Part shown: piece after piece, positions 1-64,000 of the stretch
Layout: each line of letters begins with the position of its first letter
How positions within the stretch are numbered: position 1 is the first letter of the stretch
IMG/VR virus record: IMGVR_UViG_3300028797_000007
Location: 1-64,000 of that record
Length of the DNA: 64,000 nucleotides
Source: a virus
Taxonomy: Duplodnaviria > Caudoviricetes
Direction: 5' to 3' (one strand)
Notes under the pieces: model-generated
Databases searched by the model: none
What the model was told of the DNA's origin: nothing
Seen by the model: the letters and a program-made list of their open reading frames with translations, nothing else
Position numbers and translations under genes: made by a program

Positions 1-63
1 GAAGCAACTCCAGCACAACAAGATTTAGTTGAAGCAGCTTTAGCAGAACTTAAAGAATTATAA
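1..63 (+). CDS. 3' end of upstream gene (partial), probably an AAA/Sak4-like ATPase (SPbeta YorG position)
   Basis: Frame 1 is open, EATPAQQDLVEAALAELKEL-TAA; product inferred only from synteny with the downstream replication module. Confidence 0.4.
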   Translation, partial: EATPAQQDLVEAALAELKEL

Positions 64-64
64 G

Positions 65-559
65 ATGGCGAATAAAAAGGTCATATGTAAGTATTGTGGT
101 GAGGCATTCGACAGAGAGCGTGAAGAGTGGACAAAAGTTTCCACTCGATACGCCCATAAGTCATGTTACGAAAAAGCACAATCAGAAGCTGCGGATTTGC
201 GCAAGGTGACCGATTTGATAAAAAGTCTATATTATCCTAAAGAACCTGATTGGGGAATTATTGGTTCTCAATTAAAAAGGTATAAAGATGAAGGTAAGAC
301 TTATATAGGTATGTATTATACATTAACATACTTTTTTGTCATAAAAGGAAATGATATACATAAGAGTGCTGGCGTAGGAATAATTCCTTATGCATATGAT
401 AAGGCACGTGCATATTATAAGAACATGGATAATACATATACAAAAACAGCCGAAATAAATAAGAGAGATAAAATAGATGTTAAGCAAACGGAAGACATCG
501 TAACAATAGTTCATCATAAGCCTACAAAAAAATTAATAGGTTTTACTTATGAAGAATAA
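65..559 (+). CDS. Conserved phage replication-module protein with N-terminal Zn motif (YorH-like)
   Basis: CxxC...HxxC at the N-terminus, GVGIIPY motif, directly upstream of the helicase. Confidence 0.6.
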   Translation: MANKKVICKYCGEAFDREREEWTKVSTRYAHKSCYEKAQSEAADLRKVTDLIKSLYYPKEPDWGIIGSQLKRYKDEGKTYIGMYYTLTYFFVIKGNDIHKSAGVGIIPYAYDKARAYYKNMDNTYTKTAEINKRDKIDVKQTEDIVTIVHHKPTKKLIGFTYEE

Positions 560-574
560 GAAAGGAGGATTACC

Positions 575-2149
575 GTGTATAATTCTCACGCAATAGAAAA
601 AGTATTAACTGGGTTATATTTAGATAATGATTTAATCATATCTAATGAATACCCCCTAAGGTTAGAAGACTTTGTTGAGAAGAAGTACCAAGCAATTTAT
701 ACTGCTTTATACAATTTATATGTATTAGGTAATAACCATATAGATATAAATGATATAGTAGCGTACTTTAGAGAACAACAAGGTATGTATGAAAAGTTTA
801 TAGCCGATGGAGGTATGGACATATTATATCAAATATGTGCTGATGAAAACCCTACAAACTTTGATTATAATTATTCTCTTATGAAGAAACAAAGTCTATT
901 GAGAGATTTTATTAAGTTGGGTATAGATGTGTCTGATTTATATGATAAAAACCTATCTCCCGAAGATTTTGAAAAACAAATGGCAAAGTTCAATGCGTTA
1001 GATATAGATGATATATTTAAGCATTATGAAGCGAAGATAAATAACTTACAAAACAAATATCAAAACTTAATAGAGAAAAGTTGTATTCATGTAGCTGACG
1101 GTATAGAAGAGCTATATAAAGAATTACAAACGGTACCAGAAGTTGGTCTTCCTTTAGAAGGAGAAATATATAATACCGTAACCAGAGGTGCACGTCTTAA
1201 AAAGTTATATATTGATTCTGGTTCATCAGGAACTGGTAAATCAAGACGTATGGCAGGTAATGCTGCACATTTAGCTATCCCTATGTTTTATAATGAAGAA
1301 ACATGTGAATGGGAAAACACTGGTATAGAAAACAAAGTATTATATATCACAACTGAGTTAGAGCATGCAGAAGTGCAAACATTAATTATAGCATATATCT
1401 CGGGAGTAAATGAGGATAAGATACTTAATAACAAGTATACACAAGAAGAGAGAGAAAGAGTAGAATTGGCTATACAATATATCCAACAATATGATAATAT
1501 AATTATCGAGTTTCTACCAAACCCAAGTATTGCTACAATTCAAACAACTATTAAGAAGCATGTTTTGCAAGAGGATGTAGAATATGTGTTCTATGATTAT
1601 ATCCACATTACTTCAGGTTTAACTGAAGGAAGAGATAAGAACACTCGTGACGATGTAATCTTGATGTTAGTGTCAGATACATTAAAGAATTTAGCAAATG
1701 AGTTAAATGTTCACATATCTACAGCAACACAATTGAATGGAGACTATGAAGATAAAGAAGTAAAAAATCAAAACTTAATTAGAGGTTCTAAAGCAATAGC
1801 GGATAAAGCAGACATAGGTGCTATTACATTACCACTTAATAATGCTGAGCAAGAATTAGGTCAAGCTTTAGCATTAAAATTAGGAACTTTAGAACCAAAC
1901 TTTATAACTGATATATATAAAAACCGTCGTGGTAAATGGACAGGTATCCGTATATGGAGAAACATAGATTTAGGTACTTGTAGAACCATAGATTGTTTCG
2001 TAACTGACCGAAAGAATGAACCTATAGATTTTAACAGCACAAGAGTTCAAATTAAGCAAGCTGGTAAAATTGGGGGATTTGTAGTTACAGAAAATAAAGC
2101 AGACCCTTATGTAAATTTCGGTGAAGAAGTAAGGGTAGAAGAAGAGTAG
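575..2149 (+). CDS. dnaB: Replicative DnaB-like helicase
   Basis: GTG start after AGGAGG; Walker A SGSSGTGKS, YITTE, FYDYI, TATQLN, IRGSKAIADKAD, KNRRG. Confidence 0.92.
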   Translation: MYNSHAIEKVLTGLYLDNDLIISNEYPLRLEDFVEKKYQAIYTALYNLYVLGNNHIDINDIVAYFREQQGMYEKFIADGGMDILYQICADENPTNFDYNYSLMKKQSLLRDFIKLGIDVSDLYDKNLSPEDFEKQMAKFNALDIDDIFKHYEAKINNLQNKYQNLIEKSCIHVADGIEELYKELQTVPEVGLPLEGEIYNTVTRGARLKKLYIDSGSSGTGKSRRMAGNAAHLAIPMFYNEETCEWENTGIENKVLYITTELEHAEVQTLIIAYISGVNEDKILNNKYTQEERERVELAIQYIQQYDNIIIEFLPNPSIATIQTTIKKHVLQEDVEYVFYDYIHITSGLTEGRDKNTRDDVILMLVSDTLKNLANELNVHISTATQLNGDYEDKEVKNQNLIRGSKAIADKADIGAITLPLNNAEQELGQALALKLGTLEPNFITDIYKNRRGKWTGIRIWRNIDLGTCRTIDCFVTDRKNEPIDFNSTRVQIKQAGKIGGFVVTENKADPYVNFGEEVRVEEE

Positions 2150-2150
2150 T

Positions 2151-3293
2151 ATGCATGCAGGCGATATTTTAATTTCTAAACTAAATTCTTCAGACATTCT
2201 ACGTCTTATGGAGAAATTGGGTATCCCTGAAACTATGGTAAGATATGGGAATGATTGTTTAATCTTCCCTACCATTTGCCATAATGAATTAGTTTCTAAC
2301 CCATCTCATAAATTGTATTATTACGAGTCAAGTAAAAGGTTTTATTGCTATACAAATTGTAAAGCAATGAGTGTATATGATGTTATCATAAATAGTTATA
2401 AAGCAAGAGGAACAAAGATAACTTGGTCACAAGCATATGTTATTTTAGACTCCGTAGTTGAGGATAGAATGAAACATGGTTTTGCAGTTATTGAGCCCCC
2501 TGCTGAACATAAAGTTAAGAAGATAACAGAAGATTGGCCTGACCAATTAACAGTTTACAATCCACATGTTTTGGAATGTTTTACCCAACAACCCAAATAT
2601 TTGGCTCCATGGCTTGAAGAAGGCATTGATTATGATGTATTAAAAGAGTTTGGTGTTAGATTTGATATGGTTCGTAATAGAATAGTATTCCCAGTCATTG
2701 ACCATCTTGGTAGATTGGTTGGAATAAAAGTTAGAAACTTTAATCAAAAAGACTTAGAAGAACACAGAAAGTATATGCCATTATGGCATAACAAGGAGCT
2801 GTATAATTACCCTAAGATGATGGTAGCTTTTGGTTATTATCAAAATAGACAAGTAATTAAAAAAGCAAAAGAAGTTATAGTATATGAGGCAGAAAAATCA
2901 GTGTTAAAGCACGGGTCATATTTTACTCAAAATAAATCTATAGCCATTGGTGGAAGTTCTTTTAGTGAATATCATGGGGATATATTAAAGAAAGCAGGAG
3001 TTACTAAAGTTGTATTAGCATTAGATAACGACTGAGATGATGATGGTAATAAAGAGTATGGACTTAATAAGATGATTAATGAAGGTTACAAAGTTTTAGA
3101 TATGGGTTTTGATGTTGAATTGATATATGATTGAGATGGAGATTTACTGGGGAATAAAGATGCACCGATTGATAGAGGGCGTCAAATATATTCTAAACTT
3201 TATAGAGAAAGAAAGAATATTCTAGAGTTCCCAAGAGAAGTAAATAGCAAGGAGGACACCGGTGAAATACCAGTTACGAACGAAGAACTATAA
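2151..3293 (+). CDS. DNA primase (380 aa; TGA=Trp at 3033 and 3132)
   Basis: Zn-binding TICH...CYTNC, TOPRIM YEAEKS and ALDND; readthrough recovers C-terminal KDAPIDRG and ends at TAA 3291-3293. Confidence 0.9.
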
Positions 3294-5007
3294 CAACGAG
3301 ACTCCGGAACTAGCTCTAAATGATTTATTATATGACAGAGGTATAGAAAATCCTGTTGAGTGATTATATCCTAAAGAGGAATGTGAATACACTCCATTTA
3401 GATTTGCAAATATGAAGAAAGCGGTGGATATTTTACACACGGTGTTAAAAAGTCCAGAGTCAAGTATATTGGTCGTTGTAGATAGCGACTTAGATGGTTA
3501 TACGAGTGGAGCTATTATTTTAAGTTTATTAAATCAAACAAGTCATGGTCAAGATGTGAATTATGTTTTACATCCAGGGAAAGAACATGGAATTGATTTA
3601 AGAGATATACCAGATAGCACAGATTTAATAATTGTGCCAGATGCTGGTAGTTCTCAAAAAGAGGAACATTTAAAGTTATTAGAGAATGGAACAAAAATAA
3701 TTATATTAGACCACCATGAAATAGATAATGATTTTAACTATGGTCAATATGAAGATAATATAGCGATAGTAAGTAGTCAATTGGATTATCCTAATCCAGC
3801 ACTATCGGGAGCAGGAGTTGCATTAAAGTTTGTTCAAGCATATGCTCAAACATATGGAGTTCCTATTAGTAAAAAATTATATGCCTTAGCAGCTTGTGGT
3901 ATAGTTGCTGATGTAATGGATGTATCCGCCCTTGAAAATAAACGAATTATTGATGAGGGTATATCTTATATAGAAGAACATCCTTTCCTTATGGAATTAA
4001 TTAAAAAGGCACATTACAATATGGAAAATCCTAAACCTTCGATTAAAGATATAGGTTGAGTTATAGGCCCTAATATAAACTCTATAATTAGATTAGGAAC
4101 ACAGGCTCAAAAGCATATAATCTTTAAAGCATTGGTAACCCCAAATAATTTAACTTTTAGTAGTAAAAGGGGATGCGAGGATGAAGAAGTACCAATGTGA
4201 GAAGAGGCAATTCGCCTTTGTGAAAATGCAAAGAAAAGACAGACTACAGCAATAAATAAAAGCATTAAGATAATAGAAAGTGAACTAGAAGACGATGGTC
4301 ATAATTCAATAGTATTTGTTGATGAGAACCAAGATTTAACATTTGAATTATCAGGGTTAATCGCAAACAAATTATTAAGTGAAACAAATAAACCAGTTAT
4401 CTTATTACGCAAGTTTACTGACAATAAAGGCGTAGACCAATATAGAGGTAGCGTAAGAGGAAAAGCTGCTGAAGGGTTAGAAAATCTTAAGGAAGCTATC
4501 AAAGGTTTAACTGGAGTGGAAATGGCCGAAGGTCATGCATTCGCTTTTGGTATAGGAATAGATAGAGAGTCATTCCCATCATTCAAAATGCACCTAGATT
4601 CAGTGCTAGATGAAATAGACTTTAATACTAATTTATATTTGGTAGATTTAATAGCAAATTATAAAGAGGTACAAGTAAAAATAGCAGAGATATTTGCTGC
4701 TGATGATGTATGGTCTCATGGGGTAGATAAGCCATTGGCAATATTAACTGATATCCCTACTGATAATTATGAATTAATGGGTACAGATGGGCAGCATCTA
4801 AAAATAAATTGTGGACAATATGATATGGTTTTATTTAACGCCCCTGAATTAACACAAAGGTTAGAAGCAGGAGAAAAGTATAACTTAAATGTTGTAGGCG
4901 AATTTGATATAGATAAAGCATATAATGTGGGTAGATTACAATTTATAGTTAAAGATTATGAATTAACAGAGCATACAACTCAAACTATTTGGGATTATGC
5001 TTTTTAG
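3262..5007 (+). CDS. recJ: RecJ-like DHH ssDNA exonuclease (581 aa; TGA=Trp at 3361, 4057, 4198)
   Basis: GTG start after GGAGG; DSDLDG, PDAG, LDHH, LSGAGV, VAD, DIG(W)VIGPNINSIIRLG, GSVRG, EGHAFAFG; joins track ORFs 3412-4059 and 4516-5007 in one frame. Confidence 0.92.
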
Positions 5008-5015
5008 GAGGAAAC

Positions 5016-5321
5016 ATGCAAAAGTTTAAGAACTGGCTTATAGATGCCTTATTGAAAAAAGACAAACTTGTAGCAGTGCCTACGTCTTGGCAAACCGAAT
5101 ATGTTAAGTTAGCAGGCAATGCCGTAAGAAGCAAAGAAACTATCGCTACATTAATAACTGAATATAATAAAGTATTAAAAGACTTTTTTGATAAATGTAG
5201 TGTAAAAGAATTACAAGAAACTTTAGCAGATGGTGAAGTTAAATTTAAGACTAATATGTCTAAACAAGAGCTATCTGATTTAGCATACAAAGAGTTCAGA
5301 ATGACTATAGAAAGAGATTAG
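5016..5321 (+). CDS. Hypothetical protein
   Basis: AGGAGG RBS then ATG at 5016; TAG stop. Confidence 0.75.
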   Translation: MQKFKNWLIDALLKKDKLVAVPTSWQTEYVKLAGNAVRSKETIATLITEYNKVLKDFFDKCSVKELQETLADGEVKFKTNMSKQELSDLAYKEFRMTIERD

Positions 5322-5338
5322 TCTTTCTGAACTTTTTT
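5293..5338 (+). terminator. Intrinsic terminator-like hairpin
   Basis: AGTTCAGAA / TTCTGAACT with inner GACTA / TAGTC, followed by a T-run. Confidence 0.55.
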
Positions 5339-5341
5339 CTA

Positions 5342-5371
5342 TTGACAGGAAATGTCAAAAAATGATATAAT
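5342..5371 (+). promoter_or_regulatory. Sigma-A-like promoter
   Basis: TTGACA-N18-TATAAT with extended -10 TG; the -35 is one arm of TTGACA-N5-TGTCAA. Confidence 0.8.
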
Positions 5372-5401
5372 TATTATATAAAGAAGTATAAGGAGGAAAA
5401 T

Positions 5402-5773
5402 ATGTCAAGAGAAACAAAAAAATTCTATAGACCTGGTACTTTGCCAGAAAAGGGAACAAAAATTTCTTTAAAAACTCAGCCTTATATAAATGGGGTAGTA
5501 TTTGATATCAACGACCCGATTTCTTCATTTCATAAACTACTAATGAGTATGAAGGTTATTGTCGACGAGTATGAAATGCTACGTAATGTACCTGGTATAA
5601 ATGAAGCGGTACCTAGTGCTCTTAATTTACAATCAGGTATAACTGGTCAAGTAAAATTGCTATTAGATTACTTAAGCCAAAGCCCAATAGAGGTCGTCCT
5701 AAAAGAACAAAAAATTGATGAAGGCGTCCTAACGGATTTAGCATCCATAGGAGTTATAGATGAACGAAATTAG
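5402..5773 (+). CDS. Hypothetical protein
   Basis: AGGAGG RBS, 123 aa, TAG stop. Confidence 0.75.
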   Translation: MSRETKKFYRPGTLPEKGTKISLKTQPYINGVVFDINDPISSFHKLLMSMKVIVDEYEMLRNVPGINEAVPSALNLQSGITGQVKLLLDYLSQSPIEVVLKEQKIDEGVLTDLASIGVIDERN

Positions 5774-6002
5774 TAAACAATATAATGAATTATTAGATGC
5801 AGGGGCTTCCATTACTGAGTTATATGTTTATCACCTAATTGTTAATGACGAACGCAGTTTCGGGATGAGCGAAAAAGAAATGTTAGATATGGTAAGAGAA
5901 GCAATAGATAAAAGATATAGCTCTTCTGAAGGCATAGAATTTATCGTAGATAGCTTACTTAATGGCGATGAGCTTGATGGAGATGAAGACTTATGGTATT
6001 AA
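5760..6002 (+). CDS. Hypothetical acidic protein
   Basis: AGGAG RBS; overlaps neighbouring genes as in an operon. Confidence 0.7.
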   Translation: MNEISKQYNELLDAGASITELYVYHLIVNDERSFGMSEKEMLDMVREAIDKRYSSSEGIEFIVDSLLNGDELDGDEDLWY

Positions 6003-6451
6003 GAAAAATAACAATAGAAAACTTTTTAACACAAGAAGTTATATTTACTAAAACTATTCGTGGAGAATTTAATTGTATTGTAGAACCACATCAATTAGAA
6101 GGAGGAATCACACTACAAATTAATTTGTTTCGTGACCATCCCCAAATACACGAGTTCATAGAGAAGGCTTTAGAAAAGAAGGTTTTAAATAAACAACATA
6201 CTAAAGTTCGCACTGGTAGCGGAGTTTTAAGACTTACTTTTAACGATGATAAAAAGATGATGATTAATTCTGCTAACATGACAACAATAGATATAACCGA
6301 ATATAATTTTAATCCAAAAGATTTTGCTATTAAAGATTTTGAAAAAGGTAAGGTAGCTATATTTATAGATTTTACTTTTGATAAAGAAGTAGACAATCTT
6401 AAAGCCAAACAAGATGTTAAAGAGTTATTTATGGAGGTAAATGAATGTTAG
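5993..6451 (+). CDS. Hypothetical protein
   Basis: GGAG RBS, 152 aa, coupled to neighbours. Confidence 0.7.
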   Translation: MVLRKITIENFLTQEVIFTKTIRGEFNCIVEPHQLEGGITLQINLFRDHPQIHEFIEKALEKKVLNKQHTKVRTGSGVLRLTFNDDKKMMINSANMTTIDITEYNFNPKDFAIKDFEKGKVAIFIDFTFDKEVDNLKAKQDVKELFMEVNEC

Positions 6452-6690
6452 AAGATATCACTAGATTACAAGACCAAGTTGGTGTTTTAGTAAATTGGGT
6501 AGCTGAAATGAAAACATTAGTTCAGAATCCATATTCAGCAGGATTAAATATACCTAAAGTATTAGAAGACTTGGGAGGATATGCAGCAGATTTAACTAAA
6601 GCTGTATACGAATTAGAAAAAAGAGCAAATGAAGAATTAAGACCAGAGGCAGAAAGCTCTGAAACAAATTCTGATAGCGTAGAACAATAA
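6445..6690 (+). CDS. Hypothetical coiled-coil protein
   Basis: GGAGGT RBS, 81 aa. Confidence 0.7.
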   Translation: MLEDITRLQDQVGVLVNWVAEMKTLVQNPYSAGLNIPKVLEDLGGYAADLTKAVYELEKRANEELRPEAESSETNSDSVEQ

Positions 6691-6716
6691 AATACTTTTT
6701 TAATATAAATATATTA
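6675..6716 (+). repeat. Conserved intergenic element, copy 1
   Basis: TAGCGTA-N7-AAAATACT-TTTTTAATATAAATATATTA; the 20-mer is identical to 17659-17678. Confidence 0.6.
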
Positions 6717-6814
6717 TTAAAATATTTAACCAAGCGCATTTAGCTTTTTAAAAAGTAAATTGAACTTTTTAAAGTTTAATAAAAAAAAATATTTTTTAAA
6801 GAAAGGACAAACCA

Positions 6815-7090
6815 ATGAAATATTTAGTCACATGGGCATGGGAGATGGATGGACATGCTGGAGCATCAGCTGTAGTATGCGATTCTCTTAATGCTGTAAA
6901 GAAATATATGGAAGAATGTCTTAAAGATGATGAGGGAAAACCTATGGGTAAATTCACTCAATCTAGAACGACAGATTATGGATATGAATATTTTGGCGAA
7001 TGGGAATGTGGAGAGATAGCTCTATCTGTTCGCAAATTTAAAAACTATACCGAAATGAAAAACAAAGAAGTTTTTGCAAGAACTGGATAG
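6815..7090 (+). CDS. Hypothetical protein
   Basis: AAAGGA RBS, 91 aa, TAG stop. Confidence 0.7.
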   Translation: MKYLVTWAWEMDGHAGASAVVCDSLNAVKKYMEECLKDDEGKPMGKFTQSRTTDYGYEYFGEWECGEIALSVRKFKNYTEMKNKEVFARTG

Positions 7091-7119
7091 TTGACAAAAA
7101 AGATATTGTATTATACAAT
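7091..7119 (+). promoter_or_regulatory. Sigma-A-like promoter for DNA polymerase
   Basis: TTGACA-N17-TACAAT; the -10 lies within the palindrome ATATTGTA-TTA-TACAATAT. Confidence 0.75.
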
Positions 7120-7138
7120 ATTTGTATAGGAGGAAGAT

Positions 7139-10100
7139 ATGAGCTATACAAGTTTGCACAATCATACTGAATATAGTAACTTAAGATTGCTAGATTGTAT
7201 TAACAAAGTTGAAGACTTAATTAAACGTGCTTACGAGCTTGGGTTAAATGGTGTAGCAATAACAGACCATGAAGCCCTTTCGGCTCATATCAAAGCACTT
7301 AAGTTTTATAACCAACAATGTAAAGATAACGAGCAATGGAAGAACTTCAAACTTATCCTAGGCAACGAAATATATTTATGTCGTGATGGATTAAGTGCGG
7401 AGACTTATCAAAAAGGGGAAAAGTTTCCCCACTTTATTTTATTAGCAAAAGATGCTGAAGGTCATAAGCAATTAAGAGAATTGTCCACAAGGGCATGGTC
7501 TCATTCGTTTACTATGTTTATGACAAGAGTTCCAACTTATTATAAGGATATAGAAGAAGTTGTTAAAGCAAATCCTGGGCATATAATAGCTAGTTCCGCT
7601 TGTATAGGTGGTTGATTAGGTATATGTAAAATGAATGGAATGGAAGAAGAGGCTCGTCGTTTTATAAAATGGTGTAAAGAAATCTTTGGTGAAGATTTTT
7701 ATTTAGAACTTCAACCTGCTCGTTATCAAGAACAAATAGATTATAATAAGTGGTTATTATTTTTGGCAAAAGATACTGATACAAAATGTATTGTAACAAC
7801 CGATAGCCATTATTTAAAAGCAGAAGATAGAGAAGTTCATTCGTCTTTCTTAAATAGTAAAGACGGGGATAGAGAAACAGCAGAGTTCTATCAATATACT
7901 TATATGATGTCTGCTGATGAAATAAGAGAACTTACTAATGATTATATCTCCGAAGAAACCTTACAGTGGTTATTTGATAATACAAACGAAATTAACAACA
8001 AGATAGAACAATATGATTTAGCTCAACCACAAATCGTCCCACATTTAAGTGATGATAGAGATAGACATCCTGAATGGAAAGTAATTTATCCTCAAATTAA
8101 AATAAGGAATAAGTTTGAATATATTAACAAATATTATAATTCCGAATCAGAGGATGACCGTTATCTTATTTATTTAGGGTTAATGAAATTAACCTATATG
8201 GACTTAACTCCTGAAAAGAGAGAAAAATATCTTGAGCGATTAGAAACTGAATTAACTGAATGCTGGTTAGTATCTGAAAGATTAGGTCAACCGATTAGTT
8301 CATATTTATTAATGGTTCGTAATATCATACAAATAATGTGGGATAAAGCTGAAAGTTTAGTTGGTATATCTCGTGGTTCAGCAGGAGTTATGTTAATTAA
8401 CTATTTAATAGGCGTAACACAAATGAACCCATTAGAGCAAGGTATATATTTACCTCATTGGCGTTTCTTGGAAAGAAATAAAATTGAGTTACCAGATATA
8501 GATGTAGACTCAGAAGGTCGTCGCAGACCAGTAGTTCTTGAAAAGATTAAAGAAGCAGCACGAGCAGATGGTGGAGATAGTACTTGTGTATGTACATTTG
8601 GTACATTAGGTACAAGAAGTGCCATCTTAACAGCAGCGCGTGGTTTAGGTATCGATGTCGATGTTGCCCAATATTTAGCAACAATGATACCTCAAGAAAG
8701 AGGTTTCTTATGACCACTTAAAGATTGTATTGAAGGTAATCCTGAAAAAGACAGAAAACCTATAAAACAATTAATAGAAGAATTTAATAGATACCCTGGT
8801 TTTTTAGAAATGACAAGAGCTATCGAAGGATTGGTATGTCAAATGGGTATCCATGCATGTGGGCTAGTTGTATTTAATGTCCCAGTATATACATATAATG
8901 CAATGATGAAAGCACCAAATGGAACTGAGGTAACCCAATTCGATTTAGGTGATACTGAATATATGGGCGGTTTAAAAATGGACTGTCTTTCAGTTGAAGC
9001 ATTAGACAAAATACATACAACATTAGATTTATTATTAGCAGATAACTTAATTGAATGGCAAGGAGATTTAAAATCAACTTATGATAAATATCTTCACCCC
9101 GACATTCTTGAAAGAAATGCACATGAAATGTGGGAAAAGATTTGGAAAAATGAAATTATAGATATATTCCAAATGGACTCAACTGTTGGTAAGCAAAGTT
9201 TATCTTTGATTAAACCTGAAAGTATTCCTCAAATGGCAGCGGTTAACTCGTTGATGAGATTAATACCAGAAAAAGGTGCAAAGACACCAACAGAAGAATA
9301 TGTAATGTATAAGCAGCATCCAGAGTTGATTAAAAAAGAAATTGACAACCTAAATGCCACTGATAAAGAAAAAGAAATCTTATATAATTTTATGAAAGAC
9401 TATACAGGAGTTCTTGAAAGTCAAGAAAGTGCGATGTTAGCTGTAATGATACCAGAATTCACGGCATATGATGTACCGCATGCAAACAAGATTAGAAAAA
9501 TCATTGCAAAAAAGAAAATGAAAGAAATCGCATCTGCTAGAGAAGAATATTTTAAGACGGGAGCTGAGCGAGGAGTTAGTGAGGATATCCTTAAATATAT
9601 ATGGGATGTCCAAATCAAACGTCAGTTAGGTTATTCATTTAGTATTCCACATACAACAGCGTATTCTTTAATAGCTTTGCAAGAAATGAACTTAAATTAT
9701 CGTTATCACCCAATTTACTGGGCAACTGCTTGTTTAACTGTCAATAGTGGAGGAGCAGACGAAGAATCTGGTGGTACAACTAACTATGGTAAATTAAGTT
9801 CAGCAATTGGAAGGATTAAAAAGCAAGGTATTGAAGTCAGTTTGCCTGATATTAACAAAGCAAAGTTTGGTTTTACTCCAGACCAAGAAAATAATAGAAT
9901 TATTTATGGTCTTAAAGGTATAAGCGAAGTTGGTGATGATATAACTAATAAGATTATAGCAAACAGACCTTATACATCATTTGACGATTTTATGGCAAAA
10001 GTAGAACCAAGCAAAATTCAAGCAATAGCTTTAATCAAAGCAGGATGTTTTGATGAACTAGAAAATGAAAAAAGTAGAAAAGAATTACTTTATCAATATC

Positions 10101-10981
10101 TTAATAATTTAATCCCACCAAAAAATAAATTAACGTTAGCAAATGTCAATGGGTTAATTAATTATGATATATTGCCAAAAAACAAATCAAAATTTGTCTA
10201 TCTTTTCAATTTTAATAAGTATTTAAAACTTAATAAAAAAGATGAAAAGTATTATATAGATGAAAGGGCTTATGAGTATTTCAGTAAAAATTTTGATGTG
10301 TCATTATTAGATACAGATAAAAAAGGCACGTTTATCTATATAAAAACTTGGGATAATTTATATAAAGAAAAAATGATGGAACTTAAAGAATATATAATGA
10401 AAAACCAAGAAAAATTGATAGATAAATTACACGAAGCGGAGATTGGTGAAGTATGAGAACAATATTGTTCTGGTAGTATGTCAAAATGGGAAATGGATAC
10501 GCTAGGTTTTTATTATCACGAACACGATTTGTTAAATACTAGACACCCTGAATTTAAGTTTGTAGATTTTGATAAAGAGAGTAGTATCCCTATTCCTGCT
10601 GAATATAAAGAATATAAAGGGCATAAAATACCTGTATTTGAATTAAAGAGTATTTTAGGTACGGTATTAGATAAAAATAGTTATAAACATACAATTACAT
10701 TATTAACCCCTACAGGAGTTGTAAATGTAAAATGTGTAGGAGAACAATATAGTAAATATGATAAGCAATTATCACAGCTTAACCCTGAGACAGGCAAAAA
10801 AGAAGTAATAGAACGTTCTTGGTTTAAACGAGGAACTAATTTAATCGTTAATGGGTACAGAAGTGCTGACCAATTTATGGCTAGAAATAGACAAAGTGAA
10901 AATAAATTTGCTTTTTATAAGATTTTAGATGTAGATGATGTCGGTACACTAAACATAACTCGTTATAGAGCTGATGATTAG
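7139..10981 (+). CDS. dnaE: DNA polymerase III alpha subunit, family C (1280 aa; TGA=Trp at 7613, 8711, 10454)
   Basis: PHP motifs LHNHTEYS, AITDH, TTDSHY; SRGSAG, LPDIDVD, GIHACG, LKMDCL, GYSFSIPH; C-terminal OB fold; four track ORFs are in one frame separated only by single TGAs. Confidence 0.95.
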
Positions 10982-10989
10982 GAGAAATT

Positions 10990-12210
10990 ATGGTTAAAAA
11001 TATAGGTCTCATGGACTATGATGTATTAAGAACCAAATATTACGTAGCCCCTAACTATGATTTAAGTTTAGTTTATAATTATTTAAAGCAAGATAAGAAC
11101 TTAAACGTTCGCCTTATATCTTCTCCCTCTCCTGCTAATTTAGAGCAATATGATAAAATATATGTCTTTAAACAATCGCAATTTATTCCACATCCATCTG
11201 GTTTCATTAAAGATTATTATAAGTTACCAATAGAAGAATATGGTCCTGGTTTCATTGACAAGCCATTACGTCCATTTTTAATGGAAACTAGAGACATGCT
11301 ACCAGATTGTAGCTGTTATAATAATATGATATTATTTTCTTTAGACAAACCTATGAATAAAATAGCATGAAAAGTTGATACTAAATTTGCTGTTGGTAAA
11401 GAATATCAACCAATTAGGTTATATGAAACATTTGAAGGAGAAGAACTAAAAAAAGATTATCCTACAACTAAATATTGCTTACTTTATGACGACCCTGTTG
11501 AAATACTTAATAACAAAGAAAAGTGAGAATATTATCAAGAATTGCGAAACAAGAAACATAAATTTCTGTTCGCACACACACTCGATATTAGCCAGTTGAA
11601 TGATACTAATATATTAGAGCAAGTAATAACAAAATCTAGGTATGCGGCGTTCAGGCGACGTATGATAGCTACTAAACTCAATGATAATATCAATTGGCTT
11701 GTGAAAAGAATGATGGGCGAAAAATATAGAAAATTAGGAATGATTTTAGTTAAGCTTCCTACTGATAGCACACCTGAAACCTGCTTTGAAACTTTATTAC
11801 TTATGAATTATTATAATCATAAGACAGGTTTTAAATTAAACCTTCGCCCTATGTGGGACAAAGGATATCTGGAAGATTATGACCTTGCTCTTCTCGCTTT
11901 TAGATATCTTGTTGGGAAACCTCAATATATGTCATACTACGAATATGTTTTTAATATCTCTTACTTACGTAAAGGAGTCCAAAAAGAATTAATACATACA
12001 GGAGAAGATAGATATGAATATATATTTAGCCAATATGGTATGTCACCTTTATTAAAGGTGCTAGAAAAATGATTAAAGAACCATCCTCAATTTGAGGAAC
12101 ACATTTTTATAGGAGGTAGTTCAAATTATGACAAACAAAGAAGGAAATATTATGACGAGGGAAGAAGCGGCTTCAACATTAAACCAAGTGTTGACAACAT
12201 TAGCTCTTAA
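10990..12210 (+). CDS. Hypothetical protein (406 aa; TGA=Trp at 11368, 11524, 12070); N-terminus resembles phage B12-binding/radical-SAM-like proteins
   Basis: One frame from ATG 10990 to TAA 12208; NIGLMDYD...PNYDL N-terminus; no CxxxCxxC motif. Confidence 0.6.
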
Positions 12211-12355
12211 CTCAGTGCACAATAAAAGATTATTAGAGTATGCTGATGAACTAGATAGATACATTGCCTATTTAGATGCTCAAGAAGCAAAGAAAGAAGA
12301 AAAAGTAGAAGAACCTAAAGCAGGCGAAGAAACAAATGAACCAAAAGCAGAGTAA
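12128..12355 (+). CDS. Hypothetical protein
   Basis: AGGAGG RBS; alternative start at 12152; overlaps the end of the previous gene. Confidence 0.6.
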   Translation: MTNKEGNIMTREEAASTLNQVLTTLALNSVHNKRLLEYADELDRYIAYLDAQEAKKEEKVEEPKAGEETNEPKAE

Positions 12356-13037
12356 TCTACTTACTCTTGCTACGAAATTAGGCGTTGACATTCTTAACAT
12401 CTATGATTATCAAAATAAAGATAGTGTTATCAGATGTTCGTGCTCAAGCCACGGACATATAATAGAAAACACTGTTGATTATTTATTGAAGACTAATTTT
12501 GAGTGTATAGAATGTATGCACTTAAAAGCTATTGATGTTACGGATGTAACGCCCTTTTTCTTATCTTTAGATGCAGCCTCTTATGTTACTGGCATGTCTT
12601 TATTCAATAAAGAAGGGCAATTGTTAGGGCATAAAACTTTTAGTATTGATAAGAAAAAAGACTTCTTCGAACGTGTAGAAGAATTAAAGCGAGAGATAGA
12701 AAAAATAGTAAAGGAAAATAATATCCAATGTGTTATCTTGGAGGATATACAATACCAACAAAATCCTATACTATTTAAAAAACTAGCAATGTTGCAGGGT
12801 GTTTTACGTTATACTATAATAAATGAATTAAAAGTGCAACTGATAACTGCAATGGCTGATGAATGGAGAGCTTACAACCATATATATGGAACCAAAAGGC
12901 AAGACCAAAAGAAAGCAGCTATAGAAAGAGCACACGCCATTTTTAAGGATGATATACCCGAAGATGAAAGTGAATCCATCTTCTTAGGTTATTATGGCAT
13001 TCATATATATAACAACGGACCCCAAGAGGAAGATTAA
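12336..13037 (+). CDS. RuvC-like Holliday junction resolvase with N-terminal Zn-ribbon
   Basis: LSLDAASYVTG, VILEDIQ, LAMLQGVL, DESESIFLG acidic RNase-H-fold motifs; N-terminal CxC..HGH...CxxC. Confidence 0.75.
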   Translation: MNQKQSNLLTLATKLGVDILNIYDYQNKDSVIRCSCSSHGHIIENTVDYLLKTNFECIECMHLKAIDVTDVTPFFLSLDAASYVTGMSLFNKEGQLLGHKTFSIDKKKDFFERVEELKREIEKIVKENNIQCVILEDIQYQQNPILFKKLAMLQGVLRYTIINELKVQLITAMADEWRAYNHIYGTKRQDQKKAAIERAHAIFKDDIPEDESESIFLGYYGIHIYNNGPQEED

Positions 13038-13077
13038 ATCTACCTTAACATAATTTAACTAATTAGGAGGATTTAAA

Positions 13078-15285
13078 ATGGACATCATTAAAAGAGATGG
13101 AAGAATAGTTCAATTTGATAAAGAAAAAATTATCACAGCTATTTTAAAGGCCTTTGGAGCTGTAGGAACTATTGACGAATACGCTAAAACAAAGGCAGAA
13201 AATATTGCAAGTTATATTGCTGAAAAAGTAGAAGAAAGACCTGAGCCTTATGGAGTAGAAGAAATTCAAGACTTAGTAGAACAAGGTTTAATGAGCCTAA
13301 AACACAAGGATGTAGCAAAAGCCTATATCCTTTATAGAGAAGAAAGAAACAAGGTACGTCAAGGCAAAACAAGTTTAATGAAATTAATCGGTAAAAAAAT
13401 AGATGCCAGTGATGTGCAAAATCAAAACGCAAATATGGATGAGCATTCTTTTGGTGGACGTATGGGAGAAGCTCGTAATGAACTTATGAAAGACTACGCT
13501 TTAAATTATTGTGTTAGCAAAAAAACACGTGATAACCACGTAAACAATGAAATATATATCCATGATTTGGATAGTTATGCAGTAGGAGAACATAATTGTT
13601 TAACAATTCCTTTTGACGATTTATTAGCCAAAGGTTTTAATACTAGACAAACTGATGTTAGACCAGCTCGTTCAATTAATACAGCTATGCAATTAGTAGC
13701 GGTTATATTTCAATTACAATCATTACAACAATTTGGTGGAGTTAGTGCTTCACATTTAGACTGGACTATGGTTCCTTATGTAAGATTATCATTCTTTAAA
13801 CATTATAGAGATGGTATGAATTACATAGAAGAAATGGAGCTATCAGAAGATTATAATGAAACACTATCCATCGATGACGAAAAATACAAAAAATTCCCCA
13901 GAGTATATAAATACGCTATGGACAAAACTGAAAAAGAATTAATGCAAGCAGTGCAAGGCATGTATCATAACTTAAATACTCTACAATCTCGTAGTGGTAA
14001 TCAATTGCCATTTACATCTATTAATTATGGTACTTGTACATTACCAGAAGGTAGAATGGTAACTAAAGCATTATTAGAGGGTTCTATAGAAGGTGTTGGT
14101 AAAGTTAGAAAAACTCCTATATTCCCATGTGGTATATTCCAATGTATGAAAGGAGTTAATAGAGCACCAGGTGACCCTAATTATGATTTATTCCAATTAG
14201 CATTACGCTCTACTGCACAAAGATTATATCCTAACTATGTAAATGTAGATTGGTCAGTAAATGCAGGGTATGATAGAAATGACCCTAAGACCTACGTATC
14301 TACAATGGGATGTAGAACTTATAATGGAGCAGATATTAATGCTGAACCTGGTACTAATCCGCAAACTAAAGATGGACGTGGTAATATTGCCCCTACAACT
14401 ATTATTATGCCTACATTAGCAATGGAAGCAGATAGAGATGTAGAAAAATTTATGGAATTATTAGACCAAAAAATTCATGAAGCTAAAGATAGCTTAATTG
14501 AAAGATATCAACATGTTATTAGCCAAGACCCAGCATCAGCAAGATTTATGTATGAAAATGGTTTAATGCTTGGTTATGATGGTAAGACAGTAGAGTCTGC
14601 TATGAAACATGGTACATTAGTTATCGGTCAATTAGGTTTAGCTGAAACTTTACAATTATTAATCGGCAAAGACCATACAACTGAAGAAGGTATGGAATTG
14701 GCAAAAAGAATAGAACAGTTATTTAAAGACAGATGTGCTGAGTTTAAAAAAGACTTGCACCTAAATATAGGAGTTTATTACACTCCGGCAGAAAACTTAT
14801 GTTATACGGCTATGAAAAAGTTTAAAAAGAAATATGGAGAAATCCCTAACGTAAGCGATAGAGATTACTTTACTAACTCAATCCATGTACCAGTTTGGAA
14901 AGAAGTAGACCCATTTGAAAAGATAGATATTGAAAGTCAACTAACTGGATATAGTAACGCTGGATGTATTACTTACGTTGAGTTAGATAGCGGTGCAAAA
15001 AATAACCTAGAAGCATTAGAAGCATTAGTAAATTATGCCATGGATAAAGATATCCCTTATTTTGCTATTAATGTTCCTAATGATACTTGTTTAGACTGTG
15101 GCTATGTTGATGAGTTCAATGATGAATGTCCAATGTGTCATAGTCATAATATACAACAATTACGCCGTGTTACAGGATATTTAACTGGGGACTACAAAAC
15201 TGCTTTTAACTATGGTAAGCAAAAAGAAACCGAAGATAGATTTAAGCATTCCCAATTACTGGAGGATTGGAACAATGAAGTATAA
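13078..15285 (+). CDS. nrdD: Class III (anaerobic) ribonucleotide reductase
   Basis: ATP cone (IIKRDG), IHDLD, HNC, TMGCRT, TPAENL, CxxC/CxxC, glycyl-radical loop RRVTGYL. Confidence 0.97.
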   Translation: MDIIKRDGRIVQFDKEKIITAILKAFGAVGTIDEYAKTKAENIASYIAEKVEERPEPYGVEEIQDLVEQGLMSLKHKDVAKAYILYREERNKVRQGKTSLMKLIGKKIDASDVQNQNANMDEHSFGGRMGEARNELMKDYALNYCVSKKTRDNHVNNEIYIHDLDSYAVGEHNCLTIPFDDLLAKGFNTRQTDVRPARSINTAMQLVAVIFQLQSLQQFGGVSASHLDWTMVPYVRLSFFKHYRDGMNYIEEMELSEDYNETLSIDDEKYKKFPRVYKYAMDKTEKELMQAVQGMYHNLNTLQSRSGNQLPFTSINYGTCTLPEGRMVTKALLEGSIEGVGKVRKTPIFPCGIFQCMKGVNRAPGDPNYDLFQLALRSTAQRLYPNYVNVDWSVNAGYDRNDPKTYVSTMGCRTYNGADINAEPGTNPQTKDGRGNIAPTTIIMPTLAMEADRDVEKFMELLDQKIHEAKDSLIERYQHVISQDPASARFMYENGLMLGYDGKTVESAMKHGTLVIGQLGLAETLQLLIGKDHTTEEGMELAKRIEQLFKDRCAEFKKDLHLNIGVYYTPAENLCYTAMKKFKKKYGEIPNVSDRDYFTNSIHVPVWKEVDPFEKIDIESQLTGYSNAGCITYVELDSGAKNNLEALEALVNYAMDKDIPYFAINVPNDTCLDCGYVDEFNDECPMCHSHNIQQLRRVTGYLTGDYKTAFNYGKQKETEDRFKHSQLLEDWNNEV

Positions 15286-15769
15286 CAAAGTAGTAAAATT
15301 TGAAATAACAAATGGGAAGGGTATAGGCGTATCCTTGTTTACTCAAGGATGCCCTTACCACTGTCCAGGATGTTTTAACCCAGAAACTTGGGATTATGAT
15401 AAAGGAAACTTTTGAACACCTGGAGCCGAAGAAAAATTTTTAAAAAGTATATCTCGTAAATATATAACTAGAGTTAGTTTTCTAGGAGGAGAACCTCTTT
15501 CAGACATTAACTTACCTGACTTATTAAGGATAGTAAAAAAAATAAAGGAAGAATATCCTCAAAAGAAAATATGGTTCTATAGTGGAAATACTTATGAGAA
15601 TATGACAAAAGAACAGCTAGAAGTATTATCATATGCAAATTATTTAGTAGATGGCCCTTTTATATTAAATAAAAGAGACGTTAGCCTTCCTTTTAGAGGG
15701 TCAAGTAATCAACGTATAATTGATATACAAGAAACAATCAAAACAGGAGGGGTAGTCTTATATGAATAA
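15275..15769 (+). CDS. nrdG: Anaerobic RNR activase (radical SAM; TGA=Trp at 15413)
   Basis: GCPYHCPGCFN; after the TGA: LGGEP, WFYSG, DGPF, FRGSSNQR; TAA 15767-15769. Confidence 0.93.
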
Positions 15770-15929
15770 TTGAGTTGATATATTAAAAATAGTTTTCCCT
15801 GCTCTTATGGTTACAGGAGCTACAGGGAGCTTAGTAGTAAACATCTGTACTAAAGGTAATTGGCCAGTGTCTTTACAATGGTTAGGAGCCGCTTTATTAT
15901 ATACAGCATTATTATTTAGAAATAAATAA
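15762..15929 (+). CDS. Small two-TM membrane protein (55 aa; TGA=Trp at codon 4)
   Basis: MNN(W)VDILKIVFPALMVTG...WLGAALLYTALLFRNK; GGAGG RBS; absent from the ORF track. Confidence 0.7.
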
Positions 15930-15946
15930 TATGGAGATGGTTGTGA

Positions 15947-16183
15947 ATGTATCCATGAGAATTAGAACAATTTATTAAAGAAAGAAATTATTACCTAGGA
16001 GGAGACGATTTAATGAAGGCTACTTCTATTCAAGAAAATCCTCAATTAATAGGTATAGAATATAAACCTTTTGAAAATAAATATTATCTTTGAGATAGGG
16101 AAGGTAATACTTATTCTTTCACTCCTATGCCTTACCAAGAAGCAGAAGAAAAGGGTTTAGTAAAAACATTAAGAAAAAAATAA
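15947..16183 (+). CDS. Hypothetical protein (78 aa; TGA=Trp at 15956, 16091)
   Basis: MYP(W)ELEQFIKERNYY...YYL(W)DREG...KTLRKK; fills an otherwise empty gap. Confidence 0.7.
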
Positions 16184-16230
16184 AAATAGGGTTGTCATAC
16201 TTGACAATCTCCTTATTTTTTTGATATGAT
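16182..16230 (+). promoter_or_regulatory. Terminator hairpin overlapping a sigma-A promoter
   Basis: Stem TTGTCA-TACT-TGACAA with T-run; TTGACA(16201)-N18-TATGAT with TG extension. Confidence 0.7.
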
Positions 16231-16253
16231 ATATATGCAAAGGAGAGATAAGG

Positions 16254-16406
16254 ATGATACAAAAAAAATTCAAAGATGTTTGTGATAATTGCAAACAATT
16301 TGATTATTGTAAAGGATATAAAGAAAAAATATTATGTCCTAATTGTATTCAAAAAGAGGAGGAAAATAAAAATGGAAATGGAAACACAAACAGGAATAAT
16401 GATTAA
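16254..16406 (+). CDS. Small Zn-finger protein (50 aa)
   Basis: MIQKKFKDVCDNCKQFDYCKGYKEKILCPNC..., two CxxC motifs; AGGAG RBS; first gene after the promoter. Confidence 0.65.
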   Translation: MIQKKFKDVCDNCKQFDYCKGYKEKILCPNCIQKEEENKNGNGNTNRNND

Positions 16407-16830
16407 AAAATTATTTGAAGATGCTATAGTACCTACCAAAGGTAGCGAATATGCAGCTGGTTATGATTTATATGCTCATTTAGGAGAACATGAATTATTA
16501 GTGATTAAACCACATGAAACAGCCAAGGTTGGTACTGGTATAGCGGTAAAACCACCAAAAGGAACTTTCGGCGCAGTATTTGCTCGTAGTGGTTTAGCAA
16601 CTAAACAAGGACTAAGACCAGCAAATTGTGTAGGCGTATGTGATTACGATTATCGTGGAGAATATATTGTAGCATTATATAATGATAGTGAAGAAGAAAG
16701 AACTATTGCAAATGGAGACCGTATAGCTCAATTAGTTTTTATCCCTTATGAAACAGGAGACTTAACTGTCGTAGACGAATTAGATGAAACAGAAAGAGGA
16801 GCTGGAGGTTTTGGTAGTACGGGAGTATAA
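16372..16830 (+). CDS. dut: Trimeric dUTPase
   Basis: AGYDL, RSGL, GVCDYDYRGE, GDRIAQL, RGAGGFGSTG; start at 16372 after GGAGG. Confidence 0.95.
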   Translation: MEMETQTGIMIKKLFEDAIVPTKGSEYAAGYDLYAHLGEHELLVIKPHETAKVGTGIAVKPPKGTFGAVFARSGLATKQGLRPANCVGVCDYDYRGEYIVALYNDSEEERTIANGDRIAQLVFIPYETGDLTVVDELDETERGAGGFGSTGV

Positions 16831-16832
16831 TT

Positions 16833-17015
16833 ATGAATATTATACCATTCTTAGCGACACAAATTGCATTGCAAAGCACAACTATGGCGCTGCAACAAAA
16901 TAACCATTATCAGATAGCGCATTTTAGGTCTAAAGAAGAAAAAGACAAGGAAGAAAAGTATATCCCCAAGCACGCTAAAAAAGAAGACTTGGAGAAGGAA
17001 CAGGTGTCAATGTAA
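16833..17015 (+). CDS. Small hypothetical protein
   Basis: 60 aa between dut and tdk, translationally coupled. Confidence 0.55.
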   Translation: MNIIPFLATQIALQSTTMALQQNNHYQIAHFRSKEEKDKEEKYIPKHAKKEDLEKEQVSM

Positions 17016-17593
17016 TGAGTAAATTATATTTTAGATATGGGGCTATGAATAGCGGTAAAACAGCTGCTCTTCTTCAAGTAGCCCACAACTATGAAGAAAA
17101 AGGGATGAATGTGGTTGTAATAAAATCTTCTATTGATACTAAAGGAGATACTAAAGTTACTAGTCGCCTAGGTGTTGAAAGAGAAGTAGATGTAATATTA
17201 GCACCAAATGAGGGAATTATGGAACATATGGTTAATAAAAAACCTGATGCCATTATTGTAGATGAAGCACAATTCCTTTCAGTAGACCAAGTAGACGAAT
17301 TATACGTTATAACTAAGACTTATGGAGTTCCTGTTTTAGCCTATGGGTTAAGATGTGATTTCCAAATGAAAGGATTCCCAGGAGCATCTAGACTACTTGA
17401 GTTAGCAGATGATATAGAAGAATTAAAAACCATCTGTAATTGTGGTAAAAAGGCAACACAAAATATAAGATTAGTAAATGGGGAGCCTACTTTTAAAGGT
17501 TCACAAGTAGTTATAGATGGAACAACCAACATTACTTACGATAGTGTTTGCGGAGAATGCTATTTAAAATTAAAAAAACTATATAAAAAATAA
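17015..17593 (+). CDS. tdk: Thymidine kinase
   Basis: YGAMNSGKT, VDEAQF, YGLRCDF, Zn-binding Cys pairs (CNCG, CGEC). Confidence 0.96.
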   Translation: MSKLYFRYGAMNSGKTAALLQVAHNYEEKGMNVVVIKSSIDTKGDTKVTSRLGVEREVDVILAPNEGIMEHMVNKKPDAIIVDEAQFLSVDQVDELYVITKTYGVPVLAYGLRCDFQMKGFPGASRLLELADDIEELKTICNCGKKATQNIRLVNGEPTFKGSQVVIDGTTNITYDSVCGECYLKLKKLYKK

Positions 17594-17598
17594 AAAAA

Positions 17599-17721
17599 TT
17601 AAAAGCACAAAATATAAAAATGAAGCTCATTTTAGTAGCGTAAATCGCTTAAAATATATTTTTAATATAAATATATTAAAAAAGATAAAAGTCGTTAAAA
17701 ATGAGCTTTAAATGCTTTTAA
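17599..17721 (+). promoter_or_regulatory. Nested inverted-repeat leader of the sugar-modification cluster; contains conserved element copy 2
   Basis: TTAAAAGCA/TGCTTTTAA and AAGCTCATTTT/AAAATGAGCTT stems enclose two small hairpins; ends at the AGGAGG RBS. Confidence 0.5.
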
Positions 17722-17732
17722 AGGAGGTAAGC

Positions 17733-18650
17733 ATGAAATACTTAATAACTGGTAGTGGGTATTTAGCTAAACATCTTATAAAAGAACTTTTGAAATCAAA
17801 TGATGTAGAAAAAATTAAAGTATTCTCAAGAGCAGAAAAAGGTCAGTGAGAATTAACTAAGATTTTTAAAGATAAAAGAATAGATTTAATTATTGGTGAC
17901 ATCAGAGATGCTCAAGCCATCAATGATGCTATGAAAGATGTAGACTACTGTATTCACACTGGAGCTATTAAAAGAATTGAGGTTGCAGAAAAACAACCTA
18001 TGGAAGCAATTAAAACTAATGTAGTAGGAAGTATGAATGTAATTAACGCTTGTATAGCGAATGGTGTTAAAAAACTTATTCTTATTTCAACTGACAAAGC
18101 AACTTCTGCTACGACTTGTTATGGTAGCACAAAATTTTTAATGGAATGCATGGGTTATGCTAATGAAAGTAACACAGCAATTATTAGCACAAGATATGGT
18201 AATGTATTTGGTTCAACAGGTAGTGTTGTTCCTATATTTGATAATCTAGTTAAAAAAGATGAGCCACTAACTGTTCGTAATGGAGAAATGACTCGTTTCT
18301 TTATGCCGGTAGATAAATGTGTTAGTATAGTAATGGACGCTTTAAAAGATGGACAAAATGGTGAACTATGGGTTTATGAAAGTAAATCTTGTTCTATTCA
18401 AGAATTAGCAAACGCTTTTAGCAATAACCAAATCGTTACTGGAACTGAAAGCATTGAAAAAAATGATGAAGCACTTATTACCGTAAGTGAATTAAATCAT
18501 AGTAAGAAATATAAAGATTATTTTGTTATTCGCAAAGATTATGAAAGCGATATCAAATATGAGGAACCATTAACAAGTTATACTGCACAAAGATTAACAC
18601 AAGAAGAAATAAAACAAATGATAGAGGATTGGAGAGCAAATGAAAATTAA
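17733..18650 (+). CDS. UDP-GlcNAc 4,6-dehydratase (PseB/FlaA1/CapD family; TGA=Trp at 17847)
   Basis: FSRAEKGQ(W)EL, GDIRD, KTNVVG, STDKA, YGSTK, RYGNVFGSTGSVVP, MTRF. Confidence 0.9.
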
Positions 18651-19440
18651 GCTATACTCTCTCTATCCTCGCTTTAATGATTTTCAATTACCTAAATATA
18701 TTAAGTGGTCAGATGACGGGGAAATTGAAGCATACCAGGATTCATTTATATCATTAGGTATACAAAATAAAGATAATGGTAAAAAGAAAATTGCTATTAT
18801 TACTGAACCTAGATGTGTTTGGGAATTATTTTATAAAACTAATTTAAGTGATTTATTGGAAGAAAACCAGGGCGTATTTGAATATATATTCACTTACGAC
18901 TCCGTTATCCTAAATCTGCCAAATGCTAAACCGGTACCTTTTGCAGGAGTTTGAGATACAAATGACTTGGTAAAAACAAAAGATATATCAATGTGTTGCT
19001 CAAACAAATCAATGTGTGAAGGTCATTTATTAAGAAAAAAAGTTGCAGATAAATTGAAAGATAAAGTAGATGTTTTAGGAAACTATCTAGGACCTGTAAG
19101 AGTATCTACAAAAGATATTTATGGTGAATACAAATATAGCGTAGTTATGGAAAACGAAATTGACGAATGGTTTTTTACTGAAAAAGTATTAAATGCGTTT
19201 GCTAATAAATGCATCCCAATATATTATGGTTCACCTAAAGTATTAGATATATTTAACAAAGATGGTATTATCTATGTAGAAGATATAAATGATATAGAAA
19301 ATATAATAGATAATCTAAATCCTAATGAATATAAAAATCATTTGAAAGCAATAGAAGAAAACTATGAAAAGGTTAAAAAATATGTATGCTTTGAAGATTA
19401 CTTGTATGAAACCTATAAAGACTTATTGGAGGAATTATAA
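18640..19440 (+). CDS. GT10-like (fucosyltransferase-like) glycosyltransferase (TGA=Trp at 18952)
   Basis: ISMCCSNK..CEGH..R, YKYSVVMEN, FFTEKVLNAF, IPIYYG match the GT10 C-terminal motifs. Confidence 0.8.
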
Positions 19441-20657
19441 TGTTTAGTATTGTAATGATGTCTTGCGACAAATATAAATGTCTAGCCCCTGCTTTTGAAG
19501 CATGCTTAAATAAATATTACCCTAATCATCCAAAAATCTATTCAATCTTTGGTGATGATATATGGAGTAAGCGTTTAAGAGAAGGTGTTAAGCAAATTGA
19601 AGACGAATATATTTTATTTATGTTAGACGATATGTTCGTTAGAGAACCTGTTAATGAAGAATTAATAAACGATGCCTTACAAGTATTACAAAATAACCCA
19701 AAAGTTGCCGTAGTTAATTTTGAAAATAATTATAGAGATGCTATAGCATTTTCTGATAATTGGGTAGAACAAAAACAAAATCAAATGTATTTACATAGTT
19801 GTCAACCAAGTCTATGGAGAAAAGCTGCCTTAATAGATAATTTATCTAAAGACGAAGATGCTTGGTCATGAGAGATGACTTGGATAAATAATAATTGAAA
19901 ATATCTAATTAATAAAGGTGCTAATATTATTAATGTAGGGAGAACTAATGATTTAAACTGGGGAGTTGCAAGAGGAAAATTAACTAGTGAATGCAGGAGA
20001 TTTTTAATTTCCGAAGAATTATATTCAAATGAGATAAAAGAGTTCTTTAGACCGGTTAAATTAACTCTTATAACACCTTATTATAAAACTTTAAATGAAA
20101 CAAAAGAATTAGCCAATATATTAGGACCTCAGTTAACTGATGAAGTTGAGTGGATAATTATAGATGACGGCTGTCATGAGACAGAATTAGATAATTTACC
20201 TGCTAAGGTTATTCATTTAGAAAATAACAGTGGTAATGCAAGCATACCTCGTAATATCGGTTTGGATAATGCCGAAGGAACATACATTGGTTTTATTGAT
20301 AGTGATGATATGATTTCTCAAAGATATGTTGAAGTTTTATTAAATAAAATCAATGAGGAGATATTTGATTACTGTTTATTTAGTTGGAAATATAAACAAA
20401 ATGATTTAGGAGCTGTAATAATTACAGACCAACCACCAGCATGGAATCAATCTATTTGGAATTGTATTTATAAAAGAGATATGATAGGTAATATTAGATT
20501 TAATCCAGATATAGATTTTGGAGAAGATGCCTTATTTAATTACGAAACACGAAAGGGCATTAAAGTAAACGTTACAGACATATTATATATTTATAACGGT
20601 GGACGAATTGGTGGATTAACTTGAAGACAAGGACAAAAAGAAAAAGAGAGTGTGTAA
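19440..20657 (+). CDS. Two-domain glycosyltransferase: GT-A-like N-domain plus GT2 C-domain (405 aa; TGA=Trp at 19869, 19896, 20622)
   Basis: N-domain SCDKY, LFMLDD, QPSLW, AWS(W)E; C-domain ITPYY, IIIDDG, RNIGL, FIDSDD, GED. Confidence 0.82.
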
Positions 20658-20692
20658 TAAAGTTTACACACTCTTATTTTTTTTGATATAAT
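20643..20692 (+). promoter_or_regulatory. Terminator hairpin overlapping a sigma-A promoter
   Basis: AGAGTGTGTAA / TTACACACTCT stem with T-run; TTTACA(20663)-N18-TATAAT with TG. Confidence 0.75.
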
Positions 20693-20717
20693 ATTTATAT
20701 AAAAGAAGGTGAATAAT

Positions 20718-21020
20718 ATGAGAAAAGTTTATGTAATAAATTATGTAGAAACTTACAGTGATGGCAGTTTCTTGGCTGGGGTTAGCTATGTAATGCCTAC
20801 ATTATACGATGCTCAAAAAATGTTAAAAAGTATAAAAGAAGATGAGAAGCAATTTTATCTTGATGCTGGAACTAGAGAAACGATGGAAGAAATTAATGAA
20901 TTATTCCATGATATTGAACAAGGGAACGGCTTTAAAATTGATTTTGGTGATGAGTATACTATGTATACGATACGAGAATATGAAGTTAAAAAATATAATG
21001 ATATAATAAGAGGAAATTAA
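20718..21020 (+). CDS. Hypothetical protein
   Basis: AAGGTG RBS, ATG at 20718 (alternative GTG 20709). Confidence 0.7.
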   Translation: MRKVYVINYVETYSDGSFLAGVSYVMPTLYDAQKMLKSIKEDEKQFYLDAGTRETMEEINELFHDIEQGNGFKIDFGDEYTMYTIREYEVKKYNDIIRGN

Positions 21021-21021
21021 G

Positions 21022-21201
21022 ATGAGCGATGATAAAATAGAAAAAATAATAAATATAATTAGTATCATAATTATGATTTTTACTATCGTGTGGATAACTT
21101 TTATATCAATATTAATATGTAATATGATTAAAGACCATAAATGTTGGTTAGATGGATATAACACCGAGTACTGCCAAAAATATGTAAGGGGGAATGAATA
21201 A
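21022..21201 (+). CDS. Small single-TM membrane protein (59 aa)
   Basis: MSDDKIEKIINIISIIIMIFTIVWITFISILIC...; GAGGA RBS; TAA overlaps the next ATG. Confidence 0.65.
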   Translation: MSDDKIEKIINIISIIIMIFTIVWITFISILICNMIKDHKCWLDGYNTEYCQKYVRGNE

Positions 21202-21671
21202 TGCACGCATTATGTGTAATGATAGCCAAATCAATAAACCAGATAGAACGTTTTAAAAACGATAGATGTGAATATGGAAACTGGGACTATGCTGTTATCG
21301 GTGGAAGATATGACCGTATTATACCAGTGTCTAAAAAAGTAAAAGACATATACGAAGGGATAAACTTCCCTTTCAATGATGATGAATATGCGGAAAACGG
21401 TTTCCCTTTTCATAACATAATGAATAATTTTAATTATAAATATGTTTCCATAGCTCGTATAAGAAACATAAAAAGAGATGAGGTAGAGCGTATTAATGAC
21501 GCTCACCTAATTAACCCATTTAATCCTTATTCGTATATATTAGAATATGAAGATGGGACACAAAGCCCAGAATTTATTTGTGAGCAAGATGGGGTAGGTC
21601 AATTAATGGAATATATTAACGACCCGCGTCATGCTTCTTATTATTTAGCTATTATAGATTATCATTGTTAG
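21201..21671 (+). CDS. Hypothetical protein
   Basis: 156 aa; WDYAVIGGRY and C-terminal IIDYHC motifs typical of a conserved phage family. Confidence 0.7.
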   Translation: MHALCVMIAKSINQIERFKNDRCEYGNWDYAVIGGRYDRIIPVSKKVKDIYEGINFPFNDDEYAENGFPFHNIMNNFNYKYVSIARIRNIKRDEVERINDAHLINPFNPYSYILEYEDGTQSPEFICEQDGVGQLMEYINDPRHASYYLAIIDYHC

Positions 21672-21686
21672 GAGGATTAGAAAATT

Positions 21687-21848
21687 TTGAAACAAGAAAA
21701 CAATTATAAAAAAAGACCTTTCAAGAAAAAAGAAGAAGATAAAAAATTTGATGTAGAACGTTGGTTAAAACAAAATTCTAACATAGAGTATCCTAAGCGA
21801 GGAAAGAAAAACTCATTAGGAGACAAAAAAAATAAGAGAAGACACTAA
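21687..21848 (+). CDS. Small basic protein (53 aa, TTG start)
   Basis: AGGAGG RBS; Lys/Arg-rich ORF ending in the bidirectional terminator. Confidence 0.55.
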   Translation: MKQENNYKKRPFKKKEEDKKFDVERWLKQNSNIEYPKRGKKNSLGDKKNKRRH

Positions 21849-21866
21849 TTTGTCTTCTCTTTTTTT
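21825..21866. terminator. Bidirectional terminator between the converging arms
   Basis: AAGAGAAGACA-CTAATT-TGTCTTCTCTT flanked by A- and T-runs. Confidence 0.85.
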
Positions 21867-24800
21867 ATGCTGTAAAAATAGGACCAGTTGTTCCAGTGTT
21901 TGATTTACAATCATTTTCATTCGTACCGATATATACTAAAATACCATTTGCAAATCCAAGATAACCTGAACCAATTTTACAATATCCGTCACATCCCTGT
22001 ACAAGAGTCGTCGTACCATATTTATAGGTTTTTAATGTTTTTGTCTTTAAATTTAAAGCATACTCGCCGCCTACTTCTATATCAGTCGCCAAAGTAGATT
22101 TTAAATGTAATTCCCCCGTTCCTTTACAGGTTACCGCTGCTAATTCTTCAGTACCATTAGCATTCTTCATAGCGCCAAGATAAGCTGTATTACCAGAACA
22201 AGCTTTTAAGTCTAAATTTTTACCGCCCCCACCAGGAGTAACAAAGCCATCTGCACTAGCACTAATAGCCACCCCTGCGTTCATACTAATTCTAGCACCA
22301 GTATTTAATAAGAATGTACCTCCTACATTATCAACATTTGGATAAAAAGCTAAGGTACCATCAGCAAATATATTAGCCCTTCCACCATTGCTTTGACTTC
22401 CTCTATTTTTAATATAATCGTCTACTATAATTCAACCACTAGTACTTGTTCCAGTGTAAATAGTAGAACCACTAACTGTAGAACCGCTAATGGTTGAAGC
22501 TGTAATTGTACCTTTAATACTAGCACTACTACAAGTTAATTTACCATCACTGGTAACTTTAAAATTACTTCCCAGTGTTATTGAACCACTATTCATAGTA
22601 AGATTTGTAGCAGTAATGTTGTTTGCTGTAAGATTACTAATACTACCACCAGTCGCAGTTAAATTATCTGTTGTAATTGTACCGGTAATATTTGCATTTG
22701 TAGCTTTTAAAAATCCTTCATTTGTTACATAGAATGGCGTAGAATTTGCTCAACCAGATGTAGACCAAGGGTCACTACCTCCGGCATAAAAAGCAGGGTC
22801 ACCAGCATAATTGGAGCTAGCCATACCCGTAATATGATTATTAGCATTTTTAGCCCATAATTTATTAGTTTCAATTGTGAAGCCACCTATTCTACCAGAC
22901 GTACTATATAAGTCTCCTGTAGGGGTTACACCAAATTTACCATTAGAATAAATAGAATAATTTTGCGTAACACCATGAACTGTTCCACTTATACCGCCAG
23001 GACTTAGCCATAAATCTTTAGTGGTTCCATTTAAATGATAAAAACCTTGATTACTTGTAATCCAGTTAGCTATATTACTACCTTCTTCAGCTACTAAAAA
23101 ACCTTTAGTATATATTAAAGGATTATTACTTCCATCAACACCAACAAATGATGCTATATTATTATTAGTACCCCAGTTAGAAGCATATGAAGCATCATTT
23201 TTAGCACTTGTAGTATTAAATTCAGTAACGTGTGAAGTTTTACCAGCTGATTGTCTAACTGACAAACCATATTGGTCTATCAATACTTTACCTGCTAAAC
23301 CAGACATAATAGTAATTTTATTTGTATCAATAGAACCACTATTAAGATATGTTGCATTAATACCGCTTGGGCTCATCATTTTTTCCCAAGTTACCGGTTC
23401 ATTTGCATCATTATCTAAATTACTTGTATTAAATATACCATTACCTGCATATTTCATTGCTCTATGTGGGTCTGTTGGGTCTGTAGCTCTTAAACCAGAA
23501 CTATCTAATAATACATTACCATTAGTACCAACTATACTAATGTTAGCATGACCATTATCTAGAGACTCTTTTAAGCTTTCGGCATCTAATGTACCGTCTG
23601 CTTTTAAAACAGCTGTTCTAGCATAAATATCTGCGTTATTTAATACAGTATTAGTTGCAGTAATAATATTACCAACCAACTCTTTGTCATCAGTATAAGC
23701 AGTATTGATTTCTATTTTATTATTTATAGGATTATCTGGATATCTTGTTATTTGTGTGATAAGACCTGGAACTCCATACATTCCCATAGGCTCATCATAA
23801 ATAGATATATAATCTCCTGCTTTAGGAATAATTTGTCCTACACTATGCAATAATCTAACCAAGTCATTATAAACATCATTTTCAGTAACAATTAATTGGT
23901 TACCACAAATAGGACAAGAATTAATTGGCGTATAACTTATATAATCACATTCAGCGCAACGGTATTTAGTTACTGTAGGTTCTCTGTATTCAATTAAACC
24001 AGAAGAATCGATTACATTTAAGTTCCAAGTAACTTCTGGAACTGAATATTTATCAGATGCTTCCATACCTTCTTGGAATAATAAGTTAACATAAGGTTGT
24101 TCATTATTAGTGTAATTACCTTCTACTAAAAAATCTCCAAAGTTTTCTTGAATTGTTGCGTTTAAGTCTTTTATTATAGCTTCCCATTCATCATAAATTT
24201 CATCTAATTTTTGGATTTTGGCTAACATAGCATTTACTGTCCTTAAATAAGAAAGCATATCACCATAATTTTCAATGTATTTAAGAATTGCATCATTCCA
24301 TACTTCAATTTGTCCACTTGTAGAACGAACATAAACCCCATCTAATTTATATGTATACCCGTCTTCCCAGCTTACAGTGCTATTTTCAAATGGAATAGTA
24401 GTTATCATAGATACTCTATCTTCATAATCTTCAATAGACCAACTAGCGTTAGCGCGGTCTAAACTCATAACCAATCTTTGATAGTAACCTTTTAAATGAG
24501 GATTATATCTTTGACCTTCATATTTTCTAGTTACATCTGTGCCATAAGGATAGAATGTATCTCTATCATCCCAGTGATATTCATCTTTAAAATCATCATA
24601 TACTGGAATATAAATTGCATTATTAACTAAATCTTTAGGATGATGTGTAGGGTCTGTATTACTTAAACATTGTGCATTTGGACATGTAGTAATATTTGCT
24701 CCCGCACTTGAACCATTAGGAGCTATAGCCCTAGTTTCTCCACAAACATAACAATGGAATAGTTTTATATAATTCTTTCCATTTGATTTATAAGTTCCTT

Positions 24801-26826
24801 TTGGTGGCTTGTGGAAACAATAAGTCATTCCCTCAGAGTATTGACCATCAACATTATAATATTTATTTTCCATAGCATATAGGGTTGATTCATACCCATC
24901 TTGAGCTATATCATAATTATTAACCGCATCATTGTATAATTGTCTAGTATTACGATAGTCATCTATATATTTATCCATAAATGCTAAATTAAGGTCATTT
25001 ATTTGCATTTCATATTGGTATAGTTCCAATATTTGTTCTTTAGTAATCCAATTATTTTGATACGCCCATTTTAAGTTTAAAATGTAATTAGTACCATAAG
25101 GACTACGAGAATTAATATACATATCATCATTAGGAGACCATTCTCCTGATGTACCTGTAATAGGGTCTACTAAAACAGTTACACCATTAACTGTTCCTTT
25201 CCATAAACCAGATTCTTGTAAAGTTCCTAATACTCATTGATTATTATTAAAGAAATAAACCTTACGACCAGAACCAGCCACCCAATAATTTTTAACATTA
25301 GTATCGTGTGTTTCTACTTGTACTGGAACTAATTGAGGTTCATCGTCAATTTCCCTCAATTCATATACTGTCTTATTAAAATTGGCAGCAGGTAAAGAGT
25401 TATCGACTATACACCAATATCCTTCTACATTTGTAGTACCTGGTAAACTTCTATAAAAACCAGTAAAGGTTTTAATGTAACTTCTTTCTGCCGTACCTAT
25501 ATTAATATTAGCGTCACCGTTATAATCTTTACCACCTGTACAATACAATTTAGTAATAACTTTTTCACCATCTGACTTAGTGTTATCATCTTTTATATTT
25601 TTACCTAAAGCATAAACCAAGCCATAATTTTTACCAGCAAATTCATGTAAAGCAACGGTTCTGTTTACACAATCAAATACTGGGTATAATTGTAATGCTT
25701 GACAAGTTGCTGTAATGGCATTATAACAGTTACCATTACTTAAACTTATATTGCTTGTTTTATCTACTGTTTCTGTTGAAGTTGTAGACCCTTTTGGATT
25801 AGGTATAGTAGTCTGAACTATATCTACATCTGGAGTACCATTAGGTCTTAGAGCAACAGACCAGTTAGTTCCTTCTAATATATGGTATAAATAATTAAGA
25901 GCATTATTAGGACATAAATATTTATCTACTTCGTATATTTGAGCCCACTCCCATGAATATCTATCTATATATAAATCAGGGTCTATACCCTCAGTACTTA
26001 AATTATAAAAATCATAAAGTTGTAAAACTAAATAGCCACCCTTTTTATACAATACCCCATTAAAACGAGCTGTAGACGTAATAGGCCAATAAAAAGCTGT
26101 AGCCAATAAACCATAAGGCCAAGAAGCCGTATTAGCCATTAAACGAGTAATCTCTGTTTTACCTAATGGATATTCTTTAGCATGTTCTGGGTCCCAAACT
26201 AATGGAATATTATTATTACCCGCAGTTGCACTTAAAGCAGAAGTCCATTGTTGGTATTTAATCGTACCAGGTTTATCCATAGGTTTATTTTCATATAAAG
26301 ACCATTCGTCTCTCGTTAATGTGTCTTGTGATATATTTAAACCAACTCTTTTTTTACTTAAATTAAATCTAGGATAGTCCATTGCAGTAAAGCTTGTTGT
26401 AGTTTTCAATACATCTCTTTTTGTGTCTACTGGCTGAACTATATAGTCCATTATATAATCTTCTATAACATTGTCTGGATAGACATTAGAATAAGTCTTA
26501 TCTATGTATTCTACTTGGTCACCATAACCTTGTGGTTCACGTACTGTTATAGGTTGCTCTCCTGTATAGTAAACTTCTCTATGATAACGTAATTTTACAA
26601 GAGGTGTTAAAAGGTCTTGTAATGGGTTTTTTATCTTATCTCCCCTATCATTTATGATAGTATTAGGCATATCAAACTTTAAATCACTATAACCTGTATT
26701 AGCTTCTGTAATAGAAATATTAAAAGCATAACCAGGAGTTCTATGGTCATCTGAGTTAAATATAGTCTTTTTAATATTATCTTGATAGTCTAACACGTGT
26801 AGGGTTTCTTTTACGTATACTTGCAT
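21865..26826 (-). CDS. Tal / tail-tip hub-spike protein (1653 aa; TGA=Trp at 25234, 22750, 22432)
   Basis: Prophage-endopeptidase-like hub (LYHILEGTNW, VITKLYCTGG), coiled coil, GINATYLNSGSIDT, beta-rich C-terminus; three track ORFs join in one frame. Confidence 0.82.
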
Positions 26827-26840
26827 TCTCTCTCCCTCCT

Positions 26841-26877
26841 AAAATAAAAATACGGAAGACTCTTCGTCCTCCTTCGT
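26841..26877 (-). terminator. Terminator/attenuator-like hairpin in the Tal leader
   Basis: Minus strand GGAGGAC-GAAGA-GTCTTCC followed by ATTTTTATTTT, just upstream of the RBS. Confidence 0.5.
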
Positions 26878-26914
26878 CTCTAATATATAGTATCTTTTGA
26901 GGTAAAAAAATAAA
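26878..26914 (-). promoter_or_regulatory. Putative late promoter (Tal)
   Basis: TTTA-N18-TACTATATATTAGAG. Confidence 0.7.
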
Positions 26915-26936
26915 GAGAACTCTCGTTCTCTTTATT
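26904..26936 (-). terminator. Intrinsic terminator
   Basis: AATAAAGAGAAC-TCTC-GTTCTCTTTATT with an A-run on the + strand. Confidence 0.75.
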
Positions 26937-26940
26937 ATTT

Positions 26941-27489
26941 CTACATACTGTCTACACCAGGATATGGATTAACATCTGGGTCAACAATTAGACCTTCATC
27001 TATAACAATTTCAATAGTATGGTCTCTTGTGATACCAGAGTATGTAATCTTAACTTCTGTCTCACTTATTTCTTCAAATGTAATCCAAGCAGGGTTACCT
27101 GTCTTATATTCTTTACCATCTACGATTAAATGGAAAGCAGTTACCTCACTACCGAATGTTATTAAAGATGAAACTGTAGCACCCTCTTCTATATTTTCAA
27201 TTCTTTCTGCATCTGGAGCATATCCCTCTATGTTTTCATAAGAAAGAACATATAGATTAGGTTCAGGTATAGGTTTCTTACCATAAATTAAGTCTAAATA
27301 ATATGATTTGTCGTCAACTATTCTTAAATCTTCGTATCCGACTTTACCTAATAGTTCTAGAGCTGTAGTAGCTGCTTCTTCTGGTGTTAATACAGCATAT
27401 TCTACTGTTTCGTCATTATCGTTAGTTACCATATGAAAAGCAAAAACGTTTTCTCTAGAAGTGTGTAACTTAGTCATAATTTTATACAT
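26941..27489 (-). CDS. Hypothetical acidic late protein (possible accessory virion protein)
   Basis: GGAGG RBS, own late motif; ends DPDVNPYPGVDSM. Confidence 0.7.
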   Translation of the reverse strand: MYKIMTKLHTSRENVFAFHMVTNDNDETVEYAVLTPEEAATTALELLGKVGYEDLRIVDDKSYYLDLIYGKKPIPEPNLYVLSYENIEGYAPDAERIENIEEGATVSSLITFGSEVTAFHLIVDGKEYKTGNPAWITFEEISETEVKITYSGITRDHTIEIVIDEGLIVDPDVNPYPGVDSM

Positions 27490-27513
27490 AGTTTCCCTCC
27501 TTTTACATTATTT

Positions 27514-27551
27514 CTCTAATATATAGTAGGTTTTTAAGTATAGAAATTAAA
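27514..27551 (-). promoter_or_regulatory. Putative late promoter
   Basis: TTTA-N19-TACTATATATTAGAG. Confidence 0.7.
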
Positions 27552-27568
27552 AAAAAGAAAGAGGAGAA

Positions 27569-28018
27569 TTATTTCCCCTCATTCATTATTTCACCAGTTT
27601 CTGGGTCTTTAACAGCTCATGTAATTACTTCTTCTTTTGTTACGCTTACGTTTGCTAATTCAACTATTCCTTTAATAGCTTTTTTAGCTTGAACAACAAC
27701 TGTAGCAACGACAATACCTAAAACAGCAACACTTGATAAAGTGTTTAATATTTCAGGTGAAAGTAATACAACTCCAAAGCTATTAGTAATCATATCATTT
27801 ATAAAAGGTAGCATTGTAAAAGCTACAGAAGTAAGTGCTGCACTTATATAAAATATAATAGCTTTTCCCAAGCCTCTAAATAATTTAGACCAAGAAAATT
27901 CTTCTCCTTTGCTTGTATTATGAATAATACCACAAATTGTATTAACTATTACTAGCATACCTAGAACTACTCCTAGTCATCCCATAGTTTTAAGTGTTGA
28001 CATAATAGCATCTAACAT
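27569..28018 (-). CDS. Holin (149 aa; TGA=Trp at 27977, 27617)
   Basis: Three hydrophobic segments, FSWSKLFRGLGKA motif, immediately downstream of the endolysin, GGAGG RBS. Confidence 0.8.
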
Positions 28019-28030
28019 ATTTTATCCCTC

Positions 28031-29455
28031 CTATATTTTTTGTAGAGCATCTGCTTTATAGAATCCAGTTGTACCAGTATTATTTCCTATTTGATAAGGA
28101 TAAGGTCTGTTTTCTTTATGTCCATGCTCTACATCTCAAATATCTAAAACAGTTCTTACCCAACCAATACCATAAGCAGTATTTGAATCACCATAACTTG
28201 AACCATTGCCCGTTCCTATTATTTTAACTTTGTCTCCAATTTGAGGTTTGTTAGGAGTAGGTTCTGGTTTAGGTGGTTCTGTATAAGCAGTAATTGAACT
28301 TTCGTTCATCCAACCCAAATCTCCTGTTGTATTATAAGGATGAGCAGCTCCGTCTAATCTTCTTGTGATGTAAGTTTCGGTAGCTCCAACTACTCCATTA
28401 GGAGTGGCATCATTAGCTGTTAAATATAAATCCCCACTTACAATTACATGGTCGCCGATTTCAAACTTATAAGTAGGTGTTGGCGTTGGTGTTGGTGGGA
28501 CTGGTGCTTCTGCAGGTTCCAAATAGCTTGCAGCCATATAACCTACAGCCCCATCACTAACTACTTGTACGTGATAATAATGGTAACCATACTTATCATA
28601 TCCATCGTTTAAATATTTAACTAAAGTCCCTGTTTCATAAGTTCTTATCTTACCACCATTATCATCTAATAACCATAATGAACCGTTAATTACTTTATAA
28701 TAATCACTAGGTGTTGGTGCAGGTTGCCCATCAATCCAAGCTTGGACATCCGCTGGTTGATAAATGAAGCATTTAAAGTAATATTGACTTCCCATACCCC
28801 ATCTTCCATTTGCATTTGTTCTCGTTGAATTCCAGAATATAGCAGTACATCCATATCCAGATTCTGAAGTATAAATACTTCCATCTTCATTAACTCTTTC
28901 AACTGTCCCAACATGGCCACATCCTTCAGGACCTCCGCCCCAACAGATAATTGCTCCAACTCTTGGAGTTGAACCCATTGCTAAACCATCTTCAGCAGCT
29001 CTTTTATCAAAGTTAGCAGCATTACAATTTAAGTTAGTATAAGTACAACCGGTAGTTCCTCTGGCTGCATTTATGATTTCATTTGTACGTCCACTCGCAT
29101 ATCCAACGCAATTGGCCAATACGTCTGCATGTGGGTCGCATGGGTTCCCTTTAATACAAGTATTCCATCCACCAGAACCAGTTCTAATATAATTTAAGTT
29201 ATCATATGGTCTACTTGTTCTCATTGTAAAACCTAGAGCCCCAACACCTTCAGGCATTTCTGCATTTTCATTTTCAATAATTGTGTCTGGGTCATTCATT
29301 TCTTCAATACTATCTGTATTAAACAAGTATTGAATATTTTCATCATCAATGTCGTCTCTTAAGAATGCTTTAGCTACCATAGTTTGCATTTCTTTTGGAG
29401 CTTGTTCAATTCTGGCAATTTTTTCTTGCCATGTAAGTTTTTTATTTTCTTCCAT
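28031..29455 (-). CDS. Endolysin: CHAP domain plus SH3-like cell-wall-binding domains (474 aa; TGA=Trp at 28136)
   Basis: ANCVGY and CGHVGTVE catalytic Cys/His; GYMAASYL SH3b-like domain; PT-rich linkers; two IGD.V repeat domains. Confidence 0.88.
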
Positions 29456-29480
29456 AATAAAATACCTCCTCTTATTTTAT

Positions 29481-29518
29481 CACTATTATATAGTAGATTT
29501 TAAAGCTCTCCTTTTAAA
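29481..29518 (-). promoter_or_regulatory. Putative late promoter (lysis cassette)
   Basis: TTTA-N19-TACTATATAATAGTG. Confidence 0.6.
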
Positions 29519-30630
29519 ACTTTTTCTCACTTATCATAATCACATCTATCTTCATAAGTAACCTTTTTAGGCTTGTGATTAAATATTTTATCAATATCAA
29601 GGTCGCTCAAATCTAGATTAAGTAAATAACCATTTTCTCCTTCCTTAACAATATTTAATGCTTCTGGAAAACGAGTTAAGATAACAGGTACTCCTCTTTG
29701 TAAAGCTTCAAATGCACTGTAACAAAAACTTTCTGTATCACTAAGTTGCACTAAATAATCGCATCCTTTTATCAACATCTTATTAGCTGTTGATGGAGGA
29801 ACTATAATAAATTCTGGTATAGATTTTATTTCTCCTAATATTTTAGAGTCTTTAATTTGACTTAATGAACAGCAAACAAATCATATGAAATGTTTATGCT
29901 CTTCTTTAAACTTTTTAGCCATCTCTATCATACGCCATATACCTTTTTCTTTTGTAGCTCTTGATAAAGTAATAAAAGTCATGCCGTCTTCATCTTCATA
30001 ATCATGGTCCAATATATTATATATAACTTCTGGCTCTACTTGGCAAAAAGGTTGTAATCCTTTAGCTGCTGTATCTGAAACACAAATTATTTTATCAACT
30101 CTTGCAGGTTTAGACCACTCAAGATTAGCATAATCAGGATGACTAGCTTTCATACCACTTAAATCTGCATGTATCATTTGATATACTTTATCTGCTTTAG
30201 CTCTATGTAATATATTACCGCCATCATAATTACCTAAAATTAAAATATCACATTCAAATTGTTTTTGGTTATCAATAACTACATCTGCGTATCTACTTAA
30301 ATTAGCTAATTGAGCAGGTTCAATCATATTACACATAATAGTAATATTTCTATCACGATACTTCTTTACAAAGTTAAATAAGAAAGTTTCTATACCACCG
30401 ATATAATATAAATATCCTTGACGAAAGACTACTTTTTTGCCAAGTCTCTTATATTGTTCTGGTTTACGGGAAGAAATGAATTCAACATATTTCGTTTTAT
30501 TACGATTTTCTCCCATAAGTTCTATTAATCTGTCTATTGTATCAATATCATAAACATCCCCAACTTCTCTCATTTTAACTGGGTCATATTTTGTATCAAC
30601 AAATCTTCTTACTACTTTTACTGTAAACAT
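29500..30630 (-). CDS. GT4 (GT-B) glycosyltransferase with an extra N-terminal small domain (376 aa; TGA=Trp at 29881, 29527)
   Basis: IGGIETF, ICVSD, VIYN, LSRATKEKG, DYLVQLSDTESFCYSAFEALQRGVPVI (EX7E), GENGY. Confidence 0.88.
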
Positions 30631-30661
30631 TTTCTCTCCTCCTTTATCTTATCCATTCTCT

Positions 30662-30698
30662 CTCTAATATATAGTATCATAGGGACATAAAAAATAAA
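30662..30698 (-). promoter_or_regulatory. Putative late promoter (GT4 gene)
   Basis: TTTA-N18-TACTATATATTAGAG. Confidence 0.7.
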
Positions 30699-30710
30699 GA
30701 GAAGACCCCA

Positions 30711-31613
30711 CTATTGGGTCAACTCTATAAATGTACCATCTTCTTGTTTTTGCCATACCCTTGCGTTAGGTGCTATACGATATTCTATTTCCATTTCGGC
30801 ATTTTGGTCATTAGTTATTTCCGTTTGTCCTTCGCATGAATCCAATAAAATATAAGGTTGTGATGGCACTTTTATCTTATTTTTACGCTCGTAGCAAATA
30901 AATACTTTCCCATTATCCATTCAATTTAAAAAACTACCTAAGTCAGGATATCTTGTGGCATCAGCTGATATATAAACCCTTTGGTCTTTTATTTTTATTC
31001 TATTAGGTTGCGATAAATCTTCATTAGCTTTAAAATGGGTGCACCATATATCGGTAGAATCGTTTTTAGCATTAGATAAAAATAGACTTATAACAGTAAC
31101 GACATTATTAGAATAAACATTATCTAATTGCCAATTATCTGTATTTTTAAAACTATCATATATTGTCTTTAAGTAAACATACCCATTTTCATAATAATCT
31201 TTAACCCCATTTTGTAAACTACATAAAGGTTGAGGCGAATAAATCAATTCCTTATGATTTATATTTTCTGTCGTATAACATTTTATCTCATAATTCCCTG
31301 TAGATGAATTTAATGTTCCTTTTTTGGTGATAGCTTTAGATGAAGTCATAGTAGGAGTACCTGATTGTGTACTTTCTCCATATAATTTAAAGCTCTCTAA
31401 TGGCATATTAATTCCATCGTTAATTATTATATCTCTACCATAAGCCTTTTTAGTATTTTTAACTAATTCATAACTATACTCTGCACTCAATGGAGCATCG
31501 TCTGGTTTACCATTGTAAGCCCATACTTCATAACCATCTTCACCAAGTGAATCCATTCTATGCAAGTCTTCTCTAAAATTCACTTGAGGATATATCTCTT
31601 TAAAATTACTCAT
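30711..31613 (-). CDS. Tail/baseplate-associated protein (300 aa; TGA=Trp at 30921)
   Basis: KLYGESTQSGTPT motif typical of Firmicutes phage tail proteins; joins two track ORFs. Confidence 0.65.
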
Positions 31614-31848
31614 TAGGCACACCCCCGACATATATCTTTTGCCATATTATATTTTTATCTCTATCATAAGTCTTATAGTAAAATATATTATTATCTATAA
31701 TAAAATCGACATTTTCAGGAGCTGACTCTACCGTTCCTCAATAAGCGTTATGATTTTCTGCCGTACTAACTATATCATTTCCTCTTGGAAATCTGTGATA
31801 AATAGTTGTTCCAGTACCATTACCTTTCTTTATTTCAATCGACTTCAT
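31606..31848 (-). CDS. Small tail-region protein (80 aa; TGA=Trp at 31738)
   Basis: GGAGG RBS; MKSIEIKKGNG...AY(W)GTVESAP...WQKIYVGG; TAA overlaps the next start. Confidence 0.65.
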
Positions 31849-31861
31849 TTCCTCCCTCCTT

Positions 31862-31900
31862 AAATAAAAATAAGAGGAGAAGGACTCCCATCCTCCTCCA
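31862..31900 (-). terminator. Intrinsic terminator
   Basis: Minus strand GGAGGAGGA..TCCTTCTCC followed by TCTTATTTTTATTT. Confidence 0.55.
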
Positions 31901-31905
31901 TATTA

Positions 31906-32592
31906 TTACATATCTTTTGCATTCATTAAACCAGAAATTTGACTTCCTAAATGGTCGACATATTGACGTACATATTCAGGTTCTTCTTGCATTTTGTTAT
32001 CAGTAGTATAAGTTATAACTACAGCTCCTATAACATAACCGCTCGTGTTAGTTAATTTGTAAGCATAAAAAGAACGTAATCCTCTCCCTTTAAGTACCTC
32101 ATATGTTCCTGGGTCTTTTGATTTTACATCTTCTACATTAGATATAAAAGAACCACCGGTTTTATCTATTTCTTCTATAGGATAAGCTAGCATCGCTCTA
32201 AATTGACTTTGGAAATCAGATATGACTGGTTTGTAACCTATATTAACACTTTCGTTAGTAACACTGAATTTTAAAAAGGAGATAGAATTCATATCCTTCC
32301 CACCATTATGATAACGAGCTACCATAGCACGGCTTGCGCCTAAATCAGTTACTGCAGATTGTAAAAGCATATTAATAGTTTTATCTATTTTCATAGCAAC
32401 ACGGTCTTCTTCTTCTGTTAATACATGCGAATTACCAACGCGTAATTGGTCTAATATAGCTTGGAATAATTTTGTATTTATATCTTCTTGTTTTTGATGA
32501 TTTCTTAAAATGATATATAAAAATATACCGGCAATAACAGTTAAAACACCTAGTTCTGCTATAGATTGTGCTATTGATAAACCATATTCCAT
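31906..32592 (-). CDS. Membrane protein: N-terminal TM plus GAF-like domain (possible second holin or lysis regulator)
   Basis: TM around residues 10-29; MVARYHNGG..FLKFSVTNE..GLRSFYAYKL..VIGAVVI GAF-like pattern. Confidence 0.55.
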   Translation of the reverse strand: MEYGLSIAQSIAELGVLTVIAGIFLYIILRNHQKQEDINTKLFQAILDQLRVGNSHVLTEEEDRVAMKIDKTINMLLQSAVTDLGASRAMVARYHNGGKDMNSISFLKFSVTNESVNIGYKPVISDFQSQFRAMLAYPIEEIDKTGGSFISNVEDVKSKDPGTYEVLKGRGLRSFYAYKLTNTSGYVIGAVVITYTTDNKMQEEPEYVRQYVDHLGSQISGLMNAKDM

Positions 32593-32617
32593 AATTGTAC
32601 CTCCTCTTTATTTTTCT

Positions 32618-32654
32618 CTATAATATATAGTAGTATTTTAAAGTATAAACTAAA
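32618..32654 (-). promoter_or_regulatory. Putative late promoter
   Basis: TTTA-N18-TACTATATATTATAG. Confidence 0.65.
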
Positions 32655-32655
32655 A

Positions 32656-34920
32656 TTAGGCAGTTGTTTTATTCTCTATTCAAGAGCCTTCAGATTTAGT
32701 ATAGAATTTCTTACATTGAACCCACGTGCCAGAAGAATTTTTGTACCATACCTTTCCTTTAACTCATGTACCATTAACTTTAACTCATACAACAGCTTGG
32801 TCTAATTCCCATACCGCATATAAAATAATATCAACTGTTGGGGTATATACGGCTCCTGGATTATACGTAGGAGTCGTCGCCGTATCGCTAGTGGCGAAAC
32901 CTTTTAATATATAATTTGTTCTAGTGCATTCTGCTGTAGTTGGTAATGTAACAGAACCATTAGTTGTGGAACTATTCCATTGAGCAGTTAACGTAGTTGT
33001 GTTGTCTTCATTAAAGTTAGTTGCTCCACCAGCCCAAGTAGCTCCAGTAGCACTTGATTTCCAATTATTAAAACTATATGTTGTTGTATTGATAGCGGTT
33101 TGTGAACTTTTGGTTGTAGACCCTCCGTTTGCATTAAACGTTACGGTATAACCATTAGATGTAGAATTATTACGACTAATAGCAGCCGCAATTGTTAAAT
33201 TAACTCCATAAGTTTTAGTTTGTGAACTAGGAGTCGAAGAACCCCCATTAGCTGCATAACTAATTGTATAAGTATTAAGTTGCCATACAGCATATAAAGT
33301 TCTTGTTGCATCTGGTGTATAGCTTGCACCAGGAGAATAAGTTGCACTTGTTGCACTTGAACTAGTTGACCAACCTAATAAGGTATATCCTGTACGAGTA
33401 CATTGCGCAGTAGTAGGTAATGTAACTGCGCTATAAGCCCCAGTTGAAGAGCTAAATTGCGCATAAAGAGTTTCAGCTGCACTCGGTGTATATTGAGCAC
33501 TCGCATTACCTCTATTTGTTCCACCTGACGAAGCAGTCCACCAACCAGTTTGACTGTATGTTACAGTAGCTGTTGAATTTTGACTAGTTTTAGTTGTAGT
33601 ACCTTGATTAGCATTAAAAGTAACGGTTCTTGTTGACGTAGTACTTGCTTTTGTAGCAGTTGGTAATGTTACTTTACTATAAGTACCAGTACTTGAACTA
33701 AATTGTGCATATATTTTTTCACTGGCAGAAGGTGTATATTTAGCTCCTGCAACTCCTCTGTTAGTACCTCCTGATGCAGCAGTCCACCAACCTGTTTGAG
33801 AATAAGTAATTGTTGCAGTCGAATTTAAACTTGCAGTTGAACAAGTACCTCCATTAGTCGTCGCATCAAAAGTAACTTTTCTAGTTGCAGTACCATTAGA
33901 TTTTGATGCAGAAGGCAATGTTACTTGGCTAAATGTTCCAGTGGAACTTCCTCATTGAGAATAAAGAGTTTCTGCTGAACTTGGAGAATAGGAACCTCCG
34001 TTATTACATCTTTTAGTACCCCCTGACGTAGCTGTATACCAACCATTAGAACTATAGGTAACTGTTGCGGTTGAGTTTAAGCTACTGGTTGAACAGGTAC
34101 CACCATTAGTTGTTGCATCAAAAGTAACTTTTCTGGTAGACGTTCCATTCGACCTTGATGCCGAAGGAGTAGTAATACTTGAACTTGTAGAGCTAGACCA
34201 CTGAGCCGTTAATGTAGTAGTATTATCTTCATTAAAGTTTGTTGCTCCACCAGCCCAAACCTTACTAGTTTTACTTGACTTTCATCCAGTAAAATCATAT
34301 CTCGTAGTATTAGTTGCTTTTTTAGATGTAGGACTTACACTACCTCCGTTAGCATTAAATGAAATAGTTACTCCATCCGCAGTTGTATTGTTACGGCTAA
34401 TCGCAGATGCAATTGTTAAATTAACTCCATAATACTTAGTTTGAGTACTAGGCGTTGTATTACCACCATTTGCATTATATGATATCTGCCAATTGTCGTC
34501 TCCAACATTTATCGTCCAAGTTCAAGAAGAACCAACGGGGATATACGTACCATCATTAATAGTTGCAACTTCAACAGTAATGGTGACATTTCCATGCAAT
34601 CCACTTACTGTTAAAGGAGATTCAGCACCACTATTTGAATCACGGAAGGGTGACCAATCCGTAAAATCAGAACCGGAAGGTGCTAAACCTATCCAACGAC
34701 ATTGTTTCCAATACTTAGTTCCATTTACATATATATTACAAGCATTTTCTGCTGCTGAAGAATAAGTATCTCCACCTGCATAGTTATCACGTTTACCCCA
34801 ACATTTATATATCTTAATAGAGCCCGCACTAGGTATATCATATTCCAATTGAACCATTGACCCTCTTTGAGCGGCCGTACTTGACTGGTTACAACGAGCA
34901 GTTCCTGAACGTACTGACAT
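32656..34920 (-). CDS. Putative receptor-binding adhesin with Listeria-Bacteroides (InlB B-type/Flg_new) repeats (754 aa; 6 TGA=Trp)
   Basis: Repeats V(T/S)F(N/D)ANGG...GW..LYAQW; C-terminal (W)VKVNGT(W)VKG; TGA at 34522, 34282, 33952, 32785, 32764, 32680. Confidence 0.8.
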
Positions 34921-34942
34921 AGGTTATTTCACCTCCTTTAAA

Positions 34943-36811
34943 TTATGATGTTTGAATATAAATATCGCCATTAACACCAGTAGATGCTGATGGTGTAGAT
35001 GTACCAGTATAAACTACTGGGACTAAAATATTTGCAGTAGCTGCGCTGCCATTAAATGTTGCAACATCACTACCATTTTTTTGTATTGTTAAAGTGCCAC
35101 TTGTAGCATTAGCAGTACCCGCTGTTGTGGCATAAGAAACTGCAGCCCATTGACCATCACCACGTAAAAATTTAGCTTGGTCTCCTGAGCCTGGAGCAGG
35201 AACAACTCCTGCTGTACCAGCAGTACTTGCTGTAGCACCTCCCATAACATTTGCTAATGTAATATAATTAGCATCATTAGTCCAATAACTAACATTTGTA
35301 GGTTTGTTTAATACACCAGACCATTCTACATTATCTGCTGTACCTCCACCAGTAGCACTTAATACTCCAGTACCACTATCTATACTTAAACCAGAACCTA
35401 TTTTAACTCCACCTAAAGTACCATTAACACCTGTACCGGCAATTGGTAATGTATAACCTGTAGTTGAGATTGTGATAGTTCCAGTTGTATCATCACCTTT
35501 AGTATAAGTAATAACATTATTATTATTAATTGATAAACCTTTGATATAATTTGTAATATCTAAACCGTTTTTATCACCAGTTGCGACAGTAGCTGTATCA
35601 GCATTACCTGTTAAATCACCGGTGATGTCTGCTTTAATGGAAGCAGGTAATTTTAGATTAACAGCTTGAGAACCATCTACAGCCACAGTTACAGCTGTAC
35701 CAGTTCCATCACTATTAACGATACCTATGTTACGAGAAGTTCCCCAATTCGCTGTAGTAATATTATCACTACCATCAAAACTAGTACCATTAATTGTTTT
35801 ACTTGCTGCAAGCTTAGTCGCAGTAGCAGCATTACCAGCTACATTACCTACAGTCAGTACATCAGTTCCTGGGTTATATGTAAATTGTGATGCATTAATA
35901 GTAGGTATACCATTATTACCACTTTTACCATATCATACTGCTCTATCACTATCTGAGGAAGATGTCTCTATACCTGAATAAGCAAATCCTCCAGCCGTGC
36001 TAAAAGTTTTAATACCAGTAATAGTAACATTGCCAGCTTTTTTGACATAAGTGGTATTAATTGCATTACCATCCGAATCATTAGTAGCATTGGTAGCATT
36101 AGTTGCAGTAGCTGCATTACCAGTAATATCATCAGCAGCCGTAATAAAACCGCTATCATTCGTTACATCACTTGTTTTTGTAGGAATGCTTAAATTAATA
36201 GTTTTATTTGTAGAACCATTAAATGTATCTCCTACTTGTACTCCATTCTTTTGAATTGTTAGTTCTTTTAAAACAACAACTCCAGTAAAACCATTTACTG
36301 AATTTACATCAGATGGATTACATAATACATATACACTACCACCCCAACGATATTGTTTGTTTTGATAACTACCTGTAGTCATGATAAGATAAATCTTACC
36401 TTTCTCTGGAGTTAAAGCAGTTCCCCCATCTGTAAGTGATAACCATGTGCTAGATAAAGCTGTAGCACCATCTCTAATATATGCTTCAATTACATCATCT
36501 ACATAACTAGGTAATTGAGAACTAGGCACTTTAGCTTCGCCGTCTAGTGTAGCTACTCCATTGGCTACACCCTTTTGACTTAAAGGCACATAATTACTAA
36601 AATTATCGTTTAAAACTTTACCTTGGTAAGCATCTAAAACTCCTTTACCAGCTTGTGAAGTTGTAACATTATTTTGAATTTTATATTTACCATTGTCCAT
36701 TAATTCTTGCAAAGTGACGCCATTGCTATCTGATACACCGGCTGCACTCGTAAACGGTACGAATGGTTGTCTATCTTCGTCTCTAAGCATTTTAATTGGA
36801 TATGTTGCCAT
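34943..36811 (-). CDS. Tail fibre protein (622 aa; TGA=Trp at 35933)
   Basis: KGVANGVATLD..KVPSSQLPSYVDDV, GNAATATKL, GTLGGVKIG, GASTAG-type and KFLRGDGQW motifs; ends YTGTSTPS..GDIYIQ. Confidence 0.85.
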
Positions 36812-36837
36812 CGTTATCCCTCCTTTTTTGATTATTT

Positions 36838-36875
36838 CTCTATATATTTAGTATCTTTCGACACCCTAAAATAAA
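36838..36875 (-). promoter_or_regulatory. Putative late promoter
   Basis: TTTA-N18-TACTAAATATATAGAG. Confidence 0.6.
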
Positions 36876-36903
36876 AAGAGAGGGGAATTATCCTTCCCCT
36901 CTT
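36868..36903 (-). terminator. Intrinsic terminator
   Basis: AGAGGGGAA / TTCCCCTCT stem with an A-run on the + strand. Confidence 0.7.
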
Positions 36904-38455
36904 AGTGCTCATTGTCATTAAGCTTTCATTGACCATTAACTTTAATATATAACTTCTTAGCTTTTACCCAAGAACCATTTATTTTTATATAAGTTTTTCC
37001 TTTAACCCATTGACCATCTATTTTTCTTCTAATTTTAGCTTGGTCTGCAGGAGTCTTAACAGTTAAAGTCTTTGTCGCTGTAGTATCAGAAGCATTTACA
37101 CCAGTATGGATAGCTTTCACTTGAACTTTCATATTATATGTAGTTTCTTCATTTAAACCAGTCCAATTATAAGAACTGCTTGATTGATAAGAAGTTCATG
37201 TTGAGCCTCCATCTTTACTAAAGCGATATTTTAAAGTCCTACTAGGACTTATAGAAGCACTACAATTAATAGTGCAAGAAAAAGGCAATAAATTACTAAC
37301 CGTAACACTTGAAATAGTTGGATTAGTTAATAATGTAGAATAATTATATACGGTAGCACTCGTAGTAGTACCACCAGCATTTGTAGCCTTGAATCTAAAA
37401 TCATAAGTTGTATCAGCAGATAAGCCTGTTATAGTACCAGTATTAACTGCTCCTAGAGTTTTACTTGTCCATGTTGAACTAGAAGGTAACTTATATTCTA
37501 CAACATAATTTGTCATCGTTGTACCAGTAGCACTTAATCTAACTGAAATTGAGTTAGTAGTACTAGCAGTTCTTTCCATTGACAAATTTGTTGGAGCATC
37601 TCAAGCAGTTTGAAACACTACAGTTTTTTGTGCTGCTCCCTGAGAAGTTGTTCAGGGTCCTGTTGTATTATTAGGAGTTACTCCACTAACACTCGCTAAA
37701 TGCATGTATTGACCCGGAGTAAAATTCCTAAATGCGAAAGGCCTTTCTATATAATAACTTGAGGCCGGCTCATTAGAAACACGAGTATAACTACTTCCAC
37801 CATTACTAGAAAATTCTACAGAACCGGCTGTCCCAGTGCTATATGGTTCACTACCATCTGGAGCAAGTATTTTTAGATTAAAACCATAACTTTGACGACT
37901 AGCGCTTAATGTAGTATCAACATTACTTGTTACACTTGAATTATAATAATGAACTACATTGTAAATATTGTTATCTGGTCCACTAGCATTACCGTATTTT
38001 CAGTATTCTACCGAACTGCCATGAGCCACTTGCTCATTTACTCATACTCAAGGAGTCCCATAATTACCATAACAATCCATGTTTTTGATTGATAGCTTAA
38101 CTGTTTTCTTAGGTAACTCATCTGTACTAATATCTGCATAACCAGAAGCGCTGGCTGTTTTTCATTCCCCAGTACTTCAATTAGTATAACCACAAGTCCA
38201 ACTTCCGTCTACTCTATACGAAGTCTTTGGTGACAAATTAGAAAAAGTTGCTGTACCTATATGCGTAGAATTTGGACCATAAAAAGTCATACCTTGAATA
38301 CTACCTGATTGAGTTTGCCCATTACAAGTAATAGACCAGCTACCATTATTAATTCCTATTAAGTCCCAACCAGAGCTACTACCTCCAGCATAAATATAAA
38401 TAGTAAGAGAGCTACTAGTAGAGCTACCTTTTGCAACCGAACATGTCCATCCCAT
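36902..38455 (-). CDS. Putative receptor-binding adhesin with FN3 domains (517 aa; 9 TGA=Trp)
   Basis: FN3 motifs GLSADTTYDFRFKA and GLNEETTY; C-terminal KIDGQW / KINGSW / KVNGQ(W); TGA at 38177, 38162, 38048, 38042, 38000, 37652, 37601, 37196, 36926. Confidence 0.8.
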
Positions 38456-38473
38456 AAGTTATCTCGCCTCCTA

Positions 38474-41400
38474 TTAACTCTCTATTAAAATATATAAATC
38501 TCCATCTTTACTACCAGAGACAGTAGTTGGTGCTGAAGTACCATAATATGTATTAACACCCTCTGCAGCAATTTGAGCAGAAGTGTTTGTTCTAATTTTT
38601 GAAGCAGTCCATAATACTTGGTTAGATGTACCGCTATCATTTACTGTATAAGTATTTTGTAATTTATTAGCAGTTAAAGCAACATCAGCACTATCTGCAC
38701 GAGCTGCATATTTAACTCTTTTTTCTATTGTATTATCAACATAATCTGACACTAACATGTAATTATTTAATGATACTGAAGCAAATTGTAATTTATAGTT
38801 ATCTGAACTATCTTTTCCTAATGTAATCATTTTACCTAAGTTAGCTTCATTATATGTTACTTCAGTGTCGGCTAAATTAGCAAAACTTGTAGCTCCACTA
38901 CCGGCGACAGCTGCATTAATTGTAGCTCTACCATCAGTAACAGTGACTGTTAAGTTATCACCAAAATTCCATTCGTTAATCTTGTTCCAGTCTGTTTTTG
39001 CTACAAATGATAACCAATAATCAGTTTCAACTGCACTACCAGCTACAGCCGTAATAGTTAAATCCTCTTCTGTACTACTAGAAGGTAATTTATAAGTTAA
39101 AGTATCTAAACTAGGAGTATAAGTTAATATAGTATTTGCTACCATTGAAGAAGTGGCAGTAAATTTATACGAATTATTATTATAAGTAAAATAATAAATG
39201 TGTGCTGTTAAACCTCCAGATGGAACTGTATATTGATATTTAATTGCACTTGTATCTTGAGTTGTTCCTCCACTAATATAAGGTCCTTGTGTTCCACTAT
39301 TATAAACCTTATGGTAATGATTTTTAACTAAATCATAAACATTGGTTCCTAAAACAGTTTCTTCATTGCCTGCTGTATAAGTTACTTTACCATCTGCTAG
39401 ATGTCTTAATGTAATACTTCTATCAATTGGTGTAAAAGTAACTTGGTCTACGTCCGAATATCCCGATGCATCTTCAGTAGATACATAAACTGGTAAATCA
39501 AATACTCCTTTATCTCCATTTGAATTAGTACCATAATATTGGTCTGCAGTAGCATGGTCTAATACAGATAAATGGTCTGCTATTAATGCCCTATCTACTG
39601 CACCTGCATATAAATCAGGTCTAGCAGTTGCATTAACAGCGAATTCACTTCTTAGTAAGAATTGATTTGGGTCTGTTTGACCTACACATTCAATTGTTGC
39701 CACTCTGTTCGATGTATCAACATTTACGTTAGCACCAAAGGTATAGAATTTTAATGCTGTTACATCACCTAAATTAGTTGTTTCACCTGGGTTAGAACTA
39801 CTTCCACCTATAGTTTGAATACTAATATCTTCTAATTTTCTAGACAACTCATTAATAGTATTATCAGGTAATCTATCTGAACGTATACGTCTTTCTTCGT
39901 CTGGAGTAACAAATACTCTTTGTGTACCGTTTAATAACTTAATATCATCAGTTGATAAATTATGAGGATTAACAACTGTATGTGCTGAAGCAGAATCATT
40001 AGCTGAAATAGTATTCATATGGTTTTTAGAAGCAACTACATCAGTATTTTGACTAACTCTTTCTTGTGTGAACCATAAATTAGTTGCACCACCTAAACCA
40101 TCACCTTCGTTTATATCTCCTGTCATTAAGACTACGGTCTTGGCTTCATTATTATTTGTATTATCACCAAGTCTATAACCATTAATAGAAGTATTTTTAT
40201 GTACCTTATATTTCTCTACATATTGTATTCTACTTTCATGGTCTGCTACTTGTAAATCTATATTATCTAATCTATCTTCAGCATGGAACAATCTATATCT
40301 TATGCTTTGTTCGTATCTTTGTTTATTACTATTATCTGTTGACCATACTTCTTTTTCTAAGTCTCTTAATCTATCTCTAATATAGGTTAAATCATTATCA
40401 TCTGCTAACTTATAACCAGAAGTTACTGTATTATATGTACGTAATTCATTTATTGTTTTGGTAACATTAGTTGTTATATTATCAGTAATATATTTTTTAG
40501 TATCACTATAAAGCTCTCTTGTTACATGAGAAGGTAAAAAATCTAAACTATATAAACCTTGATAATTTTCATTTTGTAAATCAAATAAATCGAAACGTAC
40601 CATAGCTGGACTTGCGTCAGCTGCATCACCACTATATAATTTAAAAGCAGTGTCAGCGAATTCTGGACTAATAGTACCTACTTGACTAATGCGTCCTAAA
40701 GTTAAAAATCTACAACAATTTGCATCATCAGTTGTAAAAGTTTCAACACCTTCAGCCTTACCTAAAACAATACGAGTTGCTTCAACATAAGGAAATTCTA
40801 TATCTATACCAAAAGTATCATTTATATTTGATAAAGCATCTGTCATAGAATTATATACTTGTGTACCATAAATAATAATATTTTCTCCATTAGGAGTAAC
40901 TAAATGTTGTTGAATTGTAAAATGTCCATCTGGGACTGCCTTTAATTCAGTACCATCCCAATATAAATTGTAAAGCAATGTACTTGTAACAATCAAATCT
41001 TTGGCTAAACCATTATCTGGTATCATATATACAAAATAAGGACAAGGTGATTGCTCGTCATAATGTTTTAAGTTAAAATCACAGCCATTATCTGTATCTG
41101 CTGGGAAATTATCTGTTAATCCAATTGTATAATTAATACCTTCATCATAATAATAACCTGGACGTCTAGCGGCATTAGCGGTATTCATACCAGCTGTAAC
41201 TAAGTTCATACCTATAGCTTGTCCGCCATTAACCATAAAACTACCTCTATCAGCAGTATAAGCTATATCAGGTAAAGTGTATAAGCAAGTACCCATTACC
41301 GTACTACCTAATTTATTTTCTATAATTTTATTAGTATTATCAACTAAGAAAGTACCAATAAAAATATGATTTGTATCATCTGTTGCAGGCATTCCTGGAA

Positions 41401-41908
41401 TTATACTATAAGCACCAGTATAATCAGTAAATATTGAATAAGCACCAGCTCCTGATACTGATGATACTATATTAAGTGTAGTCGCATCTATTTTATACAT
41501 ACCTTTTAAATAACGACCATCACCCTCTTTGTTTTTGAAATAAACTAACATTGCTGGCATGTTAATAATTTGTCTTGTATCGTCTGCTAATGTCATAGGT
41601 CCTTCTAACACTACGGCTCCCGAATTTAAGAAACCTTGTCTAAATGTTTGACCAATATCCATTATTTTATGCCATTTATCATCAGTTTTTGAATAACGAT
41701 AAAATTCACCACTTGACACTACATAACAAACTTGTCCATCTAGTGGGTCTGGTACTGCATACATGTCAGTAATTGTACTTACAACCCCGTTCTCCTCAGG
41801 GAACACTAAGTTTGTATTAGCCATACTGATGGCATTTAATAATCTTCTAAAGTTCTCATTAAGTGGAGAGGAAGTTATAGGACCACCTATTCTAATAAAA
41901 TCTTGCAT
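38474..41908 (-). CDS. Large baseplate/tail fibre protein (1144 aa)
   Basis: Follows Dit; coiled coil, NPHN motif; ends YYGTSAP..GDLYIL. Confidence 0.75.
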   Translation of the reverse strand: MQDFIRIGGPITSSPLNENFRRLLNAISMANTNLVFPEENGVVSTITDMYAVPDPLDGQVCYVVSSGEFYRYSKTDDKWHKIMDIGQTFRQGFLNSGAVVLEGPMTLADDTRQIINMPAMLVYFKNKEGDGRYLKGMYKIDATTLNIVSSVSGAGAYSIFTDYTGAYSIIPGMPATDDTNHIFIGTFLVDNTNKIIENKLGSTVMGTCLYTLPDIAYTADRGSFMVNGGQAIGMNLVTAGMNTANAARRPGYYYDEGINYTIGLTDNFPADTDNGCDFNLKHYDEQSPCPYFVYMIPDNGLAKDLIVTSTLLYNLYWDGTELKAVPDGHFTIQQHLVTPNGENIIIYGTQVYNSMTDALSNINDTFGIDIEFPYVEATRIVLGKAEGVETFTTDDANCCRFLTLGRISQVGTISPEFADTAFKLYSGDAADASPAMVRFDLFDLQNENYQGLYSLDFLPSHVTRELYSDTKKYITDNITTNVTKTINELRTYNTVTSGYKLADDNDLTYIRDRLRDLEKEVWSTDNSNKQRYEQSIRYRLFHAEDRLDNIDLQVADHESRIQYVEKYKVHKNTSINGYRLGDNTNNNEAKTVVLMTGDINEGDGLGGATNLWFTQERVSQNTDVVASKNHMNTISANDSASAHTVVNPHNLSTDDIKLLNGTQRVFVTPDEERRIRSDRLPDNTINELSRKLEDISIQTIGGSSSNPGETTNLGDVTALKFYTFGANVNVDTSNRVATIECVGQTDPNQFLLRSEFAVNATARPDLYAGAVDRALIADHLSVLDHATADQYYGTNSNGDKGVFDLPVYVSTEDASGYSDVDQVTFTPIDRSITLRHLADGKVTYTAGNEETVLGTNVYDLVKNHYHKVYNSGTQGPYISGGTTQDTSAIKYQYTVPSGGLTAHIYYFTYNNNSYKFTATSSMVANTILTYTPSLDTLTYKLPSSSTEEDLTITAVAGSAVETDYWLSFVAKTDWNKINEWNFGDNLTVTVTDGRATINAAVAGSGATSFANLADTEVTYNEANLGKMITLGKDSSDNYKLQFASVSLNNYMLVSDYVDNTIEKRVKYAARADSADVALTANKLQNTYTVNDSGTSNQVLWTASKIRTNTSAQIAAEGVNTYYGTSAPTTVSGSKDGDLYILIES

Positions 41909-41921
41909 CTTAGTGCACCTC

Positions 41922-43433
41922 CTATAAATATCTTGGTTGTAGTTCAGCGCTTAATTTAAACGCCCCTACACTAGAACCCCTATTTGTAGTTCCATTTGTA
42001 CTTCTATAATTTATATTTTGACCAGTTGTTATAGTTAAAACATCTAGGTCTACTATGGTAGCTCCAAACATTCTATATACTGTTGTATAGTTACCATATT
42101 TATCTCTAAAATCATCTTTACTAGAAAAATAATTTGTTTCCTTTCATTCTCCTGGACCTCCAGCGCTTTTTAATACTCAAACATACCATTGGTCATCCTT
42201 AACACAGACATCTCCTTCGTTAGCTGAAGAAGGTAAGTTTCCATTATTTATTTCTATATAATTAAAAGCAAAACCAGCGGGTCTAGTCACAACTCCACTA
42301 CTTATAGTAGGAGCTGGTATATCAGCAGTATAGGTATTACTATCTAATATTAATGTATTATTTTCTAAATCTACCGATTGAATTTTACTACCTCCATTAC
42401 CATTACAACAAAAATATTGTCCTAGCATATCATTATTTACTTTTAAAATTAGAGGATTTATAGAAACAACATTATTTTCTATATAAAAACTATCATACTC
42501 TATTAAATCAGTATTTTCCATATCTCTAACCCAAGTCTCTGGGATTTCTATTACACTACGATATGGATTTATACTCATTGCCGTTCCACTAAAACGACCA
42601 TAATAAATATCACCGTTTTCGTCTTGTAGTATTTGACCTACTGTATCTACAATAATATCACCTGAACAATTACTTAAATCTATTACTGTAGAGCTTCCTG
42701 TATGTGCATTATTAAATTGAATATAACTATGATTAGCAAATGTTCCAGTATGCTCTATTAAATACTTAGGTGATGATGAAGCACTACCTGGATTATACAT
42801 TGGTATTAAATATTTATTTGCATTTGCTGGTATATCTCATTCGCATTTAGGACTCATATCTTTATATAAAAGACCACTATTGTAATAATAATCAACTCCA
42901 TAGATAGTTCTAGCATCATAGATTAAATCATCTCTATAATATGCTAAACCATAACCATATGCTGAACCAACCGTTTCAAACGTTACTGTAAAATTACCAG
43001 TATAAACTGCATCTCCTTCGGCATAATCACCTAAAAAAGAATGTTGAGGCGTCTGAATAGTAGTTAATGGATAAGCTCCTAAAGTTGAAATACTAGCGAC
43101 TTTAACCAAATAATATTTATAAGGTTGGTCTGATAAAACTAATCTTCCGACTTTACGAGGGCTTAACCAAGCTCTCATTCTATCATATTCAGAAGAAACA
43201 AGGTCGTGACAAAAACAAGTAAATTGAAATTGTTGACCAGTTATTTGTGTACCATAATAATATTTACCATCATATGCTGGTACTTCTAATTTATTATCTG
43301 AAAATGTTGGCTCAATATTAAATGTATATACTGCTCCACTAGTGATATTATAAATACCCATATTAGCGCAATCTTTGCCATCAAAAATAAATGTAGAAAA
43401 TAACTCGCCAGCTTTAACTGCTCTTATTGCCAT
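41922..43433 (-). CDS. Distal tail (Dit)-like protein (503 aa; TGA=Trp at 42837, 42177, 42144)
   Basis: FIFDGKD, VPAYDGKYY, GRLVLSDQPYKYY, MYNPG, C-terminal QPRYL; directly after the tape measure gene. Confidence 0.82.
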
Positions 43434-43459
43434 ACTTTTCCCTCCTATTTCTTTAATCT

Positions 43460-43496
43460 CTCTAACAATTAGTAGTTAGAAAAGAATAAAAATAAA
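43460..43496 (-). promoter_or_regulatory. Putative late promoter (Dit)
   Basis: TTTA-N18-TACTAATTGTTAGAG. Confidence 0.6.
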
Positions 43497-43522
43497 AAGA
43501 CGAGGAGCTCATGCTCCCCGTT
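43489..43522 (-). terminator. Intrinsic terminator after the tape measure gene
   Basis: ACGAGGAGC-TCAT-GCTCCCCGT with an A-run on the + strand. Confidence 0.6.
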
Positions 43523-46500
43523 CTATAATGTATTTTTAAAACTATTTATTTTAATACCTGTTTGGTTACCAATCTCTTTAAACTTGTTAACAAATGCATC
43601 GAATGCTTTTTCTCCATCTTCTACAGAAGACATCGAATCAACATTGAATGAAATATTATCAATAGAAACTGAACTTGCACTATTTCCTGCAATATTATTA
43701 GTACATACTTTATCTAAAACATCTACAAATTTAATAAAATGTTTAGTTTGTAATGCACTTAATACCATCTCTGGATTTTGTGGAGAACCGTCTAACCAAC
43801 TAGGACCTGTATAATTAACTAAGCCGCCATTAGCATGATGTGGCATACTATAAGGATTAACAGGTAAATTAATACCAGTATTTGAACTAAAAGCATTAGT
43901 GTAAGTTGGTAGAATTGAAGTTGATTGTACAGCTTTCCACATTGCTTTAACCGTTTCATTTTGTGTAGGTTTATAAGTATAACTTCCCATAGTACAAATA
44001 CCCAAAGAAGGTATATCCCAACCAGTAAAGGTATATCCACTTCTTGTTAGAGAAGGTAAAGTAAGACTTTCACCTTTTTTAACATATTTAACCTGACAAC
44101 TACCCATGCCAGTGTCTAACTGTATAGTATAAGTTATATTATCACTACTACTATTGCCAGCTCCGGTGCTAGAATAAGTAGAAGTATTGTCTGCTGTTCT
44201 ATATCCTCCACCTACTTGAGAAACTGCTGAGCTAACAGCCTTAGAAATAGCACTACTAGTATCGCTTTGCCAACTTTTAATAGTCTGAATAATTTCTTTA
44301 CTGTTTTTACTCATGCTATTTGTTAGGCTAGTATCTAATTTTTCAATTTGGTTTCTGGTTTCACCAATATTTTCATATATATCGAATATTGATTTTCCAC
44401 CTTCTAAACCAGACATATAAGTTTGATAATTAGTATTCCATTCATCTAATAACTGCTTACGTTGTATCTCGGAAGATGTATTTCATTCATCAGTTTGTCG
44501 TAATAGTTCTGTTAAACGAGTGTCATCTTGCATAACAGATTCATCTAATCAGCCGAATAACCAATCCATATTATCTCATAATTGGTCAAACTCTTCTTGT
44601 AAAGCCTTTTGTTCTTTATCAAGCTTATCTGTTATATCATCAAGCATTTTACTATATTTATCTTCTGCTATATCTTCTAATTTGTCTTCTATGTCTTTTT
44701 GTGCTTTAATAAATTCTATATCTGAAGCCCCAGAAGTATCCATCATTGCTCTTTGTAAATTAGTTTGTAAACCAGATACAGCTTTAGCATTTTCTTGGTC
44801 TTTTCTAGCTTCTTCACGAGCTTTACGTAAATCTTCTATAGCTTCTTTTTCTTTGTCTATGGCTTCTAATTTAGTATCTAATATTTTTTGGTAGATTTCT
44901 TTAACAGCATTTGCTGCCTTATTTTCCATATCAACATATTTATCTACCATTTCTTGCTCTAAATCAATAACTTTCTTTAAGTAAGCTATATATTTGTCAA
45001 AGTCATCTTGTAATTCTTTAAACATATCTGTATAAGTATTATATACATCATCTGCTTTTTGTTTTAAAGTAACTTCTCCATCAGCTGCCTGGTCTTGAAG
45101 ATTTATATATTTTTCCCAATTTATAATAATTTGACCATATTTATCAAAATCAAAAACTCCTTCTAAACCTTCTACTGTATTAATAAAATCTTTATATCCA
45201 TTAGTAAATTGTTTTTGTTCATTTACTAGGAATTCATATTGGTTCATTAATTCTTTATTATAGCTTAATCTTTCTTGTAATAGTTTACCATATTTTTCAC
45301 CCTGAGAAACATCAGCGTAAGTATCCAATGTACTCAATCTATGTTCTAATACTTCAATACGATTTAATATATTATATATTTCTTTAAGCTGACCAATATA
45401 TGTTTCAATCTTTCCACTGTCAGCTTTACCACTACCAAGTTTGCCTAAATCAGAATTATATAAGTTTTCAAGGAATATCATCTGTGCTTCTACATTTTTC
45501 TTTTGAGCTTCTAGACTAGCTCTAGTATTTGATAAACCTTGATTATATTTCCTTAGCGCAGCTGCAGCCTGTTCACGTTGTTCTGTTGTTAATATTTGTT
45601 CTTCGTCAAATCCAGTAGAATCTAAAGCTGTTCCACCTTGCCATTTTATTTTTTCTCTAGCTTTCCATACTTCATTTTTTAATTGACCTATGCTAGTAAA
45701 TTGTCCTGTTAATAATTTATTAAATGCTTCACCAACTGCAGCAACACCGTCTATAGTTTGTGTAGCCCATTGAGCAGAACCTTCTGCCATGTGGTCATAT
45801 GTTATTGCTAAAGCTTGGTCAACCTTAGATTGATTTTTTCCATATTCTATATTTGCTAGACTTTTTGCTTTAGATAATGTAACTTCTGTTTGTGTACTAT
45901 CGGTTAAATAATCAATAGTAGCCTTATTAGCATTTATTTCTGCATCATAAAAAGCTATTTCAGCATCTAGTTCAGCATTTTTAACTTTTAATTTATCAAT
46001 AGTTTGAGCAATTTGAGCTTTAGTAGCAATCTCTTGTATATCTTGTAATGACTTGATTGCATCCCCTTGTGCAGTAATAAGACCTTTGCTTGCATCAAAA
46101 CCTAAATTTAAGTTATCTAATGCTTCGGTATACTTAGTTAAACTAGTAGGGTCTAATTTTGTTATATCTATACTATCTAACACTTCTGTTAAACTAGTAA
46201 ATTCATCTAAAGTCCAAGCACCATTTTCTGCTAATGATTTAGCTAAATCATTTAATGTTCTTAATTTTTCAGAAGCATTATCTAATTCTTTTGATAAATC
46301 TCCCCATGAAATAGCAGCACTATAACCTAATGATTTAAAAGCTTTTTCTTGTATATCTCTAGCTTGCTCAATTAATTTATCTCCTTTAATTGTTCCGTTA
46401 TCAATACCTTCTTGAATTGCATCATATAATGCTCTAACGCCTTCTTCTCCACTCATTTCAAATGCTGCTTCAATTTGAGACATTCGACCTTTTAATGCTG

Positions 46501-49500
46501 AAAAGATTTCTTCGTTACCAGCATCAAATAAACCGAAATTATCTAATTGAGATGCAGTATCTGGCTTCATTTGGCGGATAACATCTCGCATATCTTCTAA
46601 TATTCTTAACTTTTCTTGTAGCTCTTCTTTTTTTCCGAAAATAGCGAATTTTGATGCCTTCTCTGTATCATCAATACGAGTACCAATATTTTCTATAGCT
46701 TGACGAACATTTAATTGACTACCTTGATACATACTATCAAACATAGCATTACGCATTGCTTCTATATCTTCTTTAGAAGCTTTTGTTTGTTGTTGGAATT
46801 TCTTTAAATACGCCTCTACTTTGTCTTCCATTTCTCCGTAAGTTTTTTCAGTAGTTTCTGTTCCTAACTTATCTGTTTCAATAAACAAATCTTCTAAATA
46901 CTTGCCGTATTTTTCTTTATACTTTTCATACTTCTCTTCTAAAGCAGTACCATAATCAAACTTTTCCAATTCTTTTTTAGACATGTTGTCTACATCAGCT
47001 TGGACAGCATCTTTAGCTCTATCTTTAATCGCATTTTGGAATGTACGCTTAGTATTTGTTGATGCTAGTATTTTACCAGTTTCGTCTACAGTATTTTCAT
47101 TTATGGTATCGTTTAAATCGCCCATAAATGACATATACATATCTTTATATTCTTCAAAATGTTTCTTTAAATTTTCCTTTGCTTCTTTTAAATGTTTTTC
47201 TTGAGATTTTTTATACAAATAACTTCCAAGAATAGGTGAGAAAAGTGGACCAGCTAAATTACTTGCAACACCTATTCCTAGGCTTTCCCAGAAACCGGTT
47301 TTAGCAGTTTTTTTAGTCATTTTTTGTTGTGCCTTTACTATTTCGTCTTTTTGTTTTTCTCGCTCCTCTTTTTGTTCTTTTAAGTATTCTTCATATTCTT
47401 CTCTATTTATAATTTTATTGCCATATCTATCTGTTAAAACATCCAAATCAGCAGCATCTGCCATTTGTTGAATTAAATCGTTAAGTTCTTCTTGCTCATC
47501 TGCAGTTTTCGCTATTTTATTACTTAATTTATCATAACGGTCTAATAAACTTTCAGCTGCCCTTATTCCTACATTTAAAGCTTCGAAACCTTCAGCTAAA
47601 TCTCCTACAGCTTCATTACATTCCTCTAAAGCTTTTTTATTCTTACCAAATTCAGAAATCATAGATTTAACAAGAGCTGTTACTGCAGTTACTGCTAAAG
47701 CTATTGCTTGTAATATAAGTCCTATAGGGGTTGCTTCTATAGCAGCATTAGCAGCCTGTATAGCGACAACTATGGCAGCTAGTGCAGCAGTTATACCAAT
47801 AACCGCTTGACCCATACTATCATCTAAAGCATCAAAAGCTCCTACAATAGTAATTACTATTCCTACTACACCAGTAGCTAACTGAGCAGTAGCTTGAGCT
47901 GATTCCATAGCTAATTTTTTCTCTTCTGCTGTAACCTGTCTTACTCCCTTAGCATATTGTTCATGAGCTTGCTCTGCTTGAGCTAATTCTATTTTATATT
48001 GTTCAAGTTGCGCCCTGCTTTCCGCTATAGCTGCAGTTAATTGTTGTTGTGTAGATACGTCTTCAGGTTTTGCTGCAGCCAATTTAGCTGTATTACTTGC
48101 TATAGAATCTTCTGTAGCAGAAATTTTTGATTTTAAATCTTTAATTTTAGAAGCTTGCTTAGTCATTTTTAAATATTGACTATATGCTTTGATATTATCT
48201 TTAAAAGCTAAAGTAGAACTTTTTAAAGTCTTTATACTATTCTTCCATTTATCAGTTTGAGCCATTAAAGCAGACCCTAAATTTGCTATCTTATCTTTTA
48301 ACTTAATAACTACAGCGGCCAAAGCTCCAACTACTAGAATTGCCCTAGCCCCATCGTCACTAAGAGTGTCCATAACTTTTGTTAAAGTATTTAAAATACC
48401 AATAAACATATCTGAATTAGTTAATGTCGCTAAGAATTTTTGCCAACTATTAACTAATTTTTGGATAGAAGCATCCAAACTATTCATAGCTTTGGCGTGC
48501 ATTAATGTTTGCATTCCAGCACTGTCTTGAGATACTTTAGATAATTCTAGCGCTCTGTCCCAGTTTTGCATTAATGAAATAAAACGAGATTGTTGACGAG
48601 TACCAGCAATAACTGTTCCTAGGTATGCTTGGGTATTTCTATCTAATGAATTCCACTTAGGTCCCAATTCTTCTAATACTTCTTCCAAATCTCTTAATTG
48701 GTTATTATCATCTCTTAAAGCAATACCAACAGATTTTAATGCTTTTTCTACAGCGTTTACATCTGCATCTCCATCTTCACTAGTACCAGCTTCTTTTATT
48801 TGTTGGAATCTAGCCATGATTGTTTTCATTGAAGTACCTATGTTTTCTGGGGCTTCACGTGTTACTTCTATCATTGTTGCTAAATACCCTAAATAATTAT
48901 CCATACTAATACCAGCTTGATTAGCTTGAGAAGCACCTTTTTCAAATGCTGTTGATAATTCATTAATACTAGCAGCTGATTTTGCAGCTACGGCATTAAA
49001 TTTATCGGCTACGTCTATAGCTCCTTCTACACCTACACGATATCCATTAACAGCTGCGGTTAACTTATCTGCAGCATCTGCAACGGTAATACCAGCTACT
49101 TTGGCAAATTGGGCTGTAACTTCAGTCATTTCTAATACTTCTTCTTTTCCTAAACCTTGTTGGAAGAAAATAACCGATGCTTGAGCTATATCATCTATTG
49201 CCATACCAGTTTGTCTAGATAATCGAATAAAGTCACTTGTCAAATTTTGAGTTTGTTTTCTACTTAAATTAGATACTACAGAAATTTCAGTTAAGGCTTT
49301 ATCTAAAGACTTATAGAAATTAAATGATGCTGTTGCTAATTGTTTTAACTCACGGACAACCCATCCCGCACTAAATACAACACCAAATTCCGCTAATACT
49401 TCTTTAAAAGAACGTGAAGCATCTTCTAATGCTTTCATATTATTATCTTGCTCATTTAAACTTTCTTCTGCCGCAGTTTCCATAGCTTTGTATGCGCTTG

Positions 49501-50317
49501 TAATTTCTTTTAAAACTTCTAATAAAGAAGTGGCGTTTATAGTAGATTCTTTGAATTCATCTGGACCAATAACATTAGTTTGAACCTTTTGTATATTGGC
49601 ATTAATTTCGCTCATCGCTGCTGCAATTTCTTCTTTAGTACCCTTCTGTAAACCAGCTTTACTTATTTTTTTACTTAATGCTGCATCTATCGCATCAATT
49701 TGTTTTTGAAGTTGTGCCAATTGCTCTATCTTAGGAGCCATACTAGCTAACCAACTAACATCTCTGCTATTTAATTTATTGCCATCATTTTTTTGCTTAC
49801 TTAAACGTCCATAACGTTGAAGAGTATCTCCCAAATCATTACTACTAGTTCTTTTGCCCATAATACCAGAAACTTGTTGTAATACATTGGCTCTATTATC
49901 TTTTAAAGCGCTGATATCATTAGCCGCTTTTTTTAGTCTATTTAATTCTCTAGTTAAATTAGCTAATCCCTCTATACCATCTTGATTTGCCTTAGAGCTA
50001 AAGCTATTACGCATACTAGTTTTAAAATTATTAATTTGTTGCTGTGTAGCTTTTAACTCAGATTCGAATCCTCCTAAAACTGATTTAATTTGTTTAGAAG
50101 AAGTACCTGGCTGAGATATGGTTTTTATCATGTCTTTGTAATTATTAATGAAAGTCTTTAATCCTTTTTCTAAATCATTAATATATGACATGCTTTTAGA
50201 GTTAGACCCACCAAAATCTAATTTTAATTTAGATAAATTAGACTGCATTTGTTTTACCAAAGAGTCTACATTTGATGTAAAATTAATATTATACGTTATT
50301 TTTTTGTCTCCTCGCAT
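43523..50317 (-). CDS. Tail tape measure protein (2264 aa; TGA=Trp at 44576, 44549, 44483)
   Basis: TP901-type core (LDKALTEI, IGTSMKTIMARF, AGTRQQSRF), long helical repeats, TM stretches, C-terminal HANGGLV..G..WLDG..PE. Confidence 0.93.
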
Positions 50318-50354
50318 TCCCTATTCACCTCTCTCTTCAACAAAAAAAATCAGC

Positions 50355-50921
50355 CTAGGCTGATTTATCTTCTTTGTTATTATTGTTGTTATCTTTTATA
50401 AACTTATTAACTAAATCTTGTAATTTATCATTTACCTCTGCTATTTGTTCTTGCTTAGCTTCTTCTGTAGCTGCAACTCTTTCTTTTGTAGCTGAATCTT
50501 TAAGAGCTGTTGCTGATAAAATTATATCTGATATTACATTAGTATCCATACTACCTAATTCTTTTAAAACTTTTTTAATAGCAAAAATAAATTTACCAGA
50601 AATTTCTATATCTCTTTCTTTATAATTATAGACATCTTCTACGATATCATATAAATATTCTTTATTATCTTTTAATAATTTATCTATAAAAGGTTCAATA
50701 ATATTCTTACTAAAATCTATACTAGACATTTCAGAGTTATTGTATAAATCTATAACATCTTCATTACAAGCATTAGATGCCACTGCTATCATCGCTATAG
50801 TTGTTATTCCTGCAGTTGTAAAATTTTCCTCTTCTCCTAATAAAGCAATTGTATCTAATACTATTTGATATTTTTGAGCATTAGAACTTAAATCATATCC
50901 TTCTTTTAATGTTAATTCCAT
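50355..50921 (-). CDS. Hypothetical protein (tail assembly chaperone position)
   Basis: AGGAGG RBS; directly upstream of the tape measure gene. Confidence 0.6.
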   Translation of the reverse strand: MELTLKEGYDLSSNAQKYQIVLDTIALLGEEENFTTAGITTIAMIAVASNACNEDVIDLYNNSEMSSIDFSKNIIEPFIDKLLKDNKEYLYDIVEDVYNYKERDIEISGKFIFAIKKVLKELGSMDTNVISDIILSATALKDSATKERVAATEEAKQEQIAEVNDKLQDLVNKFIKDNNNNNKEDKSA

Positions 50922-50923
50922 AT

Positions 50924-51946
50924 CTATTTCCCTCCTTTGGTTTTATTGCCATATCACAGGCTATATTTATTTTCCCATAATCCTTGTATCAAACTAATCT
51001 TTTTACGCTCCCAACCTTTAGAACTTACTTCTTGTAAAAAAGCTCCATAGTCTTCAACTCCAGTAGATTCTAATTTAGTTGGCGTTAATATAGGATTACT
51101 ATAATTACGTAATTGCAATCACTTTTCTAGTCCATTCGTATCAGTAGTCTTCTCAGTAGTTTTCCTAATAAAATCACTAAATAACAAAATTTTTTCTCCG
51201 TCTTCTATAAAAGGGAAGAACTCTTTGTATTTATTTAATAAAAAATCATTACACTGTTGTTCCACAACCTCCTCAACAATATGAAAAACTATCTCTTTTT
51301 TATTTTTATCAACGCTAAACCAAATTGAATCTAAAATTGGTTTTATATATTGACTTTCTAACGTTCCTATTTTAAAAATTTCGATATAGTTCTTAACTTC
51401 TGAACGTACTTGTCTTCTGTTATTAACAGAAGGTAACTTAATTGCTATATCTAATTTTCCTTCAGAATAAGCACCTCTGTTAAATTCATGTGTATTAATT
51501 GTTACAGAATCTGGGTCCAATTTTTTAGCTCAAGCATGTCTTCTAATTGTTACTAATAGTTCTTTCTTTAAACCCTCAATCTGATTAGGAGAAAGTACTT
51601 TTTTATTATTAGAAAATTGCCCTGTGCTTAATGTTTCAATTAAGGATTGTATACCCAAATCCTCCATTATTTCTAAACCATATCCTTTTTTATAAATTAC
51701 ATCTTTCAAAGAATTAGTTAAATCTTGCCAATCTATGTCATCAGGCTCCAATTGGTATCCTTGAAGCGAAAGCATTTGCCTTAACTCTTCCTTCCAATTT
51801 TCATTATTTTGAGTAATCTTAGTTTTAGGTAATTTATTTAACTCTCTTAATTCATGATATATATCTTTTTCATGTTGTTCTACTCTAGGCAAAATGGTAG
51901 TTAAAATATATGGTGCATATTCATGAACAATTTCATATCCATTCAT
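50924..51946 (-). CDS. Hypothetical tail-region protein (340 aa; TGA=Trp at 51530, 51119, 50954)
   Basis: One frame to TAG 50924; joins two track ORFs. Confidence 0.7.
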
Positions 51947-52242
51947 TAATCAACCACCACCTTAATTACATAATCTTCTGGACGAATCTGCATTTTTTTT
52001 AATTGGTAATAATTAAAATATCTTTTATCTCCTACTGGTTGATATTGACCTGGTCGTTTACCATTCATATATTCTTCAGATTTTTTAACAGATTTAACGT
52101 TTATCGCCTCTTCATAATAATTCATTGGATTGGCTCCATACGGTAATTCATATTCATATAATATACCATTGGCCCCCAATCTTCTAACACTTAATGTTCT
52201 ATCTATTTTAGCATTTCAATCATTTATAGTTCATTTACCCAT
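51946..52242 (-). CDS. Hypothetical protein (98 aa; TGA=Trp at 52231, 52216)
   Basis: MGK(W)TIND(W)NAK...; starts 1 nt after the upstream stop. Confidence 0.65.
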
Positions 52243-52243
52243 A

Positions 52244-53077
52244 TTAAATCACCACTATGGTTGCTATATCTTTATTTAATTCTTCACCCGTAGCTATAGA
52301 TTTTACACGTATAGGTGTAAATGATGCTTTACTACTATCATTAATTGATAATACCATGTCAGTATCAATCTGAACTTTATCACAATGAATATAAACCGTA
52401 TGTTTATCATCATTTTTTAAATCTACAGCATCTATGTAAATATCCATAGCAGCAAATATATTATTATGAACTTGCTTTACTTTTGTAATAGAAGAAGCCT
52501 CTATTAAATAATTATAAGTAACAAAATATTTGTCACCTTCTTTAGCATTAAAAACATGTAAGAACCATTGTCTTGGTTCATTATCAGAAACACATAATTC
52601 ATATTCATCTACATTTAATAAAGTGTTTTCATTATCCTCAACTTTATAAACATAAAACTTATCATTACCTGGAGATAATTCAGGTTTGGCTGTAAGTTTA
52701 GAATATCCTTGTTTATCAGTTTCTAAATACTCATTTCCTCTTATTTTAGTATTTCCTGGCTCCTCATCATTTAACCCGTATATATAACTTCATAAAGCAT
52801 ATAATACAGAGCCTTCATTAATTATAAAATCTATATGATTTGTTATCCCAGCCGTGCCAATATGACCTTGAGCATCTTGTGCTGTTACAGGTTTAGAAAC
52901 AAATGATAAATTAGATAACGCTGGATTGTTTATAATCATTATAGGCTCTCCAACCTCAAAATCACCATACTCTATACCTTTTTCTTGAGGATTAACTCTA
53001 TTTTGTCTTATAACAGCCCCCTCAGGTTTACTTAAAATAATTTGAGAAACTTCTTGCATTCTTAATTGTTCTAACAT
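52244..53077 (-). CDS. Tail-tube-like / minor tail protein (277 aa; TGA=Trp at 52790)
   Basis: Beta-rich, loosely parallels the adjacent major tail protein; joins two track ORFs. Confidence 0.6.
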
Positions 53078-53090
53078 ATCATCGTCCCTC

Positions 53091-53106
53091 CTCTAAAATT
53101 ATAGTA
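53091..53106 (-). promoter_or_regulatory. Late-motif copy (degenerate)
   Basis: TACTATAATTTTAGAG directly before the RBS; lacks the upstream TTTA. Confidence 0.45.
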
Positions 53107-53148
53107 GTAGAAAAGTTCCTTTTCTTCACTTTCCATTCTACTAACACT

Positions 53149-53177
53149 ATATTATCATAAAATAGTACTTTTGTCAA
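53149..53177 (-). promoter_or_regulatory. Sigma-A-like promoter inside the late region
   Basis: TTGACA-N17-TAATAT with extended -10 TG on the minus strand. Confidence 0.6.
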
Positions 53178-53188
53178 GTAAAAATTGC

Positions 53189-53222
53189 AAAAAAAATAAG
53201 AGAGAAGATTTCTCTTCTCTCT
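53189..53222 (-). terminator. Intrinsic terminator after the major tail gene
   Basis: AGAGAGAAGA / TCTTCTCTCT stem with an A-run on the + strand. Confidence 0.75.
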
Positions 53223-53230
53223 AGTTATTA

Positions 53231-54205
53231 TTACATACTAGCTGGGTCAACTGGGTCGTAGTTTTCATCTAATGGATAAACTTTTCCAGTGTCAGTTAAA
53301 TGTCCATCAACAGAGTCAACTGTAACTTCTTTAGCTGGTACACGTTTAAATGAACCATCATATTGTCCGTAAGTTTCGTCTCCAGATTTTCCTTCTTGAC
53401 GTAATTGTCTGAATTTAATCATTTGTCCTTCGTCATCTCTTAAAGCTTTTCCTTTGAATGAGAATACTACAGCTTCTGTAGCAGCATTTAAGTTAAATGA
53501 GAATGAACTGTCAAGTTTTAATTTAGGAATTTCAATTTGGAAGATGTCATTTAATCCAGTATATTGGTTAAATAATAATGTATCACCAATAAATTTGTAT
53601 GTTCCAGCAAATTTATCAGCTAAAACTGTGATTTCAGTTAATTCTTCAGTTTTTGTTGGGAATCCCATTTCATATTCATAGAATACTCTGAAAGTAGCAT
53701 CTCCAACGATGCTGTCTTCTTTGTAGTTATGGAAATCACTAAATGAAATAGTATCAGTTTCTTCTTCTAGAGCATTTTCAGTTCTAGTAGCAGTTGATAA
53801 AATACCATTTATCATTTCAGCAATATAAACATAAGAACCTTTACGAGCTTTTCTACCTAATACGATAGTTTGTGCACCATCAGCTACGTGTACTAATTCA
53901 CTTTCCATCATAACGATTTTTTCTTCATTAGTACCTTCTCTTAATTCACCACCAGTTAATACTGCTAATGAACTCATAGTCATAATAGCGTCATCAAATT
54001 GAACATTGATAGCTTTAGAGTGAGATACAGAAGCTAATGTTGGGTTACCTTTACCACCTTGGATATCAGTAACTTCAGCAGTACCTTCAAGAGTAGTAAC
54101 TTTTAATGTATCGAAATACATTACTGGATATTTAGTAACTAAATCGTATAATGTAACATCACAAACAGTAACTGAAGCATATTTTCTTCCTTGAATATCT
54201 AACAT
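53231..54205 (-). CDS. Major tail tube protein
   Basis: YFDTLK, GGKGNP.L, FAGTYKFIGDT, IPKLK; highly biased codon usage; own terminator; ends DPVDPASM. Confidence 0.85.
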   Translation of the reverse strand: MLDIQGRKYASVTVCDVTLYDLVTKYPVMYFDTLKVTTLEGTAEVTDIQGGKGNPTLASVSHSKAINVQFDDAIMTMSSLAVLTGGELREGTNEEKIVMMESELVHVADGAQTIVLGRKARKGSYVYIAEMINGILSTATRTENALEEETDTISFSDFHNYKEDSIVGDATFRVFYEYEMGFPTKTEELTEITVLADKFAGTYKFIGDTLLFNQYTGLNDIFQIEIPKLKLDSSFSFNLNAATEAVVFSFKGKALRDDEGQMIKFRQLRQEGKSGDETYGQYDGSFKRVPAKEVTVDSVDGHLTDTGKVYPLDENYDPVDPASM

Positions 54206-54228
54206 CTTATATACCTCCTAAGTTATTG

Positions 54229-54960
54229 TTAATCTAGCCAAAATTTATTAGTATCTTGGCCATCTTCAGAACTTATGTATGGACTTAATTGAGTCCTTAA
54301 TTCAAAAGATTGAATATCTACATATTTCTGTAGGAGCATATTAAATTGTAGCATGGTCATATTATACACTTGCTCAAATGTATAGCCTCCGACAGCAACC
54401 AAGCCTAGAATCTTATTACCTAAATAATCTTCAGGTTTTTTATTAGGATTCTTTGTTTCTTCTATTTTCTGCTCGCTCATTTTCATCTTGCGAATCATTT
54501 CGCGCTCGCGCTCAGACATATGTTCATTTTCATGATATTGTCCGCCTTCTTCTGAAGCACTTGAATCAGGCAATGAACGTTCACATATCTCTTTCATAAG
54601 AAAATAGAAAGTATTGTCTAGAATTATTCCAGACTCCCTCTCCCCTATATATATAGTGCCACTAACATCAAAAAACTCTACTTTTGACTTTAAAAAAGTT
54701 TCACATGATAATTTTAATTGTTTTTTTAATATAGGACTTGACATAATATAAAGTTTTCATACTTCATAATCATCTAAGGTCTTACTCATATCTGTTTCTT
54801 GATTAATTATATCGCTTCTTTTTAGAAGTCATAAATTAATCAATGCCCAATATGTGTATTCCCCCATATCCACAATTTCTTGCAATGTGGGTTGATAATA
54901 ATATATATCTTGTGTAATTAGTATTGGTTTACCACTTAAAACTTTTGCTAAACTAATCAT
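54229..54960 (-). CDS. Conserved tail-region protein (243 aa; TGA=Trp at 54829, 54757)
   Basis: MISLAKVLSGKPI..YQPTLQEI; VYNMTMLQF; C-terminal KFWLD; start overlaps the upstream stop. Confidence 0.7.
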
Positions 54961-55450
54961 CTATTACAGCTTCATATATCATTCTATATCCTAGTAAAAT
55001 GTCTGATAATTGAGCATTTACTATACTAACACAACGATATTTTACTCCTCCAGTTTGAGTTAATTCATATTTCATTAAATTACTAATTACATGAGCTATA
55101 TTTAAAGGTCTAATACCTTCATTTATAATCCATTGATTTCCTGGAGTAAAAATATCTATTGCTATACTTGGATGAAGGGTATCTGTTTTTGCAGATTCCT
55201 CAGCTGATATCAAAGATATAACAACTATACTTCCTTCATCTTCATCAAAAGGTAGAAGAGGCACTCTTGATATTTGAGTATCTCTTAAATCTTTTGTAAC
55301 GTCTTCTTTTCTTTCTAAAGGTTTTTTATCAGTATATACCAATAATTTCTTTAATTCTTGGCAATTATTAAATACTGTAATCATACGATAGATATCATTA
55401 TTGACATCTAAGAAGCTATCTGTTTCCATGACGTTCTTATTTAATATCAT
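54953..55450 (-). CDS. Tail terminator / head-tail joining protein
   Basis: LKKLLVY, IDIF, IRP, GYRMIY; position in the head-tail module. Confidence 0.6.
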   Translation of the reverse strand: MILNKNVMETDSFLDVNNDIYRMITVFNNCQELKKLLVYTDKKPLERKEDVTKDLRDTQISRVPLLPFDEDEGSIVVISLISAEESAKTDTLHPSIAIDIFTPGNQWIINEGIRPLNIAHVISNLMKYELTQTGGVKYRCVSIVNAQLSDILLGYRMIYEAVIDD

Positions 55451-55459
55451 AAGTACCTC

Positions 55460-64000: not shown

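Follow-up and report, generated by a model that had tools for sequence, protein, structure and literature searches.

TGA codons predicted to encode tryptophan extend through the replication genes of a circular phage genome with its own tRNA(UCA)

The phage record IMGVR_UViG_3300028797_000007 is a complete, circularly assembled genome of 111,499 bp, labeled G000 here, and the window, the stretch of DNA initially analyzed, is its first 64 kb. It belongs to an uncultured siphovirus-type phage of gut or rumen. At the left of the window lies a plus-strand gene for a DnaB-type helicase (575..2149; Pfam DnaB_C), with 0 TGA and 3 TGG codons. It is followed on the same strand by a DnaG/TOPRIM-type primase (2151..3293; Pfam DUF6371/DNAG_N), a RecJ-like exonuclease (3262..5007; DHH and RecJ_OB) and a DnaE-type DNA polymerase III alpha (7139..10981), in which Pfam recognizes PHP (residues 6-193), DNA_pol3_alpha, finger and HHH_6 domains. 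Further along are a conserved gene without a Pfam match or an assigned function (10990..12210), the anaerobic ribonucleotide reductase NrdD (13078..15285; Pfam NRDD, ATP-cone and Gly_radical; 0 TGA, 4 TGG) and the NrdG activase (15212..15769; Fer4_12 and Radical_SAM), all on the plus strand. The late module (21865..64000, minus strand) comprises tail, lysis, capsid, portal and terminase genes and includes portal and Dit PHROGs. Within it are a CHAP lysin (28031-29455) and the putative major tail (53231-54205) and major capsid (57945-58970) genes, both of which lack TGA.

Five of these genes, the primase, RecJ, DnaE, NrdG and the gene without assigned function, are broken by in-frame TGA. Table 11 reading frames end exactly at TGA (2151-3035, 3412-4059, 7139-7615, 7631-8713, 8810-10456, 10990-11370 and 11542-12072), and table 4 fuses the fragments into frames spanning 2151-3293, 3262-5007, 7139-10981, 10990-12210 and 15212-15769. 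In the primase, TGA occupies codons 295 (3033-3035), which follows the TOPRIM DxD in the sequence ...ALDND, and 328 (3132-3134). RecJ has TGA at codons 34 (3361-3363), 266 (4057-4059) and 313 (4198-4200), counted from a GTG start with an AAGGAGG Shine-Dalgarno site, and DnaE at codons 159 (7613-7615), inside the PHP domain, 525 (8711-8713) and 1106 (10454-10456). The gene without assigned function is interrupted at codons 127, 179 and 361, and NrdG at codon 68 (15413-15415), between its CxxxCxxC cluster and FLGGEP. The original prediction had placed the interruptions right after the primase DxD, at RecJ codon 34, at DnaE codon 159 within PHP and ahead of the NrdG GGEP motif, and all four placements agree with the full-genome analysis.

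Comparison with four standard-code sister phages shows which residue stands in place of TGA. Opposite the TGA codons of G000, the sisters have tryptophan in 108 alignment cells, with tyrosine second at 15. The primase columns read WWWY (295) and WWWW (328), the RecJ columns WWWW (34), WWWW (266) and YYYY (313), and those of the gene at 10990..12210 WWWW (127), LWLL (179) and WWWW (361). The DnaE columns are tryptophan in relatives, while NrdG codon 68 corresponds to Y, F, E or W. The coding density of G000 is 75.3% under code 11 and 85.2% under code 4; standard-code sisters reach 82-85% under code 11. The breaks are not chance events, because tryptophan lies opposite them in the sisters and coding density is higher under code 4. 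These alignments show that the phage uses TGA as a tryptophan codon. The base following TGA showed no significant bias relative to that following TGG in any of four genomes; a weak pooled trend towards fewer T was seen.

The original prediction had noted neither a tRNA-Trp(UCA) nor a release-factor gene in the window and had named full-genome searches for both as a check. ARAGORN finds no tRNA within the 64 kb, and on the full genome it places a tRNA(UCA) at 87,418-87,513 on the minus strand, beyond the window. No RF-1 domain was found anywhere in the genome, nor was a TrpRS gene. The tRNA(UCA) is the third in a leftward array of 22 tRNAs. Its acceptor stem is 7 bp long, it carries G73, and a second hairpin repeats CUCCAAA, the anticodon loop of tRNA-Trp. 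The recoded sister G006 has a homologue at the same place, after tRNA-His; between the two phages the CUCCAAA loop of the second hairpin is kept, while its stem differs on both strands. The gene is present as a discrete ~100-bp insertion and shares 97% identity with the tRNA of the distant phage G014. Of the two options offered at the outset, a host that natively uses code 4 or an early suppressor encoded outside the window, the second is borne out by this tRNA, and the first is unlikely on the evidence discussed below.

The tRNA(UCA) lies in a ~34-kb block, block A, which begins at 79.6 kb, passes through the circular junction and ends at 2.15 kb. Its ~30 homology-supported genes hold 0-1 TGA versus 57 TGG. 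The sole TGA counted falls inside a promoter; apart from it, the block has TGA neither as a sense codon nor as a stop and reads the same under either code. Block A carries the tRNA array, a tmRNA, RNA-repair-type enzymes, a ubiquitin-like cassette, Sak4 and DnaB, which in G000 is its final gene. The tmRNA was rejected as a recoding-specific feature, since standard-code sisters have one too. In the replication genes, TGA makes up 24% of tryptophan codons (13 TGA, 42 TGG), and in the late genes 20% (28 TGA, 109 TGG). These two shares do not differ (Fisher p=0.70), whereas block A differs from the remaining genes (p=1e-4). Overall, 21 of 82 homology-supported genes contain in-frame TGA: 0/30 in the early block, when the promoter-borne TGA is excluded, 6/15 in the replication module and 14/28 in the late module.

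A similar gradient is seen in sisters G005 and G006, with TGA/TGG counts of about 4/38 in block A, 15/28 in replication genes and 28/27 in late genes. In G013, an independent lineage, ~59% of tryptophan codons genome-wide are TGA (185 TGA, 131 TGG), yet Sak4, a neighboring gene and DnaB together have 0 TGA and 11 TGG (DnaB alone, 0/5). In sister contigs G005-G008, TGA is found in DnaB (2 codons) and in two neighboring genes, so the TGA-free block has no fixed right-hand border. Recent import of the block from a standard-code sister is unlikely, as in sequence identity it is no closer to the sisters than the rest of the genome.

Promoters were located by our own scan for near-consensus sigma-A-type sites, with expected counts taken from shuffles. 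Between 66.4 and 111.5 kb there are 41 such sites against 3.7 expected, an 11-fold excess, and block A is dense in them; the replication module has 8 (1.7 expected) and the late module 3 (4.4 expected). The tRNA(UCA) lies 1.7-2.8 kb downstream of four of these near-consensus promoters. One site in the replication module (7091..7119, plus strand; TTGACA, 17-nt spacer, TACAAT) is ~20 nt upstream of the dnaE start at 7139. A perfect sigma-A-type promoter, at 66,394, belongs to the late operon as well, and temporal classes are therefore not cleanly told apart by promoter type. Promoter-like sites and gene order together suggest the timing. Decoding of UGA from the very start of infection, as first proposed, appears overstated: the block A genes, nearly free of TGA, would come first, which leaves room for a stage before UGA decoding. 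We infer that UGA decoding is needed before DNA replication, and not only before assembly and lysis, but not at time zero.

The reading that we favor, at a probability of about 65%, is that the phage infects a standard-code host, supplies its own tRNA(UCA) and expresses block A first and the recoded replication and late genes afterwards. Block A would be transcribed at once by host RNA polymerase, and the tRNA(UCA) would then be charged by host TrpRS. Only after this would full-length primase, RecJ, DnaE and NrdG be made, along with all late proteins. Changes from TGG to TGA could then have spread passively into every gene translated once the suppressor is present. Purifying selection would have excluded TGA from the genes read before the switch and from the putative major capsid and major tail genes.

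A different explanation is that the TGAs in the primase, RecJ, DnaE and NrdG form an adaptive gate tying replication to the phage tRNA, for instance by holding replication until takeover is complete or by leaving the host and rival phages unable to use the genes. The same border, with DnaB free of TGA and recoding from the primase onward, recurs in two independent lineages, G000 and G013. The primase start directly adjoins the DnaB stop, so such a gate would act on translation, and host-type promoters at the replication genes imply that transcription alone would not delay them. The distribution of the codons nevertheless makes a gate unlikely. TGA is not enriched in replication genes over late genes, and its sites are scattered along the primase (295/328), RecJ (34/266/313) and DnaE (159/525/1106) and not clustered near the 5' end. 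Its positions in DnaE vary among sisters, as drift predicts, and DnaB itself contains TGA in G005-G008. DnaE also has no in-frame stop in 11 of the 12 other phages that have both this tRNA type and a DnaE match.

A further proposal is that the code switch was moved ahead of replication in this sub-clade and independently in G013, so that one horizontally acquired tRNA licenses replication, with an undescribed function that disables or outcompetes RF2 encoded by genes at 98.6-106.8 kb. We hold this doubtful. If it were true, the 3 to 8 UGAs per DnaE in a host with RF2 would call for such an undescribed phage function. No phage factor against RF2 is known in these genomes. Large TGA-free genes without an assigned function do lie at 98.6-106.8 kb. 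The lack of a known factor against RF2 also counts against the favored reading, since the DnaE with 8 TGA in G005/G006 would require very efficient suppression.

Under the favored reading, the host decodes UGA only with the help of the phage; the opposite possibility is that the host natively uses code 4, or lacks RF2, so that UGA is decoded from time zero and the tRNA(UCA) merely adds capacity. The equal density of TGA in replication and late genes, the up to 8 TGA in DnaE of G005/G006, and the absence of a release factor and TrpRS from the phage are compatible with this. TGA stops are also scarce throughout the clade (3-8%), including in sisters without the tRNA (4-11 of 111-130 genes), and several are backed by an immediate TAA. 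Such few, often TAA-backed TGA stops, unlike the situation in phage 949, would also fit a host that terminates poorly at UGA. Against a native code-4 host, the four complete sisters G001-G004 lack the tRNA(UCA), and their homology-supported genes are free of in-frame TGA while the aligned stretches of each contain 192-227 TGG, which would be unexpected for such a host at 32% G+C. The TGA share in G000 is only 20-24% of tryptophan codons outside the 34-kb block that is kept TGA-free. The known code-4 Bacillota are the Mollicutes, and the CHAP peptidoglycan hydrolase speaks against a wall-less host of that kind. The CCA-loop decoy arm of the tRNA fits best a TrpRS that expects CCA. Among 70 metagenome contigs with this two-hairpin tRNA type, most have it within a phage-style tRNA array; of the two annotated contigs where the tRNA is solitary, L140 is clearly phage (lysin, tail fiber) and L153 shows only a UvrD-type helicase, and neither showed a chromosomal context. 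Two RF-1-domain genes in a 2.0-Mb MAG, in which a sister phage contig was binned, are a weak clue in the same direction. Overall, we regard a host that natively decodes UGA as improbable.

The host is most likely a walled, standard-code member of the Bacillota, because the sisters without the tRNA lack sense TGA and because the phage encodes a CHAP lysin and shows strong Shine-Dalgarno sites and promoters of the sigma-A type. A Shine-Dalgarno motif precedes 40 of 60 genes, compared with 6% of random windows. DnaE is 42.7% identical to SPbeta YorL over 99% of its length, the portal resembles those of Bacillota phages, and ROOL and OLE-like RNAs in the genome also count toward such a host. The single match in a genome-contig search was a sister phage contig of 119,960 bp, which lies in the MAG with two RF-1-domain genes, labeled 'uncultured Bacteroidaceae'. 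This label was rejected as a host clue, given the strong Shine-Dalgarno sites and TTGACA/TGnTATAAT promoters of the phage.

It is hardly credible that the breaks go undecoded because the phage is defective, the genes are pseudogenes or the assembly is wrong, or that TGA encodes selenocysteine: the genes do appear fragmented under table 11 and ARAGORN labels the 96-nt tRNA 'SeC(tca)', but every break is TGA and never TAA or TAG, the columns align with tryptophan, independent contigs from several samples show the same pattern, and the 7-bp acceptor stem and Trp-like second hairpin are not the architecture of tRNA-Sec, with Rfam scoring an ordinary tRNA at 61 bits.

The favored explanation of stop-codon recoding in phages has been the control of late and lysis genes. 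G000, four of its sister contigs and an independent lineage show that replication genes can be recoded as densely as late genes, while a small set of genes near the tRNA array can still be read under both codes. These patterns suggest a ratchet, in which TGA spreads to all genes translated after the suppressor is present, and under which the distribution of TGA would mark the genes that must be read before the switch. Standard-code sisters, relatives recoded in late genes only and phages recoded in replication and late genes form a natural series on one tRNA type, which could reveal the pace and order of a genetic code change. In practice, genomes like G000 need code 4 annotation, as otherwise the primase, RecJ, DnaE and NrdG look fragmented.

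Phages in which TGA encodes tryptophan and which bring their own tRNA(UCA) have been published, and among this kind of phage G000 is recoded unusually far. The Agate clade consists of TGA-recoded (code 4) gut phages (Borges et al., bioRxiv 10.1101/2021.08.26.457843; later Nat Microbiol). It shares with the clade of G000 genomes of ~110-135 kb and low G+C, an animal gut or rumen source, predicted Firmicutes hosts, a phage tRNA(UCA) and recoded late genes. Both also have very close standard-code sisters with ~3% TGA stops and ~25-30% TAG stops; in the Agate standard-code sister, TGA ends 4 of 146 genes (10.1101/2021.08.26.457843). In the published Agate examples the replication machinery stays in standard code, without in-frame stops (10.1101/2021.08.26.457843). 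The DnaE of 11 of the 12 other carriers of this tRNA type follows that pattern. In G000, however, recoding is not confined to structural and lysis genes, with 2 TGA in the primase, 3 in RecJ, 3 in DnaE and 1 in NrdG. The premise of the original prediction, that recoding concentrates in structural and lysis genes, matches the published Agate pattern but was overstated, as Borges et al. call the recoding of replication genes variable. Recoding limited to late genes is also found in G014, a 136-kb phage. The recoded sub-clade of G000 is monophyletic, with a support of 1.0, and branches from within the standard-code sisters. It is tied to Agate solely by a common tRNA type and a matching stop-codon profile, and with a DnaE only 41-43% identical to that of G014-type phages it may lie outside Agate proper.

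In the code-switch model of Borges et al. (their Fig. 6), standard-compatible genes and the suppressor tRNA precede the recoded genes, which become translatable later. The TGA-free block of G000 fits this exactly, with the difference that the switch would fall before DNA replication and not before the structural and lysis genes. With the switch placed there, lysis timing could not be the sole benefit of recoding in this lineage. The order of helicase, primase and RecJ-like genes is common to G000, Lactococcus phage 949 (Audreyjarvisvirus) and the SPbeta-like Bacillus phages, as are a large tRNA region and a genome size of ~115-135 kb, and the G000 portal is ~27% identical to those of 949-like phages. 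Phage 949 and the SPbeta-like phages differ from G000 in using the standard code; in phage 949, at the same G+C as the clade, TGA ends 28% of ORFs, and one tRNA has a CUA anticodon, not UCA. Phages of hosts that natively use code 4 or code 25 resemble G000 in having TGA as an amino acid codon in replication genes too, and in code-25 phages ~90% of genes carry in-frame TGA (Borges et al., 10.1101/2021.08.26.457843). Unlike such native-code phages, G000 has TGA in 21 of 82 genes, uses it as the minority tryptophan codon and keeps a block free of it.

Under the standard code (table 11) the genes for primase, RecJ, DnaE and NrdG, together with a conserved unknown gene, stop at TGA, whereas table 4, in which TGA is read as Trp, yields full-length products. 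The original prediction that TGA interrupts early replication genes is correct in every detail. The TGA of primase falls directly after the DxD motif, that of RecJ is codon 34, that of DnaE is codon 159, within the PHP domain, and that of NrdG is codon 68, ahead of GGEP. Twelve related loci were fetched from IMG/VR using DnaE, followed by four complete sister genomes. The residue that sisters carry opposite the TGAs of this phage is W in 108 cells, the same picture as opposite its TGG codons. In the four sisters, the TGA columns read WWWY and WWWW for primase, WWWW, WWWW and YYYY for RecJ, and WWWF, WWWW and WWWW for DnaE. Judged by these alignments, TGA is read as Trp in this phage.

The window covers the initial 64 kb of a 111,499-bp record, which IMG/VR lists as complete and bounded by 'direct terminal repeats', here 127 bp long (window 1–127 and L003:7373–7499). 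The Sak4-like gene (110,419–111,435) runs into this repeat and the next gene begins at base 65. Because the repeat cuts through both genes, we treated the record as a circular assembly, in which the repeat looks like an assembly overlap and not real genome ends. The genome has a G+C content of 32%. A plus-strand block starts at ~90.4 kb, passes the junction and ends at 21.8 kb, with genes of early type in its first part and, from 575 onward, DnaB, primase, RecJ, DnaE, NrdD, NrdG and sugar-modifying enzymes. The late block, on the minus strand at 21.9–66.3 kb, encodes portal, Dit and CHAP lysin. Many small ORFs and RNA genes, including 22 minus-strand tRNAs, fill 66.4–90.3 kb, and four further tRNAs and a tmRNA lie on the plus strand at 92.5–97.3 kb.

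No tRNA was found within the window. ARAGORN detected 26 tRNAs in the whole genome, one of which, 96 nt long, has the anticodon UCA and lies on the minus strand at 87,418–87,513 (L002:3418–3513). The phage itself thus supplies a suppressor from outside the window, one of the two alternatives that had been proposed. No release-factor domain is present anywhere in the genome, a claim first made for the window only, and a class-I TrpRS-type domain was likewise not found genome-wide. The tRNA(UCA) has G73 and a 7-bp acceptor stem; its ARAGORN label, 'SeC', is due only to the long extra arm and was rejected. This arm is a hairpin with the loop CUCCAAA, identical to the anticodon loop of the phage tRNA-Trp(CCA). 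In the copy of the recoded sister G006, the loop is unchanged and the stem is altered on both strands. The gene is a discrete ~100-bp insertion relative to sisters, absent from all four complete sisters, which lack in-frame TGA, and found at the same site, after tRNA-His, in G006. Its identity to the tRNA of G014, a distant phage with a DnaE only ~43% identical, is 97%, but it shares just 85% with its counterpart in the closer G006. These values suggest transfer or gene conversion between phage clades, and phage-to-phage transfer is the probable origin of the tRNA.

ARAGORN reports a minus-strand tRNA-Ser with anticodon ACU at 88,480–88,570 (L002:4480–4570); most sisters have GCU, and ACU recurs in one distant contig (L170). 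A full-length ROOL RNA (Rfam RF03087, 187 bits) adjoins the tRNA array on the minus strand at 78,319–78,907 (L001:14319–14907), so several TGA-containing 'ORFs' there are spurious. An OLE RNA match on the minus strand at 83,164–83,318 (L001:19164–19318) covers the 3' quarter only (RF01071, model 437–594, 102 bits) and is 76–87% conserved in sister phages and the distant G013 and G014. The ~800 nt at 97,650–98,450 (L002:13650–14450), 69–78% conserved in sisters and distant phages, have no frame open throughout in the standard-code sisters and no Rfam match, and may represent a large non-coding RNA. The plus-strand tmRNA (92,747–93,142; L002:8747–9142; RF00023, 47.6 bits, at threshold) shows no link to recoding, since standard-code and recoded sisters both have one.

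We infer a walled, standard-code Bacillota host, because sisters without the tRNA(UCA) have no sense TGA against 192–227 TGG each in aligned stretches, and TGA is the minority Trp codon in our phage. Such a host is further indicated by a CHAP peptidoglycan hydrolase similar to the enzymes of Clostridium innocuum and Staphylococcus phages, strong and common Shine-Dalgarno sites, promoters of extended −10 form, a DnaE like that of SPbeta, a portal akin to the portals of Lactococcus 949-like and Brevibacillus phages, and the ROOL and OLE-like RNAs. The rival reading, that the host natively uses code 4, is kept alive by stop usage. TGA stops are avoided clade-wide (3–8%, versus 26–33% for TAG), several of the rare ones are immediately followed by TAA, and Lactococcus phage 949, of the same G+C, uses TGA as the stop in 28% of ORFs. 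The same profile in a standard-code relative of Agate, a clade of TGA-recoded phages, was read by Borges et al. as codon loss preceding recoding. In the standard-code sisters (G002, 19267–19992, L031; G004, 17784–18512, L042), the few TGA stops often form a tandem stop with an adjoining TAA, one example being the orthologue of the window gene at 54229–54960.

TGA and TGG were counted only in gene parts aligning to sister genomes. The block that begins at 79.6 kb and passes over the junction to end at 2.15 kb holds one TGA versus 57 TGG across 30 genes. That TGA falls within a TGnTATAAT promoter at 102,486, which makes a true count of zero probable. No gene in the block ends in TGA, and it therefore reads identically under both codes. 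TGA accounts for 24% in the replication module (13 TGA, 42 TGG) and 20% in the late module (28 and 109); the block differs from the rest (Fisher p = 1e-4), while the two modules do not differ (p = 0.70). The recoded sisters G005 and G006 show the same gradient (~4/38, 15/28 and 28/27 TGA/TGG, a rough tally). On its right-hand side the block has no fixed limit, as DnaB and two neighbouring genes carry TGA in these sisters. Large genes of unknown function, with JAB-like and ThiF/E1-like genes after them, make up a stretch (103,806–108,405; L004:11806–16402) that is TGA-free in all three recoded lineages. The putative major capsid (57945–58970) and major tail (53231–54205) genes lack TGA here and in every recoded relative examined, which fits avoidance in the most highly expressed genes. 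The equal replication and late densities, the scattered, non-conserved positions and these TGA-free genes accord better with passive spread of TGA under selection than with a gate built specifically to control replication. Recent import does not account for the block, as it resembles standard-code sisters no more closely than other genome regions do.

Promoter-like sites (at most one mismatch to TTGACA, 16–18 nt, TATAAT) number 41 at 66.4–111.5 kb against 3.7 expected from dinucleotide shuffles, 8 against 1.7 in the replication module and 3 against 4.4 in the late module. Their strands match those of the genes, with a divergence point at ~90.24/90.36 kb. Upstream of the tRNA(UCA) there are four minus-strand sites, at 89,191–90,236, and dnaE has its own at 7,091. 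These sites support the earlier assumption that the replication genes belong to the early or middle classes. The programme cannot be ordered from promoter type alone, because a perfect minus-strand TTGACA-17 nt-TATAAT site (~66,366–66,394; L001:2366–2394) stands immediately at the head of the late operon, an operon otherwise free of such sites. Unmodified host RNA polymerase seems to serve both the tRNA array and the replication genes, in which case replication proteins would be completed only once the tRNA was made and charged. From this we infer the timing of UGA decoding: the tRNA(UCA) is probably among the first transcripts, and decoding is needed before replication. Contrary to the earlier proposal, it is not needed from the very start of infection, since about 30 genes are readable without it.

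A pattern search for the two-hairpin tRNA returned 19 viral and 70 metagenome contigs. Among the viral contigs, 12 others have a DnaE match, and in 11 of these DnaE contains no in-frame stop; in G014 and G010 recoding is limited to tail and lysis-type genes, which matches the Agate pattern as published. G013 is the exception, with 185 TGA versus 131 TGG in long ORFs; primase, RecJ and DnaE are recoded in it, while Sak4, the neighbouring gene and DnaB have 0 TGA versus 11 TGG, the same border as in our phage. In the DnaE tree, our phage groups with its four recoded sister contigs in a single clade (support 1.0) that is embedded among sisters with the standard code. With G013, this indicates at least two separate origins of replication-gene recoding among phages carrying this type of tRNA. 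Cultured Lactococcus phage 949, treated as standard-code, has a CUA (amber) tRNA, annotated tRNA-Sup, beside its tRNA-Trp (L060:46865–46937). Borges et al. already describe the recoding of replication genes as variable. Their crAss-like and Agate examples hold replication genes in standard code, and in their model standard-code genes and the suppressor tRNA come first. The present phage involves no new mechanism and is a fairly extreme example of known recoding; it fits that model, but with an earlier switch point.

What the first reader, a model, noticed from the sequence alone, without database searches (positions are those of the whole stretch)
29500..30630. Late GT4 glycosyltransferase fused to a small virion-protein-like N-terminal domain
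This GT-B enzyme lies in the morphogenesis/lysis arm with its own perfect late motif (30662-30698), separate from the other sugar genes. Its first ~55 aa (MFTVKVVRRFVDTKYDPVKMREVGDVYDIDTIDRLIELMGEN...YVE) precede the GT fold. They resemble the small V..F.D....R.VGD.Y....R..EL proteins often encoded beside capsid genes in siphoviruses. Inference: this is a particle-targeting module, making the enzyme the likely priming transferase for structural proteins.
Basis: partly seen in the sequence, partly recalled or inferred. Interest (0 to 1): 0.75.

Follow-up and report, generated by a model that had tools for sequence, protein, structure and literature searches.

The report
Phage glycosyltransferase linked to tagged virion proteins
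A late gene of a 111-kb rumen/gut phage encodes a sugar-transferring enzyme fused to a small adaptor domain, and comparison with other phages suggests it decorates the capsid and tail proteins through a short tag at their C-terminal ends.

Summary
The gene at 29500-30630 (minus strand) is real. It is whole only if two in-frame TGA codons (codons 250 and 368) are read as Trp. Homologues have invariant Trp at both positions, and the phage carries a tRNA with anticodon UCA.

Residues 63-376 form a GT4/GT-B glycosyltransferase with intact catalytic motifs. Residues 1-60 form a separate small beta-rich module. Its profile finds 117 proteins at E<=1e-3, mostly 48-110 aa standalone phage proteins (DUF7210/phrog_933-like). 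Three checked relatives sit at or one gene after the major capsid gene. In distant relatives of the enzyme, the module sits at the C-terminus or is a neighbouring ORF.

New evidence comes from comparing phages. Phages with this GT4 family have capsid and tail-tube proteins ending in Ser/Thr plus a hydrophobic residue. This holds in six capsid lineages with no detectable similarity to each other, including the cultured Butyrivibrio phage Arawn. One close relative (capsid 89% identical) has no such enzyme and lacks the tag on all three proteins.

The scan had already noted the Ser-Met tails and the TGA recoding in this genome. Interest 0.72; a new variant of a known kind.

The parts
29500..30630 (-). 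Glycosyltransferase gene, 376 codons plus TAA stop. Whole only with TGA read as Trp.
30451..30630 (-). N-terminal module, residues 1-60 (four strands, one helix, one strand). DUF7210/phrog_933-like.
   Evidence: AF2 models. Profile search: 117 hits at E<=1e-3, mostly standalone 48-110 aa proteins. hhalign probability 99.4. Pfam and PHROG hits of relatives.
29503..30444 (-). GT-B catalytic core, residues 63-376. The N-terminal Rossmann domain would be the acceptor side and the C-terminal domain the donor side.
   Evidence: Pfam PF00534 and PF13439. Foldseek best matches are HepE, BshA, MshA, GtfA and TarM.
29881..29883 (-). In-frame TGA at codon 250. Trp is invariant here in homologues.
29527..29529 (-). 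In-frame TGA at codon 368. Trp is invariant here in homologues.
29707..29733 (-). E-x7-E motif (E300...E308) of retaining GT4 enzymes. Both Glu are invariant.
30662..30676 (-). Late-promoter-like motif TACTATATATTAGAG, exact copy, 31 nt upstream of the ATG.
30689..30720 (-). Terminator-like hairpin (GACCC/GGGTC) plus a T-run, ending the upstream gene. This would make the GT gene the start of its own late transcription unit.
   Evidence: Read from the sequence. Not tested with the terminator scan.
30635..30643 (-). Ribosome-binding site AAGGAGGAG.
   Evidence: Read from the sequence.
57945..58970 (-). Major capsid protein (YonB/SPbeta-type family), ending ...DDNPSM. Candidate acceptor.
53231..54205 (-). 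Major tail/virion structural protein (phrog_2729), ending ...DPASM. Candidate acceptor.
26941..27489 (-). 182-aa late protein of unknown family, ending ...GVDSM. Its orthologues end in S-[LIV]. Candidate acceptor.
17712..20657 (+). Accessory sugar genes: CapD/PseB-like 4,6-dehydratase, GT10-like, GT2. The 405-aa GT2 was found in only 1 of 5 GT4-positive relatives searched.

Best explanation
The gene encodes an active, late-expressed retaining GT4 (GT-B) glycosyltransferase. It is translated through two UGA codons read as Trp.

Its N-terminal 60 residues are a DUF7210/phrog_933-like module. That module also occurs as a standalone small protein at or near major capsid genes in other phages. In distant relatives of this enzyme it is attached to the C-terminus instead.

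In a GT-B enzyme the C-terminal helix returns to the N-terminal (acceptor) domain. So either placement puts the module beside the acceptor side (inference from established GT-B architecture).

The most likely job is to act as the constant transferase of a virion-protein glycosylation system. In this reading the enzyme adds a sugar to short C-terminal tags ending in Ser/Thr plus a hydrophobic residue. These tags are carried by the major capsid protein, the tail tube and other late proteins. The module would help recruit the enzyme to these substrates or to assembling particles. The dehydratase, GT10 and GT2 genes at 17.7-20.7 kb would supply or extend the glycan in this particular phage.

Shown here: the gene, the fold, the catalytic motifs, the module's homology and mobility, the late motif, and the co-occurrence with tags.

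Inferred: the acceptor, the site, the sugar, and the module's role.
For: Enzyme:
- PF00534 at 50.9 bits.
- Invariant GGIET loop, R224/K229 and E300-x7-E308 in 114 sequences.
- AF2 model at pLDDT 93.7.
- GT4 structures are the best Foldseek matches, including the protein O-GlcNAc transferase GtfA.

Module:
- 117 hits at E<=1e-3 among 1.84 billion representatives. Most are standalone 48-110 aa proteins. Some are C-terminal in GT4 or GT2-GT4 proteins.
- A local HMM finds the module at the C-terminus of distant GTs in L012, L019, L022 and L025. It also finds adjacent small ORFs in L005 and L024.
- Standalone relatives lie beside or one gene after the capsid gene.

Late expression:
- Exact late motif.
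- Conserved block of 228-aa protein, GT, endolysin, holin, 182-aa protein and 1653-aa tail protein in most of L001-L009, with inserts and gaps; rearranged in L010/L011.

Co-occurrence with tags:
- In every GT4-positive relative searched where both genes were found, capsid and tube end in [ST]-[AVILMF] (G005-G010, and G002 with the other GT4 clade). The exception is the G011 capsid.
- About 100 of 120 capsid homologues carry a variable 6-aa tail that always ends in S-[IAM].
- G001 has a capsid 89% identical and its contig covers the whole late arm. It has no GT1- or GT2-family gene. Its capsid (..NTELV), tube (..VKAGE) and 182-aa homologue (..DPNE) are untagged. Its tape measure has T->R at position -1.
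- Small ~30-kb phages with the C-module GT4 have tagged capsid and tail proteins in L012, L016, L019, L025, L026 and Arawn (IASV, VTSA).
- These capsids fall into six lineages with no BLASTP similarity to each other, and into different PHROG families.
- The background rate of such an ending is 4.8% by composition.
- GT-less Streptococcus phages: 1 of 6 such proteins is tagged.
Against: - No biochemical evidence for any glycan.
- There is only one informative GT-less close lineage (G001, with L034 probably the same lineage).
- The G011 capsid is untagged although that phage has the GT.
- The distant G003 and G004 have capsid tails ending PYG[IM] with no GT4.
- In Arawn the homologue lies in the replication module, between an SSB gene and a replication initiator gene and near a nucleoside 2-deoxyribosyltransferase-like gene.
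- Standalone module proteins, and the C-terminal copies, carry Lys-rich tails, which suggests binding to a polyanion.
- The fold matches of the module are weak (best Z 4.8).
- In this phage the portal and a 401-aa protein also end in [ST]-hydrophobic, and their G001 homologues keep that ending. So the loose motif over-calls.
Confidence: 0.5

Rival explanations
1. The enzyme glycosylates a host envelope polymer late in infection, such as wall teichoic acid, lipoteichoic acid or another cell-wall glycan. This could mask receptors so that progeny are not trapped on debris, or could block superinfection. The module and basic linker would bind the anionic polymer or the membrane.
For: The gene sits next to the endolysin-holin cassette and to a 228-aa protein that appears, by reading, to begin with a transmembrane helix. 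TarM, a GT4 that glycosylates teichoic acid, is among the fold matches with the highest identity at 20%. Module relatives carry Lys-rich tails.
Against: It does not explain why unrelated capsid and tail proteins carry the same C-terminal ending wherever this GT family occurs. It also does not explain why the tags are missing in the GT-less relative. Envelope-modifying GTs are typical of temperate phages. In the relatives examined here the GT is a constant late-arm gene.
Confidence: 0.15
2. The enzyme does glycosylate virion proteins, but the N-terminal module is not a targeting device. It could be an oligomerisation or regulatory domain, comparable to the extra DUF1975 domain of TarM and GtfA. 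Substrate recognition would then lie in the GT-B cleft.
For: Many GT4 enzymes are oligomers (general knowledge of the family, not tested here). The closest fold matches are repeat or packing domains: major vault protein repeat at Z 4.8, and Pfam Vault hits at E 1e-3 for three relatives. There is no evidence of binding to any partner.
Against: Standalone copies exist without any enzyme, at or near capsid genes. The module keeps its place on the acceptor side whether it is N- or C-terminal (inference from GT-B topology).
Confidence: 0.2
3. The enzyme glycosylates phage DNA (hypermodified bases) and the module with its basic tail binds DNA.
For: The Arawn homologue lies between an SSB gene and a replication initiator gene, near a nucleoside 2-deoxyribosyltransferase-like gene. 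In L016, and apparently L019, the GT is near a gene that looks like a ParB-type DNA methyltransferase by its N-terminal sequence (not confirmed by any search). The PHROG label 'Arc-like repressor' applies to 17 of 58 module relatives. Relatives carry Lys-rich tails.
Against: No ThyA-like pyrimidine hydroxymethylase was found in the complete 111-kb genome. The gene lies in the late arm behind a late motif. The predicted topology of four strands, one helix and one strand is not a ribbon-helix-helix, and no DNA-binding fold stood out. This reading does not explain the tags.
Confidence: 0.05
4. The gene is a pseudogene, broken by nonsense mutations.
For: Table 11 gives two in-frame TGA codons.
Against: Both TGAs fall on invariant Trp positions. 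The same TGA recurs in relatives 73-80% identical, and all catalytic residues are intact. A tRNA with anticodon UCA is present, and many other genes of the genome need the same reading.
Confidence: 0.02

Closest known systems
Mycobacteriophage virion glycosylation (Che8 gp110, Corndog gp38; Freeman et al. 2023, pmid 37329881, as summarised in PMC12363180)
   Same: Phage-encoded glycosyltransferases that modify the phage's own capsid and tail-tube subunits.
   Different: No detectable sequence relation. A tblastn search of 50,697 phage records finds only Butyrivibrio phages. The likely hosts are low-GC rumen/gut bacteria rather than actinobacteria. The enzyme carries a DUF7210-like module, and the candidate acceptor is a 2-residue C-terminal signature on otherwise unrelated proteins. 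Nothing here has been shown biochemically.
GT4 retaining glycosyltransferases with solved structures (BshA, HepE, MshA, GtfA, TarM)
   Same: GT-B fold, E-x7-E motif, GG loop and R/K phosphate binders.
   Different: Only 13-20% identity. By sequence only the C-terminal domain matches, at E about 2e-4. None of these has the N-terminal 60-aa module.
DUF7210 (PF23843) / phrog_933 / phrog_2616 small phage proteins. B. subtilis YqbF (PDB 2hjq) and lambda gpFI C-domain (2lsm) are weak structural neighbours.
   Same: Shared motif K-V-K..F.D....R.vGd.FeV...R...L.g.N....vE. Same predicted small beta-rich fold. These are small genes of unknown function, and the ones placed here lie at or near the capsid gene.
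   Different: Here the module is fused to an enzyme and lacks the Lys-rich tail. The module itself does not reach any Pfam model. The YqbF and gpFI matches are only Z 4.1 and 3.6, which is not evidence of kinship.
Butyrivibrio phage Arawn gp42 'glycosyl transferase' (NC_048848)
   Same: Same GT4 family: 29% identity over residues 61-372. Carries a DUF7210-like module. The capsid (..IASV) and major tail protein (..VTSA) are tagged.
   Different: The module is at the C-terminus. The gene lies in the replication module of a 31-kb phage that uses the standard code. A separate standalone module protein (gp06) follows the capsid gene.

Membership tests
GT4 / Pfam Glycos_transf_1 (PF00534) | Match to the family model above the curated cut-off | tested here: met
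   50.9 bits against a cut-off of 26.4, residues 213-337. It is the only PF00534 gene in the genome.
GT4 / Pfam Glycos_transf_1 (PF00534) | GT-B fold of two Rossmann-like domains | tested here: met
   AF2 model at pLDDT 93.7. At least 500 Foldseek matches at E<=0.001; the best listed are GT-B enzymes, mostly GT4.
GT4 / Pfam Glycos_transf_1 (PF00534) | E-x7-E motif and R/K phosphate-binding residues | tested here: met
   E300, E308, R224 and K229 are invariant in 114 sequences.
GT4 / Pfam Glycos_transf_1 (PF00534) | Retaining transfer from a nucleotide sugar | not testable with these tools
   Needs an enzyme assay.
DUF7210 (PF23843) / phrog_933 | The module itself matches the family model | tested here: inconclusive
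   No Pfam family at E<=10 for the window's module, and PHROG phrog_390 only at E 0.016. Of 58 aligned relatives, 11 match DUF7210 (best 5.5e-5) and 40 match phrog_933.
DUF7210 (PF23843) / phrog_933 | Profile-level homology to the standalone small proteins | tested here: met
   hmmsearch: 117 hits at E<=1e-3 in 1.84 billion proteins. hhalign probability 99.4, E 2.4e-21; the standalone set was chosen by the first search, so this second test is not independent.
Phage virion glycosylation of the mycobacteriophage type | Glycans present on capsid and tail-tube subunits | not testable with these tools
   Needs mass spectrometry or glycoprotein staining.
Phage virion glycosylation of the mycobacteriophage type | Transferase homologous to those of Che8 or Corndog | tested here: not met
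   tblastn against 50,697 phage records at E<=1e-5 finds only four Butyrivibrio phage records.
Phage DNA glucosyltransferases (T4 alpha/beta-GT type systems) | Companion pathway that makes a hydroxymethylated pyrimidine | tested here: not met
   No PF00303 (ThyA-like) match in the complete genome. Other routes were not searched.
Stop-codon-recoded phage gene (TGA read as Trp) | In-frame TGA at conserved Trp positions, plus a phage suppressor tRNA | tested here: met
   W250 and W368 are invariant. A tRNA with anticodon UCA lies at 87418-87513.

The most novel reading that the evidence does not exclude
A portable 'glyco-tag' system in phages of low-GC gut and rumen bacteria. A two-residue C-terminal signature (Ser/Thr then a hydrophobic residue with the free carboxylate) would mark capsid, tail-tube and other virion proteins. 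The DUF7210 module would read it, either fused to a GT4 enzyme at its N- or C-terminus or as a free protein next to the capsid gene. The module would bring the transferase to the assembling particle. The tag would have been acquired independently by at least six capsid lineages and lost together with the enzyme.
Probability: 0.3. Interest if true: 0.85.

Novelty: new variant of a known kind. Interest (0 to 1): 0.72.

Why it matters
Virion glycosylation by phage enzymes is so far documented mainly in actinobacteriophages, where it shields particles from antibodies.

If this system works as proposed, it would add three things:
- a second, unrelated route, in abundant rumen and gut phages;
- a first function for a very common small phage domain of unknown function (DUF7210/phrog_933);
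- a minimal C-terminal tag that could explain how one enzyme recognises unrelated structural proteins.

It is directly testable, because a cultured phage-host pair (Butyrivibrio fibrisolvens and phage Arawn) carries the same three elements.

Tried and rejected
- **Nucleotide search.** The locus gave no match against phage records.
- **Solved structures by sequence.** A profile of the module against solved structures gave nothing significant. YqbF is not found by sequence.
- **Fold search of the module alone.** The best Z was 4.8 (PriS C-terminus, GINS, vault repeat, bL9 N-domain; YqbF at 4.1; gpFI-C at 3.6). This is below the level at which a shared fold can be claimed. BFVD gave only small uncharacterised phage proteins at E 0.05-0.8.
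- **ESM Atlas.** The best score for the module was 0.83, which is a lead only.
- **Complex prediction.** I did not resend those sequences. A job with the window's own capsid protein and GT residues 1-249, without alignments, returned 'no answer'. It counts neither for nor against binding.
- **Literature.** No paper mentions DUF7210. YqbF papers were uninformative. The Arawn paper does not discuss the GT. Freeman et al. 2023 is not held.
- **Code 4 as an artefact that fuses genes.** Considered, then dropped for this gene because of the invariant Trp positions.
- **A link to the whole sugar operon.** Rejected as a constant feature, because the 405-aa GT2 is present in only 1 of 5 GT4-positive genomes.

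Full report
**1. What is in the sequence**

Under table 11 it is cut twice by TGA. The first cut is at codon 250 (29881-29883), inside the Glycos_transf_1 domain. The second is at codon 368 (29527-29529).

A search of 5.8 billion proteins gave 787 relatives. Most are 370-380 aa and come from contigs of up to 120 kb. In alignments of 22 and 114 of them, both positions are Trp, invariant in the 114-sequence alignment. Two relatives were called as 249-aa stubs ending exactly at the first TGA position. One was called as a 367-aa protein ending at the second.

Relatives L001-L003 also use TGA inside the gene, while L004-L009 have none. The window lies in a 111,499-bp terminally redundant phage contig. 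That contig has 26 tRNA genes, one of them a 96-nt tRNA with anticodon UCA. The gene is therefore intact under TGA=Trp. The scan had already noted this recoding for the whole genome.

**2. The enzyme**

- Pfam Glycos_transf_1 scores 50.9 bits against a cut-off of 26.4. Weaker Glyco_trans_1_4 and Glyco_transf_4 matches support it.
- The GGIET loop, H154, R224, K229 and E300-x7-E308 are invariant.
- The AlphaFold2 model has mean pLDDT 93.7.
- The best Foldseek matches to solved structures are GT4 enzymes: HepE, BshA, MshA, GtfA, TarM, WaaG and PimA, at 13-20% identity.
- By sequence only the C-terminal domain reaches solved structures (BshA, E about 2e-4).
- It is the only PF00534 gene in the genome.

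**3. Expression signals**

The 15-mer TACTATATATTAGAG occurs exactly at 30662-30676, 31 nt before the ATG. The window has three exact copies and one copy with one mismatch, against 0.19 expected. With two mismatches allowed, further copies appear. Most of these copies sit 25-55 nt in front of minus-strand late genes that have strong ribosome-binding sites. The endolysin gene is one of them. A hairpin and T-run that end the upstream gene precede the motif (read). The gene thus looks like its own late transcription unit.

The block runs 228-aa protein, GT, endolysin, holin, 182-aa protein, 1653-aa tail protein. It is conserved in most of L001-L009, with inserts and gaps, and rearranged in L010 and L011.

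**4. The N-terminal module**

In the full model, residues 1-58 form four strands, one helix and one strand ahead of the first Rossmann strand. Folded alone, the module gives the same layout at pLDDT 84.

A profile of eleven GT N-termini was searched against 1.84 billion representatives. It found 117 proteins at E<=1e-3. Most are 48-110 aa proteins in which the module is the whole folded part, usually followed by a Lys-rich tail. Others carry it at the C-terminus of GT4 or GT2-GT4 proteins. One carries it after a domain that looks like a nucleotidyltransferase by its sequence, though Pfam gave no match.

Of 58 aligned members, 11 match Pfam DUF7210, 40 match phrog_933 and 27 match phrog_2616. 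The window's own module reaches no model.

Distant GT relatives (28-32% identity, ~30-kb contigs) start directly with the GT-B fold or carry a GT2 domain in front. A local HMM finds the module at the C-terminus in L012, L019, L022 and L025. It also finds separate small ORFs just after the GT in L005 and L024.

The module is therefore a mobile unit tied to this enzyme family. In GT-B enzymes the last helix returns to the N-terminal, acceptor-binding domain. Both placements therefore put the module on the acceptor side. This is an inference, because I could not read the model's coordinates.

Standalone relatives, reached through P0157 and P0171, were placed in three Streptococcus phages. They lie directly after the major capsid gene in 315.1 and Bonnie, and one gene further on in MissC.

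Fold searches give no firm relative. The best Z is 4.8. B. subtilis YqbF scores 4.1 and the lambda gpFI C-domain 3.6. The gpFI gene also sits right after the capsid gene, but that is from my own knowledge and is only a lead.

**5. What the enzyme may act on**

The scan had noted that the capsid, tail-tube and 182-aa proteins of this phage all end in Ser-Met. I tested this across phages.

*Capsid homologues.* The capsid protein belongs to the YonB/SPbeta-type family. Among its 120 closest homologues, about 100 end in RNTEL plus a variable six-residue tail that always finishes S-[IAM]. About 20 stop right after RNTEL, with at most one further residue. More variants end in T-I, T-A or S-F. Orthologues of the 182-aa protein end in S-[LIV].

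*GT4-positive relatives.* Tail-tube proteins end in S-[AIV] in G002 and G005-G011, the GT4-positive records searched. The capsid is tagged in all of these except G011.

*The GT-less relative.* G001 is a close relative: capsid 89% and tube 87% identical. Its contig covers everything from the terminase to the early region.
- It has no GT1- or GT2-family gene.
- It has no homologue of the sugar genes.
- Its capsid (..NTELV), tube (..VKAGE) and 182-aa homologue (..DPNE) are untagged.
- Its tape measure protein has T->R at the penultimate position.

*Joint loss of tags.* A second tail-less capsid lineage (G014/G015) also has an untagged tube. The GT region of those contigs is not covered.

*The sugar genes.* The 405-aa GT2 of the sugar genes is present in only one of five GT4-positive genomes. 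The GT4 is therefore the constant partner of the tags.

*Small phages.* The pattern repeats in small phages carrying the C-module form of the enzyme:

| Phage or locus | Capsid ends | Major tail protein ends |
|---|---|---|
| L012 | SFSI | PDSV |
| L016 | KLSA | not covered |
| L019 | EVSA | VISA |
| L025 | AVSL | DTSL |
| L026 | ATSA | not covered |
| Butyrivibrio phage Arawn | IASV | VTSA |

Arawn also has a standalone module protein, gp06, right after its capsid gene. These capsids fall into six lineages with no BLASTP similarity to each other. Three of them fall in different PHROG major-head families. The capsid assignments in L016 and L019 rest on position and on weak hits.

*Background and controls.* The chance rate of such an ending is 4.8% by composition. 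Ten of ten independent capsid and tail lineages is therefore far beyond chance. GT-less Streptococcus phages with standalone modules show the ending in one of six proteins.

**6. Weighing**

The simplest reading is that this GT4 family works on the tagged virion proteins. O-glycosylation of the penultimate Ser or Thr is the obvious chemistry.

Weak points:
- No biochemistry.
- One informative negative lineage.
- One untagged capsid in a GT-positive phage (G011).
- Distant capsids ending PYG[IM] without this enzyme.
- The loose motif also fits proteins whose G001 homologues keep it (portal and the 401-aa protein).
- The Arawn homologue sits among replication genes.
- The Lys-rich tails of module proteins suggest a polyanion partner.

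DNA glycosylation is unlikely here. The complete genome has no ThyA-like hydroxymethylase and the gene is late. Modification of a host wall polymer remains the main rival for the enzyme's target, but it does not explain the tags.

**7. Comparison and novelty**

Phage-encoded virion glycosylation is known from mycobacteriophages (Freeman et al. 2023, as summarised in PMC12363180). The present enzyme has no detectable relation to any actinobacteriophage gene. It carries a module of unknown function. It is associated with a minimal C-terminal signature on otherwise unrelated proteins. I rate it a new variant of a known kind.

Noticed in passing
G000 87418-87513 (outside the window): A 96-nt tRNA with anticodon UCA lies among 26 phage tRNAs. 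ARAGORN calls it SeC under code 11 and Trp under code 4. It is unusually long for a Trp tRNA.
   Followed up: partly
window 21865-26826 (-): Three table-11 ORFs (530, 790 and 139 aa) join through TGA codons into one 1653-aa frame. Gaps of 111 and 465 nt between them contain no TAA or TAG. The frame has a Prophage_tail domain and lies after the lysis cassette, an odd place for a large tail protein.
   Followed up: partly
window late arm; genome-wide count: 13 of 111 ORFs of at least 100 aa end in [ST]-[AVILMF], against 4.8% expected by composition. Most are late or structural genes: portal, tape measure, a fibre/adhesin, the 1653-aa tail protein, a 188-aa protein and a 401-aa protein. The tag may extend beyond capsid and tube.
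   Followed up: partly
G003:C1:13387-13872 (record of L050): A distant relative (capsid 38% identical, 124 kb) has a GT2 gene with five in-frame TAG codons. This suggests a TAG-recoded branch of the same phage group.
   Followed up: no
L005:11136-11381 and L024:3313-3486: Standalone module-like small ORFs lie immediately downstream of the GT gene. In L005 this is in addition to the N-terminal copy on the enzyme.
   Followed up: partly
P0142 (273 aa); L019:3549-4214: A protein that looks like a nucleotidyltransferase by its N-terminal sequence (no Pfam match) carries the module at its C-terminus. A similar enzyme, without a detected module, follows the GT in L019. The module may serve several sugar-activating or sugar-transferring enzymes.
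   Followed up: no
G002:C1:55843-62855 (L062, L063): A 110.7-kb relative lacks the syntenic N-module GT. Instead it has a cluster of a GT2-GT4 fusion (561 aa), a GT4 (361 aa) and a CapD-like dehydratase elsewhere in the genome. Its capsid and tube are still tagged.
   Followed up: partly
L146 (Arawn 25082-25459): A nucleoside 2-deoxyribosyltransferase-like gene lies three genes upstream of the Arawn GT in the replication module. It could point to nucleotide-pool or DNA chemistry in that phage.
   Followed up: no
window 31906-32592 (-): A 228-aa protein that appears to begin with a transmembrane helix is conserved directly upstream of the GT in most relatives. No family was assigned.
   Followed up: no
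window 57945-58970 (-): The capsid protein belongs to the YonB family (SPbeta prophage capsid), so this ~111-120 kb phage group is SPbeta-like. Homologous contigs include at least one human gut metagenome assembly.
   Followed up: partly
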